Part shown: positions 1 through 64,000 of the stretch, one piece after another
How positions within the stretch are numbered: the stretch's first letter is position 1
Layout: every line of letters begins with the position of its first letter
Translations under genes and position numbers: made by a program
The notes under the pieces: generated by a model
Databases searched by the model: none
What the model saw: only the letters and a program-made list of their open reading frames with translations
What the model was told of the DNA's origin: nothing
Source: Dehalococcoidia bacterium
GTDB taxonomy: Bacteria; Chloroflexota; Dehalococcoidia; SM23-28-2; RBG-16-64-32
Assembly: GCA_963665775.2 (NCBI GenBank)
Contig: CAXXTF010000002.1
Coordinates: 672,001 to 736,000, forward strand
DNA length: 64,000 nt
Direction of reading: 5' to 3'

Positions 1-17
1 GTCGGATAGCGCCGTCC

Positions 18-47
18 TTGACGGGCCTCTCGGCACCTTGCTAGCAT
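18..47 (+). promoter_or_regulatory. sigma70-type promoter of tRNA-Val
   Basis: TTGACG (18-23), 18-bp spacer, TGcTAGCAT extended -10 (42-47), about 10 nt before the tRNA. Confidence 0.6.
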
Positions 48-56
48 GACCCTGGC

Positions 57-133
57 GGGCGATTAGCTCAGTTGGTTAGAGCGCAGCGTTGACATCGCTG
101 AGGTCAGTGGTTCGAGCCCACTATCGCCCACCA
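57..133 (+). tRNA. tRNA-Val(GAC)
   Basis: Cloverleaf GGGCGAT...ATCGCCC-A-CCA, D-loop AGTTGGTTAGA, anticodon loop TTGACAT, T-loop GGTTCGA. Confidence 0.97.
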
Positions 134-158
134 GCGTGCCAAAACACGAGGGCTGCCG

Positions 159-205
159 GTGCCGCACTACGTTTACGTCCTGGAGAGTCTATCCAGCGGC
201 AGAGT
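159..205 (+). pseudogene. N-terminal fragment of a GIY-YIG (YhbQ-like) nuclease gene
   Basis: GTG start with GAGG upstream, translating MPHYVYVLESLSSGR, like the YVYIL.S...G N-terminus of small GIY-YIG proteins; similarity stops after about 15 codons. Confidence 0.45.
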
Positions 206-213
206 CATTGGGG

Positions 214-275
214 AAATGTGGGTGGAACCACGGCGCGCCCCCCGTCCCACAACAGGTCCGGGGGACGTGTCATTT
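214..275 (+). promoter_or_regulatory. T-box riboswitch antiterminator/terminator (3' part only), upstream of thrS
   Basis: GTGGG-TGGAACC-ACGG...CCGT-CCCAC antiterminator with a 7-nt UGGNACC bulge (218-250); alternative stem CGTCCC(243-248)/GGGACG(262-267). Confidence 0.8.
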
Positions 276-321
276 GGGGGAGAAGAAGATGGGACCGGAT
301 ACAAAGAGCGAGGGGCCGACA

Positions 322-534
322 ATGCGGCTGATGCGGCTGTGGCTCTGGGCCGCGCCCCTGGGGATGCTGGCGCTTGCCGTGCTGTTCGCCGTACTGGCCG
401 TAGACGAGGAGAATTGGGGCCTGCTGGCGGCGATGGTCGTCCTGGCGCTGGTGGCAGCGGCGCTCTTCGCGCTGCAGTGGCGACTGCTGCGGAGGCTGCG
501 CTCGTTGTACACGAAGGATCAGGCGAGGGGTTAA
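322..534 (+). CDS. small membrane protein with two TM helices
   Basis: ATG at 322 after GAGGGG; two hydrophobic helices; stop abuts the thrS start. Confidence 0.65.
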   Translation: MRLMRLWLWAAPLGMLALAVLFAVLAVDEENWGLLAAMVVLALVAAALFALQWRLLRRLRSLYTKDQARG

Positions 535-535
535 C

Positions 536-2281
536 ATGGCAACGCAACAAGAGCTGACCCAGGAGGAGCGGCTGGTGCGGCTGCGGCACTCCGCCGCCCA
601 TATCATGGCCGAGGCTGTGCTGGGGATCTTCCCGGAGGCGCAGTTAGGCATCGGGCCGCCCATCGATACGGGCTTCTACTACGACTTCGGCCTCCCTCGC
701 TCCCTCACCAGCGACGATCTGCCCGTCATCGAGGAGCAGATGCGGCAGCGGGTCGAGTCCGACATCCCCTTCGCCCACGACAACATATCGAAGGAGGAGG
801 CCCGCAAGCTGTTCGCGGATCAGCCGTACAAGCTGGAGCTCATCGACGGCATCCCAGACGAGACGGTGAGCCTGTACCGGCACGGAAAGTTCGTGGACCT
901 GTGCCAGGGGCCTCACGTGGAGCGCACCGGGCAGGTGCGCGCCTTCAAGCTGATGAACGTGGCCGGGGCCTACTGGCGCGGGAACGAGCGCAAGCCGATG
1001 CTCCAGCGGGTCTACGGGGCGCTGTACGAGACGGAAGAGGAGTTGCAGGCCCACCTGGAAGGGATCGAGGAGGCGCTCCGGCGGGATCACCGGCGGCTGG
1101 GCCGGGAGCTGGACCTCTTCTCGTTTCACGAGGAGTACGGCCCCGGGCTCGTCTACTGGCACCCTAAGGGCGGCCGCGTGCGTACCGCCATCGAGGACTT
1201 CTGGCGACAGGAGCACTACCGAGCGGGATACGATCTCGTATACTCTCCGCACATCGGCAAGTCGACGCTGTGGGAGACCAGCGGCCACCTGGATTTCTAC
1301 GCCGAGAATATGTACTCGCCCATGGATGTGGACGGACAGGACTACTACCTTAAGCCCATGAACTGTCCCTTCCACATCCAGATGTACAAGAGCGCGCTCC
1401 GGAGCTACCGAGAGTTGCCCATCCGGCTGGCCGAGCTAGGAACGGTGTACCGGTACGAGCGGTCCGGGGTGCTGCACGGGCTCATGCGGGTGCGCGGCTT
1501 TACCCAGGACGATGCCCACATCTTCTGCCGGCCGGACCAGGTGAAGGCGGAGATAGAGCGCTGCGTGGACTTCATGCTGCTATTCTTCCGCGCCTTCGGC
1601 TTCACCGATTTTCACGTCTACCTATCTACCAGAGACGAAGGCGGCAAGTTCGCCGGCTCCCTCGAGGAGTGGGAGATGGCGACGAACGTGCTGCGGCAGG
1701 TCATCCAGGAGCGAGCGCTTCCCCATGACATCGACGAGGGCGGCGCCGTCTTCTATGGCCCCAAGATCGACGTCAAGCTGCTCGACAGCCTGGGGCGAGA
1801 GTGGCAGTGCTCGACGATACAGTTCGACTTCAACCTGCCGGAGCGGTTCGACGTGACGTACGTCGGGGAGGATGGGCACGAGCGCCGGCCCTATATGGTA
1901 CACCGAGCGCTTCTCGGCTCCATGGAGCGCTTCTTCGGCGTCCTCATCGAGCACTACGCGGGAGCGTTTCCCCTTTGGCTGGCGCCGGTGCAGGCCACGC
2001 TCATCCCCATCGCCGACCGTCACATCGAGTACGCCCGTAACGTTGCCGGCGACCTACGAGCGGCCGGTCTCCGTGCGCATGTGGACGAGCGGGGCGAGCG
2101 GATGCAGGCGAAGATCCGAGACGCCCAGTTGCAGAAAGTGCCGTACATGCTGGTGGTGGGAGACCGCGAGGCGGAGGCCGGGGCCGTGGCCGTGCGCCTG
2201 CGCAACGGCGAGGACCTGAAGGCTCGACCCCTACCAGAGGTCATCGAACGAATGCAGGCCGAGGTGGCCAGCAAGCAATAA
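536..2281 (+). CDS. thrS: threonine--tRNA ligase (short form without TGS domain)
   Basis: RHSAAH, DLCQGPH, RDHRRLG, KPMNCP, RVRGFTQDDAH, FYGPKID motifs. Confidence 0.98.
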   Translation: MATQQELTQEERLVRLRHSAAHIMAEAVLGIFPEAQLGIGPPIDTGFYYDFGLPRSLTSDDLPVIEEQMRQRVESDIPFAHDNISKEEARKLFADQPYKLELIDGIPDETVSLYRHGKFVDLCQGPHVERTGQVRAFKLMNVAGAYWRGNERKPMLQRVYGALYETEEELQAHLEGIEEALRRDHRRLGRELDLFSFHEEYGPGLVYWHPKGGRVRTAIEDFWRQEHYRAGYDLVYSPHIGKSTLWETSGHLDFYAENMYSPMDVDGQDYYLKPMNCPFHIQMYKSALRSYRELPIRLAELGTVYRYERSGVLHGLMRVRGFTQDDAHIFCRPDQVKAEIERCVDFMLLFFRAFGFTDFHVYLSTRDEGGKFAGSLEEWEMATNVLRQVIQERALPHDIDEGGAVFYGPKIDVKLLDSLGREWQCSTIQFDFNLPERFDVTYVGEDGHERRPYMVHRALLGSMERFFGVLIEHYAGAFPLWLAPVQATLIPIADRHIEYARNVAGDLRAAGLRAHVDERGERMQAKIRDAQLQKVPYMLVVGDREAEAGAVAVRLRNGEDLKARPLPEVIERMQAEVASKQ

Positions 2282-2401
2282 ACCGTCCAAGCGGCTGCCC
2301 GGAGCGGTCGCTTGCCGGCCCAGAAGAGGTATGATACAAGGGACGCGGAATTGGGGGATCAGCCTCCATCTCGGATAGAAACTGCGTAAGTCGGCACATC
2401 G

Positions 2402-3937
2402 ATGTTCAAGAAGCTCCTCATAGCCAATCGCGGCGAGATCGCCCTCCGCATCGTTCGTGCCTGTCGTGAGATGGACATCACCGCCGTCGCCGTCTACTCG
2501 GAGGCGGATTGCAACTCGCTCCACGTGCGCCACGCCGACGAGGCGTATCTCATAGGGCCCGCCCCGGCCCAAGAGAGCTACCTGAACGCGGCGAATATCC
2601 TTGGCGTCGTCCGGAAAGCGGGCATAGACGCCGTCCACCCGGGATACGGCTTCCTGGCCGAAAATGCGGACTTCGCGGAAGCCTGTCAGAACGCCGGCGT
2701 AACCTGGGTGGGACCGACTCCCCAGTCGATAAGGCTGATGGGAGACAAGGTGCGGGCCCGGAAGGTGATGCAGGAAGCCGGTCTGCCGGTGGTACCGGGA
2801 ACGGACGAACTGACGTCGCAGTCCAGGGCAGAGGCCGAGGCCACCGGAATCGGCTACCCGATCCTCATCAAGGCAACGGCCGGGGGTGGCGGCAAAGGCA
2901 TCCGGACCGTGTACCGACCGGAAGAGTTGCCCATGGCGCTGGAGGCAGCGAGACAGGAAGCGGCCTCCGCCTTCGGACACGGGGCGGTGTACATGGAGAA
3001 GTTCCTGGAGCCGGTACGTCACGTCGAGGTGCAGATCATCAGCGACGGTCACGGCAACGTCGTCTCCCTGGGCGAGCGGGAATGCTCCATCCAGCGGCGG
3101 CACCAGAAGATGATCGAAGAGGCGCCCTCCACGGCCGTCGGCCCGCGACTACGCCAGCGGCTCAGGGAGATGACGATAGGGGCAGCCAGGGCCGTGGACT
3201 ACACGAACGTCGGAACCATCGAATTCCTTATCGATCAGCAAGGAAGCGTTAACTTCCTGGAGATGAACACCCGCCTCCAGGTGGAGCACCCTGTGACCGA
3301 GATGGTGACGGGCGTGGACCTGGTAGCCGACCAGATCCGGGTGGCCGCCGGCGAGACCCTGCCATACAAGCAGTCTGATATCCGAGTGAGGGGTTGGGCC
3401 ATCGAGTGCCGGATAGCGGCTGAGGACCCGTTCAACCACTTCCTCCCCTCGGTTGGTTCGGTAAGCTTCGTCTCGGTGCCGGGCGGGCCCGGCGTGCGGG
3501 TCGATTCAGCCCTATACGATGGCCTGGCGATCTCCTACGACTACGACCCGTTGATCGCCAAACTCTGCACCTGGGGCCGCGACCGGCAGGAGGCGATTCA
3601 CCGCATGCGGCGGGCCTTGCGGGAGTTTAAGATCGTTGGTGTGAGCACCAACATCCCGTTCCACCTACAGGTAATGCAGAACGCACACTTCCTGACCGGC
3701 AAGGTGGACACCGGCTTCGTGGAGAAGCACTTTCAGCCGCGCCAGGATAATGGCCTGGGCGAGGAGAGAGTGGCGCTACTGGCGGCGGCCCTACTAACCC
3801 ATCGGCACGGATGCTCAAGCCAGACAACCCCCGCGCAGAGACCTCCGATAAGCGGCTGGCGCCTGCGCGGGCGCCAGGACAGCACAAGACACGGTCGCTG
3901 GGCCGCGGGCAAGGTGGCATGGCGGAACGGTACCTAG
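2402..3937 (+). CDS. accC: biotin carboxylase (acetyl/propionyl-CoA carboxylase subunit)
   Basis: KLLIANRGEIA, HPGYGFLAEN, GGGGKG, ERECSIQRRHQK, EMNTRLQVEH. Confidence 0.95.
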   Translation: MFKKLLIANRGEIALRIVRACREMDITAVAVYSEADCNSLHVRHADEAYLIGPAPAQESYLNAANILGVVRKAGIDAVHPGYGFLAENADFAEACQNAGVTWVGPTPQSIRLMGDKVRARKVMQEAGLPVVPGTDELTSQSRAEAEATGIGYPILIKATAGGGGKGIRTVYRPEELPMALEAARQEAASAFGHGAVYMEKFLEPVRHVEVQIISDGHGNVVSLGERECSIQRRHQKMIEEAPSTAVGPRLRQRLREMTIGAARAVDYTNVGTIEFLIDQQGSVNFLEMNTRLQVEHPVTEMVTGVDLVADQIRVAAGETLPYKQSDIRVRGWAIECRIAAEDPFNHFLPSVGSVSFVSVPGGPGVRVDSALYDGLAISYDYDPLIAKLCTWGRDRQEAIHRMRRALREFKIVGVSTNIPFHLQVMQNAHFLTGKVDTGFVEKHFQPRQDNGLGEERVALLAAALLTHRHGCSSQTTPAQRPPISGWRLRGRQDSTRHGRWAAGKVAWRNGT

Positions 3938-4470
3938 TCCGGCTGGGCGACCAGCTCAAAGAGCTTGAGGTCGAGGATACTGCTGCCGGCCTCCGGATCA
4001 AGGTAGACGGCGAGTGGCATACCGCGCGGCTGGAGCAGGTGGGGCAAAGCTCCCTCTACGCCCTCATCGTGGACGACCACCCCTACGAGTTGTTCGCCGA
4101 GGAGAGGGCCGAGGGGTACGACATCGTCATCGGCTGGGACCGCTATCAGGTTGCTGTAGGCGCCCAAGGACGGCAACCGCGATCGCTCCCGACACCGCCC
4201 GGCCAGGCGGTAACAGAGCGGGAAGAGGCGGGCGGCTGGGTCGTCCTCTCACCGATGACGGGGGTCGTATTCGAGATGTATGTGCAGTCCGGGGACGAGG
4301 TGACCGAGGGTGACGTGCTCATGGCGCTCGAGGCGATGAAGATGAACAACGAATTGCGGGCCCAGCGATCGGGGATCGTCGGCGAGGTGTACGTGGAGAA
4401 GGGGCAGAGGGTAGAGCAAGGATCGTCGCTGCTGCTCCTTAGTAGCGTCCAAGAGCCGTCAGAGACGTAG
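3919..4470 (+). CDS. accB: biotin carboxyl carrier protein
   Basis: EAMKMNNE biotinylation motif; start ATG 3919 overlaps the accC end. Confidence 0.9.
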   Translation: MAERYLVRLGDQLKELEVEDTAAGLRIKVDGEWHTARLEQVGQSSLYALIVDDHPYELFAEERAEGYDIVIGWDRYQVAVGAQGRQPRSLPTPPGQAVTEREEAGGWVVLSPMTGVVFEMYVQSGDEVTEGDVLMALEAMKMNNELRAQRSGIVGEVYVEKGQRVEQGSSLLLLSSVQEPSET

Positions 4471-4627
4471 CGACCGCAGCCGTTCAACTTCTCTATCCAG
4501 GAGTTGGAGCCGACGCCCAACGTGACGCGCCCAAGATCCGGAACGAGATGGTTGAACGGCGTGTAACGGCCCTAAGACTTCCTGTATCTACATGGTAGGC
4601 TGAGCAACCTGGAAAGGTATGAAGTAA

Positions 4628-5410
4628 TTGCGACCTGCCATCTACTTAGGCGCCCTGTTCGCGGGCCTGGCGATCCTCGCAGCGTGCGCCGGCGGCGGCG
4701 GGCGGGGCAGCCCAAACCAACCGAGTGCCGCCACCGGCGTCACAGCCTCCTGCCAGCCGATTGGGGAGATACAGAGCTACCGCTACACCATCTCCTTACA
4801 GTTGGAATCACCCGCCTTTCAGACGTCGAACGGAGACTCGTCCGACGAACCGCTCAGCGCCTTCGCCGATGCCTTAACGGCCCTCTTCGGCGACATGCAG
4901 CTAGAGGGCGCGTATGTCGCCCCCGATCGCTCCCAAACCATCCTGCGGTTCCAGAACGAGGAGGTGGAGCTCCGAGTCATCGGTGGTCAGAGCTGGATAC
5001 GGGTAGGAGCGACCTGGCAAGTTCAGGACGCATCGTCCGAAGACAACACCCTGCTGACCCCCCAATCGGTCTGTGAGGAGATCGTCGAGGAGCTGTTCCC
5101 GTCCCTCCCCGAGGTGGACTCTCAGCCCGAGAGTGTGAACGGGGTGGAAACAGATTATTATCGACTGGATGAGGCAGAGCTGGAAACGCTGCCGGAATTA
5201 GTAGGCGCCACTTCGGCCCTTCCTGAGAACTTCGTTGCGGACCTTTGGCTGACCCGCGAGGGAGGCTGGCCGATGCGGCTACGAATCACCGCTTCAGACA
5301 CCAACGAGGCGGGCCAGCCATTCGGGCTGGAGCTGTTCATGGAGTTCCGCGACATCAACGACCCCAATATCGAGATCGAGCCTCCCCAGATATCGCCGCT
5401 CGGGACGTAG
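4628..5410 (+). CDS. lipoprotein, LppX/LprAFG/LolA-like fold
   Basis: Lipobox LAAC; E.VNGVET..Y, LWL...G.P.R and F.DIN.P.I.IEPP motifs. Confidence 0.75.
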   Translation: MRPAIYLGALFAGLAILAACAGGGGRGSPNQPSAATGVTASCQPIGEIQSYRYTISLQLESPAFQTSNGDSSDEPLSAFADALTALFGDMQLEGAYVAPDRSQTILRFQNEEVELRVIGGQSWIRVGATWQVQDASSEDNTLLTPQSVCEEIVEELFPSLPEVDSQPESVNGVETDYYRLDEAELETLPELVGATSALPENFVADLWLTREGGWPMRLRITASDTNEAGQPFGLELFMEFRDINDPNIEIEPPQISPLGT

Positions 5411-5419
5411 CGCCCAGGG

Positions 5420-5635
5420 CTACAGCAGCTTGCGGATGGCCTTACGGCCGGGGCGGGAGTCGTAGTTAGACTTGAACATCTCCAGCTTGTCTCGCTCGAT
5501 GAGGTACTTGCCGGCGAACAGGATAGCCGGCACCTTCTTCTGCTTGATGAGGCGGCGGAGGCTCTGAGGGTGAATGGCCAGGATGCGGGCCGCCTCCACC
5601 AAGTCCAGGTAGTTATCGAACGGTTCCGTCGTCAT
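5420..5635 (-). CDS. small helix-turn-helix DNA-binding protein (excisionase/HTH_17-like)
   Basis: YLDLVEAARILAIHPQSLRRLIKQKKVPA...GKYLI pattern; GGAG RBS. Confidence 0.85.
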   Translation of the reverse strand: MTTEPFDNYLDLVEAARILAIHPQSLRRLIKQKKVPAILFAGKYLIERDKLEMFKSNYDSRPGRKAIRKLL

Positions 5636-5763
5636 GGAGAAGCTCCAGGTAACATGCTAACACACATGAATAATACTAGCACGGGCTGTCAAGCGCAGAC
5701 TGGCCCCACCCCACAGGCCGGTTGAGATTCGGTGAACACTCCCAGATCGCGACGTTACCCGTA

Positions 5764-5792
5764 TTGACAGACATCTCTCACCCTCCTAACAT
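5764..5792 (+). promoter_or_regulatory. sigma70-type promoter for the protease gene
   Basis: TTGACA-17 bp-TAACAT. Confidence 0.55.
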
Positions 5793-5867
5793 GAACTAAC
5801 GCCCGGGTCCTGCGCAGACCTGTGATGCGGGTATGTTTTTGGGGAACGGTTGGGGGGAGGACTCGCG

Positions 5868-7360
5868 ATGATACAGCGGTTGCCGCTTATATCGGTTTTG
5901 GGCCTGGGGCGGCACTGGTCGCCCTGGCTCTCGTCTTCTCTGGCGGCGCTGGCGCCGCGGGGCCGCCTGACGGGAACGGGCTCGACCACGCGATTGCAAT
6001 CCAGGAGGCCCATACCGATCGTCTGATGGCTATGTCTGGCGTCGTCGGTACGGGCGTGGGCGTGGGAGCGGACGGGCAGCCAGTGATTCGCGTCTACGTC
6101 CTCTCCGGTGCCGTCACCGGCCTTCCTCCAGCGCTAGATGGCGTCGCGCTCGAGCCCGTAGTGACCGGCTTGATCGTCGCTCGCGCCTGCCAAGACACGG
6201 GCGATCCTACGGAGAGGTGTGACCGGCCGGTCCCCATCGGCGTTTCCACCGGCCACCCCAAAATCACTGCCGGCACGATCGCCGCGCGTGTCACGGACGG
6301 CACCAACGTGTTCGCCCTGAGCAACAACCACGTCTACGCCGACACGAACGACGCGAATATCGGCGATCAGGCCCTCCAGCCCGGCCCCGCCGATGGGGGC
6401 AGGAAGGGGCGGGACAAGGTCGGCGATCTGTTCGCTTTCGAAATAATCGTGTTTGACTTTCTCGACTGCACGGATAACGACGTCAACACGGTTTGTGACA
6501 TCAACACCATCGACGCCGCAATCGCAATCTCCTCGACGGACCAACTCGGCAACGCGACGCTGCCCGCCGGCTACGGGACCCCGAATTCCGCCACGGTCGG
6601 GGCAGTCGTCAACATGGCAGTCCAGAAATGCGGCAGAACGACCGACTGCACTCAGGGCACGGTTTTGGCGACCAACGTCACCCTGGATATTTGCTACAAG
6701 CCGGTAGGGCCGTTCTGCTTTACTGATGGCATCGCCAGGTTCGTTGACCAGATCGAAGTTGGGGACGGCAATTTCAGCGCCCCGGGCGACTCCGGCTCCC
6801 TGATCGTGACTAACGACGCGAACAACAATCCAGTTGCGCTACTGTTCGCGGGTGGTGCTAATTCTACGTTTGCCAACCCGATCGACCCGGTGCTGGCGGC
6901 CTTCAGCGTGACCATCGACGATGGCACACCTGCGCCTACGCCCGCACCTACTACACCTGCACCTACGCCCGCACCCAGCCCGGCGCCCTCCTCCGACATG
7001 CACGTGGGCGACCTGGACAGTGAGTCATTCAAGCTGGCTCAGGGCAAGTGGAGAGCGGAGGTCACCATCGAGGTGCACGACGGCAGCCACAGCCTGGTGA
7101 CGGGCTTCACCGTTACGGGGACGTTCACACAGAACGGGGACACGATAGCCGTTACCTGCACCGACGGGGATGCCAATGATGACCTCGACGGCGCCTTAAA
7201 TGGGCAGTGCAGAGTGGACTCCGGGCAGTTCCCCAACAACAGCGGTAACGCCACCTTCACCGTGGACAGCGTGACGGATGTGACTCTCACGTATCAATTG
7301 GCCGATAACCACGACCCTGACGGTGAGAGCGACGGCACCACCATCCAGCTGAGCAAGTAG
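5868..7360 (+). CDS. secreted trypsin-like serine protease with Pro/Thr linker and C-terminal beta domain; apparent 1-bp frameshift in the signal peptide
   Basis: Catalytic triad motifs SNNHV, IDAA, GDSGS; GGAGG-7nt-ATG at 5868 is out of frame by one G at GGGG 5906-5909. Confidence 0.8.
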
Positions 7361-7384
7361 CGCTGTCGTTTTTCCACGCTTCTT

Positions 7385-7417
7385 TGGGGGGCGGGCCAGC
7401 ACTCGCCCGCCCTCCTT
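7385..7417. terminator. GC-rich hairpin after the protease gene
   Basis: GGGGGCGGGC...GCCCGCCCTCC inverted repeat. Confidence 0.5.
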
Positions 7418-7491
7418 CATTGCCACGGGAAAACCAATAATCTGCTTGCTAAACTCGAACGCCTCGCGTATATTGGGAACTGAGCTAACGC

Positions 7492-7974
7492 ATGGCCTAT
7501 AAGATCCTCGACACCTGCATCGGCTGCACCGCCTGCGTCAAGCGCTGCCCCACGGACGCCATCTCAGGCACCCGTAACGCCATCCACATCATCGATCCCG
7601 AGCTCTGCATCGACTGCGGCGCTTGTGGTGTCGTCTGTCCCCCGGAGTGCATTGCCGATGAACAGGGCGACCTCACCAAGGGCTTTCCCCGCCGCGAATG
7701 GCCCAAGGCCATCGTCCTTGAGGAGAACTGCATCGGTGCCGGCTGCGAGCTCTGCATCAACATCTGCCCCTTCGACGCCCTGCTACTCGACCTCTCCGGC
7801 GAGCATGTCGGCGACTTCTACGGCGTCGCCAAGCTCATCGAGCGGCGCTGCACCGGCTGCCGCCTCTGTGAGGAGGCCTGCGGCTGGGACGCCATCTACA
7901 TCGATCCGCCCAGGGATATCCTCAAGAAACACATCTACGATCCCAGCGAGCTCGCTGAAACCGCCGCCGGCTAA
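7492..7974 (+). CDS. polyferredoxin, four [4Fe-4S] motifs
   Basis: CIGCTACVKRCP, CIDCGACGVVCP, CIGAGCELCINICP, CTGCRLCEEAC. Confidence 0.92.
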   Translation: MAYKILDTCIGCTACVKRCPTDAISGTRNAIHIIDPELCIDCGACGVVCPPECIADEQGDLTKGFPRREWPKAIVLEENCIGAGCELCINICPFDALLLDLSGEHVGDFYGVAKLIERRCTGCRLCEEACGWDAIYIDPPRDILKKHIYDPSELAETAAG

Positions 7975-8029
7975 GACCCCCAGCCACCGCTCACCCCCAA
8001 ACCAACAAGCCAACAAGCCAGAGAAGCCC

Positions 8030-8097
8030 CGTCATTCTGAGCGAAGCGAGGAATCTCCAGGCGCCGTGTTAGACCCTTCCCTGCTTTCAGGGTGACA
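8030..8097. repeat. REP-like palindromic doublet (CGTC-tagged)
   Basis: CGTCATTCTGAGCGAAGCGAGGAATCT and inverted mate AGACCCTTCCCTGCTTTCAGGGTGAC. Confidence 0.7.
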
Positions 8098-8165
8098 GTA
8101 AAGGGGCCCTGGTTCAGATTCCTGGTTTGCCGGTTTGGCCGTTTGCTATACTACACCTGTCGGGC

Positions 8166-8258
8166 GGAGGGATCGCATAGTGGCCGAGTGCGCCCGCCTG
8201 CTAAGCGGGTAGGGGGTGATAAGCCCCCTCGTGGGTTCGAATCCCACTCCCTCCGCCA
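8166..8258 (+). tRNA. tRNA-Ser(GCT)
   Basis: GGAGGGA...TCCCTCC-G-CCA, anticodon loop CTGCTAA, long variable arm. Confidence 0.97.
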
Positions 8259-8322
8259 GCCTTTGGGCAGATGAATGCCGCAGCCAGCTCGCGGCAACTC
8301 GCAAGTGGAGGCCACGTCTGGT

Positions 8323-8899
8323 ATGGGCACCGATAGATTCCAGGTATACAAAGGACCGTGCGAATGTGGAAACGGGGAATACCTAGCGAACCACTGCACT
8401 CCAGACCACCCATACCCCACGAACTCACAGTGGTGGGAGTGCGAGATTACCTGCCCAAGGTGCGCGCAGATCTACAAGTTGGAAGTGCGGGGCAGACAGC
8501 TTACCGAAATTCTGATATCGGACGTCCAGGAGCGCGAAGGCCTCCAAGAGCAGTGGTACCAAGCCGAGAAGGGAGTGCATGGAGCGGTCGCAGCACTACC
8601 TGAACAAGTTTGCGGCGACGCTCCGAGAGCAGTCTTCTGTGGCGGCTATTTACCGGTACCTAAAAGCCACCGGCATCTTCCCTCTTCTCCTCACCACCGA
8701 GCAGACATTTCGCAGGCACTGGCAGGGGGCTGGGAACGCCGATAGGTGGGTTAATCTCAATGTCCGCGTAGAGCAAATCCCGTCCATCATAAGATTTCTG
8801 GGACACGAAGACCGAGCTATTGAAGCAGAAGTCCAAGCGGTTGAAAATCTGTACAGGATGCTGACACCGCCGTCAGGCAAGGCGATCGCGCGGATTTGA
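8323..8899 (+). pseudogene. hypothetical Cys-rich (CxC...CxxC) protein split by an apparent frameshift
   Basis: Two overlapping protein-like ORFs join into 191 aa if one G of GGG 8571-8573 is removed; visibly lower GC than the flanks. Confidence 0.55.
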
Positions 8900-8969
8900 G
8901 CCCACGAGTCTCACAATCTCCGTTATCCCAAACATCAAACGCTCGCAGGCGCGCGACAGATAGCCCGCC

Positions 8970-9596
8970 CTAGAGCGCGAACAGGTCCAGCAGCGCGTCG
9001 CCCACTATCACCAGCAAGATTACCCGTATCGTCTTCCCAATCCCCACCGCTAGCAGAAACCGCCAGAAGTTCATCCGCACCACCCCCGCCGTCACCCCTG
9101 CGAACTCGAACGCCGGGTTCGGCACTGCCGAAAGAAACAGCAGCGTGGCGAAACCGTAGTGGGCCATCAGCCAGTCCACCCAGCCGGCCATCTTCCGCAG
9201 CCAGCGCCCCGCTCGGCCCCGTAGCGGCATCTGCCGCTCCTCCGCCACCCCTCGGCCAACCGCCCCCGCCAGATACGCCGTACTCTCTGCCAGCGTCATC
9301 GCGGACGCCCCCGCCACCACCACGGCCACCGGGTTCAGCCCCAGCTCCCGCGGCCCCGCCACGATCAGCAGCTGGGCCGCCAGCGTCAGCCCCGGCACCG
9401 GCACGAACACCGTCGCTGTGCCCAGGAAGTTCGCCACGAATATCCCTGGCAGACCCAGCGTCTCCAGATCGTCCTTGTCCAGCCAGCCCAGCGCGAACGG
9501 CAACCACGTGCCGAACACGACCGCCAGCACCACCAACCCGGCGGCCACCAGCGGGAGCCACCGCGGTATCCTCTTCACCGGCAGCCACGACGGCAT
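8970..9596 (-). CDS. VTT/DedA (SNARE-associated) membrane protein
   Basis: FVPVPG, AESTAYLAG, LSAVPNPAFEFAG, F..F..A..IGK motifs. Confidence 0.85.
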   Translation of the reverse strand: MPSWLPVKRIPRWLPLVAAGLVVLAVVFGTWLPFALGWLDKDDLETLGLPGIFVANFLGTATVFVPVPGLTLAAQLLIVAGPRELGLNPVAVVVAGASAMTLAESTAYLAGAVGRGVAEERQMPLRGRAGRWLRKMAGWVDWLMAHYGFATLLFLSAVPNPAFEFAGVTAGVVRMNFWRFLLAVGIGKTIRVILLVIVGDALLDLFAL

Positions 9597-9766
9597 ATTT
9601 AACACCGCCCGACCGCTGCCTGGCGCCGACGGCTGATCCCCCCCGCCCCTGTCTCCCCTACGAACGTCCACTCTGCCATCGCTCTGTCAGTATAAGCGCT
9701 CCCCGCCGCGTCTCATGCCCACACTCTCCTCCTATCCCGTCTCCCTATGCTACAATCTGTCTCGCC

Positions 9767-11074
9767 ATGCGCTATCACATCTGGACTGAAGGCTGCCAGA
9801 TGAACGAGGCTGACTCCCAGAAGCTGGCCGCCGGCCTCGCCAAGCTGGGCTGGCAAGAGGCCTCCAAGCCCGAAGGGGCGGATCTCGCCATCGTCAACAC
9901 CTGCGTCGTGCGCCAAAAGGCCGAGGATCGCGCCTACGGCTATCTGGGCCACCTTCATCGCCTTAAACAAGGCCGGGACGGGGAATTTCAGATCGCCGTC
10001 ATGGGCTGCCTCGTCGGCCCTCGCACCGACGACCTGCGAGCCCGTTTCCCCTTCGTGGACATCTGGGCCCGACCCCAAAACTTCGAGGTCATCCTTCGCC
10101 ACCTCCTGCCCCAATCCGACCTGGGCGGCGAATTCTGGCCCGACACCTTCCCCGAACCTAAGGGTCCCACAGCCTTCATCCCCATCATCCACGGCTGCAA
10201 TAAGTTCTGCACCTACTGCATCGTTCCCTACCGTCGCGGCCGCGAGCGCTCTCGCACCATAGACGACGTCGCCCGCGAGGTGACATCCCTCTGTGCCAGG
10301 GGAGTTCGCGAGGTCACCCTCCTCGGCCAGACCGTCGAGGCCTACGGCAAGGACCTTCCGGATAAGCCCGACCTGGCCGACCTCTTCACCGCCATCCACG
10401 ATGCGCCCGGCCTCGCCCGCATTCGCTTCCTCACCTCCTACCCCCGCGATATGACCGAGCGGATCATCGCCGCTGTCGGGAGCCTGCCCAAGCTCTGCGA
10501 GCACTTCAACATCCCGGTCCAGGCCGCCGATAACGAACTGCTGGCCCGGATGCGCCGCGGCTACACTATTGAGGATTATGTCGAGTGGGTCCACCGCATC
10601 CGCCAGATCGTCCCCACCGCCGCCCTCAGCACGGACGTCATCGTCGGCTTCTGCGGCGAGACCGAGGCTCAGTTCCAGCGCATCCTCGATCTTCTGGCGC
10701 AGATCCGCTTCGACAAGGTCCATGTCGCCGCCTACTCGCCCCGTCCCGGCACCATCGCCTGGCGCCACCTCGAGGACGACGTGCCTCAGGACGAGAAGAT
10801 GCGCCGCCTCCACGCTGTAGAGACCCTCCAGGAGAGCATCGGCACCGAGATCAACCGACAGCTCCTGGGCACGACACAGGAGGTCCTGGTCGAGGGGGAA
10901 AAGGATGGCGTCCTTACCGGCCGCACCCGCACCAATAAGCTCGTTCACTTCCCGGGTCACGGCAACCTTGGCCGGCTGGTAGACGTCCGGATCGAAAAGG
11001 CCAGCCCCTGGGCCCTTCAGGGGCTACCCGTCGGAAGGCAGGTTGCAACGGTCGGGCCACCCGTCTCGTCCTAA
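9767..11074 (+). CDS. miaB: tRNA-2-methylthio-N6-dimethylallyladenosine synthase
   Basis: GCQMNEADS, NTCVVRQKAE, GCNKFCTYCIVP radical SAM motif, TRAM domain. Confidence 0.95.
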   Translation: MRYHIWTEGCQMNEADSQKLAAGLAKLGWQEASKPEGADLAIVNTCVVRQKAEDRAYGYLGHLHRLKQGRDGEFQIAVMGCLVGPRTDDLRARFPFVDIWARPQNFEVILRHLLPQSDLGGEFWPDTFPEPKGPTAFIPIIHGCNKFCTYCIVPYRRGRERSRTIDDVAREVTSLCARGVREVTLLGQTVEAYGKDLPDKPDLADLFTAIHDAPGLARIRFLTSYPRDMTERIIAAVGSLPKLCEHFNIPVQAADNELLARMRRGYTIEDYVEWVHRIRQIVPTAALSTDVIVGFCGETEAQFQRILDLLAQIRFDKVHVAAYSPRPGTIAWRHLEDDVPQDEKMRRLHAVETLQESIGTEINRQLLGTTQEVLVEGEKDGVLTGRTRTNKLVHFPGHGNLGRLVDVRIEKASPWALQGLPVGRQVATVGPPVSS

Positions 11075-11084
11075 CGTTCCCCCC

Positions 11085-11771
11085 ATGACTGCTCCCCTTT
11101 CCACCACCAACCCACGACCCGCCACCACCGATCGTCCTCCCCACATCGCCGTCCTCGTCGTCATCTTCACCGTGGAGGCCGACGAGCTGCGGGTGCTCCT
11201 CATACGCCGCAGCGCCGAGCCGGCCAAGAACGCCTGGTCCCTCCCCGGCGGCCTCCTGGCCCCCGACGAGTCGCTGGACGAAGCCGCCATTCGCAAGCTG
11301 GACGACGAGACCGGCGTCAGCGATCTCTTCCTCGAACAGCTCTACACCTTCTGTGACCTAGACGACCGCGCCTCCGTCTCCGTCGCCGTCGCCTATTTCG
11401 CCCTGGTGGACATCCGGCAGACCCACCTCGCCCGCCGCCGCGCCTGGCCTCCCGCCTGGTTTCCCATCGCTGCCCTGCCCGTTCCTCTCGCCTTCCACAA
11501 TGATCGTGTCATCGACTACGCCCTCCAGCGCCTCCGTGCCAAGCTGGACTACTCTAACGTCGCCTACTCCCTCCTTCCCGACGAGTTCACCCTCTCCCAG
11601 CTCCAGCGGGTCTACGAGGCGATCCTGGCCCGACCCCTGGACAAACGCAACTTCCGCAAGCGCATTCTCTCGCAGGCCATCATCGAGTCCACCGGCCACA
11701 CCCTGGCCGAGAGCCGCCACCGCCCCGCCCGCCTTTACACGTTTCGGGAACACCACCCGATCATCTTCTAG
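11085..11771 (+). CDS. nrtR: Nudix-related transcriptional regulator
   Basis: WSLPGG...ESLDEAA, LEQLYTF, LAFHN, FTLSQLQRVYE, DKRNFRKRI, RPARLY wHTH. Confidence 0.9.
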   Translation: MTAPLSTTNPRPATTDRPPHIAVLVVIFTVEADELRVLLIRRSAEPAKNAWSLPGGLLAPDESLDEAAIRKLDDETGVSDLFLEQLYTFCDLDDRASVSVAVAYFALVDIRQTHLARRRAWPPAWFPIAALPVPLAFHNDRVIDYALQRLRAKLDYSNVAYSLLPDEFTLSQLQRVYEAILARPLDKRNFRKRILSQAIIESTGHTLAESRHRPARLYTFREHHPIIF

Positions 11772-11888
11772 CCCGCGGATCCGCCGCCAAGACGACACGG
11801 CCCTTGCCCGCAACGGGGGTTGCTGCTATATTTACTTATCGAAAGCTGCCCGCAGGGGCGGTTTTCTGTACTCGAGAGGACGAGAGCT

Positions 11889-12197
11889 TTGCCGATCTAC
11901 GAATATAGATGCCCCCGTGGGCACCACTACGAAATGACGGAGGGGTTCGATGCTCCTTCCGAGCATGCCTGCCCCCACTGTGGTGCCTCCGCCAAGCGTC
12001 AGTTCAGTACGCCGGCAGTGATCTTCAAGGGCAGCGGGTTTTACAGCACGGACAACCCTAAGGCTTCGTCCGCCGGAGGCGGCCCATCCGCCGACACGGC
12101 GACATCGGAGGAGCGGCCTCCTTCGCGGGAGAGCGGGAGCGATGCCAAGGCAGACGCCAAGGCAGACACCAAGACGGAAACGAAGGCAAAGGACTAG
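11889..12197 (+). CDS. FmdB-family zinc-ribbon protein
   Basis: TTG start, PIYEYRC..GH, CPHCG, FKGSGFYSTD. Confidence 0.9.
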   Translation: MPIYEYRCPRGHHYEMTEGFDAPSEHACPHCGASAKRQFSTPAVIFKGSGFYSTDNPKASSAGGGPSADTATSEERPPSRESGSDAKADAKADTKTETKAKD

Positions 12198-12296
12198 ACG
12201 CCCTCTCGTCCGCGCCCGCCGCGCCCCTTCGGGGCGGTTACTCGTTTTACCCAAAGACTCTTTGCCCCAGCGCAGCGGTTGCGGCATGATTGCGAC

Positions 12297-12761
12297 ATGC
12301 GGGTGGTGATCCAGCGGGTGAGCCGAGCCTCCGTATCGGTGGGCAGCGAGAGGATAGCGTCCATCGGACCGGGGCTCCTGCTACTGGTGGGGGTGGCGCA
12401 GGGAGATGGAGACGCGGAGGCGCAGCGGTTGGCCCAGAAGTGCGCCGGCCTGCGCCTCTTCTCCGATCCGGAGGGGAGGTTCAGCCTGTCGCTGCTGGAC
12501 ACCAAGGGCCAGGCGCTGGTGGTGAGCCAGTTCACCCTGCTGGCGAACGCGCGGAGGGGACGGCGGCCCAGCTTCGCCGCCGCCGCGGCGCCCGAGACCG
12601 CCGAGCCGATCGTGGAGACGTTCGCCCAAGCGATGCGGGAGGCGGGCGTGCCCACGCAAACCGGCCGCTTCGGCGCGATGATGGCCGTGGAGCTGCTGAA
12701 CGACGGCCCGGTGACGATCGTGCTGGACAGCGAGGAGCTGGAGCGGCCACGACGGGGGTAG
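12297..12761 (+). CDS. dtd: D-aminoacyl-tRNA deacylase
   Basis: [26 protein letters not shown]. Confidence 0.95.
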
Positions 12762-12853
12762 GAACACACAATTGACACAGCCTGGGAGGGGCGCTATATA
12801 ATCTGCCTGACGCAAGTTCGGCACCCGAAAGGGCCGCAAGGAGGAGGGAAGCG

Positions 12854-13105
12854 ATGTCCCAGTTCTTAGACAGTCACCCAACTATGGCGAACGTGCCGCC
12901 CGAGGTGGTGCAGCAGATCAAAGAAAAGCTGCAGGCCAGACAACCAGACGCGTTCGGCGTCGTAGGTCTCAATATGTTCGTGACGAAGGACATCACGTAC
13001 TGCTTAGCCGAGGCACCCAACGCCGAGGCAGTGCACAAATCCCACGAGGCGATGGGTCTTAAACTGGGATCGGGCGATGTCAACGAGGTGCAGAGCCTGG
13101 TCTAA
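12854..13105 (+). CDS. DUF4242/SCO4226-like small protein
   Basis: FLDSH...YCLAEAPNAEAVHKSH; GGAGG RBS; TTGACA/TATAAT upstream (12772-12802). Confidence 0.75.
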   Translation: MSQFLDSHPTMANVPPEVVQQIKEKLQARQPDAFGVVGLNMFVTKDITYCLAEAPNAEAVHKSHEAMGLKLGSGDVNEVQSLV

Positions 13106-13190
13106 GTCCGCCACAGAATCGATCCTCGAGCGGAGTTACCACAAACCATAACGTTCGGGAGCGCCCCTTCGTGCGGGCCCTTCCGAGTTG

Positions 13191-14093
13191 TCATAGTTTG
13201 CTACGGGCTGTTACTGCGCCCTCTACCTCCAGGCTCAGGTCCAGCGCCACCGCCGAATGGGTGATCGCCCCCATCGAGATAAACCCTACGCCCGTTTCGG
13301 CCACCTGGCGGGCGTTGGCCAGACCGATGCCCCCGGAGGCCTCCAGGCCGGGGCGCGGATCGCGGGCGGCGGCCAAAGCGACGACCTCCCCCATGGCACC
13401 TGGGGACATGTTGTCCAGCAGGAGCTCGTCGGCGGCGGCGTCCAGCGCCTCGCGCGCCTCCTCGACAGTCGCCACCTCGATCTCGATGCACCGGCCCGGG
13501 TTCGCCGCCCGCGCCAGGCGGACGGCCTCCGCGATGCCCAGGCCGCAGGCGCGGAGGGCAGCCAGGTGGTTGTCCTTGATGAGGACTCCTTCGGCCAGGT
13601 TCGGACGGTGGTTGGTGCCACCACCCATGCGGACGGCGTACTTCTCCAGGACCCGAAGGCCGGGCACGGTCTTGCGAGTGTCGCGGAGACGGCAGCTCGT
13701 TCCCTGAAGGGCCTGCACCACGGCGGCAGTGGCGGTAGCCACGCCGCTGAGGTGGCTCAGGTAGTTGAGGGCGACCCGCTCCCCATGCAGGATAGCGGCC
13801 AGCGAGCCCTCGACTGTCGCTACGCGGTCGCCGGGGGAGAGTCGGTCGCCGTCCCGGCTATGCGGCTGCCACGCCAGCGAGGCGTCGATGACAGCGAACA
13901 CGGCAGCGGCCACAGGGAGACCGGCGAGCACACCCGCCGCCTTCGCCACGATGACGGCGCTGCCGGGCTGCTCGTCGGCCACGAGGGCGGCGGTGGTGAT
14001 GTCCTGCCCGGCGCGGTCCTCCTTGAGAGCGTCCTCCGCCAGGCGGCGCATCTCGGCCTCGTCGAGGGCGAGAGAGGGATCAGGAGAGCTCAT
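13191..14093 (-). CDS. nadC: nicotinate-nucleotide pyrophosphorylase (carboxylating)
   Basis: ERVALN, DTRKT.PG, NHR, IKDNH, LLDNM, EASGGI. Confidence 0.96.
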   Translation of the reverse strand: MSSPDPSLALDEAEMRRLAEDALKEDRAGQDITTAALVADEQPGSAVIVAKAAGVLAGLPVAAAVFAVIDASLAWQPHSRDGDRLSPGDRVATVEGSLAAILHGERVALNYLSHLSGVATATAAVVQALQGTSCRLRDTRKTVPGLRVLEKYAVRMGGGTNHRPNLAEGVLIKDNHLAALRACGLGIAEAVRLARAANPGRCIEIEVATVEEAREALDAAADELLLDNMSPGAMGEVVALAAARDPRPGLEASGGIGLANARQVAETGVGFISMGAITHSAVALDLSLEVEGAVTARSKL

Positions 14094-15678
14094 GCTGGGC
14101 TCCCCTGCGAAACACGACGTGGCGGCGCCAGGCATCGGAAGGCTGGGGAAAGTCGCTGCGGTAATGGGCGCCCCGGGACTCCTGGCGGAGCAGAGCGGCT
14201 TCGGTCACCAGGCGGCCGCAGACCAGGAGGTCGGCCAGCTCCTGCGAGCGGCGGTCGACAGGCGGTTCCAGGACGCCATGCCAGGCGGCGAGGACAGCCT
14301 TGGCGCGCGAGAGGGATGCGGCATCGCGGACGATTCCGACATCCTCCCACATGAGCGCCTGGAGGGCTTCGCGGCTGAGGGATGGGGCCTCGGCGCTAGC
14401 CGGGCAGCCTAGGTCGATCGCCTCCGGTATGGTAGGAAGGGAGCCGTTGGGAGACTGGAGCGTGCGCAATATGACCCGCTTCGCGAATACGACCGTCTCC
14501 AAAAGCGAGTTGGAGGCGAGCCGATTGGCGCCGTGGACGCCCGTGCAGGCGCACTCGCCACAGGCGTAGAGGCCCGCCAGCGTAGACTCCCCCCAAACGC
14601 TGGTCCGGATACCACCCATCGTGTAGTGGGCGGCCGGCGAGACGGGGATCGGCTGGCTCGTGATGTCGAGGCCGTGGTCCAGGCAGAAACGGTAGATCTG
14701 GGGAAAACGGGCGACGACACGAGCGGAGTCCAGATGTGTCACGTCCAGAAGAACGTGATCGGCGGCGCTCCCCTGCATTCGGTCGACGATAGCGCGGGCT
14801 ACCACGTCGCGGGGGGCGAGTTCCGCCTGCGCGTGGTATTCCGGCATGAAACGGACGCCGCCGGCATCGCGCAGGACCCCACCCTCGCCGCGGACCGCCT
14901 CGGAGATCAGGAAGGGCTGAACGCCGGGCAGGCGGAGCGCGGTAGGGTGGAACTGGAAGAACTCCATGTCCATCACCTCGGCCCCGGCGCCGTAGGCGAG
15001 AGCGATGCCATCGCCCGTGGCGACCTGCGGGTTGGTGGAAACCCGATAGAGCTGCCCGGCCCCACCGGTAGCCAGAACCAGATGACGGCAGGCATAGTCC
15101 GTGCTCTCCCCGCTGCCCTCGTCCAGGGCCCGGATTCCGCGAACCGCTCGTCCTGAGCCTGTCGAAGGACCTCCCACCAGGATCTCGGCGGCCAGGGTGT
15201 ACTCCAGGATGGTGATGCCGGACAGCCGGGCCAGCGATGAGAGCGTGAGCTCGATGTGGGAGCCGGTGGAGTCGCCTCCGGCATGGAGGACGCGGGGGAC
15301 GGAGTGGGCTCCCTCGCGGGCCAGGTCGATCTCACCGTGCAGGGTGTCGAAGGGGACGCCCAGCCGCACCAGGTCGTCGATGCGGTCGGCGGCCTCGGTG
15401 GTGAGGACGCGCCCCGCCTCCTCGTCCACGAGGCCGGCGCCGGCGGCGATGGTGTCCGCCAGGTGCATCTGAGGCGAATCGTCAGGCCCGACAGGAGCGG
15501 CGATGCCGCCCTGCGCCCAGCGCGTGTTGCAGTCCTCGATAGAGCCCTTGGTGAGGACGAGGACGGAGCCCTGCTCCCGGGCCAGCAGCGCCGCGTACAG
15601 CCCCGCTATCCCGGAGCCGACGATGATGTAGTCGTAGAAGGTGGTCATCGGGGCCGTCCCTGCACCCCTTTCGATCAT
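14080..15678 (-). CDS. nadB: L-aspartate oxidase
   Basis: GSGIAGL, WAQGGIA, EGAHS, QFHPT, HYTMGG, GVHGANRLASNSL, ESRGAH. Confidence 0.96.
   Translation of the reverse strand: MIERGAGTAPMTTFYDYIIVGSGIAGLYAALLAREQGSVLVLTKGSIEDCNTRWAQGGIAAPVGPDDSPQMHLADTIAAGAGLVDEEAGRVLTTEAADRIDDLVRLGVPFDTLHGEIDLAREGAHSVPRVLHAGGDSTGSHIELTLSSLARLSGITILEYTLAAEILVGGPSTGSGRAVRGIRALDEGSGESTDYACRHLVLATGGAGQLYRVSTNPQVATGDGIALAYGAGAEVMDMEFFQFHPTALRLPGVQPFLISEAVRGEGGVLRDAGGVRFMPEYHAQAELAPRDVVARAIVDRMQGSAADHVLLDVTHLDSARVVARFPQIYRFCLDHGLDITSQPIPVSPAAHYTMGGIRTSVWGESTLAGLYACGECACTGVHGANRLASNSLLETVVFAKRVILRTLQSPNGSLPTIPEAIDLGCPASAEAPSLSREALQALMWEDVGIVRDAASLSRAKAVLAAWHGVLEPPVDRRSQELADLLVCGRLVTEAALLRQESRGAHYRSDFPQPSDAWRRHVVFRRGAQHELS
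15142..15170. repeat. REP-like palindromic repeat inserted in-frame in nadB
   Basis: CCGCTCGTCCTGAGCCTGTCGAAGGAC, read in nadB as GPSTGSGRAV; near-identical to the copies at 40743-40807. Confidence 0.8.
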
Positions 15679-15680
15679 GC

Positions 15681-16907
15681 TTACCTCACCGTCAGCATGC
15701 GCTCCAGGGCGATGCGAGCGTCGCGGCGGGTCTCCTCGTCCAGCTCCACCCGATTCACGATCCGCCCTTCCGCCAGCTCCTCCAACGCCCAGCAGAGGTA
15801 GGCGGGATGGATGCGGAACATCGTGGAGCAGGGGCAGACCACCGGGTCCAGGCAAAACACCAGCTTGTCCGGGTTCTCGCGCGCCAGCCGGGAGACGAGG
15901 TTGATCTCCGTGCCCACGGCGAACCGCGACCTGGCAGGCGCCTCGCTGATCGTCCTGGCGATGAACTCCGTCGAGCCGTCCAGATCGGCGGCCCGGACCA
16001 CCTCCATCCGGCACTCCGGGTGCACGACGATGGTGATGTCGGGGTGCTCGCGACGGGCCCGCTCGATCTGCTCAACGGAGAAGCGGAGGTGCACGGAGCA
16101 GTGCCCCTTCCAGAGGATGACCCGGGCCCGCTCCAGCTGCTCCAGGGCGTTGCCCCCCAGGGAACCGAAGGGGAGCGTGTAATCCCAGACCGGCATCTCC
16201 TCCAGAGCGATGTCGCGCTTCAGGCCGGTGTTGCGGCCCAGGTGCTGATCCGGGAAGAAGAGGACGCGGCGGCCACGCTGGAAAGCCCAGTCGAAGACCC
16301 TGGGAGCGTTGGAGGAGGTGCAGACAATACCGCCGTTCTTGCCGCAGAACGCCTTGAGGTCGGCCGCGGAGTTCATATATGTGACGGGGACGATGTCGCT
16401 GATGCCGGCTTCCCGTAACTCGTCCCAGCAGGCGTAGACGTCATCGGGGTCCGCCATATCGGCCATCGAGCAGCCGGCCGACATATTGGGGAGAACGACC
16501 ATCTGATGCGGCTGCGATAGGATATCGGCGGACTCCGCCATGAAGTGGACGCCGCAGAAGACGATGAACTCAGCCTCCGGACGCTGTGCCGCCCACTGCG
16601 CCAGCTTGAACGAGTCGCCGCGGACCTCCGCGAACTGGATGATGTCCTCCCGCTGGTAGTGATGGCCGAGAACGACGCAGCGCTCGCCCAGCTCGCGGCG
16701 GGCGGCGGCGATCCGCCGAACGATATCGGCGGCATCCAGGCGCCAGTACTCTTCCGGGATATCCTTCTGCCAGAAGGCGAAGGCGCGCTCCTCGGCCAGG
16801 GGACGGGTCTCCAGGGGGCGATCGGTGGAGCACTCCATCGCCTCGTCCAGGACGGCCTCCTCGGTGACGACGGGGAGCGGCTGTCCGGCTTCGGCCTTGA
16901 TAACCAT
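15681..16907 (-). CDS. nadA: quinolinate synthase
   Basis: LGHHYQR, FCGVHFMAE, AGCSMAD, YMNS.A, CTSSNA, GHCSVH, HPEC, CSTM. Confidence 0.96.
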   Translation of the reverse strand: MVIKAEAGQPLPVVTEEAVLDEAMECSTDRPLETRPLAEERAFAFWQKDIPEEYWRLDAADIVRRIAAARRELGERCVVLGHHYQREDIIQFAEVRGDSFKLAQWAAQRPEAEFIVFCGVHFMAESADILSQPHQMVVLPNMSAGCSMADMADPDDVYACWDELREAGISDIVPVTYMNSAADLKAFCGKNGGIVCTSSNAPRVFDWAFQRGRRVLFFPDQHLGRNTGLKRDIALEEMPVWDYTLPFGSLGGNALEQLERARVILWKGHCSVHLRFSVEQIERARREHPDITIVVHPECRMEVVRAADLDGSTEFIARTISEAPARSRFAVGTEINLVSRLARENPDKLVFCLDPVVCPCSTMFRIHPAYLCWALEELAEGRIVNRVELDEETRRDARIALERMLTVR

Positions 16908-16925
16908 TTGCGCAGCCCCTTCTAG

Positions 16926-16946
16926 TTAGTGTATGATCTACACTTT
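16926..16946. promoter_or_regulatory. probable NrtR operator of nadABC
   Basis: 21-bp palindrome TTAGTGTATGATCTACACTTT with GT-N7-AC core, between the promoter and the nadA RBS. Confidence 0.75.
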
Positions 16947-16958
16947 CCTATCGAGTCT

Positions 16959-16987
16959 AGCCTATCATGCCATCGAGAAGGTGTCAA
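16959..16987 (-). promoter_or_regulatory. nadA promoter
   Basis: Minus strand TTGACA (16987-16982), 17 bp, TGaTAGGCT extended -10. Confidence 0.65.
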
Positions 16988-17135
16988 GCGAACACGAAGG
17001 GGTATAGGGAGGTGCAAGACGCTGCCGCTAAGAACAGAATAGAGCTGTACAGGCCTACATCCATCGCGTAAACTGGCTGGTACTGTCCGGCCAAACATTC
17101 GCTGAAGGGAGACATGCTATGCGGTTCTTGATTAA

Positions 17136-18841
17136 GCCCGAATCCACCGAAGGACACGGATGGACGGTGTGAGGACAGCGGAAGGGGGTGGGTGAGGGAG
17201 CTACAGGGGAGATGGCCTGGGGTCTTGGGGTAGATGGGAGGCCGGCGGACGGTCTTCAGTCGCCGCACAGGGCCCCTAAGGCCCTATGCGGGAGTTGCGA
17301 TGCGCGGGATGGCGAGAGGATACGCAGCAGGGGACTCTCGCGACCGGGGTGGCGCGAGATTGCGGGGACGTTGGGTCAGTTGCAGGCTGGCCGTCAGGCC
17401 GGGAATGGAATGGCTTGCAGCCGGGCCAAGGCGCGACTGAACTGGGTTTCCCAAGGCCAGCGCCGGGGGAGATGCAAAGTGAGGCGGCGCGCCGAGCGGG
17501 TGATCCGTCCCACGAGAGCGAAGACCCGCCGCCTGAGGGTCTTGGTGGTCACGATCTGCTGACCCAGGCCGATGCGGGCTGTCCAGCGGGCCAGGTTATG
17601 CGCCATCACCTGGACCGCCAGCCAGGCGCCGTTGGCGGCGAAGCGCCCCGACGGCATGTGGTTCAGCCCGACGCCGTACTTGAGGTCGCGTATGGCGTTC
17701 TCGACCTCGGCGTGGCGGCGATGATCGGCCTCCAGTTCCAGCGTCTCCTCATCGCGGTCGGTGATGAAGGCGTGATAGCTGTATCTGGCGAAGAGGGCGA
17801 GCTGGGAACCGGGCGTCGGCTTCACCCGCCGGACAATGAGCCGCACCGGCGCGGCGTCCGGCTTGGTCTGGAACGGGGTGTAAGTCGTCTCGGCGACATC
17901 GGCGGCGCCGTCCATCCAGTAGGGAATGGGAGTCCAGTCCTCCTCTGGTATCGCCTCGATCAGGTCCCGCAGGCTGGCGCGCTGGCGGATGGTGATAGAG
18001 AAGCGGACATCCATTTCCCGGCAGGCGGCAACGACAGTGTGGGCGTAGAAGCCGCTGTCGGCCCGCACCGTGAGTTGTCCCCTGGCCCCGCCGTAGCGCA
18101 CCCGCCCCACCGTCTCACGCAGGAAGTGGGCGGCGCCACGGGCGGTGTTGGCCCGGCCCTCGCGCAGCCGGGACATCAGCACCTCGCCGGTGCCGGCGGC
18201 AATGGCCAGCAGCGGGTGATAGCCGCGGGCGCCGGTATAGCCGTGGTGGCGCGCTCCCTCCTTGGCCAGTCCATAGGTCTCGCAGATGGTCGAGTCCAGG
18301 TCGATGGTCAGGGGCGAGTCGCCGGGTCCGGCCCCAGCGGCCCAGGCCCGGGCCAACAACTGGCGGCTCACGCGGTCGAGTTGACGGACATGCCCCCACC
18401 GGAAGCTGCGCAGGAAGGTCCCCAGGGTGGATGGCGCCTTGACCACGCAGCCTAGAACACCGACCGTCCCACCAGCGCGCAGCGCATCGGCGTCGTCGAT
18501 GCAGTCGCCGCCTGCCAGCGCGGAAGCGACCAGCGTCAGCATCTTGTCCCCAGTGTTCGCCCGTCCCGGCGCTCCGCCGAGGTCAAGGTGATGGTCGACG
18601 AGTTCCCGCAGGCCCAGGTGCCGGGCTAGGGTGGCTGGCAGGAGCAGGCCGGCATTGGCCACCAGGCGATGGTCGTCAAAGAGGATGCGGATACGGTCGG
18701 GTTTGTTCTGTGGCAGCATCTATTGGGTGCTCCTTGTTTCCGGGCTGGTTTCTGTTCCAAAACCATTATCCCAGATTCAGAGGAGCACCCGATGGCTTCT
18801 TCAAGGACTGTCCCCAAGGCCGTCCTTCGGTGGATTCGGGC
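17136..18841 (-). mobile_element. complete IS1380-family insertion sequence (1706 bp)
   Basis: Perfect 20-bp terminal IR GCCCGAATCCACCGAAGGAC / GTCCTTCGGTGGATTCGGGC; TAA (or TAAG) target duplication. Confidence 0.93.
17394..18719 (-). CDS. IS1380-family DDE transposase
   Basis: APSTLGTFLRSF, TIDLDST, GYHPL, VRADSGF, HRRHAEVENAIRDLK, PSGRFAAN. Confidence 0.95.
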   Translation of the reverse strand: MLPQNKPDRIRILFDDHRLVANAGLLLPATLARHLGLRELVDHHLDLGGAPGRANTGDKMLTLVASALAGGDCIDDADALRAGGTVGVLGCVVKAPSTLGTFLRSFRWGHVRQLDRVSRQLLARAWAAGAGPGDSPLTIDLDSTICETYGLAKEGARHHGYTGARGYHPLLAIAAGTGEVLMSRLREGRANTARGAAHFLRETVGRVRYGGARGQLTVRADSGFYAHTVVAACREMDVRFSITIRQRASLRDLIEAIPEEDWTPIPYWMDGAADVAETTYTPFQTKPDAAPVRLIVRRVKPTPGSQLALFARYSYHAFITDRDEETLELEADHRRHAEVENAIRDLKYGVGLNHMPSGRFAANGAWLAVQVMAHNLARWTARIGLGQQIVTTKTLRRRVFALVGRITRSARRLTLHLPRRWPWETQFSRALARLQAIPFPA

Positions 18842-19237
18842 TAAGGCATCGTGGGAGGTTGAGGCTGGCAATGCACTTGCGAGGAAAGGCACCTTAGGCA
18901 CGACAGTCCAGTCCATCTTCGCCGACCTCAAGCCCGAGGCGGCGTATTTCCTCGCCGAGAACGGGAAGAGAACGGCGTTCCTCATCGTCGATATGCAGGA
19001 CGCCTCTCAGCTGCCGGCGGTGGCCGAGCCCTGGTTCCTCGCAACCAACGCTACCATCGAGGCCACTCCCGTAATGCTTGCCGAAGACCTGGAGAAGGCG
19101 GGACCAGCTATCCAGCAAGCGGTCGAGAAATACGGATAGGTTCGTCGATTATACATCTCTGTGGGGGCTGCGGTCACCCGGGGGTCGGCCACCTTCCGCC
19201 TGCACGCCCTAAGCTCGCCTAGACCGCTCGCGCGCCC

Positions 19238-19828
19238 CTAGTGCGAGAGCGATAGCAGCTCGATCCCCAGCAGCATCACCGCGAGGTTCAGGTACGCCGC
19301 CCGCGGCACGGACATCGGCTGTCGCGCCTGGTAGACCCGCAGCAGAGCCATCGCTCCCATCGTCAGCCCCAAGATCATGTGCGCGACGGCCGACTGGCTA
19401 TCGATACTCCCATGCAGGTGGAACACGCCGATCTCCAAGCCGCCGGCGATCAACGCTGGCACCACAAGCATATCCGCCGTGCTCCTCTGGATGTAGCCCA
19501 ACCGGTAGCGGGTCTCGAACACTCCTGCCGCCAGCATGATCAGACCGATCGTGAAGTGGATCGGCCGGTCATTCGGCTCCAAGGCGGTGACAACCAGCAT
19601 TCCCGCGCCCAGCGTCATGACGGCGGTGGGCCAGATGAGGGTGCGCAGCCGGCTCCGGTGCCATACACGACCGGCGATCGTCTCCACCAGCAATAAGACG
19701 CCGACGAACAGAAAGCCGGCACCGAACAGCCGATGCGACTCCTCTGGCAGGGGGATATAACCGTGCAGATCGTGCTGTGGGAGGGCGCCGACACCGTCGA
19801 TCAGAGGGGCCAGATTGCCCGCGTCGAT
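19238..19828 (-). CDS. His-rich integral membrane protein (start uncertain, possibly ATC)
   Basis: About 6 hydrophobic helices with His residues; GGAGGTGA upstream of an in-frame ATC. Confidence 0.7.
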   Translation of the reverse strand: MDAGNLAPLIDGVGALPQHDLHGYIPLPEESHRLFGAGFLFVGVLLLVETIAGRVWHRSRLRTLIWPTAVMTLGAGMLVVTALEPNDRPIHFTIGLIMLAAGVFETRYRLGYIQRSTADMLVVPALIAGGLEIGVFHLHGSIDSQSAVAHMILGLTMGAMALLRVYQARQPMSVPRAAYLNLAVMLLGIELLSLSH

Positions 19829-20148
19829 TACTCCGTCACCTCCCGCCTCCGTCCCGGCATCTCCGCGGCGACATCGGACGGCTCTTCTTTCGTCATCGAC
19901 TCGAACAGCTCGAGCTCGACATCCTCCGGCTCCGCATGCGCGACCTGTATCGCCACCGGGATGCATACGAGCGTGACCAGAATACCGACGATGAGAATCA
20001 GATGAGCGGAATCGAAGATCACGTAGCGGAGCGTGAACTCCGCGGCGCCCGGCTCAACCACTGTCTTCAGCACCACCCACAGCAGGCCGACCGCCTCAAG
20101 GAGCGGACCGAGTATGCCGATGAGTAGCGCCCGTGCCTGCATGGACAT
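19828..20148 (-). CDS. hypothetical membrane protein with two TM helices
   Basis: GGAG RBS, two TM helices, acidic tail. Confidence 0.75.
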   Translation of the reverse strand: MSMQARALLIGILGPLLEAVGLLWVVLKTVVEPGAAEFTLRYVIFDSAHLILIVGILVTLVCIPVAIQVAHAEPEDVELELFESMTKEEPSDVAAEMPGRRREVTE

Positions 20149-20391
20149 GGTGGCTCCGCAAGATTATGGCGTAGGCAGGAGATTTGCCGCAAATAGTTTA
20201 GCAGGGACTTATGGAACTGGCAACGCAACAGACCGATCGGCCGGGTAGGGTTCCGCCCGCCACCACTCACGAAAGGCCGCTACGTTCGGTGAGTATAGAG
20301 ACGGGCAGCGCAGTGCTATAATCTCAGGGCCACCGAGTCTTATGTTGAGAGTCGGCACGCTCGAGCGTCTGGTTACGACAATGAGGGCACC

Positions 20392-20685
20392 ATGAGAAAC
20401 CTAGTGCTAGTGACGGGACTCCTGATGGCAGTGGCCACGGTGCTAATGGTGGGTACAGCGATTGTCGGAGCGATAGCGATCCGACGCGCTCTCCCCCCAG
20501 AGCGCCGCGCCAGCATACGCGAAGGCGTCGCCCGGGCATCCGGGAGCATGGTGGATCGCGCGAGAAAGCGAATTCCGGATCAGTTCGCCCCAATAGCCGT
20601 TCCCTCCGGAATCCGCCTCGACCAGGAAATCGCGATAGGCCACCCCGATCGTTACGTTCGCCGCCATAGCGACCTCGCCCATTGA
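20392..20685 (+). CDS. hypothetical membrane-anchored protein
   Basis: GAGG RBS, TGcTATAAT upstream, N-terminal hydrophobic helix. Confidence 0.55.
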   Translation: MRNLVLVTGLLMAVATVLMVGTAIVGAIAIRRALPPERRASIREGVARASGSMVDRARKRIPDQFAPIAVPSGIRLDQEIAIGHPDRYVRRHSDLAH

Positions 20686-20763
20686 CAACGAGTGCAAACT
20701 CCGGCTACATTCGCATCTGTAAAAGCCCCGACGCCCAATCCAGCTGAAACCAGGAGGTAAGGC

Positions 20764-21933
20764 ATGGCTGACTGGCTACCCCGTGACAAGGTGTGCGTGG
20801 TCGGGATCGGAGAGTCCGTCTACTACAGGTGGGGCCGCTCTCCCGTATCCGAGTTCCGGCTCGCCCTCGACGCGATCATGGCCGCCGTTGACGACGCCGG
20901 CCTCAAGGTCGAAGACCTCGACGGCTTCTCCGCCTTCGCCGGCGACAGGAACGATCCGATCTCTCTCGTCACCGCCCTGGGGATACCCAGGCTCCGCTTC
21001 ACCAATATGTTCTGGGGTGGTGGCGGCGGCGGTGGCAGCGGCGCCGTGATGAACGCGGTTCAGGCGGTTGCCAGCGGCTCCGCCAACTACGTCGTGGCCT
21101 ATCGCTCCCTGGCCCAGGGGCAGTTCGGACGCATCGGGCAGAGCCGGGCGGCAGGCGCGGTTGGGGGCACGACTGCCTTCGCCGCCCCCTTCGGCCTCCT
21201 CGTCCCAGCCCAGAACTACGCCCTACGCATCCGCAGGCACATGAGCATGTACGGCACCACCAGTCGCCAGCTGGGTGCCATCTCCGTGGCCTGCTATAAG
21301 CACGCCCAGCAGAATCCCCGAGCCGTCATGCATGGCCGGCCCATAACCATCGAGGACCATCAGGACTCCCGGATGATCGCCGACCCCTTCCACCTCTACG
21401 ACTGTTGTCAGGAGAATGACGGGTCGGCAGCGATCATCCTAACCACCGCCGAACGGGCCCGCGACTTAAAGCACCCGCCGGTGTACGTCATGGCCGCTTC
21501 CCAGGGGACGGGTTCGCGCCCCGCCGCCGGCGCCCACAACATCGACAACTACGCCACGGCCGGCTTCACGGAGGTGGCCCAGGACCTTTACGCCCGGGCG
21601 GGCGTCGGACCCGAGGATATCGATGTAGCCCAGATCTACGAGAATTTCACGGGCCAGACCCTCATGTCCATCGAAGACCACGGCTTCTGCAAACGAGGCG
21701 AGGGGGGCGCCTTTGTAGAGGGAGGCCGCCTCGAGTGGCCCGATGGTGACCTGCCCCTCAATACCAGCGGCGGCAACCTGGCCGAGGCCTACATCCACGG
21801 CTTCGAGCTGGTCAACGAGGCCGTACGCCAGATGCGCGGCACCTCCACCTGCCAGGTGAAGGACGCCGAGATCTGCCTTGTCGCCAGCGGGCCCGGTGCC
21901 AGCCCCTTCAGCGATATGATCGTCCGGAGGTAG
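20764..21933 (+). CDS. SCP2-type thiolase-like (lipid-transfer) protein
   Basis: VVGIGES, HAQQNPRA, DCCQENDG, IYENFT, NTSGGNLAEAY. Confidence 0.9.
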   Translation: MADWLPRDKVCVVGIGESVYYRWGRSPVSEFRLALDAIMAAVDDAGLKVEDLDGFSAFAGDRNDPISLVTALGIPRLRFTNMFWGGGGGGGSGAVMNAVQAVASGSANYVVAYRSLAQGQFGRIGQSRAAGAVGGTTAFAAPFGLLVPAQNYALRIRRHMSMYGTTSRQLGAISVACYKHAQQNPRAVMHGRPITIEDHQDSRMIADPFHLYDCCQENDGSAAIILTTAERARDLKHPPVYVMAASQGTGSRPAAGAHNIDNYATAGFTEVAQDLYARAGVGPEDIDVAQIYENFTGQTLMSIEDHGFCKRGEGGAFVEGGRLEWPDGDLPLNTSGGNLAEAYIHGFELVNEAVRQMRGTSTCQVKDAEICLVASGPGASPFSDMIVRR

Positions 21934-21935
21934 TC

Positions 21936-22361
21936 ATGACTTATATGCCAGAGGGGATGCCCCTTCCCGACGTAAACGATCCCGAAACCACAGAGTTTTG
22001 GGCCGCCGCCAAGCGCCACGAGCTTGTCGTACAGCGCTGCACGGACTGTGGCACCTTCCGCCATACCCCCCTTCCCATCTGCCACGTTTGCCGCTCCTTC
22101 TCCTACGAGTGGGTGAAGGTGAGCGGGAAAGGAGTCGTCTTCACCTACACCGTGATCCACAACCCGGTTCACGGTGCCCTGAAGGAGCGCTGCCCCTATA
22201 ACGTCGTTGTGGTGGAGCTGCCGGACGCGGCCAACGTGCGCATGGTGGGGAACCTCATCGACTGCGCCGACGACCAGATCAGCGTGGGGATGCCCGTAGA
22301 AGTGGCCTGGGACGACGTGAACGACAAGGTGACCCTGCCGCTCTGGAAACCCGCTGCCTGA
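21936..22361 (+). CDS. Zn-ribbon/OB-fold (DUF35) thiolase partner
   Basis: FWAAA...QRCTDCG...CHVC...SGKGVVFTYT...IGMPV-like. Confidence 0.9.
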   Translation: MTYMPEGMPLPDVNDPETTEFWAAAKRHELVVQRCTDCGTFRHTPLPICHVCRSFSYEWVKVSGKGVVFTYTVIHNPVHGALKERCPYNVVVVELPDAANVRMVGNLIDCADDQISVGMPVEVAWDDVNDKVTLPLWKPAA

Positions 22362-22377
22362 ACCTGGCAAAAGCCCA

Positions 22378-22635
22378 ATGTACCTGGCCCGCGTCTACGT
22401 CACCCTTAAGCCCACCGTTAACGACCCCCAGGGGCTGACCATCCGCGGCGCCCTCCACTCCCTGGGCTTCGCCGGCGTGAACTCGGTACGCGCCGGTAAG
22501 TACCTGGAGATGCGTCTGGAGGCGGGCGATCGCAAGGCCGCCGAGGCGGAGCTGGCGGAGATGTGCCACAAGCTCCTGGCCAACCCCGTCATCGAGGAGT
22601 ACCGCTTCGAGTTAGAGGAGCTGGCGAAAGGCTAA
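22378..22635 (+). CDS. purS: phosphoribosylformylglycinamidine synthase PurS subunit
   Basis: VTLKPTVNDPQG, VRAGK, LLANPVIE. Confidence 0.95.
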   Translation: MYLARVYVTLKPTVNDPQGLTIRGALHSLGFAGVNSVRAGKYLEMRLEAGDRKAAEAELAEMCHKLLANPVIEEYRFELEELAKG

Positions 22636-22666
22636 GCGATCTGCTGACCGATGAAGCTCTCCAGAA

Positions 22667-23737
22667 ATGGTCAGCAGCGAGGAGAATCTCTTGACTCAGG
22701 CAGGCCAATCCCCTGAAGAGGCCCAACAAGAAATACAGCTGCAGGCGGTTAAGTTGCTTTCCCAAGTGGCTGGATACGTGGGCGTACGTACTATAGAAAT
22801 CGGGCTGCGCCTTGGACTCCTGGCGGAGATCGGAAGGCATCCGCACGGCATTACGGCCGAGGCCCTGGCGAAGAAGACAGGACTGGATCCCCTGTATACC
22901 CAGGTATGGTGCCGCTCCGCCTACGCCGCCGAGGTCCTAGAGCTAGGCGAAAATCACACGTACGAGCTGGCCCCACACGTGGACAAGCTGCTCTTCGATC
23001 AAGATTTCCCTGGCTACATCGGCGGCGTACCTAGCATCATGGTGCAACCAGAATTTTTCGATCGTTTCGCGGAACACCTCCCGTCCGGCCAGCGCATCTG
23101 GTGGGATCAGTGCAGCCCCACCTTCATCAAGAGCGTCAGTCAGACGGCCCGACCCTTCTATGCCCGCCTCATCCCCGATGGTCTATCCAGAGTCCCGGGA
23201 CTCTCGGATCGTCTGGCCCAGGGCGCTCATATCCTGGACCTCGCCTGCGGCGCCGGGGTCGGCTTGACGCGCCTGGCCCAGACTTATCCTCGCTCTACCA
23301 TTACGGGCATCGACGGCGATGCTTACTCATTGGAATTGGTGGCGGAAGGACTCCGCGACAGTGGGTTGCAAGATAGGGTATTCCTGGCACAGCACATGCT
23401 GGAGGAGATCGATCACAGCGAAGAGTATGACCTGGTCATCATCAACCTCTCTATGCACGAGTGCCGTGATATGGAGAAGGTCACTAGCAACATCCTTCGC
23501 GCCCTCAAGCCTGACGGCCACTTCGTTATCTCTGACTTCCCCTTCCCGGACTCGACCGAAGGATGCCGCACGATCCCGGCCAGGATCATGTGCGGCATTC
23601 AGTTCTTCGAGGCGCTCATCGGCGACCAGCTACTGCCCACCCAGGCCTACGTCGATCTACTTAACAGGCACGGCTTCCGCAACGTCGGCGCCTTCGATCT
23701 CACACCGGTCCACGCCGTCACCCACGGCCAGAAGTAA
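22667..23737 (+). CDS. class I SAM-dependent methyltransferase with N-terminal wHTH
   Basis: ILDLACGAG, TGIDG, YDLV...HE, ALKPDG. Confidence 0.9.
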   Translation: MVSSEENLLTQAGQSPEEAQQEIQLQAVKLLSQVAGYVGVRTIEIGLRLGLLAEIGRHPHGITAEALAKKTGLDPLYTQVWCRSAYAAEVLELGENHTYELAPHVDKLLFDQDFPGYIGGVPSIMVQPEFFDRFAEHLPSGQRIWWDQCSPTFIKSVSQTARPFYARLIPDGLSRVPGLSDRLAQGAHILDLACGAGVGLTRLAQTYPRSTITGIDGDAYSLELVAEGLRDSGLQDRVFLAQHMLEEIDHSEEYDLVIINLSMHECRDMEKVTSNILRALKPDGHFVISDFPFPDSTEGCRTIPARIMCGIQFFEALIGDQLLPTQAYVDLLNRHGFRNVGAFDLTPVHAVTHGQK

Positions 23738-23750
23738 GCCGACAGCCGGC

Positions 23751-24350
23751 CTACAGCACCTCCTTCGTGCTCGGTATCTCTCCGGCACTTCGTTCGTCGA
23801 TGCGCACGGCTTCCCGCAGGGCCCGCGCCAGCGCCTTGAACGTCGCCTCCGCCCGGTGGTGATCGTTCGCCCCCGCCAGCAGCCGCACGTGCAGGTTAAG
23901 CCTCCCCTCCTGAGCGAAGGCCGCCAGCAGGTGCTCGATGTTCTCCGTCGGCAGCCCCCCCAGCAGCTCGCGGTCAAAGCTCGCCTCGATGCTGGCGTGG
24001 CCGCGTCCCCCCAGGTCCACCGCCACCAGGGCCAGCGCCTCGTCCAGCGGAACGATGGCGTGCCCGAACCGCACGATGCCCCGTCGCTCCCCCAGCGCCT
24101 CATCCAGGGCCTGGCCCAGGACCAGCCCCACATCCTCCACCAGGTGATGCGGGTCCCGCTCGATGTCTCCCGTCGCATCGATCTTTAGGTCGAGCAAGCC
24201 GTGGCGGGCCAGCTGCTCCAGCAGGTGATCCAGCATGCCAATCCCGGTAGAGACCTCGTAGCGCCCGCTGCCGTCCAGGTTCAGATTGATGGCGACACGC
24301 GTCTCCCGCGTCTCCCGCGTGACCGCGGCCTTCCGACTATCTGCCAACAT
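23751..24350 (-). CDS. hisB: imidazoleglycerol-phosphate dehydratase (monofunctional)
   Basis: RETRET, TGIGMLDHLL, HHLVED, PLDEAL, NDHHRAEA.FKA. Confidence 0.96.
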   Translation of the reverse strand: MLADSRKAAVTRETRETRVAINLNLDGSGRYEVSTGIGMLDHLLEQLARHGLLDLKIDATGDIERDPHHLVEDVGLVLGQALDEALGERRGIVRFGHAIVPLDEALALVAVDLGGRGHASIEASFDRELLGGLPTENIEHLLAAFAQEGRLNLHVRLLAGANDHHRAEATFKALARALREAVRIDERSAGEIPSTKEVL

Positions 24351-25458
24351 GTGCTCCAATCTCCGTTAGCGCTTCCAGCAACCGATCCGTGTGCTCAGGC
24401 TTGCCGACGCTAAAGCGCAGGCAGTTGCGCAGCACCGGAGTGTCAAGATAGCGCACCAGGATGCCCTTCTCCCGCAGGCGGTCCCGCACATCCCTGGCCG
24501 CCACGCCACGAACCTCGCACAGCAGGAAGTTCGCCTGCGACGGGAAGGGCTGCAGCCAGGGCAGATCGGCCAGCCGCTCCCGCAGCCGCTCCCTCTCGGC
24601 CACTATGGCCGCCACTCGCCGGTTCAGGGTCGCCACGTCATCCAGGGAGGCGAGAACCGCTGCCCCCGCTGCCACGTTCACGTTATACGGCATCTTGATC
24701 TTTCGTATGACGTCGGCCAGCGGCTTGGGGAAGACCCCGTACCCTACCCGCAAGCCCGCCAGACCCGCCCACTTACTGAACGTCCGTACGACGATGAGGT
24801 TATCTCGATCTCCCACCATCTCGATGAAGCTCTCCCCCGCGAACTCGGCGTACGCCTCGTCCACCACCACCACTGCTGGCCCCTCCAGCAGCCGCTCCAG
24901 CTCCTGCCTGGGCAGCGAGTTCCCCGTCGGATTGTTGGGCGAGGCCAGGAAGAGCAGCTTCGCTCCCTCGTTCAAGGCCGACTCCATAGCCGGCAGATCC
25001 AGCCCGAAATCCTGGCGACGCGGTACCTCGATCAGCCGTGCCGCGTAGAGACGGGCGAGGAACGGGTACATCCCGAAGGTAGGGGGCGCACTCACGACCG
25101 CGTCGCCGGGAGAGAGGATGAGCCGGGCTACAAGGTCCAACGACTCGTCTGAGCCGCTGCCCACCACGACCTGCTCCGGCTCCACGCCCACATAGCCCGC
25201 GATCGCCGCCCGGACGCGGCGCTGCTCCGGGTCCGGATAGATATGGTAGTAGGGGAACCGGGCCAGCGCCTCCGCCACTCTAGGCGAAGGGCCATACGGG
25301 TTCTCGTTCCCGTCCAGCTTGACGATCTCCTCCTCCGGAATGCCCAGCTGCGCCGCCACCTCATCCACGGGCTGGACGGGCTCGTATCCGGGCATGGCGA
25401 TGAGGTCCGCCCGCGCCAAGGCCAGAATCTCTCGCTTCGTACGCCTTCTGTCCGTCAG
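24337..25458 (-). CDS. hisC: histidinol-phosphate aminotransferase (start probably CTG 25458; first standard start TTG 25419)
   Basis: KLDGNENP, SPNNPTG, DEAYAEF, RTFSKWAGLAGLRVG. Confidence 0.95.
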   Translation of the reverse strand: MTDRRRTKREILALARADLIAMPGYEPVQPVDEVAAQLGIPEEEIVKLDGNENPYGPSPRVAEALARFPYYHIYPDPEQRRVRAAIAGYVGVEPEQVVVGSGSDESLDLVARLILSPGDAVVSAPPTFGMYPFLARLYAARLIEVPRRQDFGLDLPAMESALNEGAKLLFLASPNNPTGNSLPRQELERLLEGPAVVVVDEAYAEFAGESFIEMVGDRDNLIVVRTFSKWAGLAGLRVGYGVFPKPLADVIRKIKMPYNVNVAAGAAVLASLDDVATLNRRVAAIVAERERLRERLADLPWLQPFPSQANFLLCEVRGVAARDVRDRLREKGILVRYLDTPVLRNCLRFSVGKPEHTDRLLEALTEIGAHVGR

Positions 25459-26795
25459 GAGCGCTCTCCCCTCAGGCGGAGCTCGATGGCGCGGGCGTGT
25501 CCGGTAAGCCCTTCCGCCCGCGCTATCACCGCCGCCGCCGGCCCGACTTGCCGCGCCGTCTCAGCGTCGAGTCCCACCACGCTGGTGACCTTAAGGAAGT
25601 CGTGCACACCGAGGGGCGAGGCGTAGGCGGCACCGCCGCCCGTAGGCATCGCGTGGCTGGGGCCCGCCGTGTAGTCCCCGATGGACTCCACCGCCGCCGC
25701 CCCCAGGAAAACGCAGCCCGCGTTCCGGACGTCCTTCAGAAGCCTCTCCGCTCCCTCCACATGCAGACACAGATGCTCCGGCGCGAACTCGTTGGCGAGA
25801 GCGAGCGCCTCCTCCAGCGATCCCACGACCGCCACGCCACCGCGGGCCTCCATGCTGGCCCTGGCCACGGACGCCCTCTCCATCTCCTCAAGCTGCGCTT
25901 CCACCCTCTCAACCACCGCCCTGGACAACCTTTCAGAAGTGGTGATGAGTATCGCCGTCGCCAGCTCGTCGTGTTCCGCGCCGGCCAGCAGGTCCGCCGC
26001 CACCAGCGACGGGTCGGCCTCCGCATCCGCTACCACCAGCGTCTCCGAGGGCCCGAACAGCCCGTCGATCCCTACTTCGCCGTACAGCCTCTTTTTCGCC
26101 AGCGTCACGAATATTCCGCCGGGGCCGCAGATCTTGTCCACCCGCGGAACCGTCTCCGTGCCGTAGGCGATCGCCGCGACCCCCTGGACGCCGCCCGCCC
26201 GGAACACTCGGTCGACCCCGGCGATATCGGCGGCCACCAGCTTGACCGAGGCCACGCTGGCGTCCTCCAGAGCCGGCGTGACCATAATGATCTCCGCCAC
26301 TCCGGCCACGCGCGCTGGTACGGCCGTCATCAGCACCGTCGAGGGCAAAGCGACCCTGGTGCCGGGGACGTACAGGCCCACCCGCTGCAACGGTCGGACG
26401 GTCTGGCCGATTCCGCCTTCATCGAAGCTACGGAGGGAGTGCTCCAATTGCCGCTCGTGAAAGAGCCGAATGCGCTCCGCCGCCTCCCGCAGGGCGGCCA
26501 CCAATGAGGCGTCCACACCAGCGTACGCGGCCTCAATCTCCTGTCGCGAGACCTCGAGGGAGAGGGACGGACCCCCGTGGACGCCGTCCACATCCTCGTT
26601 GTAGCGCAGGACGGCCGCGTCCCCCTCTTCCTGGACATCCCGCAGGATCCGCTCGACGACGGCCTCGGCGTTCAGCTCCTCGCCGAACACCCGCCGTATC
26701 TCCTCCTGAACGGAGGCGGGCAGCTGCTGAGCCTCCAGGGGGAGCCGTCGCAGCACCGTTTCGCGGGCCTCGGCAACCCCCCTGACTAGGCGCAC
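25455..26795 (-). CDS. hisD: histidinol dehydrogenase
   Basis: GLYVPG, DKICGPG, GPSE, AEHD, APEHL, GDYTAGPSH.MPT. Confidence 0.96.
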   Translation of the reverse strand: MRLVRGVAEARETVLRRLPLEAQQLPASVQEEIRRVFGEELNAEAVVERILRDVQEEGDAAVLRYNEDVDGVHGGPSLSLEVSRQEIEAAYAGVDASLVAALREAAERIRLFHERQLEHSLRSFDEGGIGQTVRPLQRVGLYVPGTRVALPSTVLMTAVPARVAGVAEIIMVTPALEDASVASVKLVAADIAGVDRVFRAGGVQGVAAIAYGTETVPRVDKICGPGGIFVTLAKKRLYGEVGIDGLFGPSETLVVADAEADPSLVAADLLAGAEHDELATAILITTSERLSRAVVERVEAQLEEMERASVARASMEARGGVAVVGSLEEALALANEFAPEHLCLHVEGAERLLKDVRNAGCVFLGAAAVESIGDYTAGPSHAMPTGGGAAYASPLGVHDFLKVTSVVGLDAETARQVGPAAAVIARAEGLTGHARAIELRLRGERS

Positions 26796-27544
26796 TCTAG
26801 ATACTCCTTAACTGCCTCCAAGCCCAGCCGCCGAGACTCTTCCACAAAGCACTGAACTCGCTCCGGCGTTAGATACCGCATGGCCCGCTCCACCATGTCC
26901 GGCAGCGAGCGCAGGTACTCCTGCCACGCCTCCGACGTCTCGATGCCCGCCTCCCTCAAGTGTCGACCGGCCACGTACCGGAATCTCTCCCAGTCCGGCG
27001 GCTGATTGACCACGTCCAGGACCACCTCGCGCCAGCGACCAAGAGTATCGCCGTCGATGAAATCGATCTCCAGGGCCAGGTCGGAGCGGGCCACCTCCTC
27101 CAGGACATGGGCCACGACCGCCCGATCGGATCGCTTCTCCCGGTCGATGGAGAACTGCACCAACCGGTCCATGATGTTGGCCTCCAGGTTACCATCAAGA
27201 GTGGACCCCTCGCCGAAGAAGGGGCGATAGATAGTGGTGATCCAGGTCTCGTCCATGACCAGGTGCGTCAGATAACCGGCTATGAAGGCGGCTGTGGCTT
27301 CGTTCAGCGCTGCCGCTTGAGCAAGTCGGGGGTAACTCCGGAAGAGACTGTCCACGCCGCTCTGCTCCTCCAAGCTGCCCAGGTCGAAGAAATGGGTTCG
27401 CTCCCTCTCCCAGCGCGTGATCACCCGGATGTCCGGCGCCGTCGAGCCCAGGTACAGGTTGCCCCGCTCCCGGTCCAGCAGGCGGTGATGGAGGCCATCG
27501 GCCAGCTCCTTGGCCATGACCGTATGCAGCGTCAGTGGGGGCAT
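26786..27544 (-). CDS. zinc-dependent phospholipase C family protein
   Basis: MPP..LH N-terminus, LGSTAPD, THFF, GYLTHLVMD motifs. Confidence 0.8.
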   Translation of the reverse strand: MPPLTLHTVMAKELADGLHHRLLDRERGNLYLGSTAPDIRVITRWERERTHFFDLGSLEEQSGVDSLFRSYPRLAQAAALNEATAAFIAGYLTHLVMDETWITTIYRPFFGEGSTLDGNLEANIMDRLVQFSIDREKRSDRAVVAHVLEEVARSDLALEIDFIDGDTLGRWREVVLDVVNQPPDWERFRYVAGRHLREAGIETSEAWQEYLRSLPDMVERAMRYLTPERVQCFVEESRRLGLEAVKEYLECA

Positions 27545-27565
27545 TACAACCTCGGCCCAATTGTA

Positions 27566-28984
27566 TCAGACCGGCTCGACAGCCTCGGCCGAGCGCCGGA
27601 GCGCCGCCACCAGCTCATCGAACACTTCCCGCCGCTGTCCCGACAGCGCCGCACCCTTCCGCGCGATGAGGCAGGTGGTGGAGCGAAATAGCAGATCGAT
27701 CGCCTTAAGTCCGTTCTCTGCCAGTGTCCTGCCGGTCTCCGTGCCCTCGATGAGGAGCTCCGCGTCCTCGGGCACGTACCCCTCGGAGGCGCCAGCGATG
27801 GGGATTATCTGATAGCGCCACAGGTGGCGGCTCCGCGCGTAGTGATCGGCCAGGCCGGGGTACTCCGAGGCTATCCTTATGGACGTCTTCCCCTGGGAAC
27901 GCCACAGGTCCAGGGCCTCGCCGATGGTGCTTACTGGAAGCTCCTCGCTCACCACCGCCGAAAGGTTGTACTGCCCCCGCTGGAGGTCCTGTATCTCCTC
28001 GACGGGACTGGAGGGAAAGCGATACAGGTGCTCCAGCAGGCAATCACGGCCGGTCACGGCCAGGTCTATCTCCCCCGTGGCCACAAGCTGGGGCATGTCC
28101 TGCGGACGGATCACCTTGATCTCCAGCCCGGCCAGAGGACTGACCGGCCGCCGCTCCGTCCGCGACATGTCGTACCCCTCGAACTCCAGGCCCGCCGCGC
28201 TCAGCGCCTCCACCACGTGTCGCTGCTGGTGTCCGTCAGGCAGAGCCATCCGGATTACCAACCGCTCCGGCGGCCGTCGAGCCCTTCGCCCGGCAGCGGG
28301 AAGCGGAGTCGGTAGGCGGAGGCCGCTGGCACCGGCCCCCTCCGATGCCCCGGCCACAAGCGGACCCAGAACCGAGCTAAGATCCTTCTTGGCGAGACTG
28401 TCGGCGTTGGCGATGAGCCAGGCGGAGCTCTCCAGCAGGCGGAGCAGGGGCACCAACCCCCGTTCGCGCAATACCCTCTCGTCAGCCACTGCCACCACCA
28501 CAACATCCGCGTCCTCCGGAGGATAGGCCTCGGCGGCACCCCAGATCGCCTGGACCCGATAGGCCGGAAAGCGAGCCGCCGCAGCGAAGGCGTCCGCCAG
28601 GTTCGGATAGTCACTGGCCATTCGCACTACCGCAAGTGAGCTCAGGTCAGCGAGACCGCTGACGCCCTGGGCACTCGCAGCGTAGATGCCGCAGCGCCCG
28701 ATCCCCAGGTCTCGGACGCTAACGATCGGCTGCTCCGGAAAGCGGGCACGCATCTCCGCCACCCAGGCCAGGTTACACACACCCAGGTCGTAGCTGCCAA
28801 GGGCCACCTGAACCGGAATGTCCTTCTCCCGGAATACGCGGACCGTCACCTCATCCCGATCCGGGAGGCTCAGCCGATAAGAGCGCGAGCCCTCGCCGTA
28901 GCCCTCAACATGCAAACCAGCGGCCTCAAGACGTTCCGCCACAGGACCGCGGATATCTCCCGCCGGCAGCGCCAGCTTAATCAC
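27566..28984 (-). CDS. hisG: ATP phosphoribosyltransferase made of two tandem short-form HisG domains
   Basis: Two copies of the pattern: KLALP..REKDIP..YDLG..ASDYP..GAAE, and RMALP..RPQDMP..DLAVTG.D..ASEYP..GASE..TETGRTL.ENGL; GTG start 28984. Confidence 0.9.
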   Translation of the reverse strand: MIKLALPAGDIRGPVAERLEAAGLHVEGYGEGSRSYRLSLPDRDEVTVRVFREKDIPVQVALGSYDLGVCNLAWVAEMRARFPEQPIVSVRDLGIGRCGIYAASAQGVSGLADLSSLAVVRMASDYPNLADAFAAAARFPAYRVQAIWGAAEAYPPEDADVVVVAVADERVLRERGLVPLLRLLESSAWLIANADSLAKKDLSSVLGPLVAGASEGAGASGLRLPTPLPAAGRRARRPPERLVIRMALPDGHQQRHVVEALSAAGLEFEGYDMSRTERRPVSPLAGLEIKVIRPQDMPQLVATGEIDLAVTGRDCLLEHLYRFPSSPVEEIQDLQRGQYNLSAVVSEELPVSTIGEALDLWRSQGKTSIRIASEYPGLADHYARSRHLWRYQIIPIAGASEGYVPEDAELLIEGTETGRTLAENGLKAIDLLFRSTTCLIARKGAALSGQRREVFDELVAALRRSAEAVEPV

Positions 28985-30215
28985 GGCTGGCTTCCGCAAT
29001 CGCGCGGACCACCTCATCCACGCTCGCCAGGCGCCGGCCCGCGCCACCGTCACCGCTGAGGGCGAAGCCGTCGGCAGCGGCGACAACCTGCCAGGCCGCC
29101 CGGCCATCGCCCGATCCGGCCACCGTTACGCTCCGATCTCCCTCGCGCAGGGCCGAAGCCAGCCGGAAAGTAGCTACCAGGTCCGCCGTCCCTTCGCTAG
29201 CTGGCCGGATGGCAACCTCAAACACACCCTCAGACCCCTCTCCAGGCAGCAATTCCATCAGTAGATCGACCTCCAGGGCGAACCCGGAGGCCGGCCTGCT
29301 CAGATCCCCCACCAGCGAGATCAGGGCATCATAGCGACCACCACCCCCCACTGTGCGCTCCCCCACAAGGAAGTGAAACACGGGGCCCGTGTAGTACTCG
29401 AAGTCACGTACCAGGGCCGGCGATATGCGAGGGCGATGGCCGCTGTCTGTCAGAATCGTAACCACCGCCGTCAGCTCATCCAGCGGCTTCTCCATCTCGG
29501 GTATCGTGGGCAGCAGCGCGCTGCGCAAGTTGTTCAGGTAGGGCACTCCTTCCCCCTCCGAGGCGAGAAGCGCCCGCAAGGATACGCCTGTATCCGGCAA
29601 CCGCTCCTGTATCTCGTCCAGGGCAGCGATATCGCCGTCCAGAATGCGACCAGAGAGGGCGAGCTGCTCCGCCACTTCGAAGCCAGCGCGGGCCAGTACG
29701 GCGCGAAGGATTCCCGGATCCGATAGCCTGAGTTCGGGCTCCAACCCCAGCCGGCGCAGCGTCTCGCAGCCCATCAGGATCAGCTCCACGTCACCCTCCG
29801 GCTCCGTATCGCCGATGAGCTCCACGCCGCACTGGCTCCCCTCTCGCGACTCGTCGCCCTGGGCAAACCGAAACACATTCTGGGTGTAGAACAGCTTGGC
29901 CCATCTCGCTTCCTGCATCGCCTCGACGTACAGGCGGGCGGTCGGGATCGTTGAATCCGGCCGCAGTACCACGCGTTCGCCGCTCCAGCCGTCCCAGTCC
30001 AGGAACGAATACACCCGTCCCAGCGTCTGGGGCGAAAGCGTTCCGGCGGACGTGAACAGGTGCAACTGCTCAATGGTGGGCGTACGCACCTCGTCGTACC
30101 CCCAGCCCTGGCAGACCTCTCGAAAGGCCTCCTCTATCCGGCGAAAACGCCTCATCTCCGGCGGCAACATGTCCCGCATGCCCCGGCAGCGCATAGAACG
30201 GTTCATACCTTTCAT
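28977..30215 (-). CDS. hisZ: HisS-like protein, probably ATP phosphoribosyltransferase regulatory subunit
   Basis: GMRDMLP, LRPDST, QCGVEL, RDFEYYTG, GGGRYD; overlaps hisG. Confidence 0.8.
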   Translation of the reverse strand: MKGMNRSMRCRGMRDMLPPEMRRFRRIEEAFREVCQGWGYDEVRTPTIEQLHLFTSAGTLSPQTLGRVYSFLDWDGWSGERVVLRPDSTIPTARLYVEAMQEARWAKLFYTQNVFRFAQGDESREGSQCGVELIGDTEPEGDVELILMGCETLRRLGLEPELRLSDPGILRAVLARAGFEVAEQLALSGRILDGDIAALDEIQERLPDTGVSLRALLASEGEGVPYLNNLRSALLPTIPEMEKPLDELTAVVTILTDSGHRPRISPALVRDFEYYTGPVFHFLVGERTVGGGGRYDALISLVGDLSRPASGFALEVDLLMELLPGEGSEGVFEVAIRPASEGTADLVATFRLASALREGDRSVTVAGSGDGRAAWQVVAAADGFALSGDGGAGRRLASVDEVVRAIAEASRD

Positions 30216-30374
30216 CTCCTGAGGGATGTGGTCATTCTAGCACCGGCCGCACCCCCATTCAACGAATGCCAGCCAGCGCGGCAAGCAGACCCACGCTGTA
30301 CAGTACCGATGCGGCGGGCGGATGTATACTATAAGACAGTTCATACAGGAGTGTATCCACGGCATGCATTCACG

Positions 30375-31748
30375 ATGCCCTGCATAGGCTACTTCCGCCG
30401 CCGCCATCGATCTAGGTTCCGGCCAGGTTTGATCCTGGGCCTCCTCGGCGTTATCCTCGGCGCTTTCGCCTTCGCCTGCGCCAGCGGGATCAGCGCCGCT
30501 CCCGGCGCCGTCCACGTCCTCACCGCCAACGGAGCCGTCGGGCCGGTCATGGATCGCTACATCGACCGCGGGATAGACGCGGCCGAGGATAACGCCGCCA
30601 ATGCGGTAGTGATCCGTCTGAACACACCCGGCGGCCTCTCCACCTCCACGGACAGCATCGATCGGCGCATCCTGAACGCCAGGGTACCGGTGATCGTATA
30701 CGTCTGGCCACCGGGAGGACAGGCCGCTTCCGCCGGGACGTTCATCACATACGCCAGCCACGTGGCCGCCATGGCCCCCGGCACGGTCATCGGATCCGCC
30801 ACGCCAATAGACTCCGGCGGCGGCGACATCGAGGGTGACCTGGGCAACAAGGTCTTGGAGAACGCCGTGGCCAAGATCCGCGCCCTGGCCGACCTCCGGG
30901 GCCGCAACGCCGACTGGGCTGAGTCCGCGGTGCGGGACGGCGTATCAGTGGAGCAGAACACCGCTCTGGAGCTAAACGTCATCGATCTGATCGCGGAGGA
31001 CCTCGAGGACCTGCTCGCCTCCGTAGACGGACGCACGGTGGAGCTGGAGGGAGGGTTGGTCGCCACCCTGCAGACCGCTGGCGCCGAAGTCGTCTTCAAC
31101 GATCGCAACTTCATCGAGGACCTCCTGAACATCATCGCCGACCCCAACATCGCCTTCTTGCTGCTCTCCCTGGGCTCACTTGCCCTGTTCATCGAGATCA
31201 TCAACCCTGGCGCGATATTCCCCGGCGTCTTTGGGGTCATCGCCATGATCCTGGGCTTCTTCGCCCTCAGCGTCCTCCCCTTCAATTGGGCCGGCGTAGC
31301 GCTGATCCTGATCGCCTTCATCCTCTTCGGCCTGGAGGTGTTCGTGACCAGCGGCGGCGTATTGGGCGTTGGCGGCGTCGTCGCCCTCATTCTGGGCGGC
31401 CTATTCCTTACCAGTAACAACCCTCCCGAGTTCCAGACCTCTCGCTGGCTGGTATTCGGCCTGGGAGCCGCCCTGGGTGTCTTCGTCCTGTTCGTGATCG
31501 TGAACGTCGTCCGGATTCGTCGGATGCCGCCACAGGTAGGAAAGGAGACCCTCATCGGGCAGGAAGCGGTCGTGCGCTCGACCCTCGACCCTAGCGGCTC
31601 CGTACTCATGGACGGGGAGGTCTGGTCCGCCGAAGGACAGGACGACCCTATCCAGCCCGGCGAGCACGTGATTGTCACAGCGATTAATGGGCTTAGACTG
31701 AAGGTCAAGCGACTTCAGGAAAGGAGTGACACGAATGGCGACACCTAG
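30375..31748 (+). CDS. nfeD: NfeD membrane-bound serine protease (long form)
   Basis: LNTPGG, AASAG, AMAPGT.IGSA.P, TM region, C-terminal OB domain GEVWSA. Confidence 0.92.
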
Positions 31749-32571
31749 TCCCGCACCTAGTCCCTCAAGAGGCAGCGTGTTTCGCTGGCTGATGCTGCTG
31801 CCCGTTCTCCCGTTTGCCGTCAAGATCGTTCAGGAGTACGAGCGCGGCGTCATCTTCCGCCTCGGCCGCCTGGTGGGAGCCTGGGGACCGGGTCTCTTCC
31901 TGATCATCCCCGTAATGGAGCGGATGGTGGTCGTGGACCTGCGCGTAGTCACCATGGACGTCCCCCGCCAGGATGCGATCACCCGTGACAACGTCACCGT
32001 CAGGGTGGACGCCGTAGTCTACTTCCGCGTCGTCGACCCGGAGGCTGCCGTGACCAAGGTCGCGGACTACATTCGCGCCACCTCGCTCATCGCCCAGACC
32101 TCCCTGCGCAACGTCATCGGCCAGTCTGAGCTGGACGAGCTCCTGAGCCGCCGCGAGGAGGTGAACCAGCGCCTGCAACAGATCATCGACGAGGCGACCG
32201 AGCCCTGGGGCATTAAGGTTACCTCCACGGAAGTACGGGACGTCAGCCTGGCCTCGGAGATGGTCCGGGCCATGGCTCGCCAGGCCGAGGTAGAGCGGGA
32301 ACGCCGGGCCAAGATTATCCACGCCGAGGGCGAGTTCCAGGCCGCCGCGAAGCTGGTCGAGGCCGGCAACGTGATGGCCGCCTCCCCCGCCAGCATGCAG
32401 CTCCGCTACCTCCAGACCCTCACCGAGATGGCGGGGAACGGGAACACCACTGTGATCCCGTTCCCAATCGACATCGTCACCAAGCTGGCGAGCGCTCTCA
32501 CGACCGGTCAGACTCCCACCACCGACCAAGGCGACGGCTCAGCCCAGGAGGAGAATAAGCAGAGCGAGTGA
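31735..32571 (+). CDS. SPFH/stomatin (slipin) family protein
   Basis: [43 protein letters not shown]. Confidence 0.95.
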
Positions 32572-32640
32572 GCCTCGTCGCAATCGCAGCCCCTTCTCGC
32601 ATCGGAGTACAGTGCAGATAGGCTAGGAGGACATTGCCGT

Positions 32641-33432
32641 CTAGGGCGCCAAACGGCTGTCGGGCGCGGAGGCGGTGCGCGGCCGCGATTCCGGCATCTG
32701 CGCCTCAGCCGCCGCTGCCGGCTCCGAGCTGAGCGCCCCGTCCGGGGCGTACTCCGGCCGCCTGGCGATGAGGTACCCACCGGCGACACTGGCGATAAGG
32801 AGGGACTCTAGAATCGTCGCCCCGCCGATGAGTAGCGTGATATCCCGCCAGAAAGACTCCGGGTACATCTGGATCAGGTGATCGGTAGTGGGGTTCAGCC
32901 GCCAGAAGTCGTTGCTGAAGGCCAGGAAATGGAACTGGTTCCAGGCCGCATCGAACCCCGTCAGGGCGACGATACCGGCTAGGCCGATGAGGCCCACGGT
33001 CAGCAGCGATCCGGATAGAGCAGCCGCGGCGAGGGCACGGACCGGCCACCGCACGAGCATCGCCACCGCCAGCGTCAGCACCGCCGCGATGGCGACGGTC
33101 TGGATCGTGAACAGGGCACGGAACAGGTCACGCACATCGGCCAGATGTGCGGTCTCACGGGCGTTGAAGAGAGACTCCACCCGGCCCCTGCTGTCCCGGA
33201 CCTCGATCAACAGCGGACCGGCATCACCAGCGCTGAAATAGGCCAGCAGCTCACTGTTGGCTCGCAGTAGTTCGGACTCGGGGATACCGGAGACGGCCGC
33301 AGCATCGTACTCGCGGACGGCGTAGTCGTAGACCCGCTGCTCTGAGGCGGCGAAGCGGATGTTCGTCGTGATCAGAGCGACGGGTATCGCCAGAACGAGC
33401 AACCCTACAGCTAGGGAACGAACGAGGCCCAA
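32641..33432 (-). CDS. TIGR01906/DUF1461 integral membrane protein (Lit-like)
   Basis: FNARE.AHLADVR.LF, F..FH...FSN.FW, LIQMYPE.FW; GGAGG-TTG start. Confidence 0.85.
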   Translation of the reverse strand: MGLVRSLAVGLLVLAIPVALITTNIRFAASEQRVYDYAVREYDAAAVSGIPESELLRANSELLAYFSAGDAGPLLIEVRDSRGRVESLFNARETAHLADVRDLFRALFTIQTVAIAAVLTLAVAMLVRWPVRALAAAALSGSLLTVGLIGLAGIVALTGFDAAWNQFHFLAFSNDFWRLNPTTDHLIQMYPESFWRDITLLIGGATILESLLIASVAGGYLIARRPEYAPDGALSSEPAAAAEAQMPESRPRTASAPDSRLAP

Positions 33433-33574
33433 TCCCACCTCCCCCTGGACTAGCCAATTACTGAACCTGACCTCACGGCTCCTCCCTCCATCGTAGGTAG
33501 AGCGGTTCAAGATTGTCAACGCTCTTGGCGACCGGTTATCATGCGTTAGAGTAGTTTCCCGAAAGGACGTTCCA

Positions 33575-34348
33575 ATGCCCCCTACGAAGAGAGATCTGCG
33601 TACGATCGGCGGGCTGCGACGGCTGGTCGCTACCCTGAGGGATCCCGACGGCTGCCCCTGGGACCGAGTCCAGACTCACCAGTCACTGAGGCCTTACCTG
33701 ATGGAAGAGGCCAGCGAGACGCTGGCCGCCCTCGACGAAGGCGCCTCAGACCGGCTCTGCGAGGAGCTGGGCGACCTGTTGCTGCAGGTCCTGATGCACG
33801 TGCAGATCGCCGAGGAGATGGGAGAGTTCCACTTGGAGGATGTCGTGCAGGGCATCTCCGACAAGTTGGTACGGCGCCACCCCCACGTGTTCGGCGAGGC
33901 CGTGGCGGAAACCCCGGAGGCAGTGGTGAACCAGTGGGAGGAGCTGAAGCGGGAGGAGCGCGGCGACGCCTCGGCGCTGACAGGGGTGCCGGAGACGCTT
34001 CCCGCCTTGGCCTTCGCCCAGGCGATCCAGCGGCGGGCGGAGCGCGCCGGATTCGCCTGGGAATCCGTCGCGCAAGCCTGGGAGGCCCTGGAAGAGGAGC
34101 TGGCCGAGGTGAGGGGTGCGCAGACGGCGGCGGAACGGCAGGCGGAAGTGGGCGACGCCCTGTTCGCGCTGGCTAACGTCGCTCGCTGGCTGGAAGCCGA
34201 TGCCGAGGAGGCGCTGCGATCGACCTGTCGCGGCTTCCGGCGGCTGTTCCAGCGAGTCGAGGAGACGGCAAGGGAGCAGGGACGAGACTTGAGGGAGATG
34301 GAGATGGGGGAAAAGCTTACGCTATGGGACGACGCCAAGACGGCGTAG
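33575..34348 (+). CDS. mazG: nucleoside triphosphate pyrophosphohydrolase
   Basis: LR..DGCPWDR.QTH.SL, EELGDLL, KLVRRHPHVF, EVGDALF. Confidence 0.95.
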   Translation: MPPTKRDLRTIGGLRRLVATLRDPDGCPWDRVQTHQSLRPYLMEEASETLAALDEGASDRLCEELGDLLLQVLMHVQIAEEMGEFHLEDVVQGISDKLVRRHPHVFGEAVAETPEAVVNQWEELKREERGDASALTGVPETLPALAFAQAIQRRAERAGFAWESVAQAWEALEEELAEVRGAQTAAERQAEVGDALFALANVARWLEADAEEALRSTCRGFRRLFQRVEETAREQGRDLREMEMGEKLTLWDDAKTA

Positions 34349-34446
34349 TTCTGATGACGGATAAGCCGCTCTCTCAGGCTGGACACCCTGTGATATCCTG
34401 TGAGCATCGATCTATGGCTAGAGATACTAAAAATTGGAGGGCCTCT

Positions 34447-35027
34447 TGAGCCAGCAGAAACAGAGCGTCGTCACGCCGGAGCGGTTTGCCTCAGGGTTGA
34501 CCTGGCAGCAGTTCCTGGCCCACATCCAGCGCAATAAGGAGAAATTCGAGAACAACTACCGGGACGCGGAGCTGCCGGAGGATGACATCGCCGCCTTGGG
34601 AGCGCTAGTGACCTTGCCTAATGGGCCGGCCAAGGCGTTGGCCCTGGGCGAGGACTGGTGTCCGGATGTGTTTCGGGGCCTACCGGTCATGGCCCGCATC
34701 GCCGAGGCGGCGGGTATTGACCTGCGCATCTTCCCTCGCGACGCCAACCTGGACATCATGAACGAATTCCTCAAACATGGGGAGCACCAGTCGATTCCCA
34801 CCTTCGTCTTCTACACTCGTGACCACGACTACATCACCCACTGGATCGACCGGCCGGCTCTGGCCGACGAGCAGATGGAGGAGATGAGGAAGCTGTTTGA
34901 AGGTCGCACCCGAGATGAGGCCGCGCCGCTGTACGACGAGTTCCAGCGGGGGCCCATCTGGGCTGGTTGGCGAACCGAGACCGTGCGGGAGCTGCGCCGG
35001 CTATTGGCGGAGAACCTCCGAAGCTAG
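34447..35027 (+). CDS. thioredoxin-family protein (single-Cys WCPDV)
   Basis: EDWCPD, RDANLD, SIPTF; GGAGG-TTG start. Confidence 0.85.
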
Positions 35028-35099
35028 CTCACCGATAGCCACGGAAATCGGAGCCGCGCCCCACCGCCTGACGCTCCCGCAATCGCACCGGAGAAAGCG

Positions 35100-35132
35100 G
35101 CGAGAGGCAGCCCGCCCCTGACTGCCTCTCGC
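35100..35132. terminator. 11-bp perfect hairpin
   Basis: GCGAGAGGCAG / CTGCCTCTCGC. Confidence 0.6.
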
Positions 35133-35398
35133 TATCCCACTCCCGTGAGCGGGACCAGAAGGAGGTTGCCCGTAGTTATCAGATTCGTAAAGTATAACGC
35201 CTAGCGCCCAAGAAAAGTTAACTAAGTGGTAATGCGCATTGGCGTTTGCTCATTCGCGAAACGACCGTTTCCCTCAAGCCAAGCAAAACGCGAGCAGCAG
35301 GAACAACGTTTCGGCTCACCCTTCAGAGCGATACCCATACGAACAGACGTATAATGATTACGGTAAGATCTACCTGGAAGGCGCTCCCTCAGCCCCTC

Positions 35399-35479
35399 GC
35401 GGTCCTAGAGCATACGGCTGACCCGAAGATCTCCCGCAAGGTGGCGCGGATGCGGCCCATCAGGTTGGTGAAGGGATAG
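35399..35479 (+). pseudogene. orphan 3' end of an rtcB-like gene
   Basis: Translates ...ISRKVARMRPIRLVKG*, resembling the RtcB C-terminus ...VARMRPIGV.KG*. Confidence 0.55.
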
Positions 35480-35509
35480 ACCCTCTTCACAGGCAGAAGG
35501 TGGTGTGAG

Positions 35510-36268
35510 ATGCGTCAGAGAGTCTTCATACTGAGCGGCCTGACGGCCGGGCTCGCCGTCGCCGTGGTCGCGATGGCAATCCTCATCTTCGGCAGCGGTG
35601 GCAACGAGGGGGCGTACCGTCAAGCGGTGCGACCCCTTCTCCAGGAGTGGCAGAGCAGCATCGGCCTCACCACCCTTAACTGTAGCGGCACCGACGCCGA
35701 ACCCGCTACCGGTCAAGATGTCGAGACGCTGGCCGGCACCGGCATCAACCTATCCCTAATCTACAGTCAAGTTCAGGCCCTGGAGACGCCCGATCGCTAT
35801 CAGGACGGCGTCGACGCTATGGCGGCAGTTTCGGCCGAGCTGGAAGCGATCGACGTCGATCGCGGTGAGCTGGCGCTGGCCCTACAAGGGATCGCCCTCT
35901 TCGACCTTGATCTGGCGCTCGCCGACCTGTCGCCGACGCCCGAGAACCAGAGCTGGTTCCTCCGCGCCGTCGGCACCTTCGAAACCTGGGGGACCGACTT
36001 TCAGAACTGGTCCGATTTCATCGACTGCACCCTCGCGGCGGAGCCGGAGCGGGTGGACGAGTTGAGCGACTACATGGGCCAGCTAGAGATTTCCGCGGAG
36101 CAGATGCGACGGCTCCAATCGGATGGCCCCCAGGAGATGCAGCAGGCGTTCGCCCCTTTCTTGAACGGCGTCGACGTCACCACCAAGATCTTCGCTAGGC
36201 TATCGCGGGCCCTCGAGCATCAGGTGGAGGTGGAGCGGGTGTTCGCCGACGTCATCGCGGAGCCGTAA
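35510..36268 (+). CDS. hypothetical membrane-anchored/exported helical protein
   Basis: N-terminal basic plus hydrophobic segment; 252-aa ORF with coding-like codon usage. Confidence 0.75.
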   Translation: MRQRVFILSGLTAGLAVAVVAMAILIFGSGGNEGAYRQAVRPLLQEWQSSIGLTTLNCSGTDAEPATGQDVETLAGTGINLSLIYSQVQALETPDRYQDGVDAMAAVSAELEAIDVDRGELALALQGIALFDLDLALADLSPTPENQSWFLRAVGTFETWGTDFQNWSDFIDCTLAAEPERVDELSDYMGQLEISAEQMRRLQSDGPQEMQQAFAPFLNGVDVTTKIFARLSRALEHQVEVERVFADVIAEP

Positions 36269-36586
36269 GTGAGGCCAGCGGCGCTCTCCTGACTCCGCAG
36301 GGGGACGCCCAGCCGCTACCGGCGCGACGACGCTCCGCTCGAAAAGTCAAATCGCGGCCGGGAAATCCCCTTTGCAGGCCTGAAACAGCCCCGGGCTGTA
36401 GCAAGGTCGGGCACTACCGCGTCTAGTACTTTAGAGGTCTGATCTTTCCGTGCCCCCTGGATAGCGGAAGGTACTAGTTGAAACTGCGCGCTGGACCTCC
36501 TAGCTAAGACCGTTCCGCAGTTTATGGTGCTCGATGGCCACACTAGAGACGAGAAGTCATATACGACAGGTAAGGTCGTGAGACCG

Positions 36587-38428
36587 ATGCTGCGTGCAGT
36601 TATCGTACTTGGACTGATGGTGGGTTTGATGGCCACCGCCTTGACTACCCTCCCCACCTCTCCAACCGTGGCACAAGGGCCGGAAGGCATCTCCCTGGCT
36701 CTCATTATCGACAACTCCGGCAGTATGGCCAACACTGATCCAGGCAACCTGCGCTTTGCGGCGGCAAGTCAGCTGATAGACCTCCTTCAGAGCGGAGACG
36801 AGATCACCGTAATAACCTTCGCCGATCAGAGCACGGTGCTGATACCACTGACCAAGGTCACTGATGACGGGAGCAAGACCCTCATCAAAGAGGGGCTGAC
36901 GCCGGCCGCCCCCAGCGGCAACACGAACATGGGCCCCGGCTTGCAGGACGGGTTGGCTCAACTCGAACAGGGCTCCAATACCATTCGGTTCGCCATTTTC
37001 CTGACCGATGGCCAGCTGAATCCGCCCGGCTGGAACAGCTTCTCCCCTGAGGAACAAGATGCGGAGCGCAACTCGGTTCTCGAACTGGCGTCGCGTTTCG
37101 CCGAGGCCGAATCGACGCTGTTCACCGTCTCCCTCGCCACGACCGCCGAGCCGGAGTTTCTGCAAACGTTGGCGGGCAACGGCGGCGGCCTCTACCGAGA
37201 GGCCCCAGAGGCCGGGCGCCTGACCCTCGTCTTCCAGGAGATCTTCGCCGCCGAAAAGCTTGACGAGTTCGAGGTCCTGTTCGACGATTGCTTGGCGCCG
37301 GGCGAGCAGCGCGTCGTCAGCTTCTCGGTCCATCAGTTCTTGGACACCCTGTCCCTCTTCGTAACCTATGCAGATGATCCCCGGCCCGCGGTCACGGTGG
37401 TCAGACCGGACGGCGCTCCTCAAGCACCAGCTGGCGGGGACAGCCGCTATGACGCCTTCAACATCGACGCCCCCATGGCAGGAACCTGGACGGTAACGGT
37501 GGTAGGGGCAGCCCAGGGAGAGTCGTGTATAACCATCTCATCCACTCCGCGTGCCCTGGTGGAGGTGGAGTGGATACTGCCAACGGCGTCACACCGGCAG
37601 GCGTCCGGCGAGCCGCTTCAAGTGACGGTGGCCCTGAAAGTGCGCGATCCGGAGACCGGTGAAGAGAGGCCGCTCGAGGACGCCGACGTCTCCGTCACCG
37701 TCACCGGACCGGACGACCAACCCCTCCAGGGCGACCTACAACACACCGGCGCTGGCCAGTATGAGGGAGAAGTGCCTATTAGCAACGTTGAAGGAGAGTA
37801 CAGCATCGGTTTGCTGGTGCAGGCGGGAGACCTCGTCGTGGCGCGTCGCATCCTAGAAGTAGCCATATCCATCGCCGCGCCTGCGGTTCCATCGCCGACA
37901 GCGGTACCCGTAGCGACTCCACAGCCAACGGACAAACCTCCTGTCGCTCTGGTCGAGCCGGATACAGGCGGCGGCGGACTGCCTCTGACCTTGCTATTCC
38001 TTGCCCCTCTCTCTGTTATCGGAATAGCTGTCTCTGCCGGTGCGTATAATCGGTTCGGGCAGCCGGTACTGCGCGGGTTCATCGTGTCCATACAGGGTGG
38101 TCGCGTCTACGAGCTGGAAACTTTACACAGGCGTATGCGGTGGCGGAAACCGCTGACCATGGGCGGGCCGCAAGACGACATCGACCTGGGTGCGGGGAAG
38201 TGTCTTGCCAGAGTCATCCCCCAGAAGAACGGCGAGCCCCTGCTCGAGGTGCTATCCGATGGCGATGATGTGGCCGTGAACAATCGTCGCCTGCAGCCAG
38301 GCCAACGGTGGCGGCTCCTCGACCAGAGCGAAATGAGGCTCGGGAGCGTCGATCTGGTCTATCATTGGCATCTGGACGCTGGGTCCCTGCGACCTCAAGG
38401 CATCCCAAACCGGCCCGTCATCTCGTAG
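36587..38428 (+). CDS. exported vWA domain + Ig-like domains + TM + FHA-like protein
   Basis: Signal peptide, MIDAS DNSGS...T...LTDG, PT linker, TM helix, C-terminal V.VN..RL....L.D....LG. Confidence 0.85.
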   Translation: MLRAVIVLGLMVGLMATALTTLPTSPTVAQGPEGISLALIIDNSGSMANTDPGNLRFAAASQLIDLLQSGDEITVITFADQSTVLIPLTKVTDDGSKTLIKEGLTPAAPSGNTNMGPGLQDGLAQLEQGSNTIRFAIFLTDGQLNPPGWNSFSPEEQDAERNSVLELASRFAEAESTLFTVSLATTAEPEFLQTLAGNGGGLYREAPEAGRLTLVFQEIFAAEKLDEFEVLFDDCLAPGEQRVVSFSVHQFLDTLSLFVTYADDPRPAVTVVRPDGAPQAPAGGDSRYDAFNIDAPMAGTWTVTVVGAAQGESCITISSTPRALVEVEWILPTASHRQASGEPLQVTVALKVRDPETGEERPLEDADVSVTVTGPDDQPLQGDLQHTGAGQYEGEVPISNVEGEYSIGLLVQAGDLVVARRILEVAISIAAPAVPSPTAVPVATPQPTDKPPVALVEPDTGGGGLPLTLLFLAPLSVIGIAVSAGAYNRFGQPVLRGFIVSIQGGRVYELETLHRRMRWRKPLTMGGPQDDIDLGAGKCLARVIPQKNGEPLLEVLSDGDDVAVNNRRLQPGQRWRLLDQSEMRLGSVDLVYHWHLDAGSLRPQGIPNRPVIS

Positions 38429-38473
38429 CCAGACAGAGCCCTGTCTGGACATCCGGGCGCATCTTCGCTGACG

Positions 38474-38674
38474 TTATCGAAGCCCAGTAGACGGGGCTGC
38501 GGAGACAGCGAGGGGGCCGCCGGGGCCGTCTGCCCTGTTCAGGCCAGGAGCGCCTTCCTCCCAGACCGGATTCTTCACCATCGCCTGCGCCGTGCCGACG
38601 CTGCCGAACATTGGTACGGCCAGGGCGATGAGCAGGGCCGCCACAAACGCGAAGGCCATAATTTTCTTAAGCAT
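38474..38674 (-). CDS. small secreted peptide (66 aa)
   Basis: GAGGGAGG RBS, signal peptide MLKK...AQA. Confidence 0.7.
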   Translation of the reverse strand: MLKKIMAFAFVAALLIALAVPMFGSVGTAQAMVKNPVWEEGAPGLNRADGPGGPLAVSAAPSTGLR

Positions 38675-38887
38675 TAGAGCTTCCTCCCTCTTGGGCTAAA
38701 CTCTTGCCGCTGTGGGTTGCCGTTTCCTCTCGCGAAAAGCTCTCACCCCCTTCGCTCTCCTGATCGACCTGGGATGAGGCTTATGTTAACGAAAACGGCG
38801 GGCCGGTCAAGCCTTTGGCCGCCCGGATGGTTAATTTCGGTAAAGAAGCCGCTCCTCGGCCCTGCTACTAGGGCAGCGGCACAGCCC

Positions 38888-39769
38888 CTATGGCGTGGCG
38901 CGCCCGGTGGCCTTCGCCCCCCGCGTGACCAGCGTCATGTGCGGGAACGGGATCTCGATCCCCTCCTCATCGAACGCCTTCTTCAGCCGCAGGCGCAGCT
39001 CCCCCATCACGTCCCACTGGCGGATCGGCTGCGTGTCGCCCAGAATCTTGACCTCGATGCCGGAGTCGCCGAAGGCGTCCACCCGCAGCACGTGGGGCGG
39101 ATCGATGATCAGCGGCGCGAACTCCGGGTCCTCCGCCAGCTCCTTCCCCACCCGGTTGATCACCTCGAACACGTGATCAAGATCCTCTCCGTAGGAGACG
39201 GAGACGTTCATGTTCACCCGGGACCACTCCTGGGTGAAGTTGCTGGCCACGTTGATCTGGCCGTTGGGGACATAGTGGACGATCCCGTCCAAGTCGCGCA
39301 GGACGGTGCGGCGGAGGCCCACGTCCTCCACCAGGCCGGAGATGCCGCCCACGGTCACGACATCGCCCTTGCTGTACTGGTTGTCCATGAGGATGAACAG
39401 GCCGCTGATGATGTCCTTGACCAGGCTCTGGGCGCCGAAGCCGACCGCCAGGCCGATGATGCCGACGCCGGCCAGCAGCGGCGCGATGTTGATCCCGGCC
39501 AGAGGCAATAGCATGAGCAGGGTCGCCAACATGACTATCCCCTGCCCGGTACCGGTGAACACGGAGGCCAGAGTGTCGATCCGCTGCCCTATCTCCTCTT
39601 CGGAAGCCTTTTTCATCTGCCGCTCAATGGCGAGCCGCAGTGAGTGGGGGATGATGCGGTGGAGGGCGATGTCTATGACGATGGCCCCGGCGACGATGGC
39701 GAGTATGCGGGCGCCGTCGCCGGTCAGCCAGTCGGTGAAATCGTCTGTGGTGATGAGGAAGGGCAGCAT
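38888..39769 (-). CDS. mscS: small-conductance mechanosensitive channel family protein
   Basis: GLAVGFGAQSLVKD, G.VE.VGLR.T, VPNG, GIEIPFP. Confidence 0.93.
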   Translation of the reverse strand: MLPFLITTDDFTDWLTGDGARILAIVAGAIVIDIALHRIIPHSLRLAIERQMKKASEEEIGQRIDTLASVFTGTGQGIVMLATLLMLLPLAGINIAPLLAGVGIIGLAVGFGAQSLVKDIISGLFILMDNQYSKGDVVTVGGISGLVEDVGLRRTVLRDLDGIVHYVPNGQINVASNFTQEWSRVNMNVSVSYGEDLDHVFEVINRVGKELAEDPEFAPLIIDPPHVLRVDAFGDSGIEVKILGDTQPIRQWDVMGELRLRLKKAFDEEGIEIPFPHMTLVTRGAKATGRATP

Positions 39770-39890
39770 GTGTCTAAAGTTCCTTTCCCTGAGGCAGGTT
39801 GCCTATAGGCTAGTGGAAGGCCGCGGGCGGGGCAAGGGCGGAGGCGACTTCCGCGCGGCAGACGCCAGGGAAACCGAGTGCGGGGCGGGC

Positions 39891-42209
39891 CTACACCCCC
39901 ACCCGCTCCAATGACGCAAACGACAGGAGCAGCTTCTTGATCCCGGCCTCGCCCCGAAAGGCGACGACGATCTGATAGTCGGCGCCGGAGGGCTCGCAGG
40001 AGACGACGATCCCCTCGCCGAACGTGCCGTGCCGCACGTGGTCACCGGCCGCGAACGTCTCCACCGCGCCCGACGGCCCCTCCACAGTCGCGGCGCCGGC
40101 CGCAGCCACGGCGTAACGATGGCGAGCGGCCAAGAGGGTGGGAGCCGCCGCCCGCTGGCTCCGAGCCATCAGCTCCAAAGGGATGTCGGCCAGGAACCGG
40201 GACGGCGGATTGGGCGCGGTATGGCCCCCGAAGGCCCGGCGGAAGGCACGCACCAGGTAGAGGTGCTGCTTCGCGCGCGTCATCCCCACGTAGCAGAGCC
40301 GTCGCTCCTCCTCCAGCTGCGCCGCGTCGCCGCTCTCCAGCGACCGCATGTGAGGCAGCAACCCCTCCTCCAGACCGACGATGAAGACGACCGGGAACTC
40401 CAGCCCCTTGGCGGCGTGAAGAGTGATCAGCGTGACCGCTTCCGCCCCCTCGTCGTACCCGTCAACATCGGTGATCAGAGCCGCGTCCTCCAGGAAGGAG
40501 GAGAGCGCCTGCTCCGGCTTCAGCTCGTCGTACTGCGCCGCCACCGCCCGCAGCTCCTGCACGTTCTCCCATCGCTCCTCGCCGTCCGCCTCCGCCAGCA
40601 GGTAGGCTTTGTACTCCGTGCGGTCCATGACGGCCTCCAGGACATCGGACAGCGAGGCGGCGCCGGCCAGGGCGATGAGCTCGTTGAGGAGGCCCAGAAA
40701 GCGGAGAAGACTGCCGGCGGACCGCTTCTGGAAGGGGTGAGCCCGTGGTTCGACAGGCTCACCACGAGCGGACTGAATACCGCTAATCCTGAGCTTGTCG
40801 AAGGACGGTTCGCCCGCCTGGCCGCCGGCGGTGCTCTCCGGCGAGTCGCGCTCGCTCTCGCCGATGAGCTGGAGGGCGGCGTACAGCGGGATACTGCGCT
40901 CGCCGGCCCAGCGGTTGAGCTCGGCCACTGTCCGGTCGCCGATAGCCCGGTGAGGGACGTTGACGACCCGCAGGAGGGCGATGGAGTCGAAGGGGTTGTG
41001 GACGAGGCGCAGGTAGGCCAGCAGGTCCTTCACCTCGCGTCGCTCGTAGAAGCGGGTGCCACCCACCAGCCGGTAAGGGATGTTGCGACGCACGAACGCC
41101 TCCTCCAGGGGCCGGGACTGGGCGTTCGTGCGGTACATGACGGCGAACTCCCGGTAGGAGCGCTTCTCGCTCTGGGCCAGCCGCTGTGCCTCCCCAACCA
41201 CGAACGCGGCCTCGTCCTCCTCGTTGTACGCCTCGTAGGCCACGACGGGCCCGCCGGCGCCGTTCTCCGTCCACAGCTTCTTCTCCTTACGCTGCTTGTT
41301 CAGGGCGATCACGCCGTGAGCGGAGTCGAGGATGGTCTGGGTGGAGCGATAGTTCTGATCCAGGACGACCAGCTTGGCGTCGGGAAAATCGTGCTCGAAG
41401 TTGAGGATGTTGCGGATGTCGGCGGACCGCCAGGTGTAGATAGACTGATCGGGGTCGCCCACCACGCAGATGTTGCGGTGGCGGGAGGACCACTGCTTGG
41501 CCAGGATGTACTGAGCGATGTTCGTGTCCTGGAACTCATCGATGTGGACGTAGCCGTACCGCTCGGCATACTTCTCCAGGGCCTCCTGGCTCTCCTCAAA
41601 CAGGTGCACCGTCTTCAGGAGGATATCGTCGAAGTCCAGCGCCTCGTTCTGCTCCAGGATCTCCTCGTAGCGGACGAAGGCGCGGGAGGTCACCTCCTGG
41701 AAGTAGTCGGCGACGAGCGCGGCGAACTGGCGCGAGTCCTGGAGCTCGCTCTTGGCCCGCGAGATGGCCGAGAGAATCGCCCGCGGAGCGATGCGCTTAG
41801 CGTCCAGCCCCAACTCCTCCATCGCCCCCTTCAGGACGGCGATCTGATCGGCAGCGTCGTAGATCGTGAAGCTATGGGGGACGCCGATCCGCTCGCCCTC
41901 GACGCGCAGGATGCGGGCGCACACACCGTGGAAAGTGCCCATCGCGATGTCCCGTCCGATCTCCTCGCCGACCAGGCCGAAGACGCGGTCGCGCATCTCG
42001 CGGGCGGCCTTATTCGTGAAGGTAACGGCCAAGATACGGCGGGGGTGCACACGCCGTTCCCGGATGAGGTAGGCGATGCGGTGAGCGATGACGCGGGTCT
42101 TGCCGGAGCCGGGGCCGGCCAGGATGAGCAGCGGGCCCTCCGTGTGCTGCACGGCCTCGCACTGCCTGGGGTTGAGGCTCTCCAGAATCGGTGATGGGAC
42201 CGTGGTCAT
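39891..42209 (-). CDS. pcrA: UvrD/PcrA DNA helicase
   Basis: LAGPGSGKT, TFTNKAA, DEFQDTN, VGDPDQSIY, QNYRST, TLHAAKGLEF, EERRLCYVGMTRA. Confidence 0.96.
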   Translation of the reverse strand: MTTVPSPILESLNPRQCEAVQHTEGPLLILAGPGSGKTRVIAHRIAYLIRERRVHPRRILAVTFTNKAAREMRDRVFGLVGEEIGRDIAMGTFHGVCARILRVEGERIGVPHSFTIYDAADQIAVLKGAMEELGLDAKRIAPRAILSAISRAKSELQDSRQFAALVADYFQEVTSRAFVRYEEILEQNEALDFDDILLKTVHLFEESQEALEKYAERYGYVHIDEFQDTNIAQYILAKQWSSRHRNICVVGDPDQSIYTWRSADIRNILNFEHDFPDAKLVVLDQNYRSTQTILDSAHGVIALNKQRKEKKLWTENGAGGPVVAYEAYNEEDEAAFVVGEAQRLAQSEKRSYREFAVMYRTNAQSRPLEEAFVRRNIPYRLVGGTRFYERREVKDLLAYLRLVHNPFDSIALLRVVNVPHRAIGDRTVAELNRWAGERSIPLYAALQLIGESERDSPESTAGGQAGEPSFDKLRISGIQSARGEPVEPRAHPFQKRSAGSLLRFLGLLNELIALAGAASLSDVLEAVMDRTEYKAYLLAEADGEERWENVQELRAVAAQYDELKPEQALSSFLEDAALITDVDGYDEGAEAVTLITLHAAKGLEFPVVFIVGLEEGLLPHMRSLESGDAAQLEEERRLCYVGMTRAKQHLYLVRAFRRAFGGHTAPNPPSRFLADIPLELMARSQRAAAPTLLAARHRYAVAAAGAATVEGPSGAVETFAAGDHVRHGTFGEGIVVSCEPSGADYQIVVAFRGEAGIKKLLLSFASLERVGV
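40743..40807. repeat. inverted doublet of the REP-like repeat inserted in-frame in pcrA
   Basis: CCGTGGTTCGACAGGCTCACCACGAGCGG and CCGCTAATCCTGAGCTTGTCGAAGGAC, encoding PSFDKLRISGIQSARGEPVEPR. Confidence 0.85.
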
Positions 42210-42263
42210 ACCTCTCGAATAATACAGGTGTTCGGGTACGCGGGGCAATGCGCGGGGGCCTGG

Positions 42264-42892
42264 TCAGCGCAGCGGACATCCCGCGCACTGCGGCAGCAGC
42301 TCCGCCGCCCTGATATGCGTTATGTCGAGCCCTGCCCTGCCCAGGAGGCGGATCGCCGTCCACACCGGCAGACCCACCACGTTGCAGTAGCAGCCTTGGT
42401 ACGAGCCTGCGGGCTGGAACACCTCATCCTGGATGGCGTAAGCGCCTGCCTTATCGAAGGGATCGCCGCGGGCGATCGAGGCGGCGATCTCCTCCTCCCC
42501 ATAGCGCCGCATGCTGACGCGGGTGAGGGCATGATCGATGAGCAGGCGTCGGCCCCAGCGGGCAACCGCCACCGCCGTGACGACCCGATGCCTGCGGCCG
42601 CGCAGGCCAAGGAGCACCGACCGCGCATCCGCGGCGTCACGGGGCTTGCCCAGAATGACCCCACGATGGGCAACAACGGTGTCCGCGGCCAGGATGATCT
42701 CATCGGGATGCTGTTCCGCCACGGCCCGCGCCTTCGTCGCCGCCAGATGTCGGACAACCCGCTCCGGACGAGTACCGTCGCGGGCGGCGCCCTCGGCGAC
42801 CTCCGGGGCCAGAACCTCGAACGGGATGCCCAGCCGCGACAGCAGGTCGCGCCGCCGCGGCGATCGCGAGGCGAGGATGAAAGACGGCCCTG

Positions 42893-42896
<4 letters not shown>
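42264..42896 (-). CDS. maf: Maf-family nucleotide pyrophosphatase
   Basis: [35 protein letters not shown]. Confidence 0.95.
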
Positions 42897-44113
<1,217 letters not shown>

Positions 44114-44276
44114 GAACACTCTCGCCTTTAGTTTATTCTCAGGATCGCGCGAGGCCAATAGCGCTGTTCGGCGTTTATACTAAATAAGACAGGGCCACAC
44201 CCAGGAATCCTCCATGTCGGTGTGGCCATGATATAATGCGCAACAGTCTATTCGATAGAACAGAGGGCAGAGGTTA

Positions 44277-44837
44277 GTGGACTTCCTGATCCTCGCCGGG
44301 TTGGTGGGAGGGCTATGGGCGTTTCTCCTCTGGCTGAGCATTATAGTCTGGATCTACCGCGACACCCGGGATCGCACCCGCGATCTGGCCCTTCAGGTGA
44401 TGGCCATGTTCATGGCGCTGATGTTCTTCCCGGGGTTCAACATACCGGGGCTGGCCCTCTATTTGATGATGCGGCCTCGCGAGACCCTGGACGAGTCCTA
44501 TGCTCGCTCCCTGGAAGAGGAAGCACTTCTACGCGAGATCGGCGACGAAGCCGCATGCCCGTCCTGCCGGCGGTTCGTGGAGCGGGGATGGCTGGTGTGC
44601 GCGTTCTGCCAGACACAGCTCAAGGACACGTGTGGAGGCTGCGGGCAGTTGATGAGCTTCAACTGGGTCGCCTGTCCCTACTGCGGCGGCCAGCCTAAGA
44701 GCGCCGAACGAGCTCAGAAGGCGCCAACGAGCATGCAGGCCCCTGCGACAGCGAGTGGCGCATCGGGGAAACCGGAGGCAGAAGCCGAGGAGTCAGAGCC
44801 GCTCAGCGCCGAACGCGCAACCCCCAGTCAACACTAG
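44277..44837 (+). CDS. membrane protein with double zinc ribbon
   Basis: TM helices, RP.ETL...Y.RSLEEE, four CxxC motifs. Confidence 0.85.
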   Translation: MDFLILAGLVGGLWAFLLWLSIIVWIYRDTRDRTRDLALQVMAMFMALMFFPGFNIPGLALYLMMRPRETLDESYARSLEEEALLREIGDEAACPSCRRFVERGWLVCAFCQTQLKDTCGGCGQLMSFNWVACPYCGGQPKSAERAQKAPTSMQAPATASGASGKPEAEAEESEPLSAERATPSQH

Positions 44838-44880
44838 CTATCGAAGCCAACACCTCGCCGGGCCAGCCAACCGCGCTCGC

Positions 44881-45801
44881 CTAATCTGGGCCCGTTAGAC
44901 CGGCCACGTCTATCTCGCTCAGCATCCCCGCCAGGCGACGCAGCTTCGCCTCCCCACCGGCGAAAGGAGCGGCGGCGAACATCGCCTCGATGCGCTCAAC
45001 CGTCGTCACCGTGTCCAGCCCGGTCTGCAGGACGGCGATTTCATCCTCCTCTACCCGGTCCAGAACGTACGAGAGGAGCGGGTAGCCGCCGGTGACGATC
45101 AAGCAGGAGACGCCGGCGTTGAGCGCCGCCAGCTGCAGGTCCGGCTTGTCACCGCGCACGATGACGGCGCTGCTCTGCTGTCCGGCGAAGTAGCCCTGCG
45201 CCGGGTCGGCGCTGATGGACGCGATAACGGGTCGCTCGATCAGATGCTCCTTGCCGGCGTTCAGGCTGCGGGCGCGCGCCTGAACCGCCTCCGCCACCTG
45301 AGCGATGGTAGGGGCAGCCAGGGTTCGATCCTCCGGCAACAGCGCCAGGGGCCGCAGGCCGACGCCCTCGAAGGCGGCGCCGACAGCGTCGCGGCGGCGC
45401 CGGGGGACGCGGTTCAGGATCAGCCCTGCCAGCGATCCTCCCAACGCCTGACAGTATTCAGCCACCCGATCAGGCGACTCGGCACCCGCTACCACCAGCG
45501 CTCGGGCTGCCCCGATCGCCCTCAGAGCCACGGCTGGGTCGCCGCCGGCCGCCTCGACGAAGGTTACATCGTGACCGCTGGCCGTGTCCAGCACCGCGCC
45601 CGGCTCCACCGGCTCGCTGCCGCGCTGGGCGTTGAAGGGGAGGCTGGCAAAGAGCCCGGCATCGGCATCAGCATGCTCATCGCCGGAGAGCCGGAGGAGC
45701 GCCACCGTTCGGCCCGCCCCCTTCAACCGCTGGGCGAGGCCGGTGATAAGGGCGGTCTTGCCGACCATAGGCTCAGGGGATGCGACGAGGAGGACAGGCA
45801 T
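44881..45801 (-). CDS. BioD-like/DRTGG domain protein (Pta N-terminal-like)
   Basis: S.EPMVGKT P-loop, LPEDRTL, IVRGDKPDLQLAAL, LIVTG. Confidence 0.8.
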   Translation of the reverse strand: MPVLLVASPEPMVGKTALITGLAQRLKGAGRTVALLRLSGDEHADADAGLFASLPFNAQRGSEPVEPGAVLDTASGHDVTFVEAAGGDPAVALRAIGAARALVVAGAESPDRVAEYCQALGGSLAGLILNRVPRRRRDAVGAAFEGVGLRPLALLPEDRTLAAPTIAQVAEAVQARARSLNAGKEHLIERPVIASISADPAQGYFAGQQSSAVIVRGDKPDLQLAALNAGVSCLIVTGGYPLLSYVLDRVEEDEIAVLQTGLDTVTTVERIEAMFAAAPFAGGEAKLRRLAGMLSEIDVAGLTGPD

Positions 45802-46010
45802 GGCCGGCTGGATTATAGCATGAGCCCCCGCTTCACCGGCTGGAGGGAGAACACGAACGCACCCTTGAGGGTGTGATGCTGCCCACAACAAGCATGACTT
45901 GATGATAGGCTTTCGCCACGCTGCCGCTCTTGCCTGCGCCGGGGAGCCGCATGTATCATATGTGACACCCAGCACTAACGCCCCAAGAGCCGCCTGGAAG
46001 GCCCAGCCAC

Positions 46011-46535
46011 ATGCCACACAGCTCCCGCTTCACCCCGGTCGAGCCTGCCACCGGCAGCGCCGAGATGCTCACCCGCATCGATGAGCTCATCGATGACCTC
46101 CGGCCTAAGCAGGCCGACCTGCTCACAGCCTTCCACCGCATCCAGCACGAGTACGGACACGTGCCTCCGGAGGCGGTCCCTCTACTGGCCGGCAGGTTCG
46201 CCACCACCCCCGCCACGATCTTCGGCGCTATGGACTTCTACTCGGAGGTGCGCACCACGCCGCCCGCACGGACCACCGTCGAGTGGTGCAGCGGCCCCGC
46301 CTGCCTCCTGAAGGGATCGCTGAGAATCCGCCGCGCCCTGGAGGCGATCCTGGGCTGCGACATGGATCAGACGACCGAGGACGGAGCCCTCGGCCTGCGG
46401 CTGGTGCAGTGCGACGGCACCTGCCATATGGCACCCCTTCTACGCCTCGATGGCCGCTATATCGGTCCCCTCAGTGTCAGCGAGGCGATCGGCTGGGCCC
46501 GAGAGCTGAAGGAGAAGGGGGGATTGGGCGCGTAG
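46011..46535 (+). CDS. NuoE/HydC/HoxE-like [2Fe-2S] subunit
   Basis: IQHEYG, FYS, CSGPAC, CDGTC..AP. Confidence 0.9.
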   Translation: MPHSSRFTPVEPATGSAEMLTRIDELIDDLRPKQADLLTAFHRIQHEYGHVPPEAVPLLAGRFATTPATIFGAMDFYSEVRTTPPARTTVEWCSGPACLLKGSLRIRRALEAILGCDMDQTTEDGALGLRLVQCDGTCHMAPLLRLDGRYIGPLSVSEAIGWARELKEKGGLGA

Positions 46536-46572
46536 CTGCAGGAGCTCAAGCCCCCAGCTACCGCCAACCGCC

Positions 46573-48453
46573 ATGCCTATCTACGAAGAGCTCCGGCGCT
46601 CCGCCGACGAGGCCTGGCACCCCTTTGCTCAGCCCCAACGGCCGCTGATAAAGATCGGCCTCTCCACCTGCTCCCGCGCCGTCGGCGCTGGCGATACCCT
46701 GGACGCCATCCGTCGTGAGATAGCGAGCCGTGGCATCGAGGCCGACGTCATGACCACGGGCTGCTGGGGCCTCTGCTACGCCGAACCGATTGTCGAGATA
46801 CACCGGCCGGGCCGCCCGCCCGTGCTCTACCACCAGCTCACAGCCGACAAGGTCCCGGCCCTCATCGAGCAGGCCGTTGCCGCCGACGGCGTCGCCCAGG
46901 TGCACGCCCTGGCCGTCCTGGCGGAGCAGCCCCTGGGCAACGTCCCTCCTCTGCCTTCGCTCCCCTTCTTCGCGCCCCAGGTGCGACGCCTGATGGCTAA
47001 CTGTGGCGTGATCGACCCGGAGCAGATAGACCACTACATAGCTCAGGGCGGCTACGAGGGGCTCAGCCAAGCGCTGGCCATGAGCGACGAGGCGGTCATC
47101 ACGCAGGTGCTGGACGCCGCCCTCTGGGGTCGCGGCGGCGCCGCCTTCCCCACCGGCCGCAAATGGGGATTCCTGCGCGGCGCCAACCGCACCCCGAAGT
47201 ACATCGTCTGCAACGCCGACGAGGGCGACCCCGGCTCCTTCGTTAACCGCAACCTGATGGAGAGCGACCCCCACCTCCTCATCGAGGGGATGACCATCGC
47301 CGGCTACGCCACCGGCGCCTCCCAGGGCTTCATCTACGTCCGCGACGAGTACCCCCTACCGGCGGACCGGACAGATAAGGCCATCCAGCAGGCCCGCGAG
47401 AAGGGCCTCCTGGGCGAGAATATTCTGGGCTCTGCTCAGACGGGCGCCGATCCGGACGGCTTCTCCTTCGACCTGGTCATGGTCCGAGGCGCCGGCAGCT
47501 ACGTCTGCGGCGAGGAGACCGGCCTCATCGCTTCCCTGGAGGACGACCGCGGCATGCCCAAGATCCGACCGCCTTTCCCCGCCGAGGCCGGTGTCTTCGG
47601 CCTGCCCACCAACGTGAACAACGTGGAGACGTACGCCAACGTGCCCCTTATCCTCCGCCACGGCGATCACTGGTACACCGATATCGGCTCGGAGCAGCAC
47701 AAGGGGACCAAGATGTTCTCCCTTTCCGGACAGGTGCAGAGGGCAGGCATCCTGGAGGTGCCCCTGGGAACACCCATGAGCGAGGTCGTTCTGGGCGCCG
47801 GCGGCGGCCCGCCGGAAGGCCGGGCACTGAAGGCCGTCCAGCCCGGCGGCCCCCTCTCCGGCATCGTCCCCGCCGGCGACGTCGACATCCCCCTGGAACC
47901 GGAGCCGTTCCGCGAGCGGGGGATGTTCATGGGCTCCGGCGGCCTCGTCCTCCTGGACGAGAGCAACTGCATCGTCGACCTCTGTATCTACTTCGAATGG
48001 TTCGCCGAGGACGAGTCCTGCGGTCGCTGCACCACCTGCTTCGCCGGCACCCGCCGCCTTCTGGAGATCCTTCGCCGCATCGCCAGCGGCCGCGGCCGCC
48101 CCTCGGACCTGGAGATCATCCGTCTCCTGGCGGACACGATGCGCTACGCCAACTGTGTCCACGGGCAGGCGGCCCCGACGGCCGTGATGTCCATGTTCCG
48201 CTTCTTCGAAGAGGAGCTCATGGAGCACATCGAGCGGAAGCGCTGCCCGGCCAAGGCCTGCCGCGGCCTGGTGCACTACGAGGTCGTGCACCACTCCGAC
48301 CGGCTGCCCCAGGCGGAGGCGATCTGCCCCACGCAGGCGGTGGTGCGGGAGAACGGGAGCTACCGCATCGACCAGGCCAAGTGCATCAAGTGCGACGCCT
48401 GCCGGGAGCAGGCCCCCTACGCCATCGCCCTGCTGGACGATTTCGGGCCGTAG
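46573..48453 (+). CDS. NuoF/HydB/HoxF-like flavoprotein subunit
   Basis: GRGGAAFPTG.KW, CNADEGDPG, GAGSYVCGEET, NNVET, ESCGRCTTC, C-terminal ferredoxin-like domain. Confidence 0.93.
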   Translation: MPIYEELRRSADEAWHPFAQPQRPLIKIGLSTCSRAVGAGDTLDAIRREIASRGIEADVMTTGCWGLCYAEPIVEIHRPGRPPVLYHQLTADKVPALIEQAVAADGVAQVHALAVLAEQPLGNVPPLPSLPFFAPQVRRLMANCGVIDPEQIDHYIAQGGYEGLSQALAMSDEAVITQVLDAALWGRGGAAFPTGRKWGFLRGANRTPKYIVCNADEGDPGSFVNRNLMESDPHLLIEGMTIAGYATGASQGFIYVRDEYPLPADRTDKAIQQAREKGLLGENILGSAQTGADPDGFSFDLVMVRGAGSYVCGEETGLIASLEDDRGMPKIRPPFPAEAGVFGLPTNVNNVETYANVPLILRHGDHWYTDIGSEQHKGTKMFSLSGQVQRAGILEVPLGTPMSEVVLGAGGGPPEGRALKAVQPGGPLSGIVPAGDVDIPLEPEPFRERGMFMGSGGLVLLDESNCIVDLCIYFEWFAEDESCGRCTTCFAGTRRLLEILRRIASGRGRPSDLEIIRLLADTMRYANCVHGQAAPTAVMSMFRFFEEELMEHIERKRCPAKACRGLVHYEVVHHSDRLPQAEAICPTQAVVRENGSYRIDQAKCIKCDACREQAPYAIALLDDFGP

Positions 48454-48549
48454 CCGCCCCCGCCTTTCACGCCCCTCGCCCAGATGACCGGTGCGCTATA
48501 ATAAACGCTCCCACATCACGCGCCCTTGAGAAGACCGAGGAGGGTTGCC

Positions 48550-49758
48550 ATGACCGACACTACGTATCCCATCGTCTACGGAACGACCTGGTGCCCAGAC
48601 TGCGAGCGCTCCAAGCGGTTCCTGGGTGAGCATCGCATCCCCTACACCTGGGTCGATGTAGAACAGGACGCCCAGGGGATGAGCCGCATCATAGAACTGA
48701 ACAACGGCAAGCAGGCGGTCCCCACTATCGTATTTCAGGATAGCTCCGTCCTCGTTGAACCCTCCAACGCGGAGCTGGCGACCCAACTCGCCATCCCCAC
48801 GAAGGCGGAGCGCGACTTCTACGACCTTATCATCATCGGCGGCGGGCCCGCTGGCCTCACCGCCGCCCTCTACACCGCCCGCGAGGGGATCGACACCCTC
48901 ATCCTGGATCGCTCCGGCCTCGGCGGCCAGGCCGCCATCACCGAACGCCTGGACAACTTCCCCGGCTTCCCCGAGGGGGTGTCCGGCGCCGAGCTCGCCG
49001 ACCGGCTCCAGCGGCAGGCCGAGCGCTTCGGCGTCGAGACGGTAGGCGCTGCCGACATCGGCCATCTCTGGACCGAGGGCGGCTATGTCTGCCTCACAAC
49101 CCGTGAGGGGCACGAGTACGGAGCTTACGCGGCCCTCATCGCCACCGGCTCCACCTACAGGCGGCTGGACGTCCCCGGCGAGGACGACTTCATCGGCGCC
49201 GGCATCCACTTCTGCGCCACCTGCGACGCCGCCTTCTACAAGGACGTCCAGGAGCTATTGGTTATCGGCGGCGGTAACTCGGCCACAGAGGAGGGGCTCT
49301 TCCTCACCAAGTTCGCCCAGAAGGTAACCCTGGTCACCGTCGACTCCGATCTCAGCGCCAGCTCTATCCTCCGCGAGAAGGTGAAGAGCCACCCCCAGAT
49401 GAACGTCGTCTACAACACCACCGTGGCCGAATTCAGGGGCGACAAGCGTTTGGAGGCCGTGATCCTCAAGGATAAGAAGACCGGCGAGACCCGGGAGACG
49501 CGCCCTGCCGGCGTCTTCGTATTCATCGGCATGACTCCCAACACCCGATTCCTCCAGGGGAACGGCGTCAAGCTCAACCAGTGGGGGTTCATCGAGACCA
49601 ACGACCAGCTGCGCACCAGCATGGACGGAGTGTTCGCCGCCGGCGACGTCCGGGCCGGAGCGACGAAGCAGGCCGCCTCCGCAGCCGGCGAGGGGGCCAC
49701 AGCCGCCCTCGCCATCCGCACTCACCTGCAGCGGCGCTCGCCATCACGCGAAATGTGA
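48550..49758 (+). CDS. glutaredoxin/NrdH-like domain fused to thioredoxin reductase
   Basis: WCPDC...VPTI domain, then GGGPAG, HFCATCD, GGGNSA.EE, FAAGDVR. Confidence 0.92.
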   Translation: MTDTTYPIVYGTTWCPDCERSKRFLGEHRIPYTWVDVEQDAQGMSRIIELNNGKQAVPTIVFQDSSVLVEPSNAELATQLAIPTKAERDFYDLIIIGGGPAGLTAALYTAREGIDTLILDRSGLGGQAAITERLDNFPGFPEGVSGAELADRLQRQAERFGVETVGAADIGHLWTEGGYVCLTTREGHEYGAYAALIATGSTYRRLDVPGEDDFIGAGIHFCATCDAAFYKDVQELLVIGGGNSATEEGLFLTKFAQKVTLVTVDSDLSASSILREKVKSHPQMNVVYNTTVAEFRGDKRLEAVILKDKKTGETRETRPAGVFVFIGMTPNTRFLQGNGVKLNQWGFIETNDQLRTSMDGVFAAGDVRAGATKQAASAAGEGATAALAIRTHLQRRSPSREM

Positions 49759-49821
49759 GCGGAGGCGGACCGGCCGCCACAGAGCGTACCTGATCTCCGC
49801 GCCCGGACCCGAGCCTTAGAA

Positions 49822-50541
49822 TTAGGATTCCCGCGCCCGATCCGCGCGAAGCTCCTTCCGCTGCACCCAGCGCATCTCCGCCGGCGTAACCACCAGCACA
49901 TCGACCGGCCCGCCCACGGAAGGGAACCGCGGCTCGAACCGCATCGTCTCAATGGTGGTGCGGATCAGGTGGACGGAGTAGTCCACGGCATCCTGTAACG
50001 GCATCGCCGCAAAGAGGGGTAGGTGGCTCTGGTCGATCAGCCGGTTCGCCACCATGATCTCGCCGCTACGCAGAATCCCGTACTGCACCTTCCCCTCCTC
50101 GTTCACGTTGACCCGTCGCACTCCGGCCTCCCTCGTGGTGTGCCCGACGAAGACGTAAGGGACCCTGATCCGGCCCTCCAGACGGTAACCGGCCATATGG
50201 AACCCCACGCTGACCTTGGGGAAGTTCCCCTGAAAATACGCCAGGAACTTCTCCCCGGCGGAGATCACATCGTCGTCCTCGCTGATCGCCTCCTCCTCGA
50301 AGCGACGCACGTGGCTGTCCACCGGCTGGTTGTTGATTACCCCGGCGTCGTAAGCACTCACCCCCACCCCGATGCTCTCCAGCGCCACCACCTTATAGGC
50401 GTTATCCGAAAGCACAAGCTGCTGCTGCACCCGTGTCTTCTGCTCTCCCTCGGTCCGCTCCTCGGAGCGCAGCACCGTCATCCGTGAGTCGGCGGTCAGG
50501 ACGATACCGCTGGGAACGTACACTGTTACCACTAACGACAT
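49822..50541 (-). CDS. proteasome-beta/Ntn-hydrolase-like protein
   Basis: After Met: S1...GIVLTAD17S R19, later AYKV and C-terminal VGGPVDVLVVT. Confidence 0.7.
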   Translation of the reverse strand: MSLVVTVYVPSGIVLTADSRMTVLRSEERTEGEQKTRVQQQLVLSDNAYKVVALESIGVGVSAYDAGVINNQPVDSHVRRFEEEAISEDDDVISAGEKFLAYFQGNFPKVSVGFHMAGYRLEGRIRVPYVFVGHTTREAGVRRVNVNEEGKVQYGILRSGEIMVANRLIDQSHLPLFAAMPLQDAVDYSVHLIRTTIETMRFEPRFPSVGGPVDVLVVTPAEMRWVQRKELRADRARES

Positions 50542-50660
50542 CTTGGAACCTCACCCGCATCCTAGCCGATTGGCCATCGCCCGCCAAGCCAGCGAGCCGA
50601 GTCTGCGCCTGCGTTATAATAGGAGCGGCCCCCACTGAGGGTTCGGAGCCGACTACCTGA

Positions 50661-51983
50661 ATGTCGATACCATATACGAATAGCGCAACTGCCCTCGCCT
50701 CACAGCAAGAGGCGAGCCAGCTAAGTGGCATAGGCCACGAACTGGCGATCGTCATCCTCGCCGTTAGCATACTCGCCTACGCCCTGGTTAACAGCGTGGA
50801 GATCGCCATCGTCGCCGTGAACCGCATTCGCGTCCGGCACCTCGTCGAAAGCGGCAGCCTGGCCGCCAGGGCCATCCAGCGGCTCCAGGAACGCCAGGAG
50901 CGCTTCTTCGCCTTCATCGTCCTGTTGCAGAACCTCTCCGTGGTCACCGCCTCCGCCATGGGCAGCCTCCTGGCCATCGACACGGTAGGCGGCGTCGAAG
51001 GCTTCATCCTGGGCGCCGTGGTGATGACCATCGGCATCGCCCTCCTGGGCGAAATTACACCCAAGATCCTCGCCGCCCACGCCGGCGAGCGCTACCCGCT
51101 GCTGGTCGCCCGGCCGGTGGAGATACTGATGCAGCTCTTCAACCCGCTGGTGATCGTGTTAGCCGCCGCCCCCACCTTCCTCTCCCGGCTCCTGTTCGGG
51201 TCCAACACCGGCCTCAGCCAAACCGTCAGCGAGGCCGAGCTTCGAATGCTCATCGACATCGCCGCCGAAGAACGCATGGTGGAGGAGCACGAGGCCGAGC
51301 TCCTGGACCGCGTATTCCGCTTCGGCGACCGCCGCGCAAACGAGGTGATGATCCCCCGCACCGAGATCGTCTGGCTGGCGAGGGGAACCATCGTTGGCGA
51401 CTTCTATAAGACCTTCGCCGGCACCCCTCACTCACGCTTCCCCGTGTTCGAGCAGACCCCGGACAACGTGGTCGGCGTAGTGGGGATAAAGGATGTCCTG
51501 CGAGGCCTCGCCGAGGGGCAGATCGAGAGTGACTCCGCAATCGACTGGGCGATGCGGCCGACCCTCTTCGTCCCCGAGACGAAGTTCGTCGGCGCCCTCT
51601 TCTCCGAGATGCAGCGAAGCGGCCACCAGCTGGCCATTATCGTTGACGAATACGGTGGCACCGCCGGCTTAGTCACCCTGGAGATGCTCCTGGAGGAGAT
51701 CGTGGGCTCCGTCAGCGACGAGCTTCGCCGCCACGAGGAGGAGTTCGTCACCGTGGACGAGCGCACCTTCCGCATCGACGCCGGCATGGCGATCCATGAC
51801 GTGAACGAGGAGCTGGAGCTGGCCTTGCCGGCGGGCGATTATGAGACGGTGGCCGGGTTTGTCCTCAGCCAGATGGGCCACATCCCCAAGGAGGGCGAGC
51901 AGTTCACGTTCAACGGCCTGCGCATCGCCATCACACAGGTAGACGGCCGCAAGGTAGAGGAAGTCACCGTCACTCGCCTGTAG
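50661..51983 (+). CDS. hemolysin/CNNM (TlyC/CorC-like) CBS-domain protein
   Basis: GEITPK, VMIPR, HSRFPV, FVPETK, VDEYGGTAGLVTLE..LEEIVG, CorC domain. Confidence 0.93.
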   Translation: MSIPYTNSATALASQQEASQLSGIGHELAIVILAVSILAYALVNSVEIAIVAVNRIRVRHLVESGSLAARAIQRLQERQERFFAFIVLLQNLSVVTASAMGSLLAIDTVGGVEGFILGAVVMTIGIALLGEITPKILAAHAGERYPLLVARPVEILMQLFNPLVIVLAAAPTFLSRLLFGSNTGLSQTVSEAELRMLIDIAAEERMVEEHEAELLDRVFRFGDRRANEVMIPRTEIVWLARGTIVGDFYKTFAGTPHSRFPVFEQTPDNVVGVVGIKDVLRGLAEGQIESDSAIDWAMRPTLFVPETKFVGALFSEMQRSGHQLAIIVDEYGGTAGLVTLEMLLEEIVGSVSDELRRHEEEFVTVDERTFRIDAGMAIHDVNEELELALPAGDYETVAGFVLSQMGHIPKEGEQFTFNGLRIAITQVDGRKVEEVTVTRL

Positions 51984-52058
51984 GGGAGGCCCCACCTCGT
52001 CGACAAACGAACGACAGGTGGACATTCTCGCCGCGGCCGAACCGCCCACCGCCAGCTC

Positions 52059-52760
52059 ATGAAAGCACAGCGCCTGCGCCTCCGCTACCGCGTCCCGGCC
52101 CACGCCTCCGCCCTCACCAACCGCCAGCTCATGCAGGCTTGGCAGGAGGCGGCCGAGTCTGCCGCCCTTCCCCTCGCCTACTCCCAGGCCAAGCGCGCCA
52201 CGCCGCAGATCTCCATCGCCGCACCGCTCCCCCTTGGCGTGACCTCCGATGGCGAACTGGCGGACATCTTCCTGGCGGAGCGGGTGGAGCCCCGCGACGT
52301 CCCGATGCGCCTCTCCCAGACCCTACCCCACGGTCTGGAAGCCCTCGCCGCCTGGGAGGTGGGGCTGACGGCGCCCTCCCTCCAATCTCAGCTCCGCTGG
52401 GCTGAGTACGAGGTGGACGTGCCCACCGGTGGCCTGAGCCCGGACGATGCGCGGCTCGCCATCGACCGCCTCCTGGAGGCGCGGACCTTCCCTTGGGAGC
52501 AGCGCCGGGAGACCAAGGTCCGCCGCTATGACCTGCGCCCCCTCATCCTGGATCTGTGCTTGAATGGGGAGGGCGAAGGTCATCTCCAGCTCGCTATGCG
52601 CCTGCGGGCCGAACAGGAGATGACCGGCCGCGCCGATCAGGTCGTGGCGGCGCTGGCCCTTCCCCAACCGGCACGCATCCATCGCCGCCTTCTCTACCTA
52701 GAGGAGACCTCGCCGGCCGTCCTCGCCTACCGTCGCCTGGGCCAGCCCGACCTCGGCTAG
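52059..52760 (+). CDS. TIGR03936/DUF2344 radical-SAM-linked protein
   Basis: LPLAYSQ....P.ISIAAPLPLG.TS.GE, DLRP. Confidence 0.85.
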   Translation: MKAQRLRLRYRVPAHASALTNRQLMQAWQEAAESAALPLAYSQAKRATPQISIAAPLPLGVTSDGELADIFLAERVEPRDVPMRLSQTLPHGLEALAAWEVGLTAPSLQSQLRWAEYEVDVPTGGLSPDDARLAIDRLLEARTFPWEQRRETKVRRYDLRPLILDLCLNGEGEGHLQLAMRLRAEQEMTGRADQVVAALALPQPARIHRRLLYLEETSPAVLAYRRLGQPDLG

Positions 52761-52795
52761 TCGACGGGACGGGCTGCTTCTCGTATCCTGTCCCC

Positions 52796-53410
52796 GTGCG
52801 CCTCTTCCTGATCCGCCACGGGGAGACCGAGTCCAACCGCCTGGGCCTCGCCCTGGGCCGCGCTGATATCCCCCTCAACGAACGCGGCCGCTGGCAGGCC
52901 CAGCGGCTAGCCCGCGCCCTGGCCCCTGAAACCTTCGCCGCCATCTACTCCAGCCCCCTCTCCCGTGCCAGGAACACCGCCCACCCCATCGCCCAGCGGC
53001 ACGGCCTCACAGTTCAGGTCGAGGCCGGCCTCATGGAGATGGACATCGGCGACACCGAGGGGCTCCCTTTTGCCGATGTCCGCACCCGCTTTCCCGGCCT
53101 CCTGGAGAGATGGACCGGTCCGGACGGGCCCGCCCAGCCCATGCCTGGCGGCGAGCGCCTCATCGATGTGCAGGCACGCGCCTGGCAGAGCATCCAGGCG
53201 ATAACCTCTCGTCACCCAGAGGAGGCGGCCTGCGCCGTAACCCACAACTTCGTCATCCTCTCCATCCTCACCCGTGTCCTGGATATCGACCTGGCCGACT
53301 TCAGGCAGCTGCGCCACTCCGTCGGGGCCATCAGCGTATTAGAATTCCGACCGGAGGGCGCCCGCGTCCTGAGGCTGAACGACACCTGTCACCTGGACAC
53401 CGCGGACTAA
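52796..53410 (+). CDS. histidine phosphatase family protein
   Basis: LIRHGET, SSPLSRA, PGGE, VTH, LNDTCHL. Confidence 0.93.
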   Translation: MRLFLIRHGETESNRLGLALGRADIPLNERGRWQAQRLARALAPETFAAIYSSPLSRARNTAHPIAQRHGLTVQVEAGLMEMDIGDTEGLPFADVRTRFPGLLERWTGPDGPAQPMPGGERLIDVQARAWQSIQAITSRHPEEAACAVTHNFVILSILTRVLDIDLADFRQLRHSVGAISVLEFRPEGARVLRLNDTCHLDTAD

Positions 53411-53489
53411 CCTCTTCTCAGGCTAGACGTTCTTACCTATTGCCCAAGCAGCCGTCTCGTGATACCATACCGACGAACTAAAGGAGCAC

Positions 53490-53849
53490 GTGTCTAAGCC
53501 CTTACCGAAAGTCTCTACGGCCCACCTGATTCTGGTGGCGACGGCCCTTGTGGTCGTCTACTTCCTGACAGCCGGCACCCTCAACCTCATCCGCTCCCAG
53601 CAGCTCCGGCAACAGGAGAGCGGCCTGGAGGCCGATATACAGCAGATACAGCAACACTACCAACGGCTGCAAGACCTGCGGCTGTACCTGAGCTCCGACC
53701 AGTACATCGAGACTATCGCCCGCCAGCAACTGGGCCTCGTGCAGGAAGGCGAGAGCGGCTTCGTCATCATCTCCACTCTCCCCGCACCCACACCCGCCCC
53801 CGGCGAGGAGGCTGAGCCGGAGCTCTGGTGGGACGTCATCACCCGCTGA
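53490..53849 (+). CDS. septum formation initiator DivIC/FtsB family
   Basis: TM + coiled coil + YIETIARQQLGLV..GE. Confidence 0.88.
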   Translation: MSKPLPKVSTAHLILVATALVVVYFLTAGTLNLIRSQQLRQQESGLEADIQQIQQHYQRLQDLRLYLSSDQYIETIARQQLGLVQEGESGFVIISTLPAPTPAPGEEAEPELWWDVITR

Positions 53850-53903
53850 GGTAGACCCAAACGCGATACAATCAGGGCGACGGTCTCATCGTCCTGATCT
53901 GCC

Positions 53904-55370
53904 ATGCCCGAGCCTGAATCGCAGCCGCCCCCTCTCGATAGCCCCCCTGACACCCCCTTCCCGGAGGCCCTGTCACGGCGCCTCCTGGCGTTCATCCGTG
54001 CCCGCGACATCCTCAGGGGCGGCGAGCACATCCTCGTCGCCGTCTCCGGCGGCCCCGATTCCACCGCCCTCCTCCTCCTCCTGGCCGGCCTCCGCCCCCA
54101 CCTCGACATCACGCTCACCGTGGCCCACTTCGACCACCTGCTACGCTCCCGTCGAGAGGCTGCCCAGGATCGGGCCTTCGTCCGAACCCTGGCCGAGTCC
54201 CAAGCCATCCCCATCGTCTGTGGCCGTGGCGATGTCGCCGCCCGAGCCAGGCGCGCCCACGAATCCCTGGAGGAAGCGGCCCGCCGCCTCCGCTACAACT
54301 TCCTCGGACAGCGGGCCAAACGCATCGCTGCCGATCTGGTCGCCCTGGGCCATACCCGAGACGATCGTGCCGAGAGCGTCCTTCTCCACCTGCTGCGGGG
54401 CAGCGGCCTGGACGGCCTCGTCGGCATGCGGCCACTCTCCCCCTGGCCCTTCGGCCGCGGCCCAGCCGTCGCCCGACCCCTTCTCGCCCTGACCCATAGC
54501 GACACCGAGCGCTACTGCCGCGAGGCCGGCGTCACACCCCGCCGGGACCCCACCAACGACCTCCCTGACGCCACCCGCAACCGCCTCCGCCTGGAGATCC
54601 TACCCCATCTGCGCCGGATAAACCCCCGCGTCGAGGAGGCCCTGGACCGACTGGCCGAGGCCACCGCCACAGATGTCGATTACCTTGAGGAAGCGACGGC
54701 TGCCGCCTGGGACCGCCTCGCCCAGCGAGAGAGGGTGGGGGTTCGATTCCCGCGCGATGAGATCGCCGCCCTCCCCCCGGCCCTCACCGTCCGGCTCATC
54801 CGCCGCGCCGCTGCCCTCCTCTCCAGCGGCCCCGCCAACCTGGAGATGAGCCACATCCGGGCCGTCCTGGCAACCCTGAACCGCCGTCGCGGACTCGTCT
54901 CCCTACCCCAGAACCTCAGCGCCACCCTGGATTCCCGCTACCTCCGCATCATCAAGGGGAAGCCCCTGCCCCAGCCCGGACTCCCTGAGACGGCGCTACC
55001 AGTGCCCGGTCGCACACGCGTCGGGCCCTGGTACGTGGAGACAGAGATCGTCTCCGCCCCGGCCCTGCCACAGAACGCCGCCAGCCTAGAGGCCTTCCTG
55101 GACGCGGACGCTGTCGCCGCCGGCCTCTCCGTACGCTCCCGGCGGCCGGGGGACCGGCTACGGCCCCTGGGCCTGGGTGGCGAGAAGAAGCTGCAGGACA
55201 TCCTGGTAGACGCCAAGGTACCGTTAGAGCAACGCAGCACCGTGCCGCTCGTCTGCGCGGAGTGGGGCATCGCCTGGATCGTCGGCCACCGGCTCGACCA
55301 GCGGGCCGCCATCACCCCTGCCACGCGCCAGGCCGTTCACCTGCGCTTCCGGCCTCTCAGGGGGCATTGA
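53904..55370 (+). CDS. tilS: tRNA(Ile)-lysidine synthetase
   Basis: AVSGGPDS, AHFDH, ARRLRY, GHT.DD.AE, RPLL, RNRLR, KKLQD. Confidence 0.96.
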   Translation: MPEPESQPPPLDSPPDTPFPEALSRRLLAFIRARDILRGGEHILVAVSGGPDSTALLLLLAGLRPHLDITLTVAHFDHLLRSRREAAQDRAFVRTLAESQAIPIVCGRGDVAARARRAHESLEEAARRLRYNFLGQRAKRIAADLVALGHTRDDRAESVLLHLLRGSGLDGLVGMRPLSPWPFGRGPAVARPLLALTHSDTERYCREAGVTPRRDPTNDLPDATRNRLRLEILPHLRRINPRVEEALDRLAEATATDVDYLEEATAAAWDRLAQRERVGVRFPRDEIAALPPALTVRLIRRAAALLSSGPANLEMSHIRAVLATLNRRRGLVSLPQNLSATLDSRYLRIIKGKPLPQPGLPETALPVPGRTRVGPWYVETEIVSAPALPQNAASLEAFLDADAVAAGLSVRSRRPGDRLRPLGLGGEKKLQDILVDAKVPLEQRSTVPLVCAEWGIAWIVGHRLDQRAAITPATRQAVHLRFRPLRGH

Positions 55371-55422
55371 CATGCCGCCCGGGCAGTAGTATAAAAGGTA
55401 GGACAACAGCGCTCTTTAATAA
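55367..55422 (+). promoter_or_regulatory. rRNA promoter and boxA-like antitermination site
   Basis: TTGACA(55367)-17bp-TATAAA; GCTCTTTAATAA at 55411. Confidence 0.75.
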
Positions 55423-55566
55423 GTTTGCGAAGGCGCCCGTCGATTCGGCGGAAGAGTTGAGGAGACCGGTGGTTTGTGTTGTTGTCTTTCTGTACCTTAA
55501 CAGCTGAATAGTGGAAGGAAGTGCGAGGCTCTAGTCTATATAGGCTAGGTGAAAACACGAAATCTT

Positions 55567-57066
<1,500 letters not shown>

Positions 57067-57255
57067 TAGGGAGATGCACACACGGGCCTTTACAGGCCTC
57101 GTCACCTCCTAGGTCGGCCCCCGAACTTAGTTCGGGGACAAGCATGAAAAAACTGCCAAGCACTTCCTTCCGCTATCCAGCCGTTAAGGTACCTTTGCGT
57201 CTGTCACAACCGGCGCACCTGAGATCGCAATAACGTACAGGGGAACGCTCCCGCG

Positions 57256-57381
57256 ATGAGGTATCGACGTTGGCCGGAGCCACTGCTCACCGAGGAAGCC
57301 CAGGAGCAAGTGGACTACCTCTACGACGCTGCCAGGCAGATGCAAGCGCAACCCGACAAAGCTAAGAAGACGTTGGAGTAG
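57256..57381 (+). CDS. putative 41-aa ORF inside the 16S-23S spacer
   Basis: ATG after AGGGGA; MRYRRWPEPLLTEEAQEQVDYLYDAARQMQAQPDKAKKTLE. Confidence 0.35.
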   Translation: MRYRRWPEPLLTEEAQEQVDYLYDAARQMQAQPDKAKKTLE

Positions 57382-57434
57382 ATAACCTCGGCGCTCTGCC
57401 GCCGCCACACCTAGTGAACAGCGATCAGACAATC

Positions 57435-57511
57435 GGGCGATTAGCTCAGCTGGTTAGAGCGCGGTCCTGATAAGGCCGAGGTCGGTGGTTCGAGTCCACC
57501 ATCGCCCACCA
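57435..57511 (+). tRNA. tRNA-Ile(GAT)
   Basis: Cloverleaf, anticodon loop CTGATAA, CCA end. Confidence 0.97.
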
Positions 57512-57525
57512 CACCACAAGCCAGA

Positions 57526-57601
57526 GGGGCCGTAGCTCAGTTGGGAGAGCGCCGCCTTTGCAAGGCGGATGTCGGGGGTTCGAGTCCCCCCGGCTCCACC
57601 A
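57526..57601 (+). tRNA. tRNA-Ala(TGC)
   Basis: GGGGCCG...CGGCTCC-A-CCA with G3:U70, anticodon loop TTTGCAA. Confidence 0.97.
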
Positions 57602-57824
57602 GAACCTTGACAGCCGCGGGTGGTAAGGGTATAAAGAGTATGTTAATGACCCTCCACGACACTGGCTAGCTCCAGCTCCGACTGAGGCCCTCGGCGAATC
57701 GGCCTGCATCAGGCCGATTTCTCATGAGTGCGAAGTTGTCGTGAGGAACCACGCAGCTTAACAAACGAATAGAGAGATGACCTGAGGGATCCCAAGAACC
57801 GCGTTGTGGCGGTAATGGAGTGGT

Positions 57825-60833
<3,009 letters not shown>

Positions 60834-60885
60834 CCACTCCATTACCCCCACAACACCCTCAACCATCTCTCTATTCGTCGCCCAT

Positions 60886-60960
60886 CGCGGGGTGGAGCAG
60901 CGGCAGCTCGCCGGGCTCATAACCCGGAGGTCGTGGGTTCGAGTCCCACCCCCGCTACCA
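60886..60960 (+). tRNA. initiator tRNA-fMet(CAT)
   Basis: C1/T72 mismatch, GGG-CCC anticodon stem, loop CTCATAA. Confidence 0.95.
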
Positions 60961-61052
60961 CCAAAAACACGGTCGGCAAGCTGAGAGACCATGAGGCTGC
61001 GATCCAGCCTCCAACCTCCAGCTTCCGACCCTCCCAATTGGCGATAAAGGCT

Positions 61053-61169
61053 CCTGGTGGCCAGAGCGAGGCGGCCCCACCCGTTCCCATCCCGAACACG
61101 GAAGTGAAACGCCTCAGCGCCGACGATACTGCCCGGGCAACTGGGTGTGGAAAATAGGCCGCTGCCAGG
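61053..61169 (+). rRNA. rrf: 5S rRNA
   Basis: CCTGGTGG...CCCATCCCGAACACGGAAGTGAA...CTGCCAGG. Confidence 0.97.
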
Positions 61170-61270
61170 GGCCTTTTTCTCTACCCCATTCCCCTTCACT
61201 ACCTCCTCCCCTATCCCCCTAGAAGCGTTCTGCTATAATGGACACCGGAAGCTCGCGAGGGCTGAACCCA

Positions 61271-63379
61271 TCCCGACTGGAGGTAGCGCACTTGACTTCT
61301 GAACAGGCACAAGGAGGAACACCGCCTGGAGACGAGATGTCCATGGCCGCCCTCCTTGAGGAAGAGAGCATCCCTTACCCCCGCCTTCGTCGTGGTGAGA
61401 TCATCGAAGGGGTACTCGTAGGGACCAATCGAGATGGCATCCTGGTTGACATCGGTGCCAAGTCCGAAGGCGTAGTCCCCCCCCATGAGATGCATTGCCT
61501 GCGGCCGGAAGGACCCTCCAGCTTGCAGCCCGGGGAGAAGCTCTTAGTCTTCGTCGTCCAGCCAGAGTCCCCGGAAGGCCAGATCATCCTCTCCCTGGAC
61601 AGAGCCCGCGGCGAGCACGGCTGGCGCGTCCTGCAGGATTACCTGGACCAGAACAGCTCTTTCGAAGGGCACGTCGCCGGCAGCAACAAAGGCGGCTTAC
61701 TCGTAAACGTGGAGGGCGTAAGCGGCTTCGTCCCCCTCTCCCAAATAGTGTCCGGCCCGGACCGTAACTCCACAGAAGGCCCGGAGAGAGCTCTCCTGGC
61801 GTGGGTGGGAAGGACCCTCCACCTCAAGGTTATAGAGCTCAACCGTCGTCGCAACCGGGCCATCCTCTCAGAGCGCGCGGCCTTCCAAGAGAAACGCGCG
61901 GCGGAGAAGGAGAGACTCCTGCAGGAGATCAGCGAGGGTGAGGTCCGTAGCGGTCGGATCACCAGCATACGCGACTTCGGTATCTTCGTGGACATCGGCG
62001 GCGCTGATGGTCTGGTCCACCTCTCGGAACTCTCCTGGGAGCGCACACCAAAATCACCACACGAGCTGTTCAAGACCGGCGACGAGGTAGAGGTGTACGT
62101 CCTCAAAGTAGACCAGGAGAGCAAGCGAATCGGCCTCAGCGTGCGCCGTGCTCAACCCGAACGTTGGCTAGAGATCGTCTCGCGCTACCGTGAAGGCCAG
62201 ATAGTTCCTGGACAAGTCACGAAACTGGCTCCCTTCGGCGCCTTCGTACGACTGGAGGGACCCATCGAGGGTCTGATCCATATCTCGGAGCTCGTGGACC
62301 GACGCGTCAACCATCCCAACGAGGTGATAGATGAAGGCGACGCCGTGCCCGTCAAGATCGTCCGAATCGAGCACGACCGACACCGGCTGGGCCTGAGCCT
62401 GCGCCAGGCCCGGGACAAAGCGGAAGAAGACGGCTGGACGTTCAACGACAACGGCAGCGTGGTCTCCCCAGCACCAGGCGTATTGGACCAGCTCGGCATC
62501 GAAGAGACTGTGACCGCGCCCGCAACGGAAGCGGAGCCCGCCCAGACAGTCGCTGACGTCGAGGCGGAGGCCGCGACCGAAGCCGAATCCGAGGCGCCCA
62601 CCGTGGTAGAAGAGATCGCAGCGGAGCCGGAAGCGCAGACCTCTGCCCAGCCCACAGCGGAGATCGAGGCGGAGGCCGCGACCGAAGCCGAATCCGAGGC
62701 GCCCACCGCGGTAGAAGAGATCGCAGCGGAGCCGGAAGCGCAGACCTCTGCCCAGCCCACAGCGGAGATCGAGGCGGAGGCCGCAACCAAGATTGAGTCC
62801 GAAGCCCCCGCCGCCGTAGAACCGGAAACGGCTGTAGCGGCCGAAGAGCCACAGACGGAAGCCGCGCCAGCGGTGGCGGCAGACGAAGCCGCGTCTGACG
62901 AGCCGGCGCCAGAAGCGGAGCCCCAAGCGGAGGTAGCGACCGTGCCAGAAGGCTCGGCGGAAGCGGAGCCGGAAGCAACTGCGGAAGCGCCGCCAGTGGA
63001 GGCGGCAGACGAAGCCGCGTCTGACGAGCCGGCGCCAGAAGCGGAGCCCCAAGCAGAGGTTGCGACCGCACCAGAAGGCTCAGCGGAAGCGGAGCCGGAA
63101 GCGGCGGCGGAGCCAGAAGCAACTGCGGAAGCGCCGCCAGTGGAGGCGGCAGAGGACACCGCATCCGACAAGCCGGCGCCGGAAGTAGCGACCGCACCCG
63201 AAGGCTCAACGGAAGCGGAGACCGAGACACCCATCCAAACCCCTGAAGAGCAGAATGCAACGGAACAGCAGCCAGAAGCGTTCAATAAAGAGGGGGAAAC
63301 GCTGACAACCAGCGAGTCTGCTCCTGTGGAACCGATCTTGAGTAGCCAGACGCAAGCGGAGAGAGAGAGCGGGAGTTGA
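61271..63379 (+). CDS. rpsA: 30S ribosomal protein S1 (four S1 domains) with long acidic repeat tail
   Basis: VDIGAKSEG, NKGGL, FGIFVDIGGADGLVHLSELSW, FGAFV...EGLIHISEL; GGAGG-TTG start; ORF track starts at 61238. Confidence 0.93.
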   Translation, partial: SRLEVAHLTSEQAQGGTPPGDEMSMAALLEEESIPYPRLRRGEIIEGVLVGTNRDGILVDIGAKSEGVVPPHEMHCLRPEGPSSLQPGEKLLVFVVQPESPEGQIILSLDRARGEHGWRVLQDYLDQNSSFEGHVAGSNKGGLLVNVEGVSGFVPLSQIVSGPDRNSTEGPERALLAWVGRTLHLKVIELNRRRNRAILSERAAFQEKRAAEKERLLQEISEGEVRSGRITSIRDFGIFVDIGGADGLVHLSELSWERTPKSPHELFKTGDEVEVYVLKVDQESKRIGLSVRRAQPERWLEIVSRYREGQIVPGQVTKLAPFGAFVRLEGPIEGLIHISELVDRRVNHPNEVIDEGDAVPVKIVRIEHDRHRLGLSLRQARDKAEEDGWTFNDNGSVVSPAPGVLDQLGIEETVTAPATEAEPAQTVADVEAEAATEAESEAPTVVEEIAAEPEAQTSAQPTAEIEAEAATEAESEAPTAVEEIAAEPEAQTSAQPTAEIEAEAATKIESEAPAAVEPETAVAAEEPQTEAAPAVAADEAASDEPAPEAEPQAEVATVPEGSAEAEPEATAEAPPVEAADEAASDEPAPEAEPQAEVATAPEGSAEAEPEAAAEPEATAEAPPVEAAEDTASDKPAPEVATAPEGSTEAETETPIQTPEEQNATEQQPEAFNKEGETLTTSESAPVEPILSSQTQAERESGS
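62561..63230 (+). repeat. coding tandem repeats in the rpsA tail (105-bp and 126-bp units)
   Basis: 105-bp unit starts at 62561, 62666 and 62771; 126-bp period between 62881 and 63007. Confidence 0.9.
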
Positions 63380-63382
63380 AAT

Positions 63383-64000
63383 ATGGCTGACAGATTCGAT
63401 AAGTTCACCGAGCGCGCCCGCCGGGTCCTCACCCTGGCTCAGGAAGAGGCCCTACGCTTCAACCACAACTACATCGGCACGGAACACCTCCTCCTCGGCC
63501 TCGTCCGTGAAGGAGACGGGGTAGCCGCCAAGGTCCTGGCTAACCTCGGCGTTGAGCTCAACAAGGTACGCTCCGCCGTCGAATTCATCATCGGCCGTGG
63601 CGACCGGGCCGTCACCGGCGAGATCGGACTCACCCCCCGTGCCAAAAAGGTTATCGAACTGGCCGTCGACGAGGCACGCCGCCTCGGCCACCACTACATC
63701 GGCACGGAACACCTCCTCCTCGGCCTCGTCCGTGAAGGCGAGGGCATCGCCGCCGGCGTTCTAGCAAGCCTGGGCATCAGCCTGGACAAGGTCCGCGGGG
63801 AGGTCACTCGCATACTCTCCCAAAGCATGCCCCAGGGCACCGCTCAGGGAGGCCGTGCTGCCCCCACCCGCACCCCCACCGTCGACCAGCTGGGGATAGA
63901 CCTTACGGCCGCTGCCAGAGCCGGAAAGTTGGACCCCGTCATCGGTCGCGAAAAGGAGATCGAGCGGGTCATCCAGATCCTCTCACGGCGTACCAAGAAC
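63383..64000 (+). CDS. clpC: ATP-dependent Clp protease ATP-binding subunit, 5' partial
   Basis: [37 protein letters not shown], second Clp-N repeat, [16 protein letters not shown]; runs off the window. Confidence 0.95.

What the first reader, a model, noticed from the sequence alone, without database searches (positions are those of the whole stretch)
40735..40860. Nested palindromic repeats translated inside the PcrA helicase: a protein-invading repeat system
Seen: between LYAALQLI and SLLRFL, PcrA carries an extended segment of about 40 aa. It contains an inverted doublet (copy A 40743-40771 with a GG/CC stem, copy B 40780-40807 with a CC/GG stem) read as PSFDKLRISGIQSARGEPVEPR, next to a GC mini-palindrome (40812-40831, TAGGQAG). 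The frame and all helicase motifs are intact. With the nadB copy this gives three copies, read as three different peptides (PSTGSG, FDKLR, EPVEP), all open, with compensatory stem changes. Known: Rickettsia palindromic elements insert in-frame in genes, and REP doublets are spread by trans-acting nucleases. Inference: a non-autonomous element family in Chloroflexota that colonises permissive loops of housekeeping proteins. The mobiliser is unknown, and a GIY-YIG or Y1 enzyme is a candidate. This is the best candidate for an undescribed system in the window.
Basis: partly seen in the sequence, partly recalled or inferred. Interest (0 to 1): 0.8.

Follow-up and report, generated by a model that had tools for sequence, protein, structure and literature searches.

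The report
Translated hairpin repeats inside PcrA helicase
Two copies of a small, very widespread DNA hairpin repeat sit in frame in a surface loop of the PcrA helicase, and the repeat belongs to a known kind of element that travels with a tiny GIY-YIG nuclease gene, so it is a new variant and not a new system.

Summary
PcrA (window 39891-42248, minus strand) carries an in-frame segment, 40743-40835, built around two inverted copies of a stem-loop repeat with the loop GAGCYTGTCGA. Most relatives lack this segment.

- **Copies in this genome:** a covariance model finds 20 copies in the 2.35 Mb genome. Eleven lie in frame inside conserved genes: PcrA x2, AlaRS x2, NadB, IleRS, RpoC, GcvPA, PyrB, RarA and a DnaD-like gene.
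- **Link to a nuclease gene:** two further copies bracket the genome's only small single-domain GIY-YIG gene. Of 80 homologous GIY-YIG loci from many phyla, 61 have the same hairpin within 150 nt, and the loop sequence changes with the protein clade.
- **What is already published:** this architecture is the Ssn nuclease with its SRM repeats (Chenal 2025). Repeats inside repair and tRNA-synthetase genes are also in print (Di Nocera 2013; Rickettsia RPEs).
- **What differs here:** the hairpin type. Its GTC tag lies inside an 11-nt loop and it fails the published SRM pattern. Its GIY-YIG clade is only 38% identical to an NTS-flanked homologue.
- **Open point:** mobilisation by the nuclease is inferred, not shown.

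Earlier notes of this scan report the same theme in other genomes. Verdict: a real feature, and a new variant of a known kind.

The parts
39891..42248 (-). PcrA/UvrD-family helicase gene, 785 aa, intact
   Evidence: ORF. Full-length match to PcrA 1pjr, E 2.8e-203. Found in 29 of 31 related genomes.
40743..40835 (-). Lineage-specific in-frame segment (codons S472-R502, 93 nt). It stands where the shortest relatives have 12 nt, so the net gain is 81 nt.
   Evidence: DNA comparison of the loop in 22 orthologues: the region is 129 nt here against 48 nt in 5 same-family genomes and 54-60 nt in 9 others (protein alignment of 24). In the AlphaFold model residues 469-501 are coil with pLDDT under 50, between helices 455-467 and 508-528. 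The model is only moderate (mean pLDDT 66).
40737..40773 (-). Hairpin copy A: stem CCGCTCGTGGT / ACCACGGGC, loop GAGCCTGTCGA. Translated as SARGEPVEPRA.
   Evidence: Covariance-model hit of 43.1 bits, E 3.9e-7. Sequence.
40778..40814 (+). Hairpin copy B, in opposite orientation: left arm CCGCTAATCCT, loop GAGCTTGTCGA, right arm shortened (AGGACGG). Translated on the minus strand as PSFDKLRISG.
   Evidence: Covariance-model hit of 40.3 bits, E 2.1e-6. Sequence.
40809..40835 (-). G+C-rich 27 nt (STAGGQAGE) of unknown origin next to copy B. It contains the 10-nt palindrome CCGCCGGCGG at 40822-40831.
   Evidence: Read directly. It is absent from the orthologues whose loop is empty. No repeat family was assigned to it.
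15142..15178 (+). Third window copy, inside the L-aspartate oxidase (NadB) frame 14083-16071 (minus strand). Read as GGPSTGSGRA. The left arm is complete and the right arm is cut short.
   Evidence: Covariance-model hit of 42.6 bits. Pfam FAD_binding_2 spans the site. The region is 18 nt longer than in 14 orthologues that have 54 nt there.

Best explanation
The PcrA segment is selfish repeat DNA that happens to be translated.

**The unit.** It is a short oriented stem-loop, consensus CCGYTCRYSST-GAGCYTGTCGA-ASSRYGARCGG, 33 nt. A 24-nt short form also exists.

**The partner gene.** The repeat belongs to the class of hairpin repeats that accompany small single-domain GIY-YIG nucleases (the Ssn type). 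The genome has one such gene, at contig 2:1387001-1387297, outside the window. It has a plus-oriented copy just upstream and a minus-oriented copy over its last codons.

**Proposed mechanism (inferred).** By analogy with SsnA, the nuclease would recognise the folded hairpin on single-stranded DNA and cut beside the GTC-containing tag. Here that would be inside the loop, after GAGC(Y). Host repair or template switching would then paste copies at new sites. New sites tend to lie next to existing copies, or at sites that already resemble the stem-loop junction or contain GGCC.

**Why copies survive in genes.** In essential genes only insertions that keep the frame, have no stop codon and fall in tolerant surface loops survive. 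In PcrA this gives a 2B-domain loop lengthened by a disordered peptide. No function for the peptide is proposed.

**Shown:** the repeat family, its in-frame positions, that most orthologues lack it, its association with the GIY-YIG gene, and the change of loop sequence with protein clade.

**Inferred:** nuclease activity, the cut site, and the way copies spread.
For: **1. Family size and position in this genome**
- There are 20 model hits at E <= 2.4e-4, then a gap to E 0.018.
- Eleven lie in frame in conserved genes: PcrA x2, AlaRS x2, NadB, IleRS, RpoC, GcvPA, PyrB, RarA and a DnaD-like gene.
- Two lie at a frame break in a decayed rve transposase gene.
- One lies in a GNAT-containing ORF of uncertain start.
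- Six are intergenic or at gene ends.

**2. Orthologue comparisons**
- GcvPA is 24 nt longer here only; 24 of 24 orthologues are empty.
- RarA is 18 nt longer here only; 19 of 19 are empty.
- The same loops of PcrA, AlaRS, NadB and IleRS carry this or other repeats in several relatives and are short in the rest.

**3. Partner gene**
- Only 2 PF01541 matches exist in the genome, UvrC and a 98-aa gene. The small gene is bracketed by copies.
- In 80 homologous loci (55-81% identity, many phyla) the core lies within 150 nt upstream in 53, downstream or over the 3' end in 53, on both sides in 45 and on either side in 61.
- Of 232 core hits in 430 kb, 139 lie within 100 nt of the gene or in its 3' end.
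- Upstream copies within 150 nt of the gene are mostly plus-oriented (56 of 79). Among downstream copies, minus leads 36 to 24, plus 18 of 19 over the 3' end.

**4. Protein clade and loop type go together** (114 loci)
- At >= 70% identity: 11 of 11 have the canonical loop.
- At 60-70%: 55 canonical, 13 variant GAG..TCGA loops, 8 none.
- At 50-60%: 8, 3 and 5.
- Below 50%: 0 canonical, 3 of the GTCAT/SRM type, 8 none.

**5. Relatives**
- All 14 genomes with a homologue of >= 60% identity (own genome included) have at least 7 exact 13-mer cores.
- Of the 17 genomes without one, 11 have at most 5.
- Reversed-pattern controls give 0-1.

**6. Break point**
- Loop expansions and tandem partial duplications begin right after GAGC(Y): 20 expanded loops among 3.2 Mb searched, none in a shuffled control.

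**7. Target duplication**
- GcvPA reads AAC[GGCC]-20 nt-[GGCC]TCGCC where a relative has AAT GGC CTC GCC.
- The IleRS copy of G017, compared with the same-genus G002, and the RpoC copy here show the same GGCC..GGCC 24-nt form. The DnaD-like copy has one of the two mutated (GGCC..GGCG).

**8. Published biochemistry of the kind**
- SsnA cuts only single-stranded DNA, upstream of its hairpin motif, and only on one strand (PMC11893778).
Against: - No activity of this protein has been tested.
- GIY-YIG nucleases are not known to join DNA, so a paste step is missing from the proposal.
- The hairpin fails the published SRM search pattern.
- The protein's nearest solved relatives are UPF0213 proteins (E 6e-19), not a proven Ssn.
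- Four relatives (G016, G022, G025, G029) have 32-68 cores but no close homologue found with this query. Three of them had no match at E <= 1e-5. They are 81-90% complete, and G025 is a single contig.
- The GGCC duplication rests on one clean filled/empty pair plus three look-alike copies.
- RarA shows a different junction (CCTGA..CCCGA), and PyrB shows no net length change against 23 of 26 orthologues.
- The downstream association is slightly biased, because the query's last 10 residues are encoded by the hairpin. The upstream count is not affected.
- The loop hot spots could be old single insertions followed by turnover, not repeated hits. I built no tree to separate the two.
Confidence: 0.72

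Rival explanations
1. The hairpins are spread by something other than the GIY-YIG protein, such as a tyrosine (Y1/RAYT) transposase, another IS enzyme or host replication slippage. On this view the small GIY-YIG gene is a homing passenger that lands in or next to hairpins.
For: - GIY-YIG enzymes are classic homing endonucleases and have no strand-transfer chemistry (established knowledge).
- Copies attract copies: 179 neighbouring pairs lie within 120 nt in all four orientations, and nested inserts occur.
- Four relatives have 32-68 cores with no close GIY-YIG homologue found.
- Di Nocera et al. concluded that CGTC REPs lack a dedicated transposase (abstract).
Against: - Loop sequence tracks the GIY-YIG clade. 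That is expected if the protein reads the loop.
- The orientation is ordered, mostly plus upstream and minus downstream of the gene.
- The only Y1_Tnp signal is one weak partial match (20.8 bits), about 23 kb from the nearest copy.
- The hairpin has no GTAG tag (sequence).
Confidence: 0.15
2. The intragenic copies are kept because they do something for the host. They could be single-strand cleavage sites that limit recombination of incoming DNA in core genes, as proposed for NTS in Neisseria. Or they could act as DNA or RNA structures that tune replication or expression of these genes.
For: - SsnA with NTS lowers transformation of NTS-flanked DNA in N. meningitidis (PMC11893778).
- The hit genes here are mostly replication, repair, transcription and translation genes. 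Di Nocera et al. saw a similar tilt.
- The same loops are occupied in several relatives.
Against: - Occupancy is patchy. Many same-family relatives have the short loop.
- Copies decay in place: shortened arms and nested inserts.
- An excess of essential genes is what survival bias alone predicts, because broken non-essential genes are lost or no longer recognised.
- No RNA data were available.
Confidence: 0.1
3. The PcrA segment is an ordinary lineage-specific loop that resembles the repeat by chance.
For: The loop varies in length among relatives anyway, from 48 to 192 nt.
Against: - Both halves score 40-43 bits against a model that finds only 20 sites in 2.35 Mb.
- They share an exact 12-nt core with copies in other genes.
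- 0 of 100 shuffles of the window reach the observed count.
Confidence: 0.01

Closest known systems
Ssn nucleases with NTS / Ssn-related motifs (SRM), Chenal et al., Nat Commun 2025 (PMC11893778; outline, Results sections 5 part 1 and 10, Discussion, Methods section 17 and term searches read; 10 spreadsheet supplements searched by term, PDF supplements not readable)
   Same: - A single-domain GIY-YIG protein of about 95 aa.
- Its gene is bracketed by oriented hairpin repeats.
- Gene-less copies of the repeat are scattered through the genome and clustered in inverted pairs.
- The system is found across many phyla.
- Repeat sequence varies with the protein.
   Different: - The hairpin fails the published SRM pattern.
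- Its GTC tag lies inside an 11-nt loop, not 5' of an 8-bp stem.
- The core string is not in the paper's main text or in the 10 supplements held.
- The protein is 38% identical to an NTS-flanked homologue, and its best solved relatives are UPF0213 proteins.
- The paper reports NTS inside genes as rare (2% in N. meningitidis). Here 11 of 20 copies are in frame in genes.
CGTC-tagged REPs, including Neisseria dRS3 and Rickettsia RPE-4/RPE-6 (Di Nocera et al., BMC Genomics 2013, PMC3733652; abstract, section 6 and passages read)
   Same: - Small oriented palindromic repeats with a (C/T)GTC tag.
- Mostly arranged in inverted dimers.
- Found in several phyla.
- Copies occur inside genes for DNA synthesis and repair (UvrD/Rep helicase is named) and tRNA synthetases, and encode 20-30 extra residues.
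   Different: - CGTC REPs have an unpaired terminal tag, 8-9 bp stems that start with AT, 4-5 nt loops and a CCA tail.
- Here the stem reaches 11 bp, the loop is 11 nt and the loop holds the tag.
- That paper lists GTAG repeats, not CGTC repeats, for Chloroflexi.
Rickettsia palindromic elements (RPE-1), Ogata et al. 2000 (recalled; seen here only as cited in PMC3733652)
   Same: Selfish palindromic DNA inserted in frame in many unrelated housekeeping genes and tolerated as surface peptide.
   Different: - RPE-1 is several times longer (recalled).
- It is confined to Rickettsia and no partner gene is described.
- Sequence relatedness to the present repeat was not tested.
REP/REPIN with RAYT tyrosine transposases (Bertels & Rainey 2011, PMC3116915, listing only; Nunvar 2010 and Ton-Hoang 2012 as cited in PMC11893778)
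   Same: Short hairpin repeats, often as inverted doublets, that flank a single-copy gene for the enzyme thought to move them.
   Different: The partner here is a GIY-YIG nuclease and not an HUH/Y1 enzyme. There is no GTAG tag. The only Y1 signal in the genome is weak and distant.

Membership tests
Ssn / SRM system (Chenal 2025) | Small single-domain GIY-YIG protein of about 90-100 aa | tested here: met
   98 aa. PF01541 is the only Pfam family found, at 64.6-66.8 bits. There is no NCBIfam match.
Ssn / SRM system (Chenal 2025) | Gene flanked 5' and 3' by hairpin repeats that also occur elsewhere in the genome | tested here: met
   In the own locus, copies lie at contig 2:1386952-1386988 (plus) and 1387267-1387303 (minus). 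Both flanks are occupied in 45 of 80 homologous loci and either flank in 61 of 80.
Ssn / SRM system (Chenal 2025) | Repeat fits the published degenerate SRM sequence HGTCWYN(0-2)YYVSBRHN(0-5)WNVSBRGN(0-2)RNCYNB | tested here: not met
   The published pattern was run over the gene and 200 nt on each side at the 80 loci. There was one hit, an NTS-like unit in L218, and none on the GAGCYTGTCGAA hairpins.
Ssn / SRM system (Chenal 2025) | Protein belongs to the cd10448 clade | tested here: inconclusive
   No CDD search is available here. The protein is 38% identical (E 7e-14) to an NTS-flanked homologue in L383. It is 25% identical (E 2e-10) to a YhbQ-like protein of a Neisseria genome. Those two proteins do not match each other. 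The best solved relatives are UPF0213 proteins 1zg2 and 1ywl.
Ssn / SRM system (Chenal 2025) | Strand-specific cleavage of single-stranded DNA next to the motif | not testable with these tools
   This needs purified protein and oligonucleotides.
CGTC-tagged REPs (Di Nocera 2013) | Unpaired terminal CGTC/TGTC tag, 8-9 bp stem starting with AT, 4-5 nt loop, CCA-like tail | tested here: not met
   The consensus of 218 copies has the TGTC inside an 11-nt loop, a stem of up to 11 bp ending in T-A next to the loop, and no CCA tail.
REP/REPIN-RAYT | GTAG tag and a flanked Y1 (HUH) transposase gene | tested here: not met
   The repeat has no GTAG. The genome has one weak partial PF01797 match of 20.8 bits (23.4 with its neighbours in the frame), about 23 kb from the nearest copy.
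MITE derived from an IS | Terminal inverted repeats shared with a transposase-bearing parent, and target-site duplication | tested here: inconclusive
   No parent with a DDE transposase was found. A GGCC direct duplication flanks the 24-nt form at one clean filled/empty pair and at three look-alike copies, one with a mutated repeat. A different junction is seen in RarA.
Rickettsia palindromic elements | Sequence membership in an RPE family | not tested
   No RPE sequence was fetched. Only the behaviour is compared.

The most novel reading that the evidence does not exclude
The GAG..TCGAA hairpin and its GIY-YIG partner form a distinct, pan-bacterial branch of single-strand 'cut and template' elements, a sister branch to Ssn/NTS.

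The nuclease would nick the loop after GAGC(Y). Units of 24 or 33 nt, both multiples of three, would then be copied into GGCC sites or into sites that resemble the stem-loop junction.

That would make this branch a steady source of new surface-loop sequence in replication, transcription and translation proteins of free-living bacteria, not only of symbionts. The hypervariable centre of the loop would mark the cut site and would predict the specificity of each paralogue.
Probability: 0.3. Interest if true: 0.7.

Novelty: new variant of a known kind. Interest (0 to 1): 0.45.

Why it matters
Ssn nucleases were described only in 2025, and the authors state that their role outside Neisseria is open.

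- **A second hairpin design.** This locus has the tag in the loop, a matching protein clade, and natural variation (paralogues with different loops in one bacterial family). That variation could be used to read the recognition code of these very small site-specific single-strand nucleases.
- **Host range of the behaviour.** In the papers read here, in-frame colonisation of core proteins was reported mainly for Rickettsia (CGTC REPs) and Opitutus terrae (GTAG REPs). Here it is common in a free-living Chloroflexota lineage, and the same protein loops are used again and again.
- **Annotation.** These repeats create spurious 'hypothetical proteins' and break assemblies. Contigs of one run end at the PcrA copies.

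Tried and rejected
- **Rfam:** at gathering thresholds only rRNA and tRNA were found in the window, and nothing at the repeat.
- **Literature by string:** six short peptide motifs and four 12-nt core strings found no relevant paper. Chloroflexota combined with REP, MITE or hairpin-repeat terms gave no listed paper holding a repeat term. An Ssn follow-up search for 2024 onwards found only the original paper.
- **Attempt to fetch Neisseria ssnA:** the small GIY-YIG gene of the N. lactamica genome reached through an NTS locus is YhbQ-like and has no NTS flanks. Two NTS clusters held no gene. NTS-flanked homologues were then found in other genomes.
- **G·T versus A·C mismatches** (to find the strand that folds): 158 against 114, but the sign depends on the stem position and the copies are related. 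Left as a hint only.
- **Orientation relative to replication:** GC skew is weak and the two contigs give no clear origin. Inconclusive.
- **Fixed doublet geometry:** PcrA (42 nt) and AlaRS (43 nt) share a minus/plus spacing, but their spacers differ. Across the loci all four orientations and many spacings occur. I therefore dropped the idea that the doublet is the mobile unit.
- **IS copies:** the two copies in the rve transposase sit at a frame break, but the IS is present only as fragments. This is no clean example of a frame-breaking insertion.
- **Expression:** no RNA holder was listed for the PcrA stretch.
- **Population polymorphism:** in contigs of four runs no contig skips only the insert, and two contigs span it intact. 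Contigs drop rare variants, so this does not settle the question.
- **Other checks:** NCBIfam gave nothing for the GIY-YIG protein. This genome had no earlier notes in the scan.
Full report
**1. The observation**

PcrA occupies window 39891-42248 on the minus strand and is an intact 785-aa frame. Each arm is itself a stem-loop around the 12-mer GAGCYTGTCGAA.

The 12-mer, with up to one mismatch, occurs 5 times in the window against 0.64 expected, and 0 of 100 shuffles reach 5. Three of the five hits are true copies: two in PcrA and one at 15155 in NadB. The other two have no stem.

Rfam has no family at this place.

**2. The segment is an insertion**

Against Geobacillus PcrA (1pjr), query residues 461-508 stand opposite chain residues 447-455. 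By my recollection of that structure this lies in domain 2B.

I aligned the loop in 24 orthologues from 31 related genomes, and read its DNA in 22 of them:
- Five same-family genomes have a 48-nt loop (..ERDSPEGPTGAHP..).
- Nine others have 54-60 nt.
- The window has 129 nt.

Other relatives carry different fillings at the same spot:
- one single hairpin (L030);
- three copies, one with an expanded loop (L022);
- plus-oriented copies with nested inserts (L002, L003, L004, L026);
- minus-oriented copies in the PSTGSG frame (L006).

An AlphaFold model built on 17 orthologues is only moderate (mean pLDDT 66, pTM 0.42). It places residues 469-501 as low-confidence coil between two helices.

**3. 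The family in this genome**

The window is contig 2:672001-736000 of a 2.35 Mb genome in two contigs.

I built a covariance model from 17 copies. In those copies 72% of stem cells are paired against 61% in shuffles (0 of 500 reach the observed value). The two inner pairs are C-G in 13 copies and G-C in 4, with none unpaired.

The model finds 20 sites at E <= 2.4e-4, and the next hit is at E 0.018. Only 150 of 1254 first-look candidates were scored, so a few copies may be missed.

By ORF and Pfam context the 20 sites divide as follows:

| Context | Sites | Which |
|---|---|---|
| In frame in conserved genes | 11 | PcrA x2, AlaRS x2, NadB, IleRS, RpoC, GcvPA, PyrB, RarA, DnaD/DnaB_2-like |
| Frame break of a fragmentary rve transposase | 2 | two IS copies |
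| ORF of uncertain start | 1 | upstream of a GNAT domain |
| Intergenic or at gene ends | 6 | upstream of tpiA, a GHMP-kinase gene, pyrB and cofD; both flanks of a GIY-YIG gene |

Weaker, decayed relatives lie in NrdJ, in DnaX (a 24-nt tandem array) and at the TopA start.

**4. Are the intragenic copies insertions?**

I compared eight genes with up to 30 relatives.

| Gene | Result |
|---|---|
| GcvPA | +24 nt, own genome only; 24 of 24 orthologues empty |
| RarA | +18 nt, own genome only; 19 of 19 empty |
| NadB | +18 nt against 14 orthologues with 54 nt; the right junction is shared with G016, so the insertion is older; other relatives carry other repeat families there |
| AlaRS | inverted doublet, about 30 aa; short in most of 26; differently filled in G016, G015, G008, G022 |
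| IleRS | about 10 aa here; G017 has an independent +24 nt copy nearby that same-genus G002 lacks |
| RpoC | lies in a hypervariable linker; no clean empty state |
| PyrB | no net length change against 23 of 26 orthologues; three relatives have large repeat-bearing inserts at the same point |
| PcrA | as described in section 2 |

All length differences are multiples of three. Selection enforces this in intact genes, so it is not independent evidence.

The unit has no stop codon in 3 or 5 of its 6 frames, depending on the stem variant. The two most-used frames (PSTGSG and EPVEG) are closed by TGA in the variants with A in the stem and open in those with G. This may explain some stem mismatches in genic copies.

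**5. The partner gene**

The genome has two PF01541 matches: UvrC and a small gene at contig 2:1387001-1387297. A plus-oriented hairpin ends 13 nt before its GTG start. A minus-oriented hairpin covers its last codons and its stop.

I fetched 80 loci that encode homologues of 55-81% identity. They come from records named as Dehalococcoidia, Burkholderiales, Thermodesulfobacteriota, Sphingomonadaceae, Nitrospirota, Sulfuricurvum, Cyanobacteria and others.

Of 232 core hits in 430 kb, 67 lie within 100 nt upstream, 53 within 100 nt downstream and 19 in the 3' end of the gene. Counted per locus: 53 of 80 upstream, 53 of 80 downstream or 3' end, 45 both, 61 either. The query's last 10 residues are encoded by the hairpin, which may inflate the downstream count only.

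Loci without the exact core mostly carry the same architecture with other loops, such as GAGGCTCTCGAA, GAGGTATCGAA and GAGCGAAGTCGAA.

In the 31 related genomes the gene is patchy:
- 23 of 31 genomes have a match, with 0-5 paralogues each.
- The closest homologues (81-83%) are in another taxonomic family, where PcrA is only about 67% identical.

Paralogues have their own loops on both flanks. The most distant ones (31-38% identity) have GTCAT-type units like the published SRM. The identity-by-loop table for 114 loci is.

Core copy number per genome ranges from 0 to 125. It is at least 7 in all 14 genomes with a homologue of >= 60% identity, and at most 5 in 11 of the other 17. The exceptions are listed under evidence against. 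These genomes are related to each other, so I give no statistical test.

**6. Range of the repeat**

The record titles span many phyla.

A 17-mer could occur there by chance. However, 29 of the 133 matches also have the exact 8-nt left arm CCGYTCRY, against about 0.02 expected. Only 4 have the exact right arm. The left arm plus the loop therefore behave as the conserved unit, and the distal right arm is often missing, as in NadB, RarA and PcrA copy B.

In four metagenome runs, contig depth over 40724-40831 reaches 305-15,717 against about 2-6 in most of the other bins; bins over conserved parts of the helicase reach the hundreds to about 1,000. The repeat is very abundant in those communities.

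**7. Hints about mechanism (inference)**

- Loop expansions, nested inserts and tandem partial duplications start right after GAGC(Y).
- The centre of the loop is the part that varies among paralogues.
- SsnA cuts single-stranded DNA just upstream of its tag. A cut 5' of (Y)TGTCGAA would fit that.
- The clean GcvPA pair shows 20 new nucleotides plus a duplicated GGCC. The same form appears in IleRS of G017 and in RpoC, and in the DnaD-like copy with one GGCC mutated.
- In RarA and PcrA the empty sites already resemble the stem-loop junction: GCTCGCCCTGA in a relative's RarA, and CCTGAAGG in relatives' PcrA.

These are few sites and I may be over-reading them.

**8. Comparison with what is known**

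- Chenal et al. 2025 describe SsnA, NTS/SRM repeats and the repeat-gene-repeat layout. They note its likeness to an IS and to REP/RAYT.
- Di Nocera et al. 2013 describe CGTC-tagged REPs (dRS3, RPE-4/6). They describe intragenic REPs in UvrD/Rep helicase, excinuclease, polymerases and tRNA synthetases.
- The present hairpin fails the SRM pattern and the CGTC-REP anatomy. Its core string is not in the Ssn paper's main text or its 10 readable supplements. The PDF supplements could not be read and might bear on this.
- The protein is 38% identical to an NTS-flanked homologue and also resembles UPF0213 proteins.
- Earlier notes of this scan report Ssn-type hairpins in frame in housekeeping genes of at least 38 other genomes. 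I did not check those notes. One mentions a 4-bp target duplication, which agrees with the GGCC case here.

**9. Verdict**

The 'undescribed system' claim does not hold.

It is a new variant (hairpin type and nuclease clade) of a known kind. It shows an unusually high share of translated copies, and the same protein loops are used repeatedly. Mobilisation by the GIY-YIG protein is likely but not shown.

Noticed in passing
Relatives' loci L454, L455, L438, L440, L441 (NadB); L404 (AlaRS); L004 (PcrA); L522, L525 (IleRS): Other small palindromic repeat families are translated in the same protein loops in relatives. Their peptides read HPERSEGS/HSERSEES, GATFRSP, ARHDAPLR, RDVPVERLQ, RADTQVGPY and VGALRE. 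Several families seem to share the same landing loops.
   Followed up: partly
G000 contig 2:802226-802262 and surroundings (L248), outside the window: DnaX (tau/gamma) carries a tandem array of 24-nt units derived from the repeat core, read as GEAPSxxSGEAPSxGSG, in the linker after domain III.
   Followed up: partly
G000 contig 2:1387298-1389735 (L154:1776-4235), outside the window: The flanked GIY-YIG gene lies directly upstream of mutS2. RarA, 7 kb away, carries an in-frame copy. Four copies cluster within 8 kb.
   Followed up: no
G000 contig 1:295991-296027 and contig 2:107295-107331: Two copies lie in fragments of an IS with an rve-type transposase, exactly where the reading frame breaks. 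Further 500-nt fragments of the same IS occur at four other places.
   Followed up: partly
L462, L463, L167 (downstream of GIY-YIG genes in relatives): Tandem repeats of the half-unit GCTCACCATGAGCGG plus a 14-nt spacer follow the downstream hairpin. It looks as if copying restarted repeatedly at the GAGC/GCTC point.
   Followed up: partly
L480, L481, L482 (relatives); L263-L265, L268 (Dehalococcoidia records): Classical NTS/SRM-type (GTCAT-tagged) repeats, and distant GIY-YIG paralogues flanked by them, also occur in this bacterial order. Two hairpin/nuclease pairs can coexist in one lineage.
   Followed up: partly
window 55567-61170: A complete rRNA operon (16S, two tRNAs, 23S, tRNA, 5S) lies in the window. 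It looks ordinary.
   Followed up: no
window 40400-41200 in runs X2, X9, X10, X18: Contigs of one run end at the PcrA hairpins (records 17 and 18 of X2). The repeat breaks short-read assemblies.
   Followed up: no
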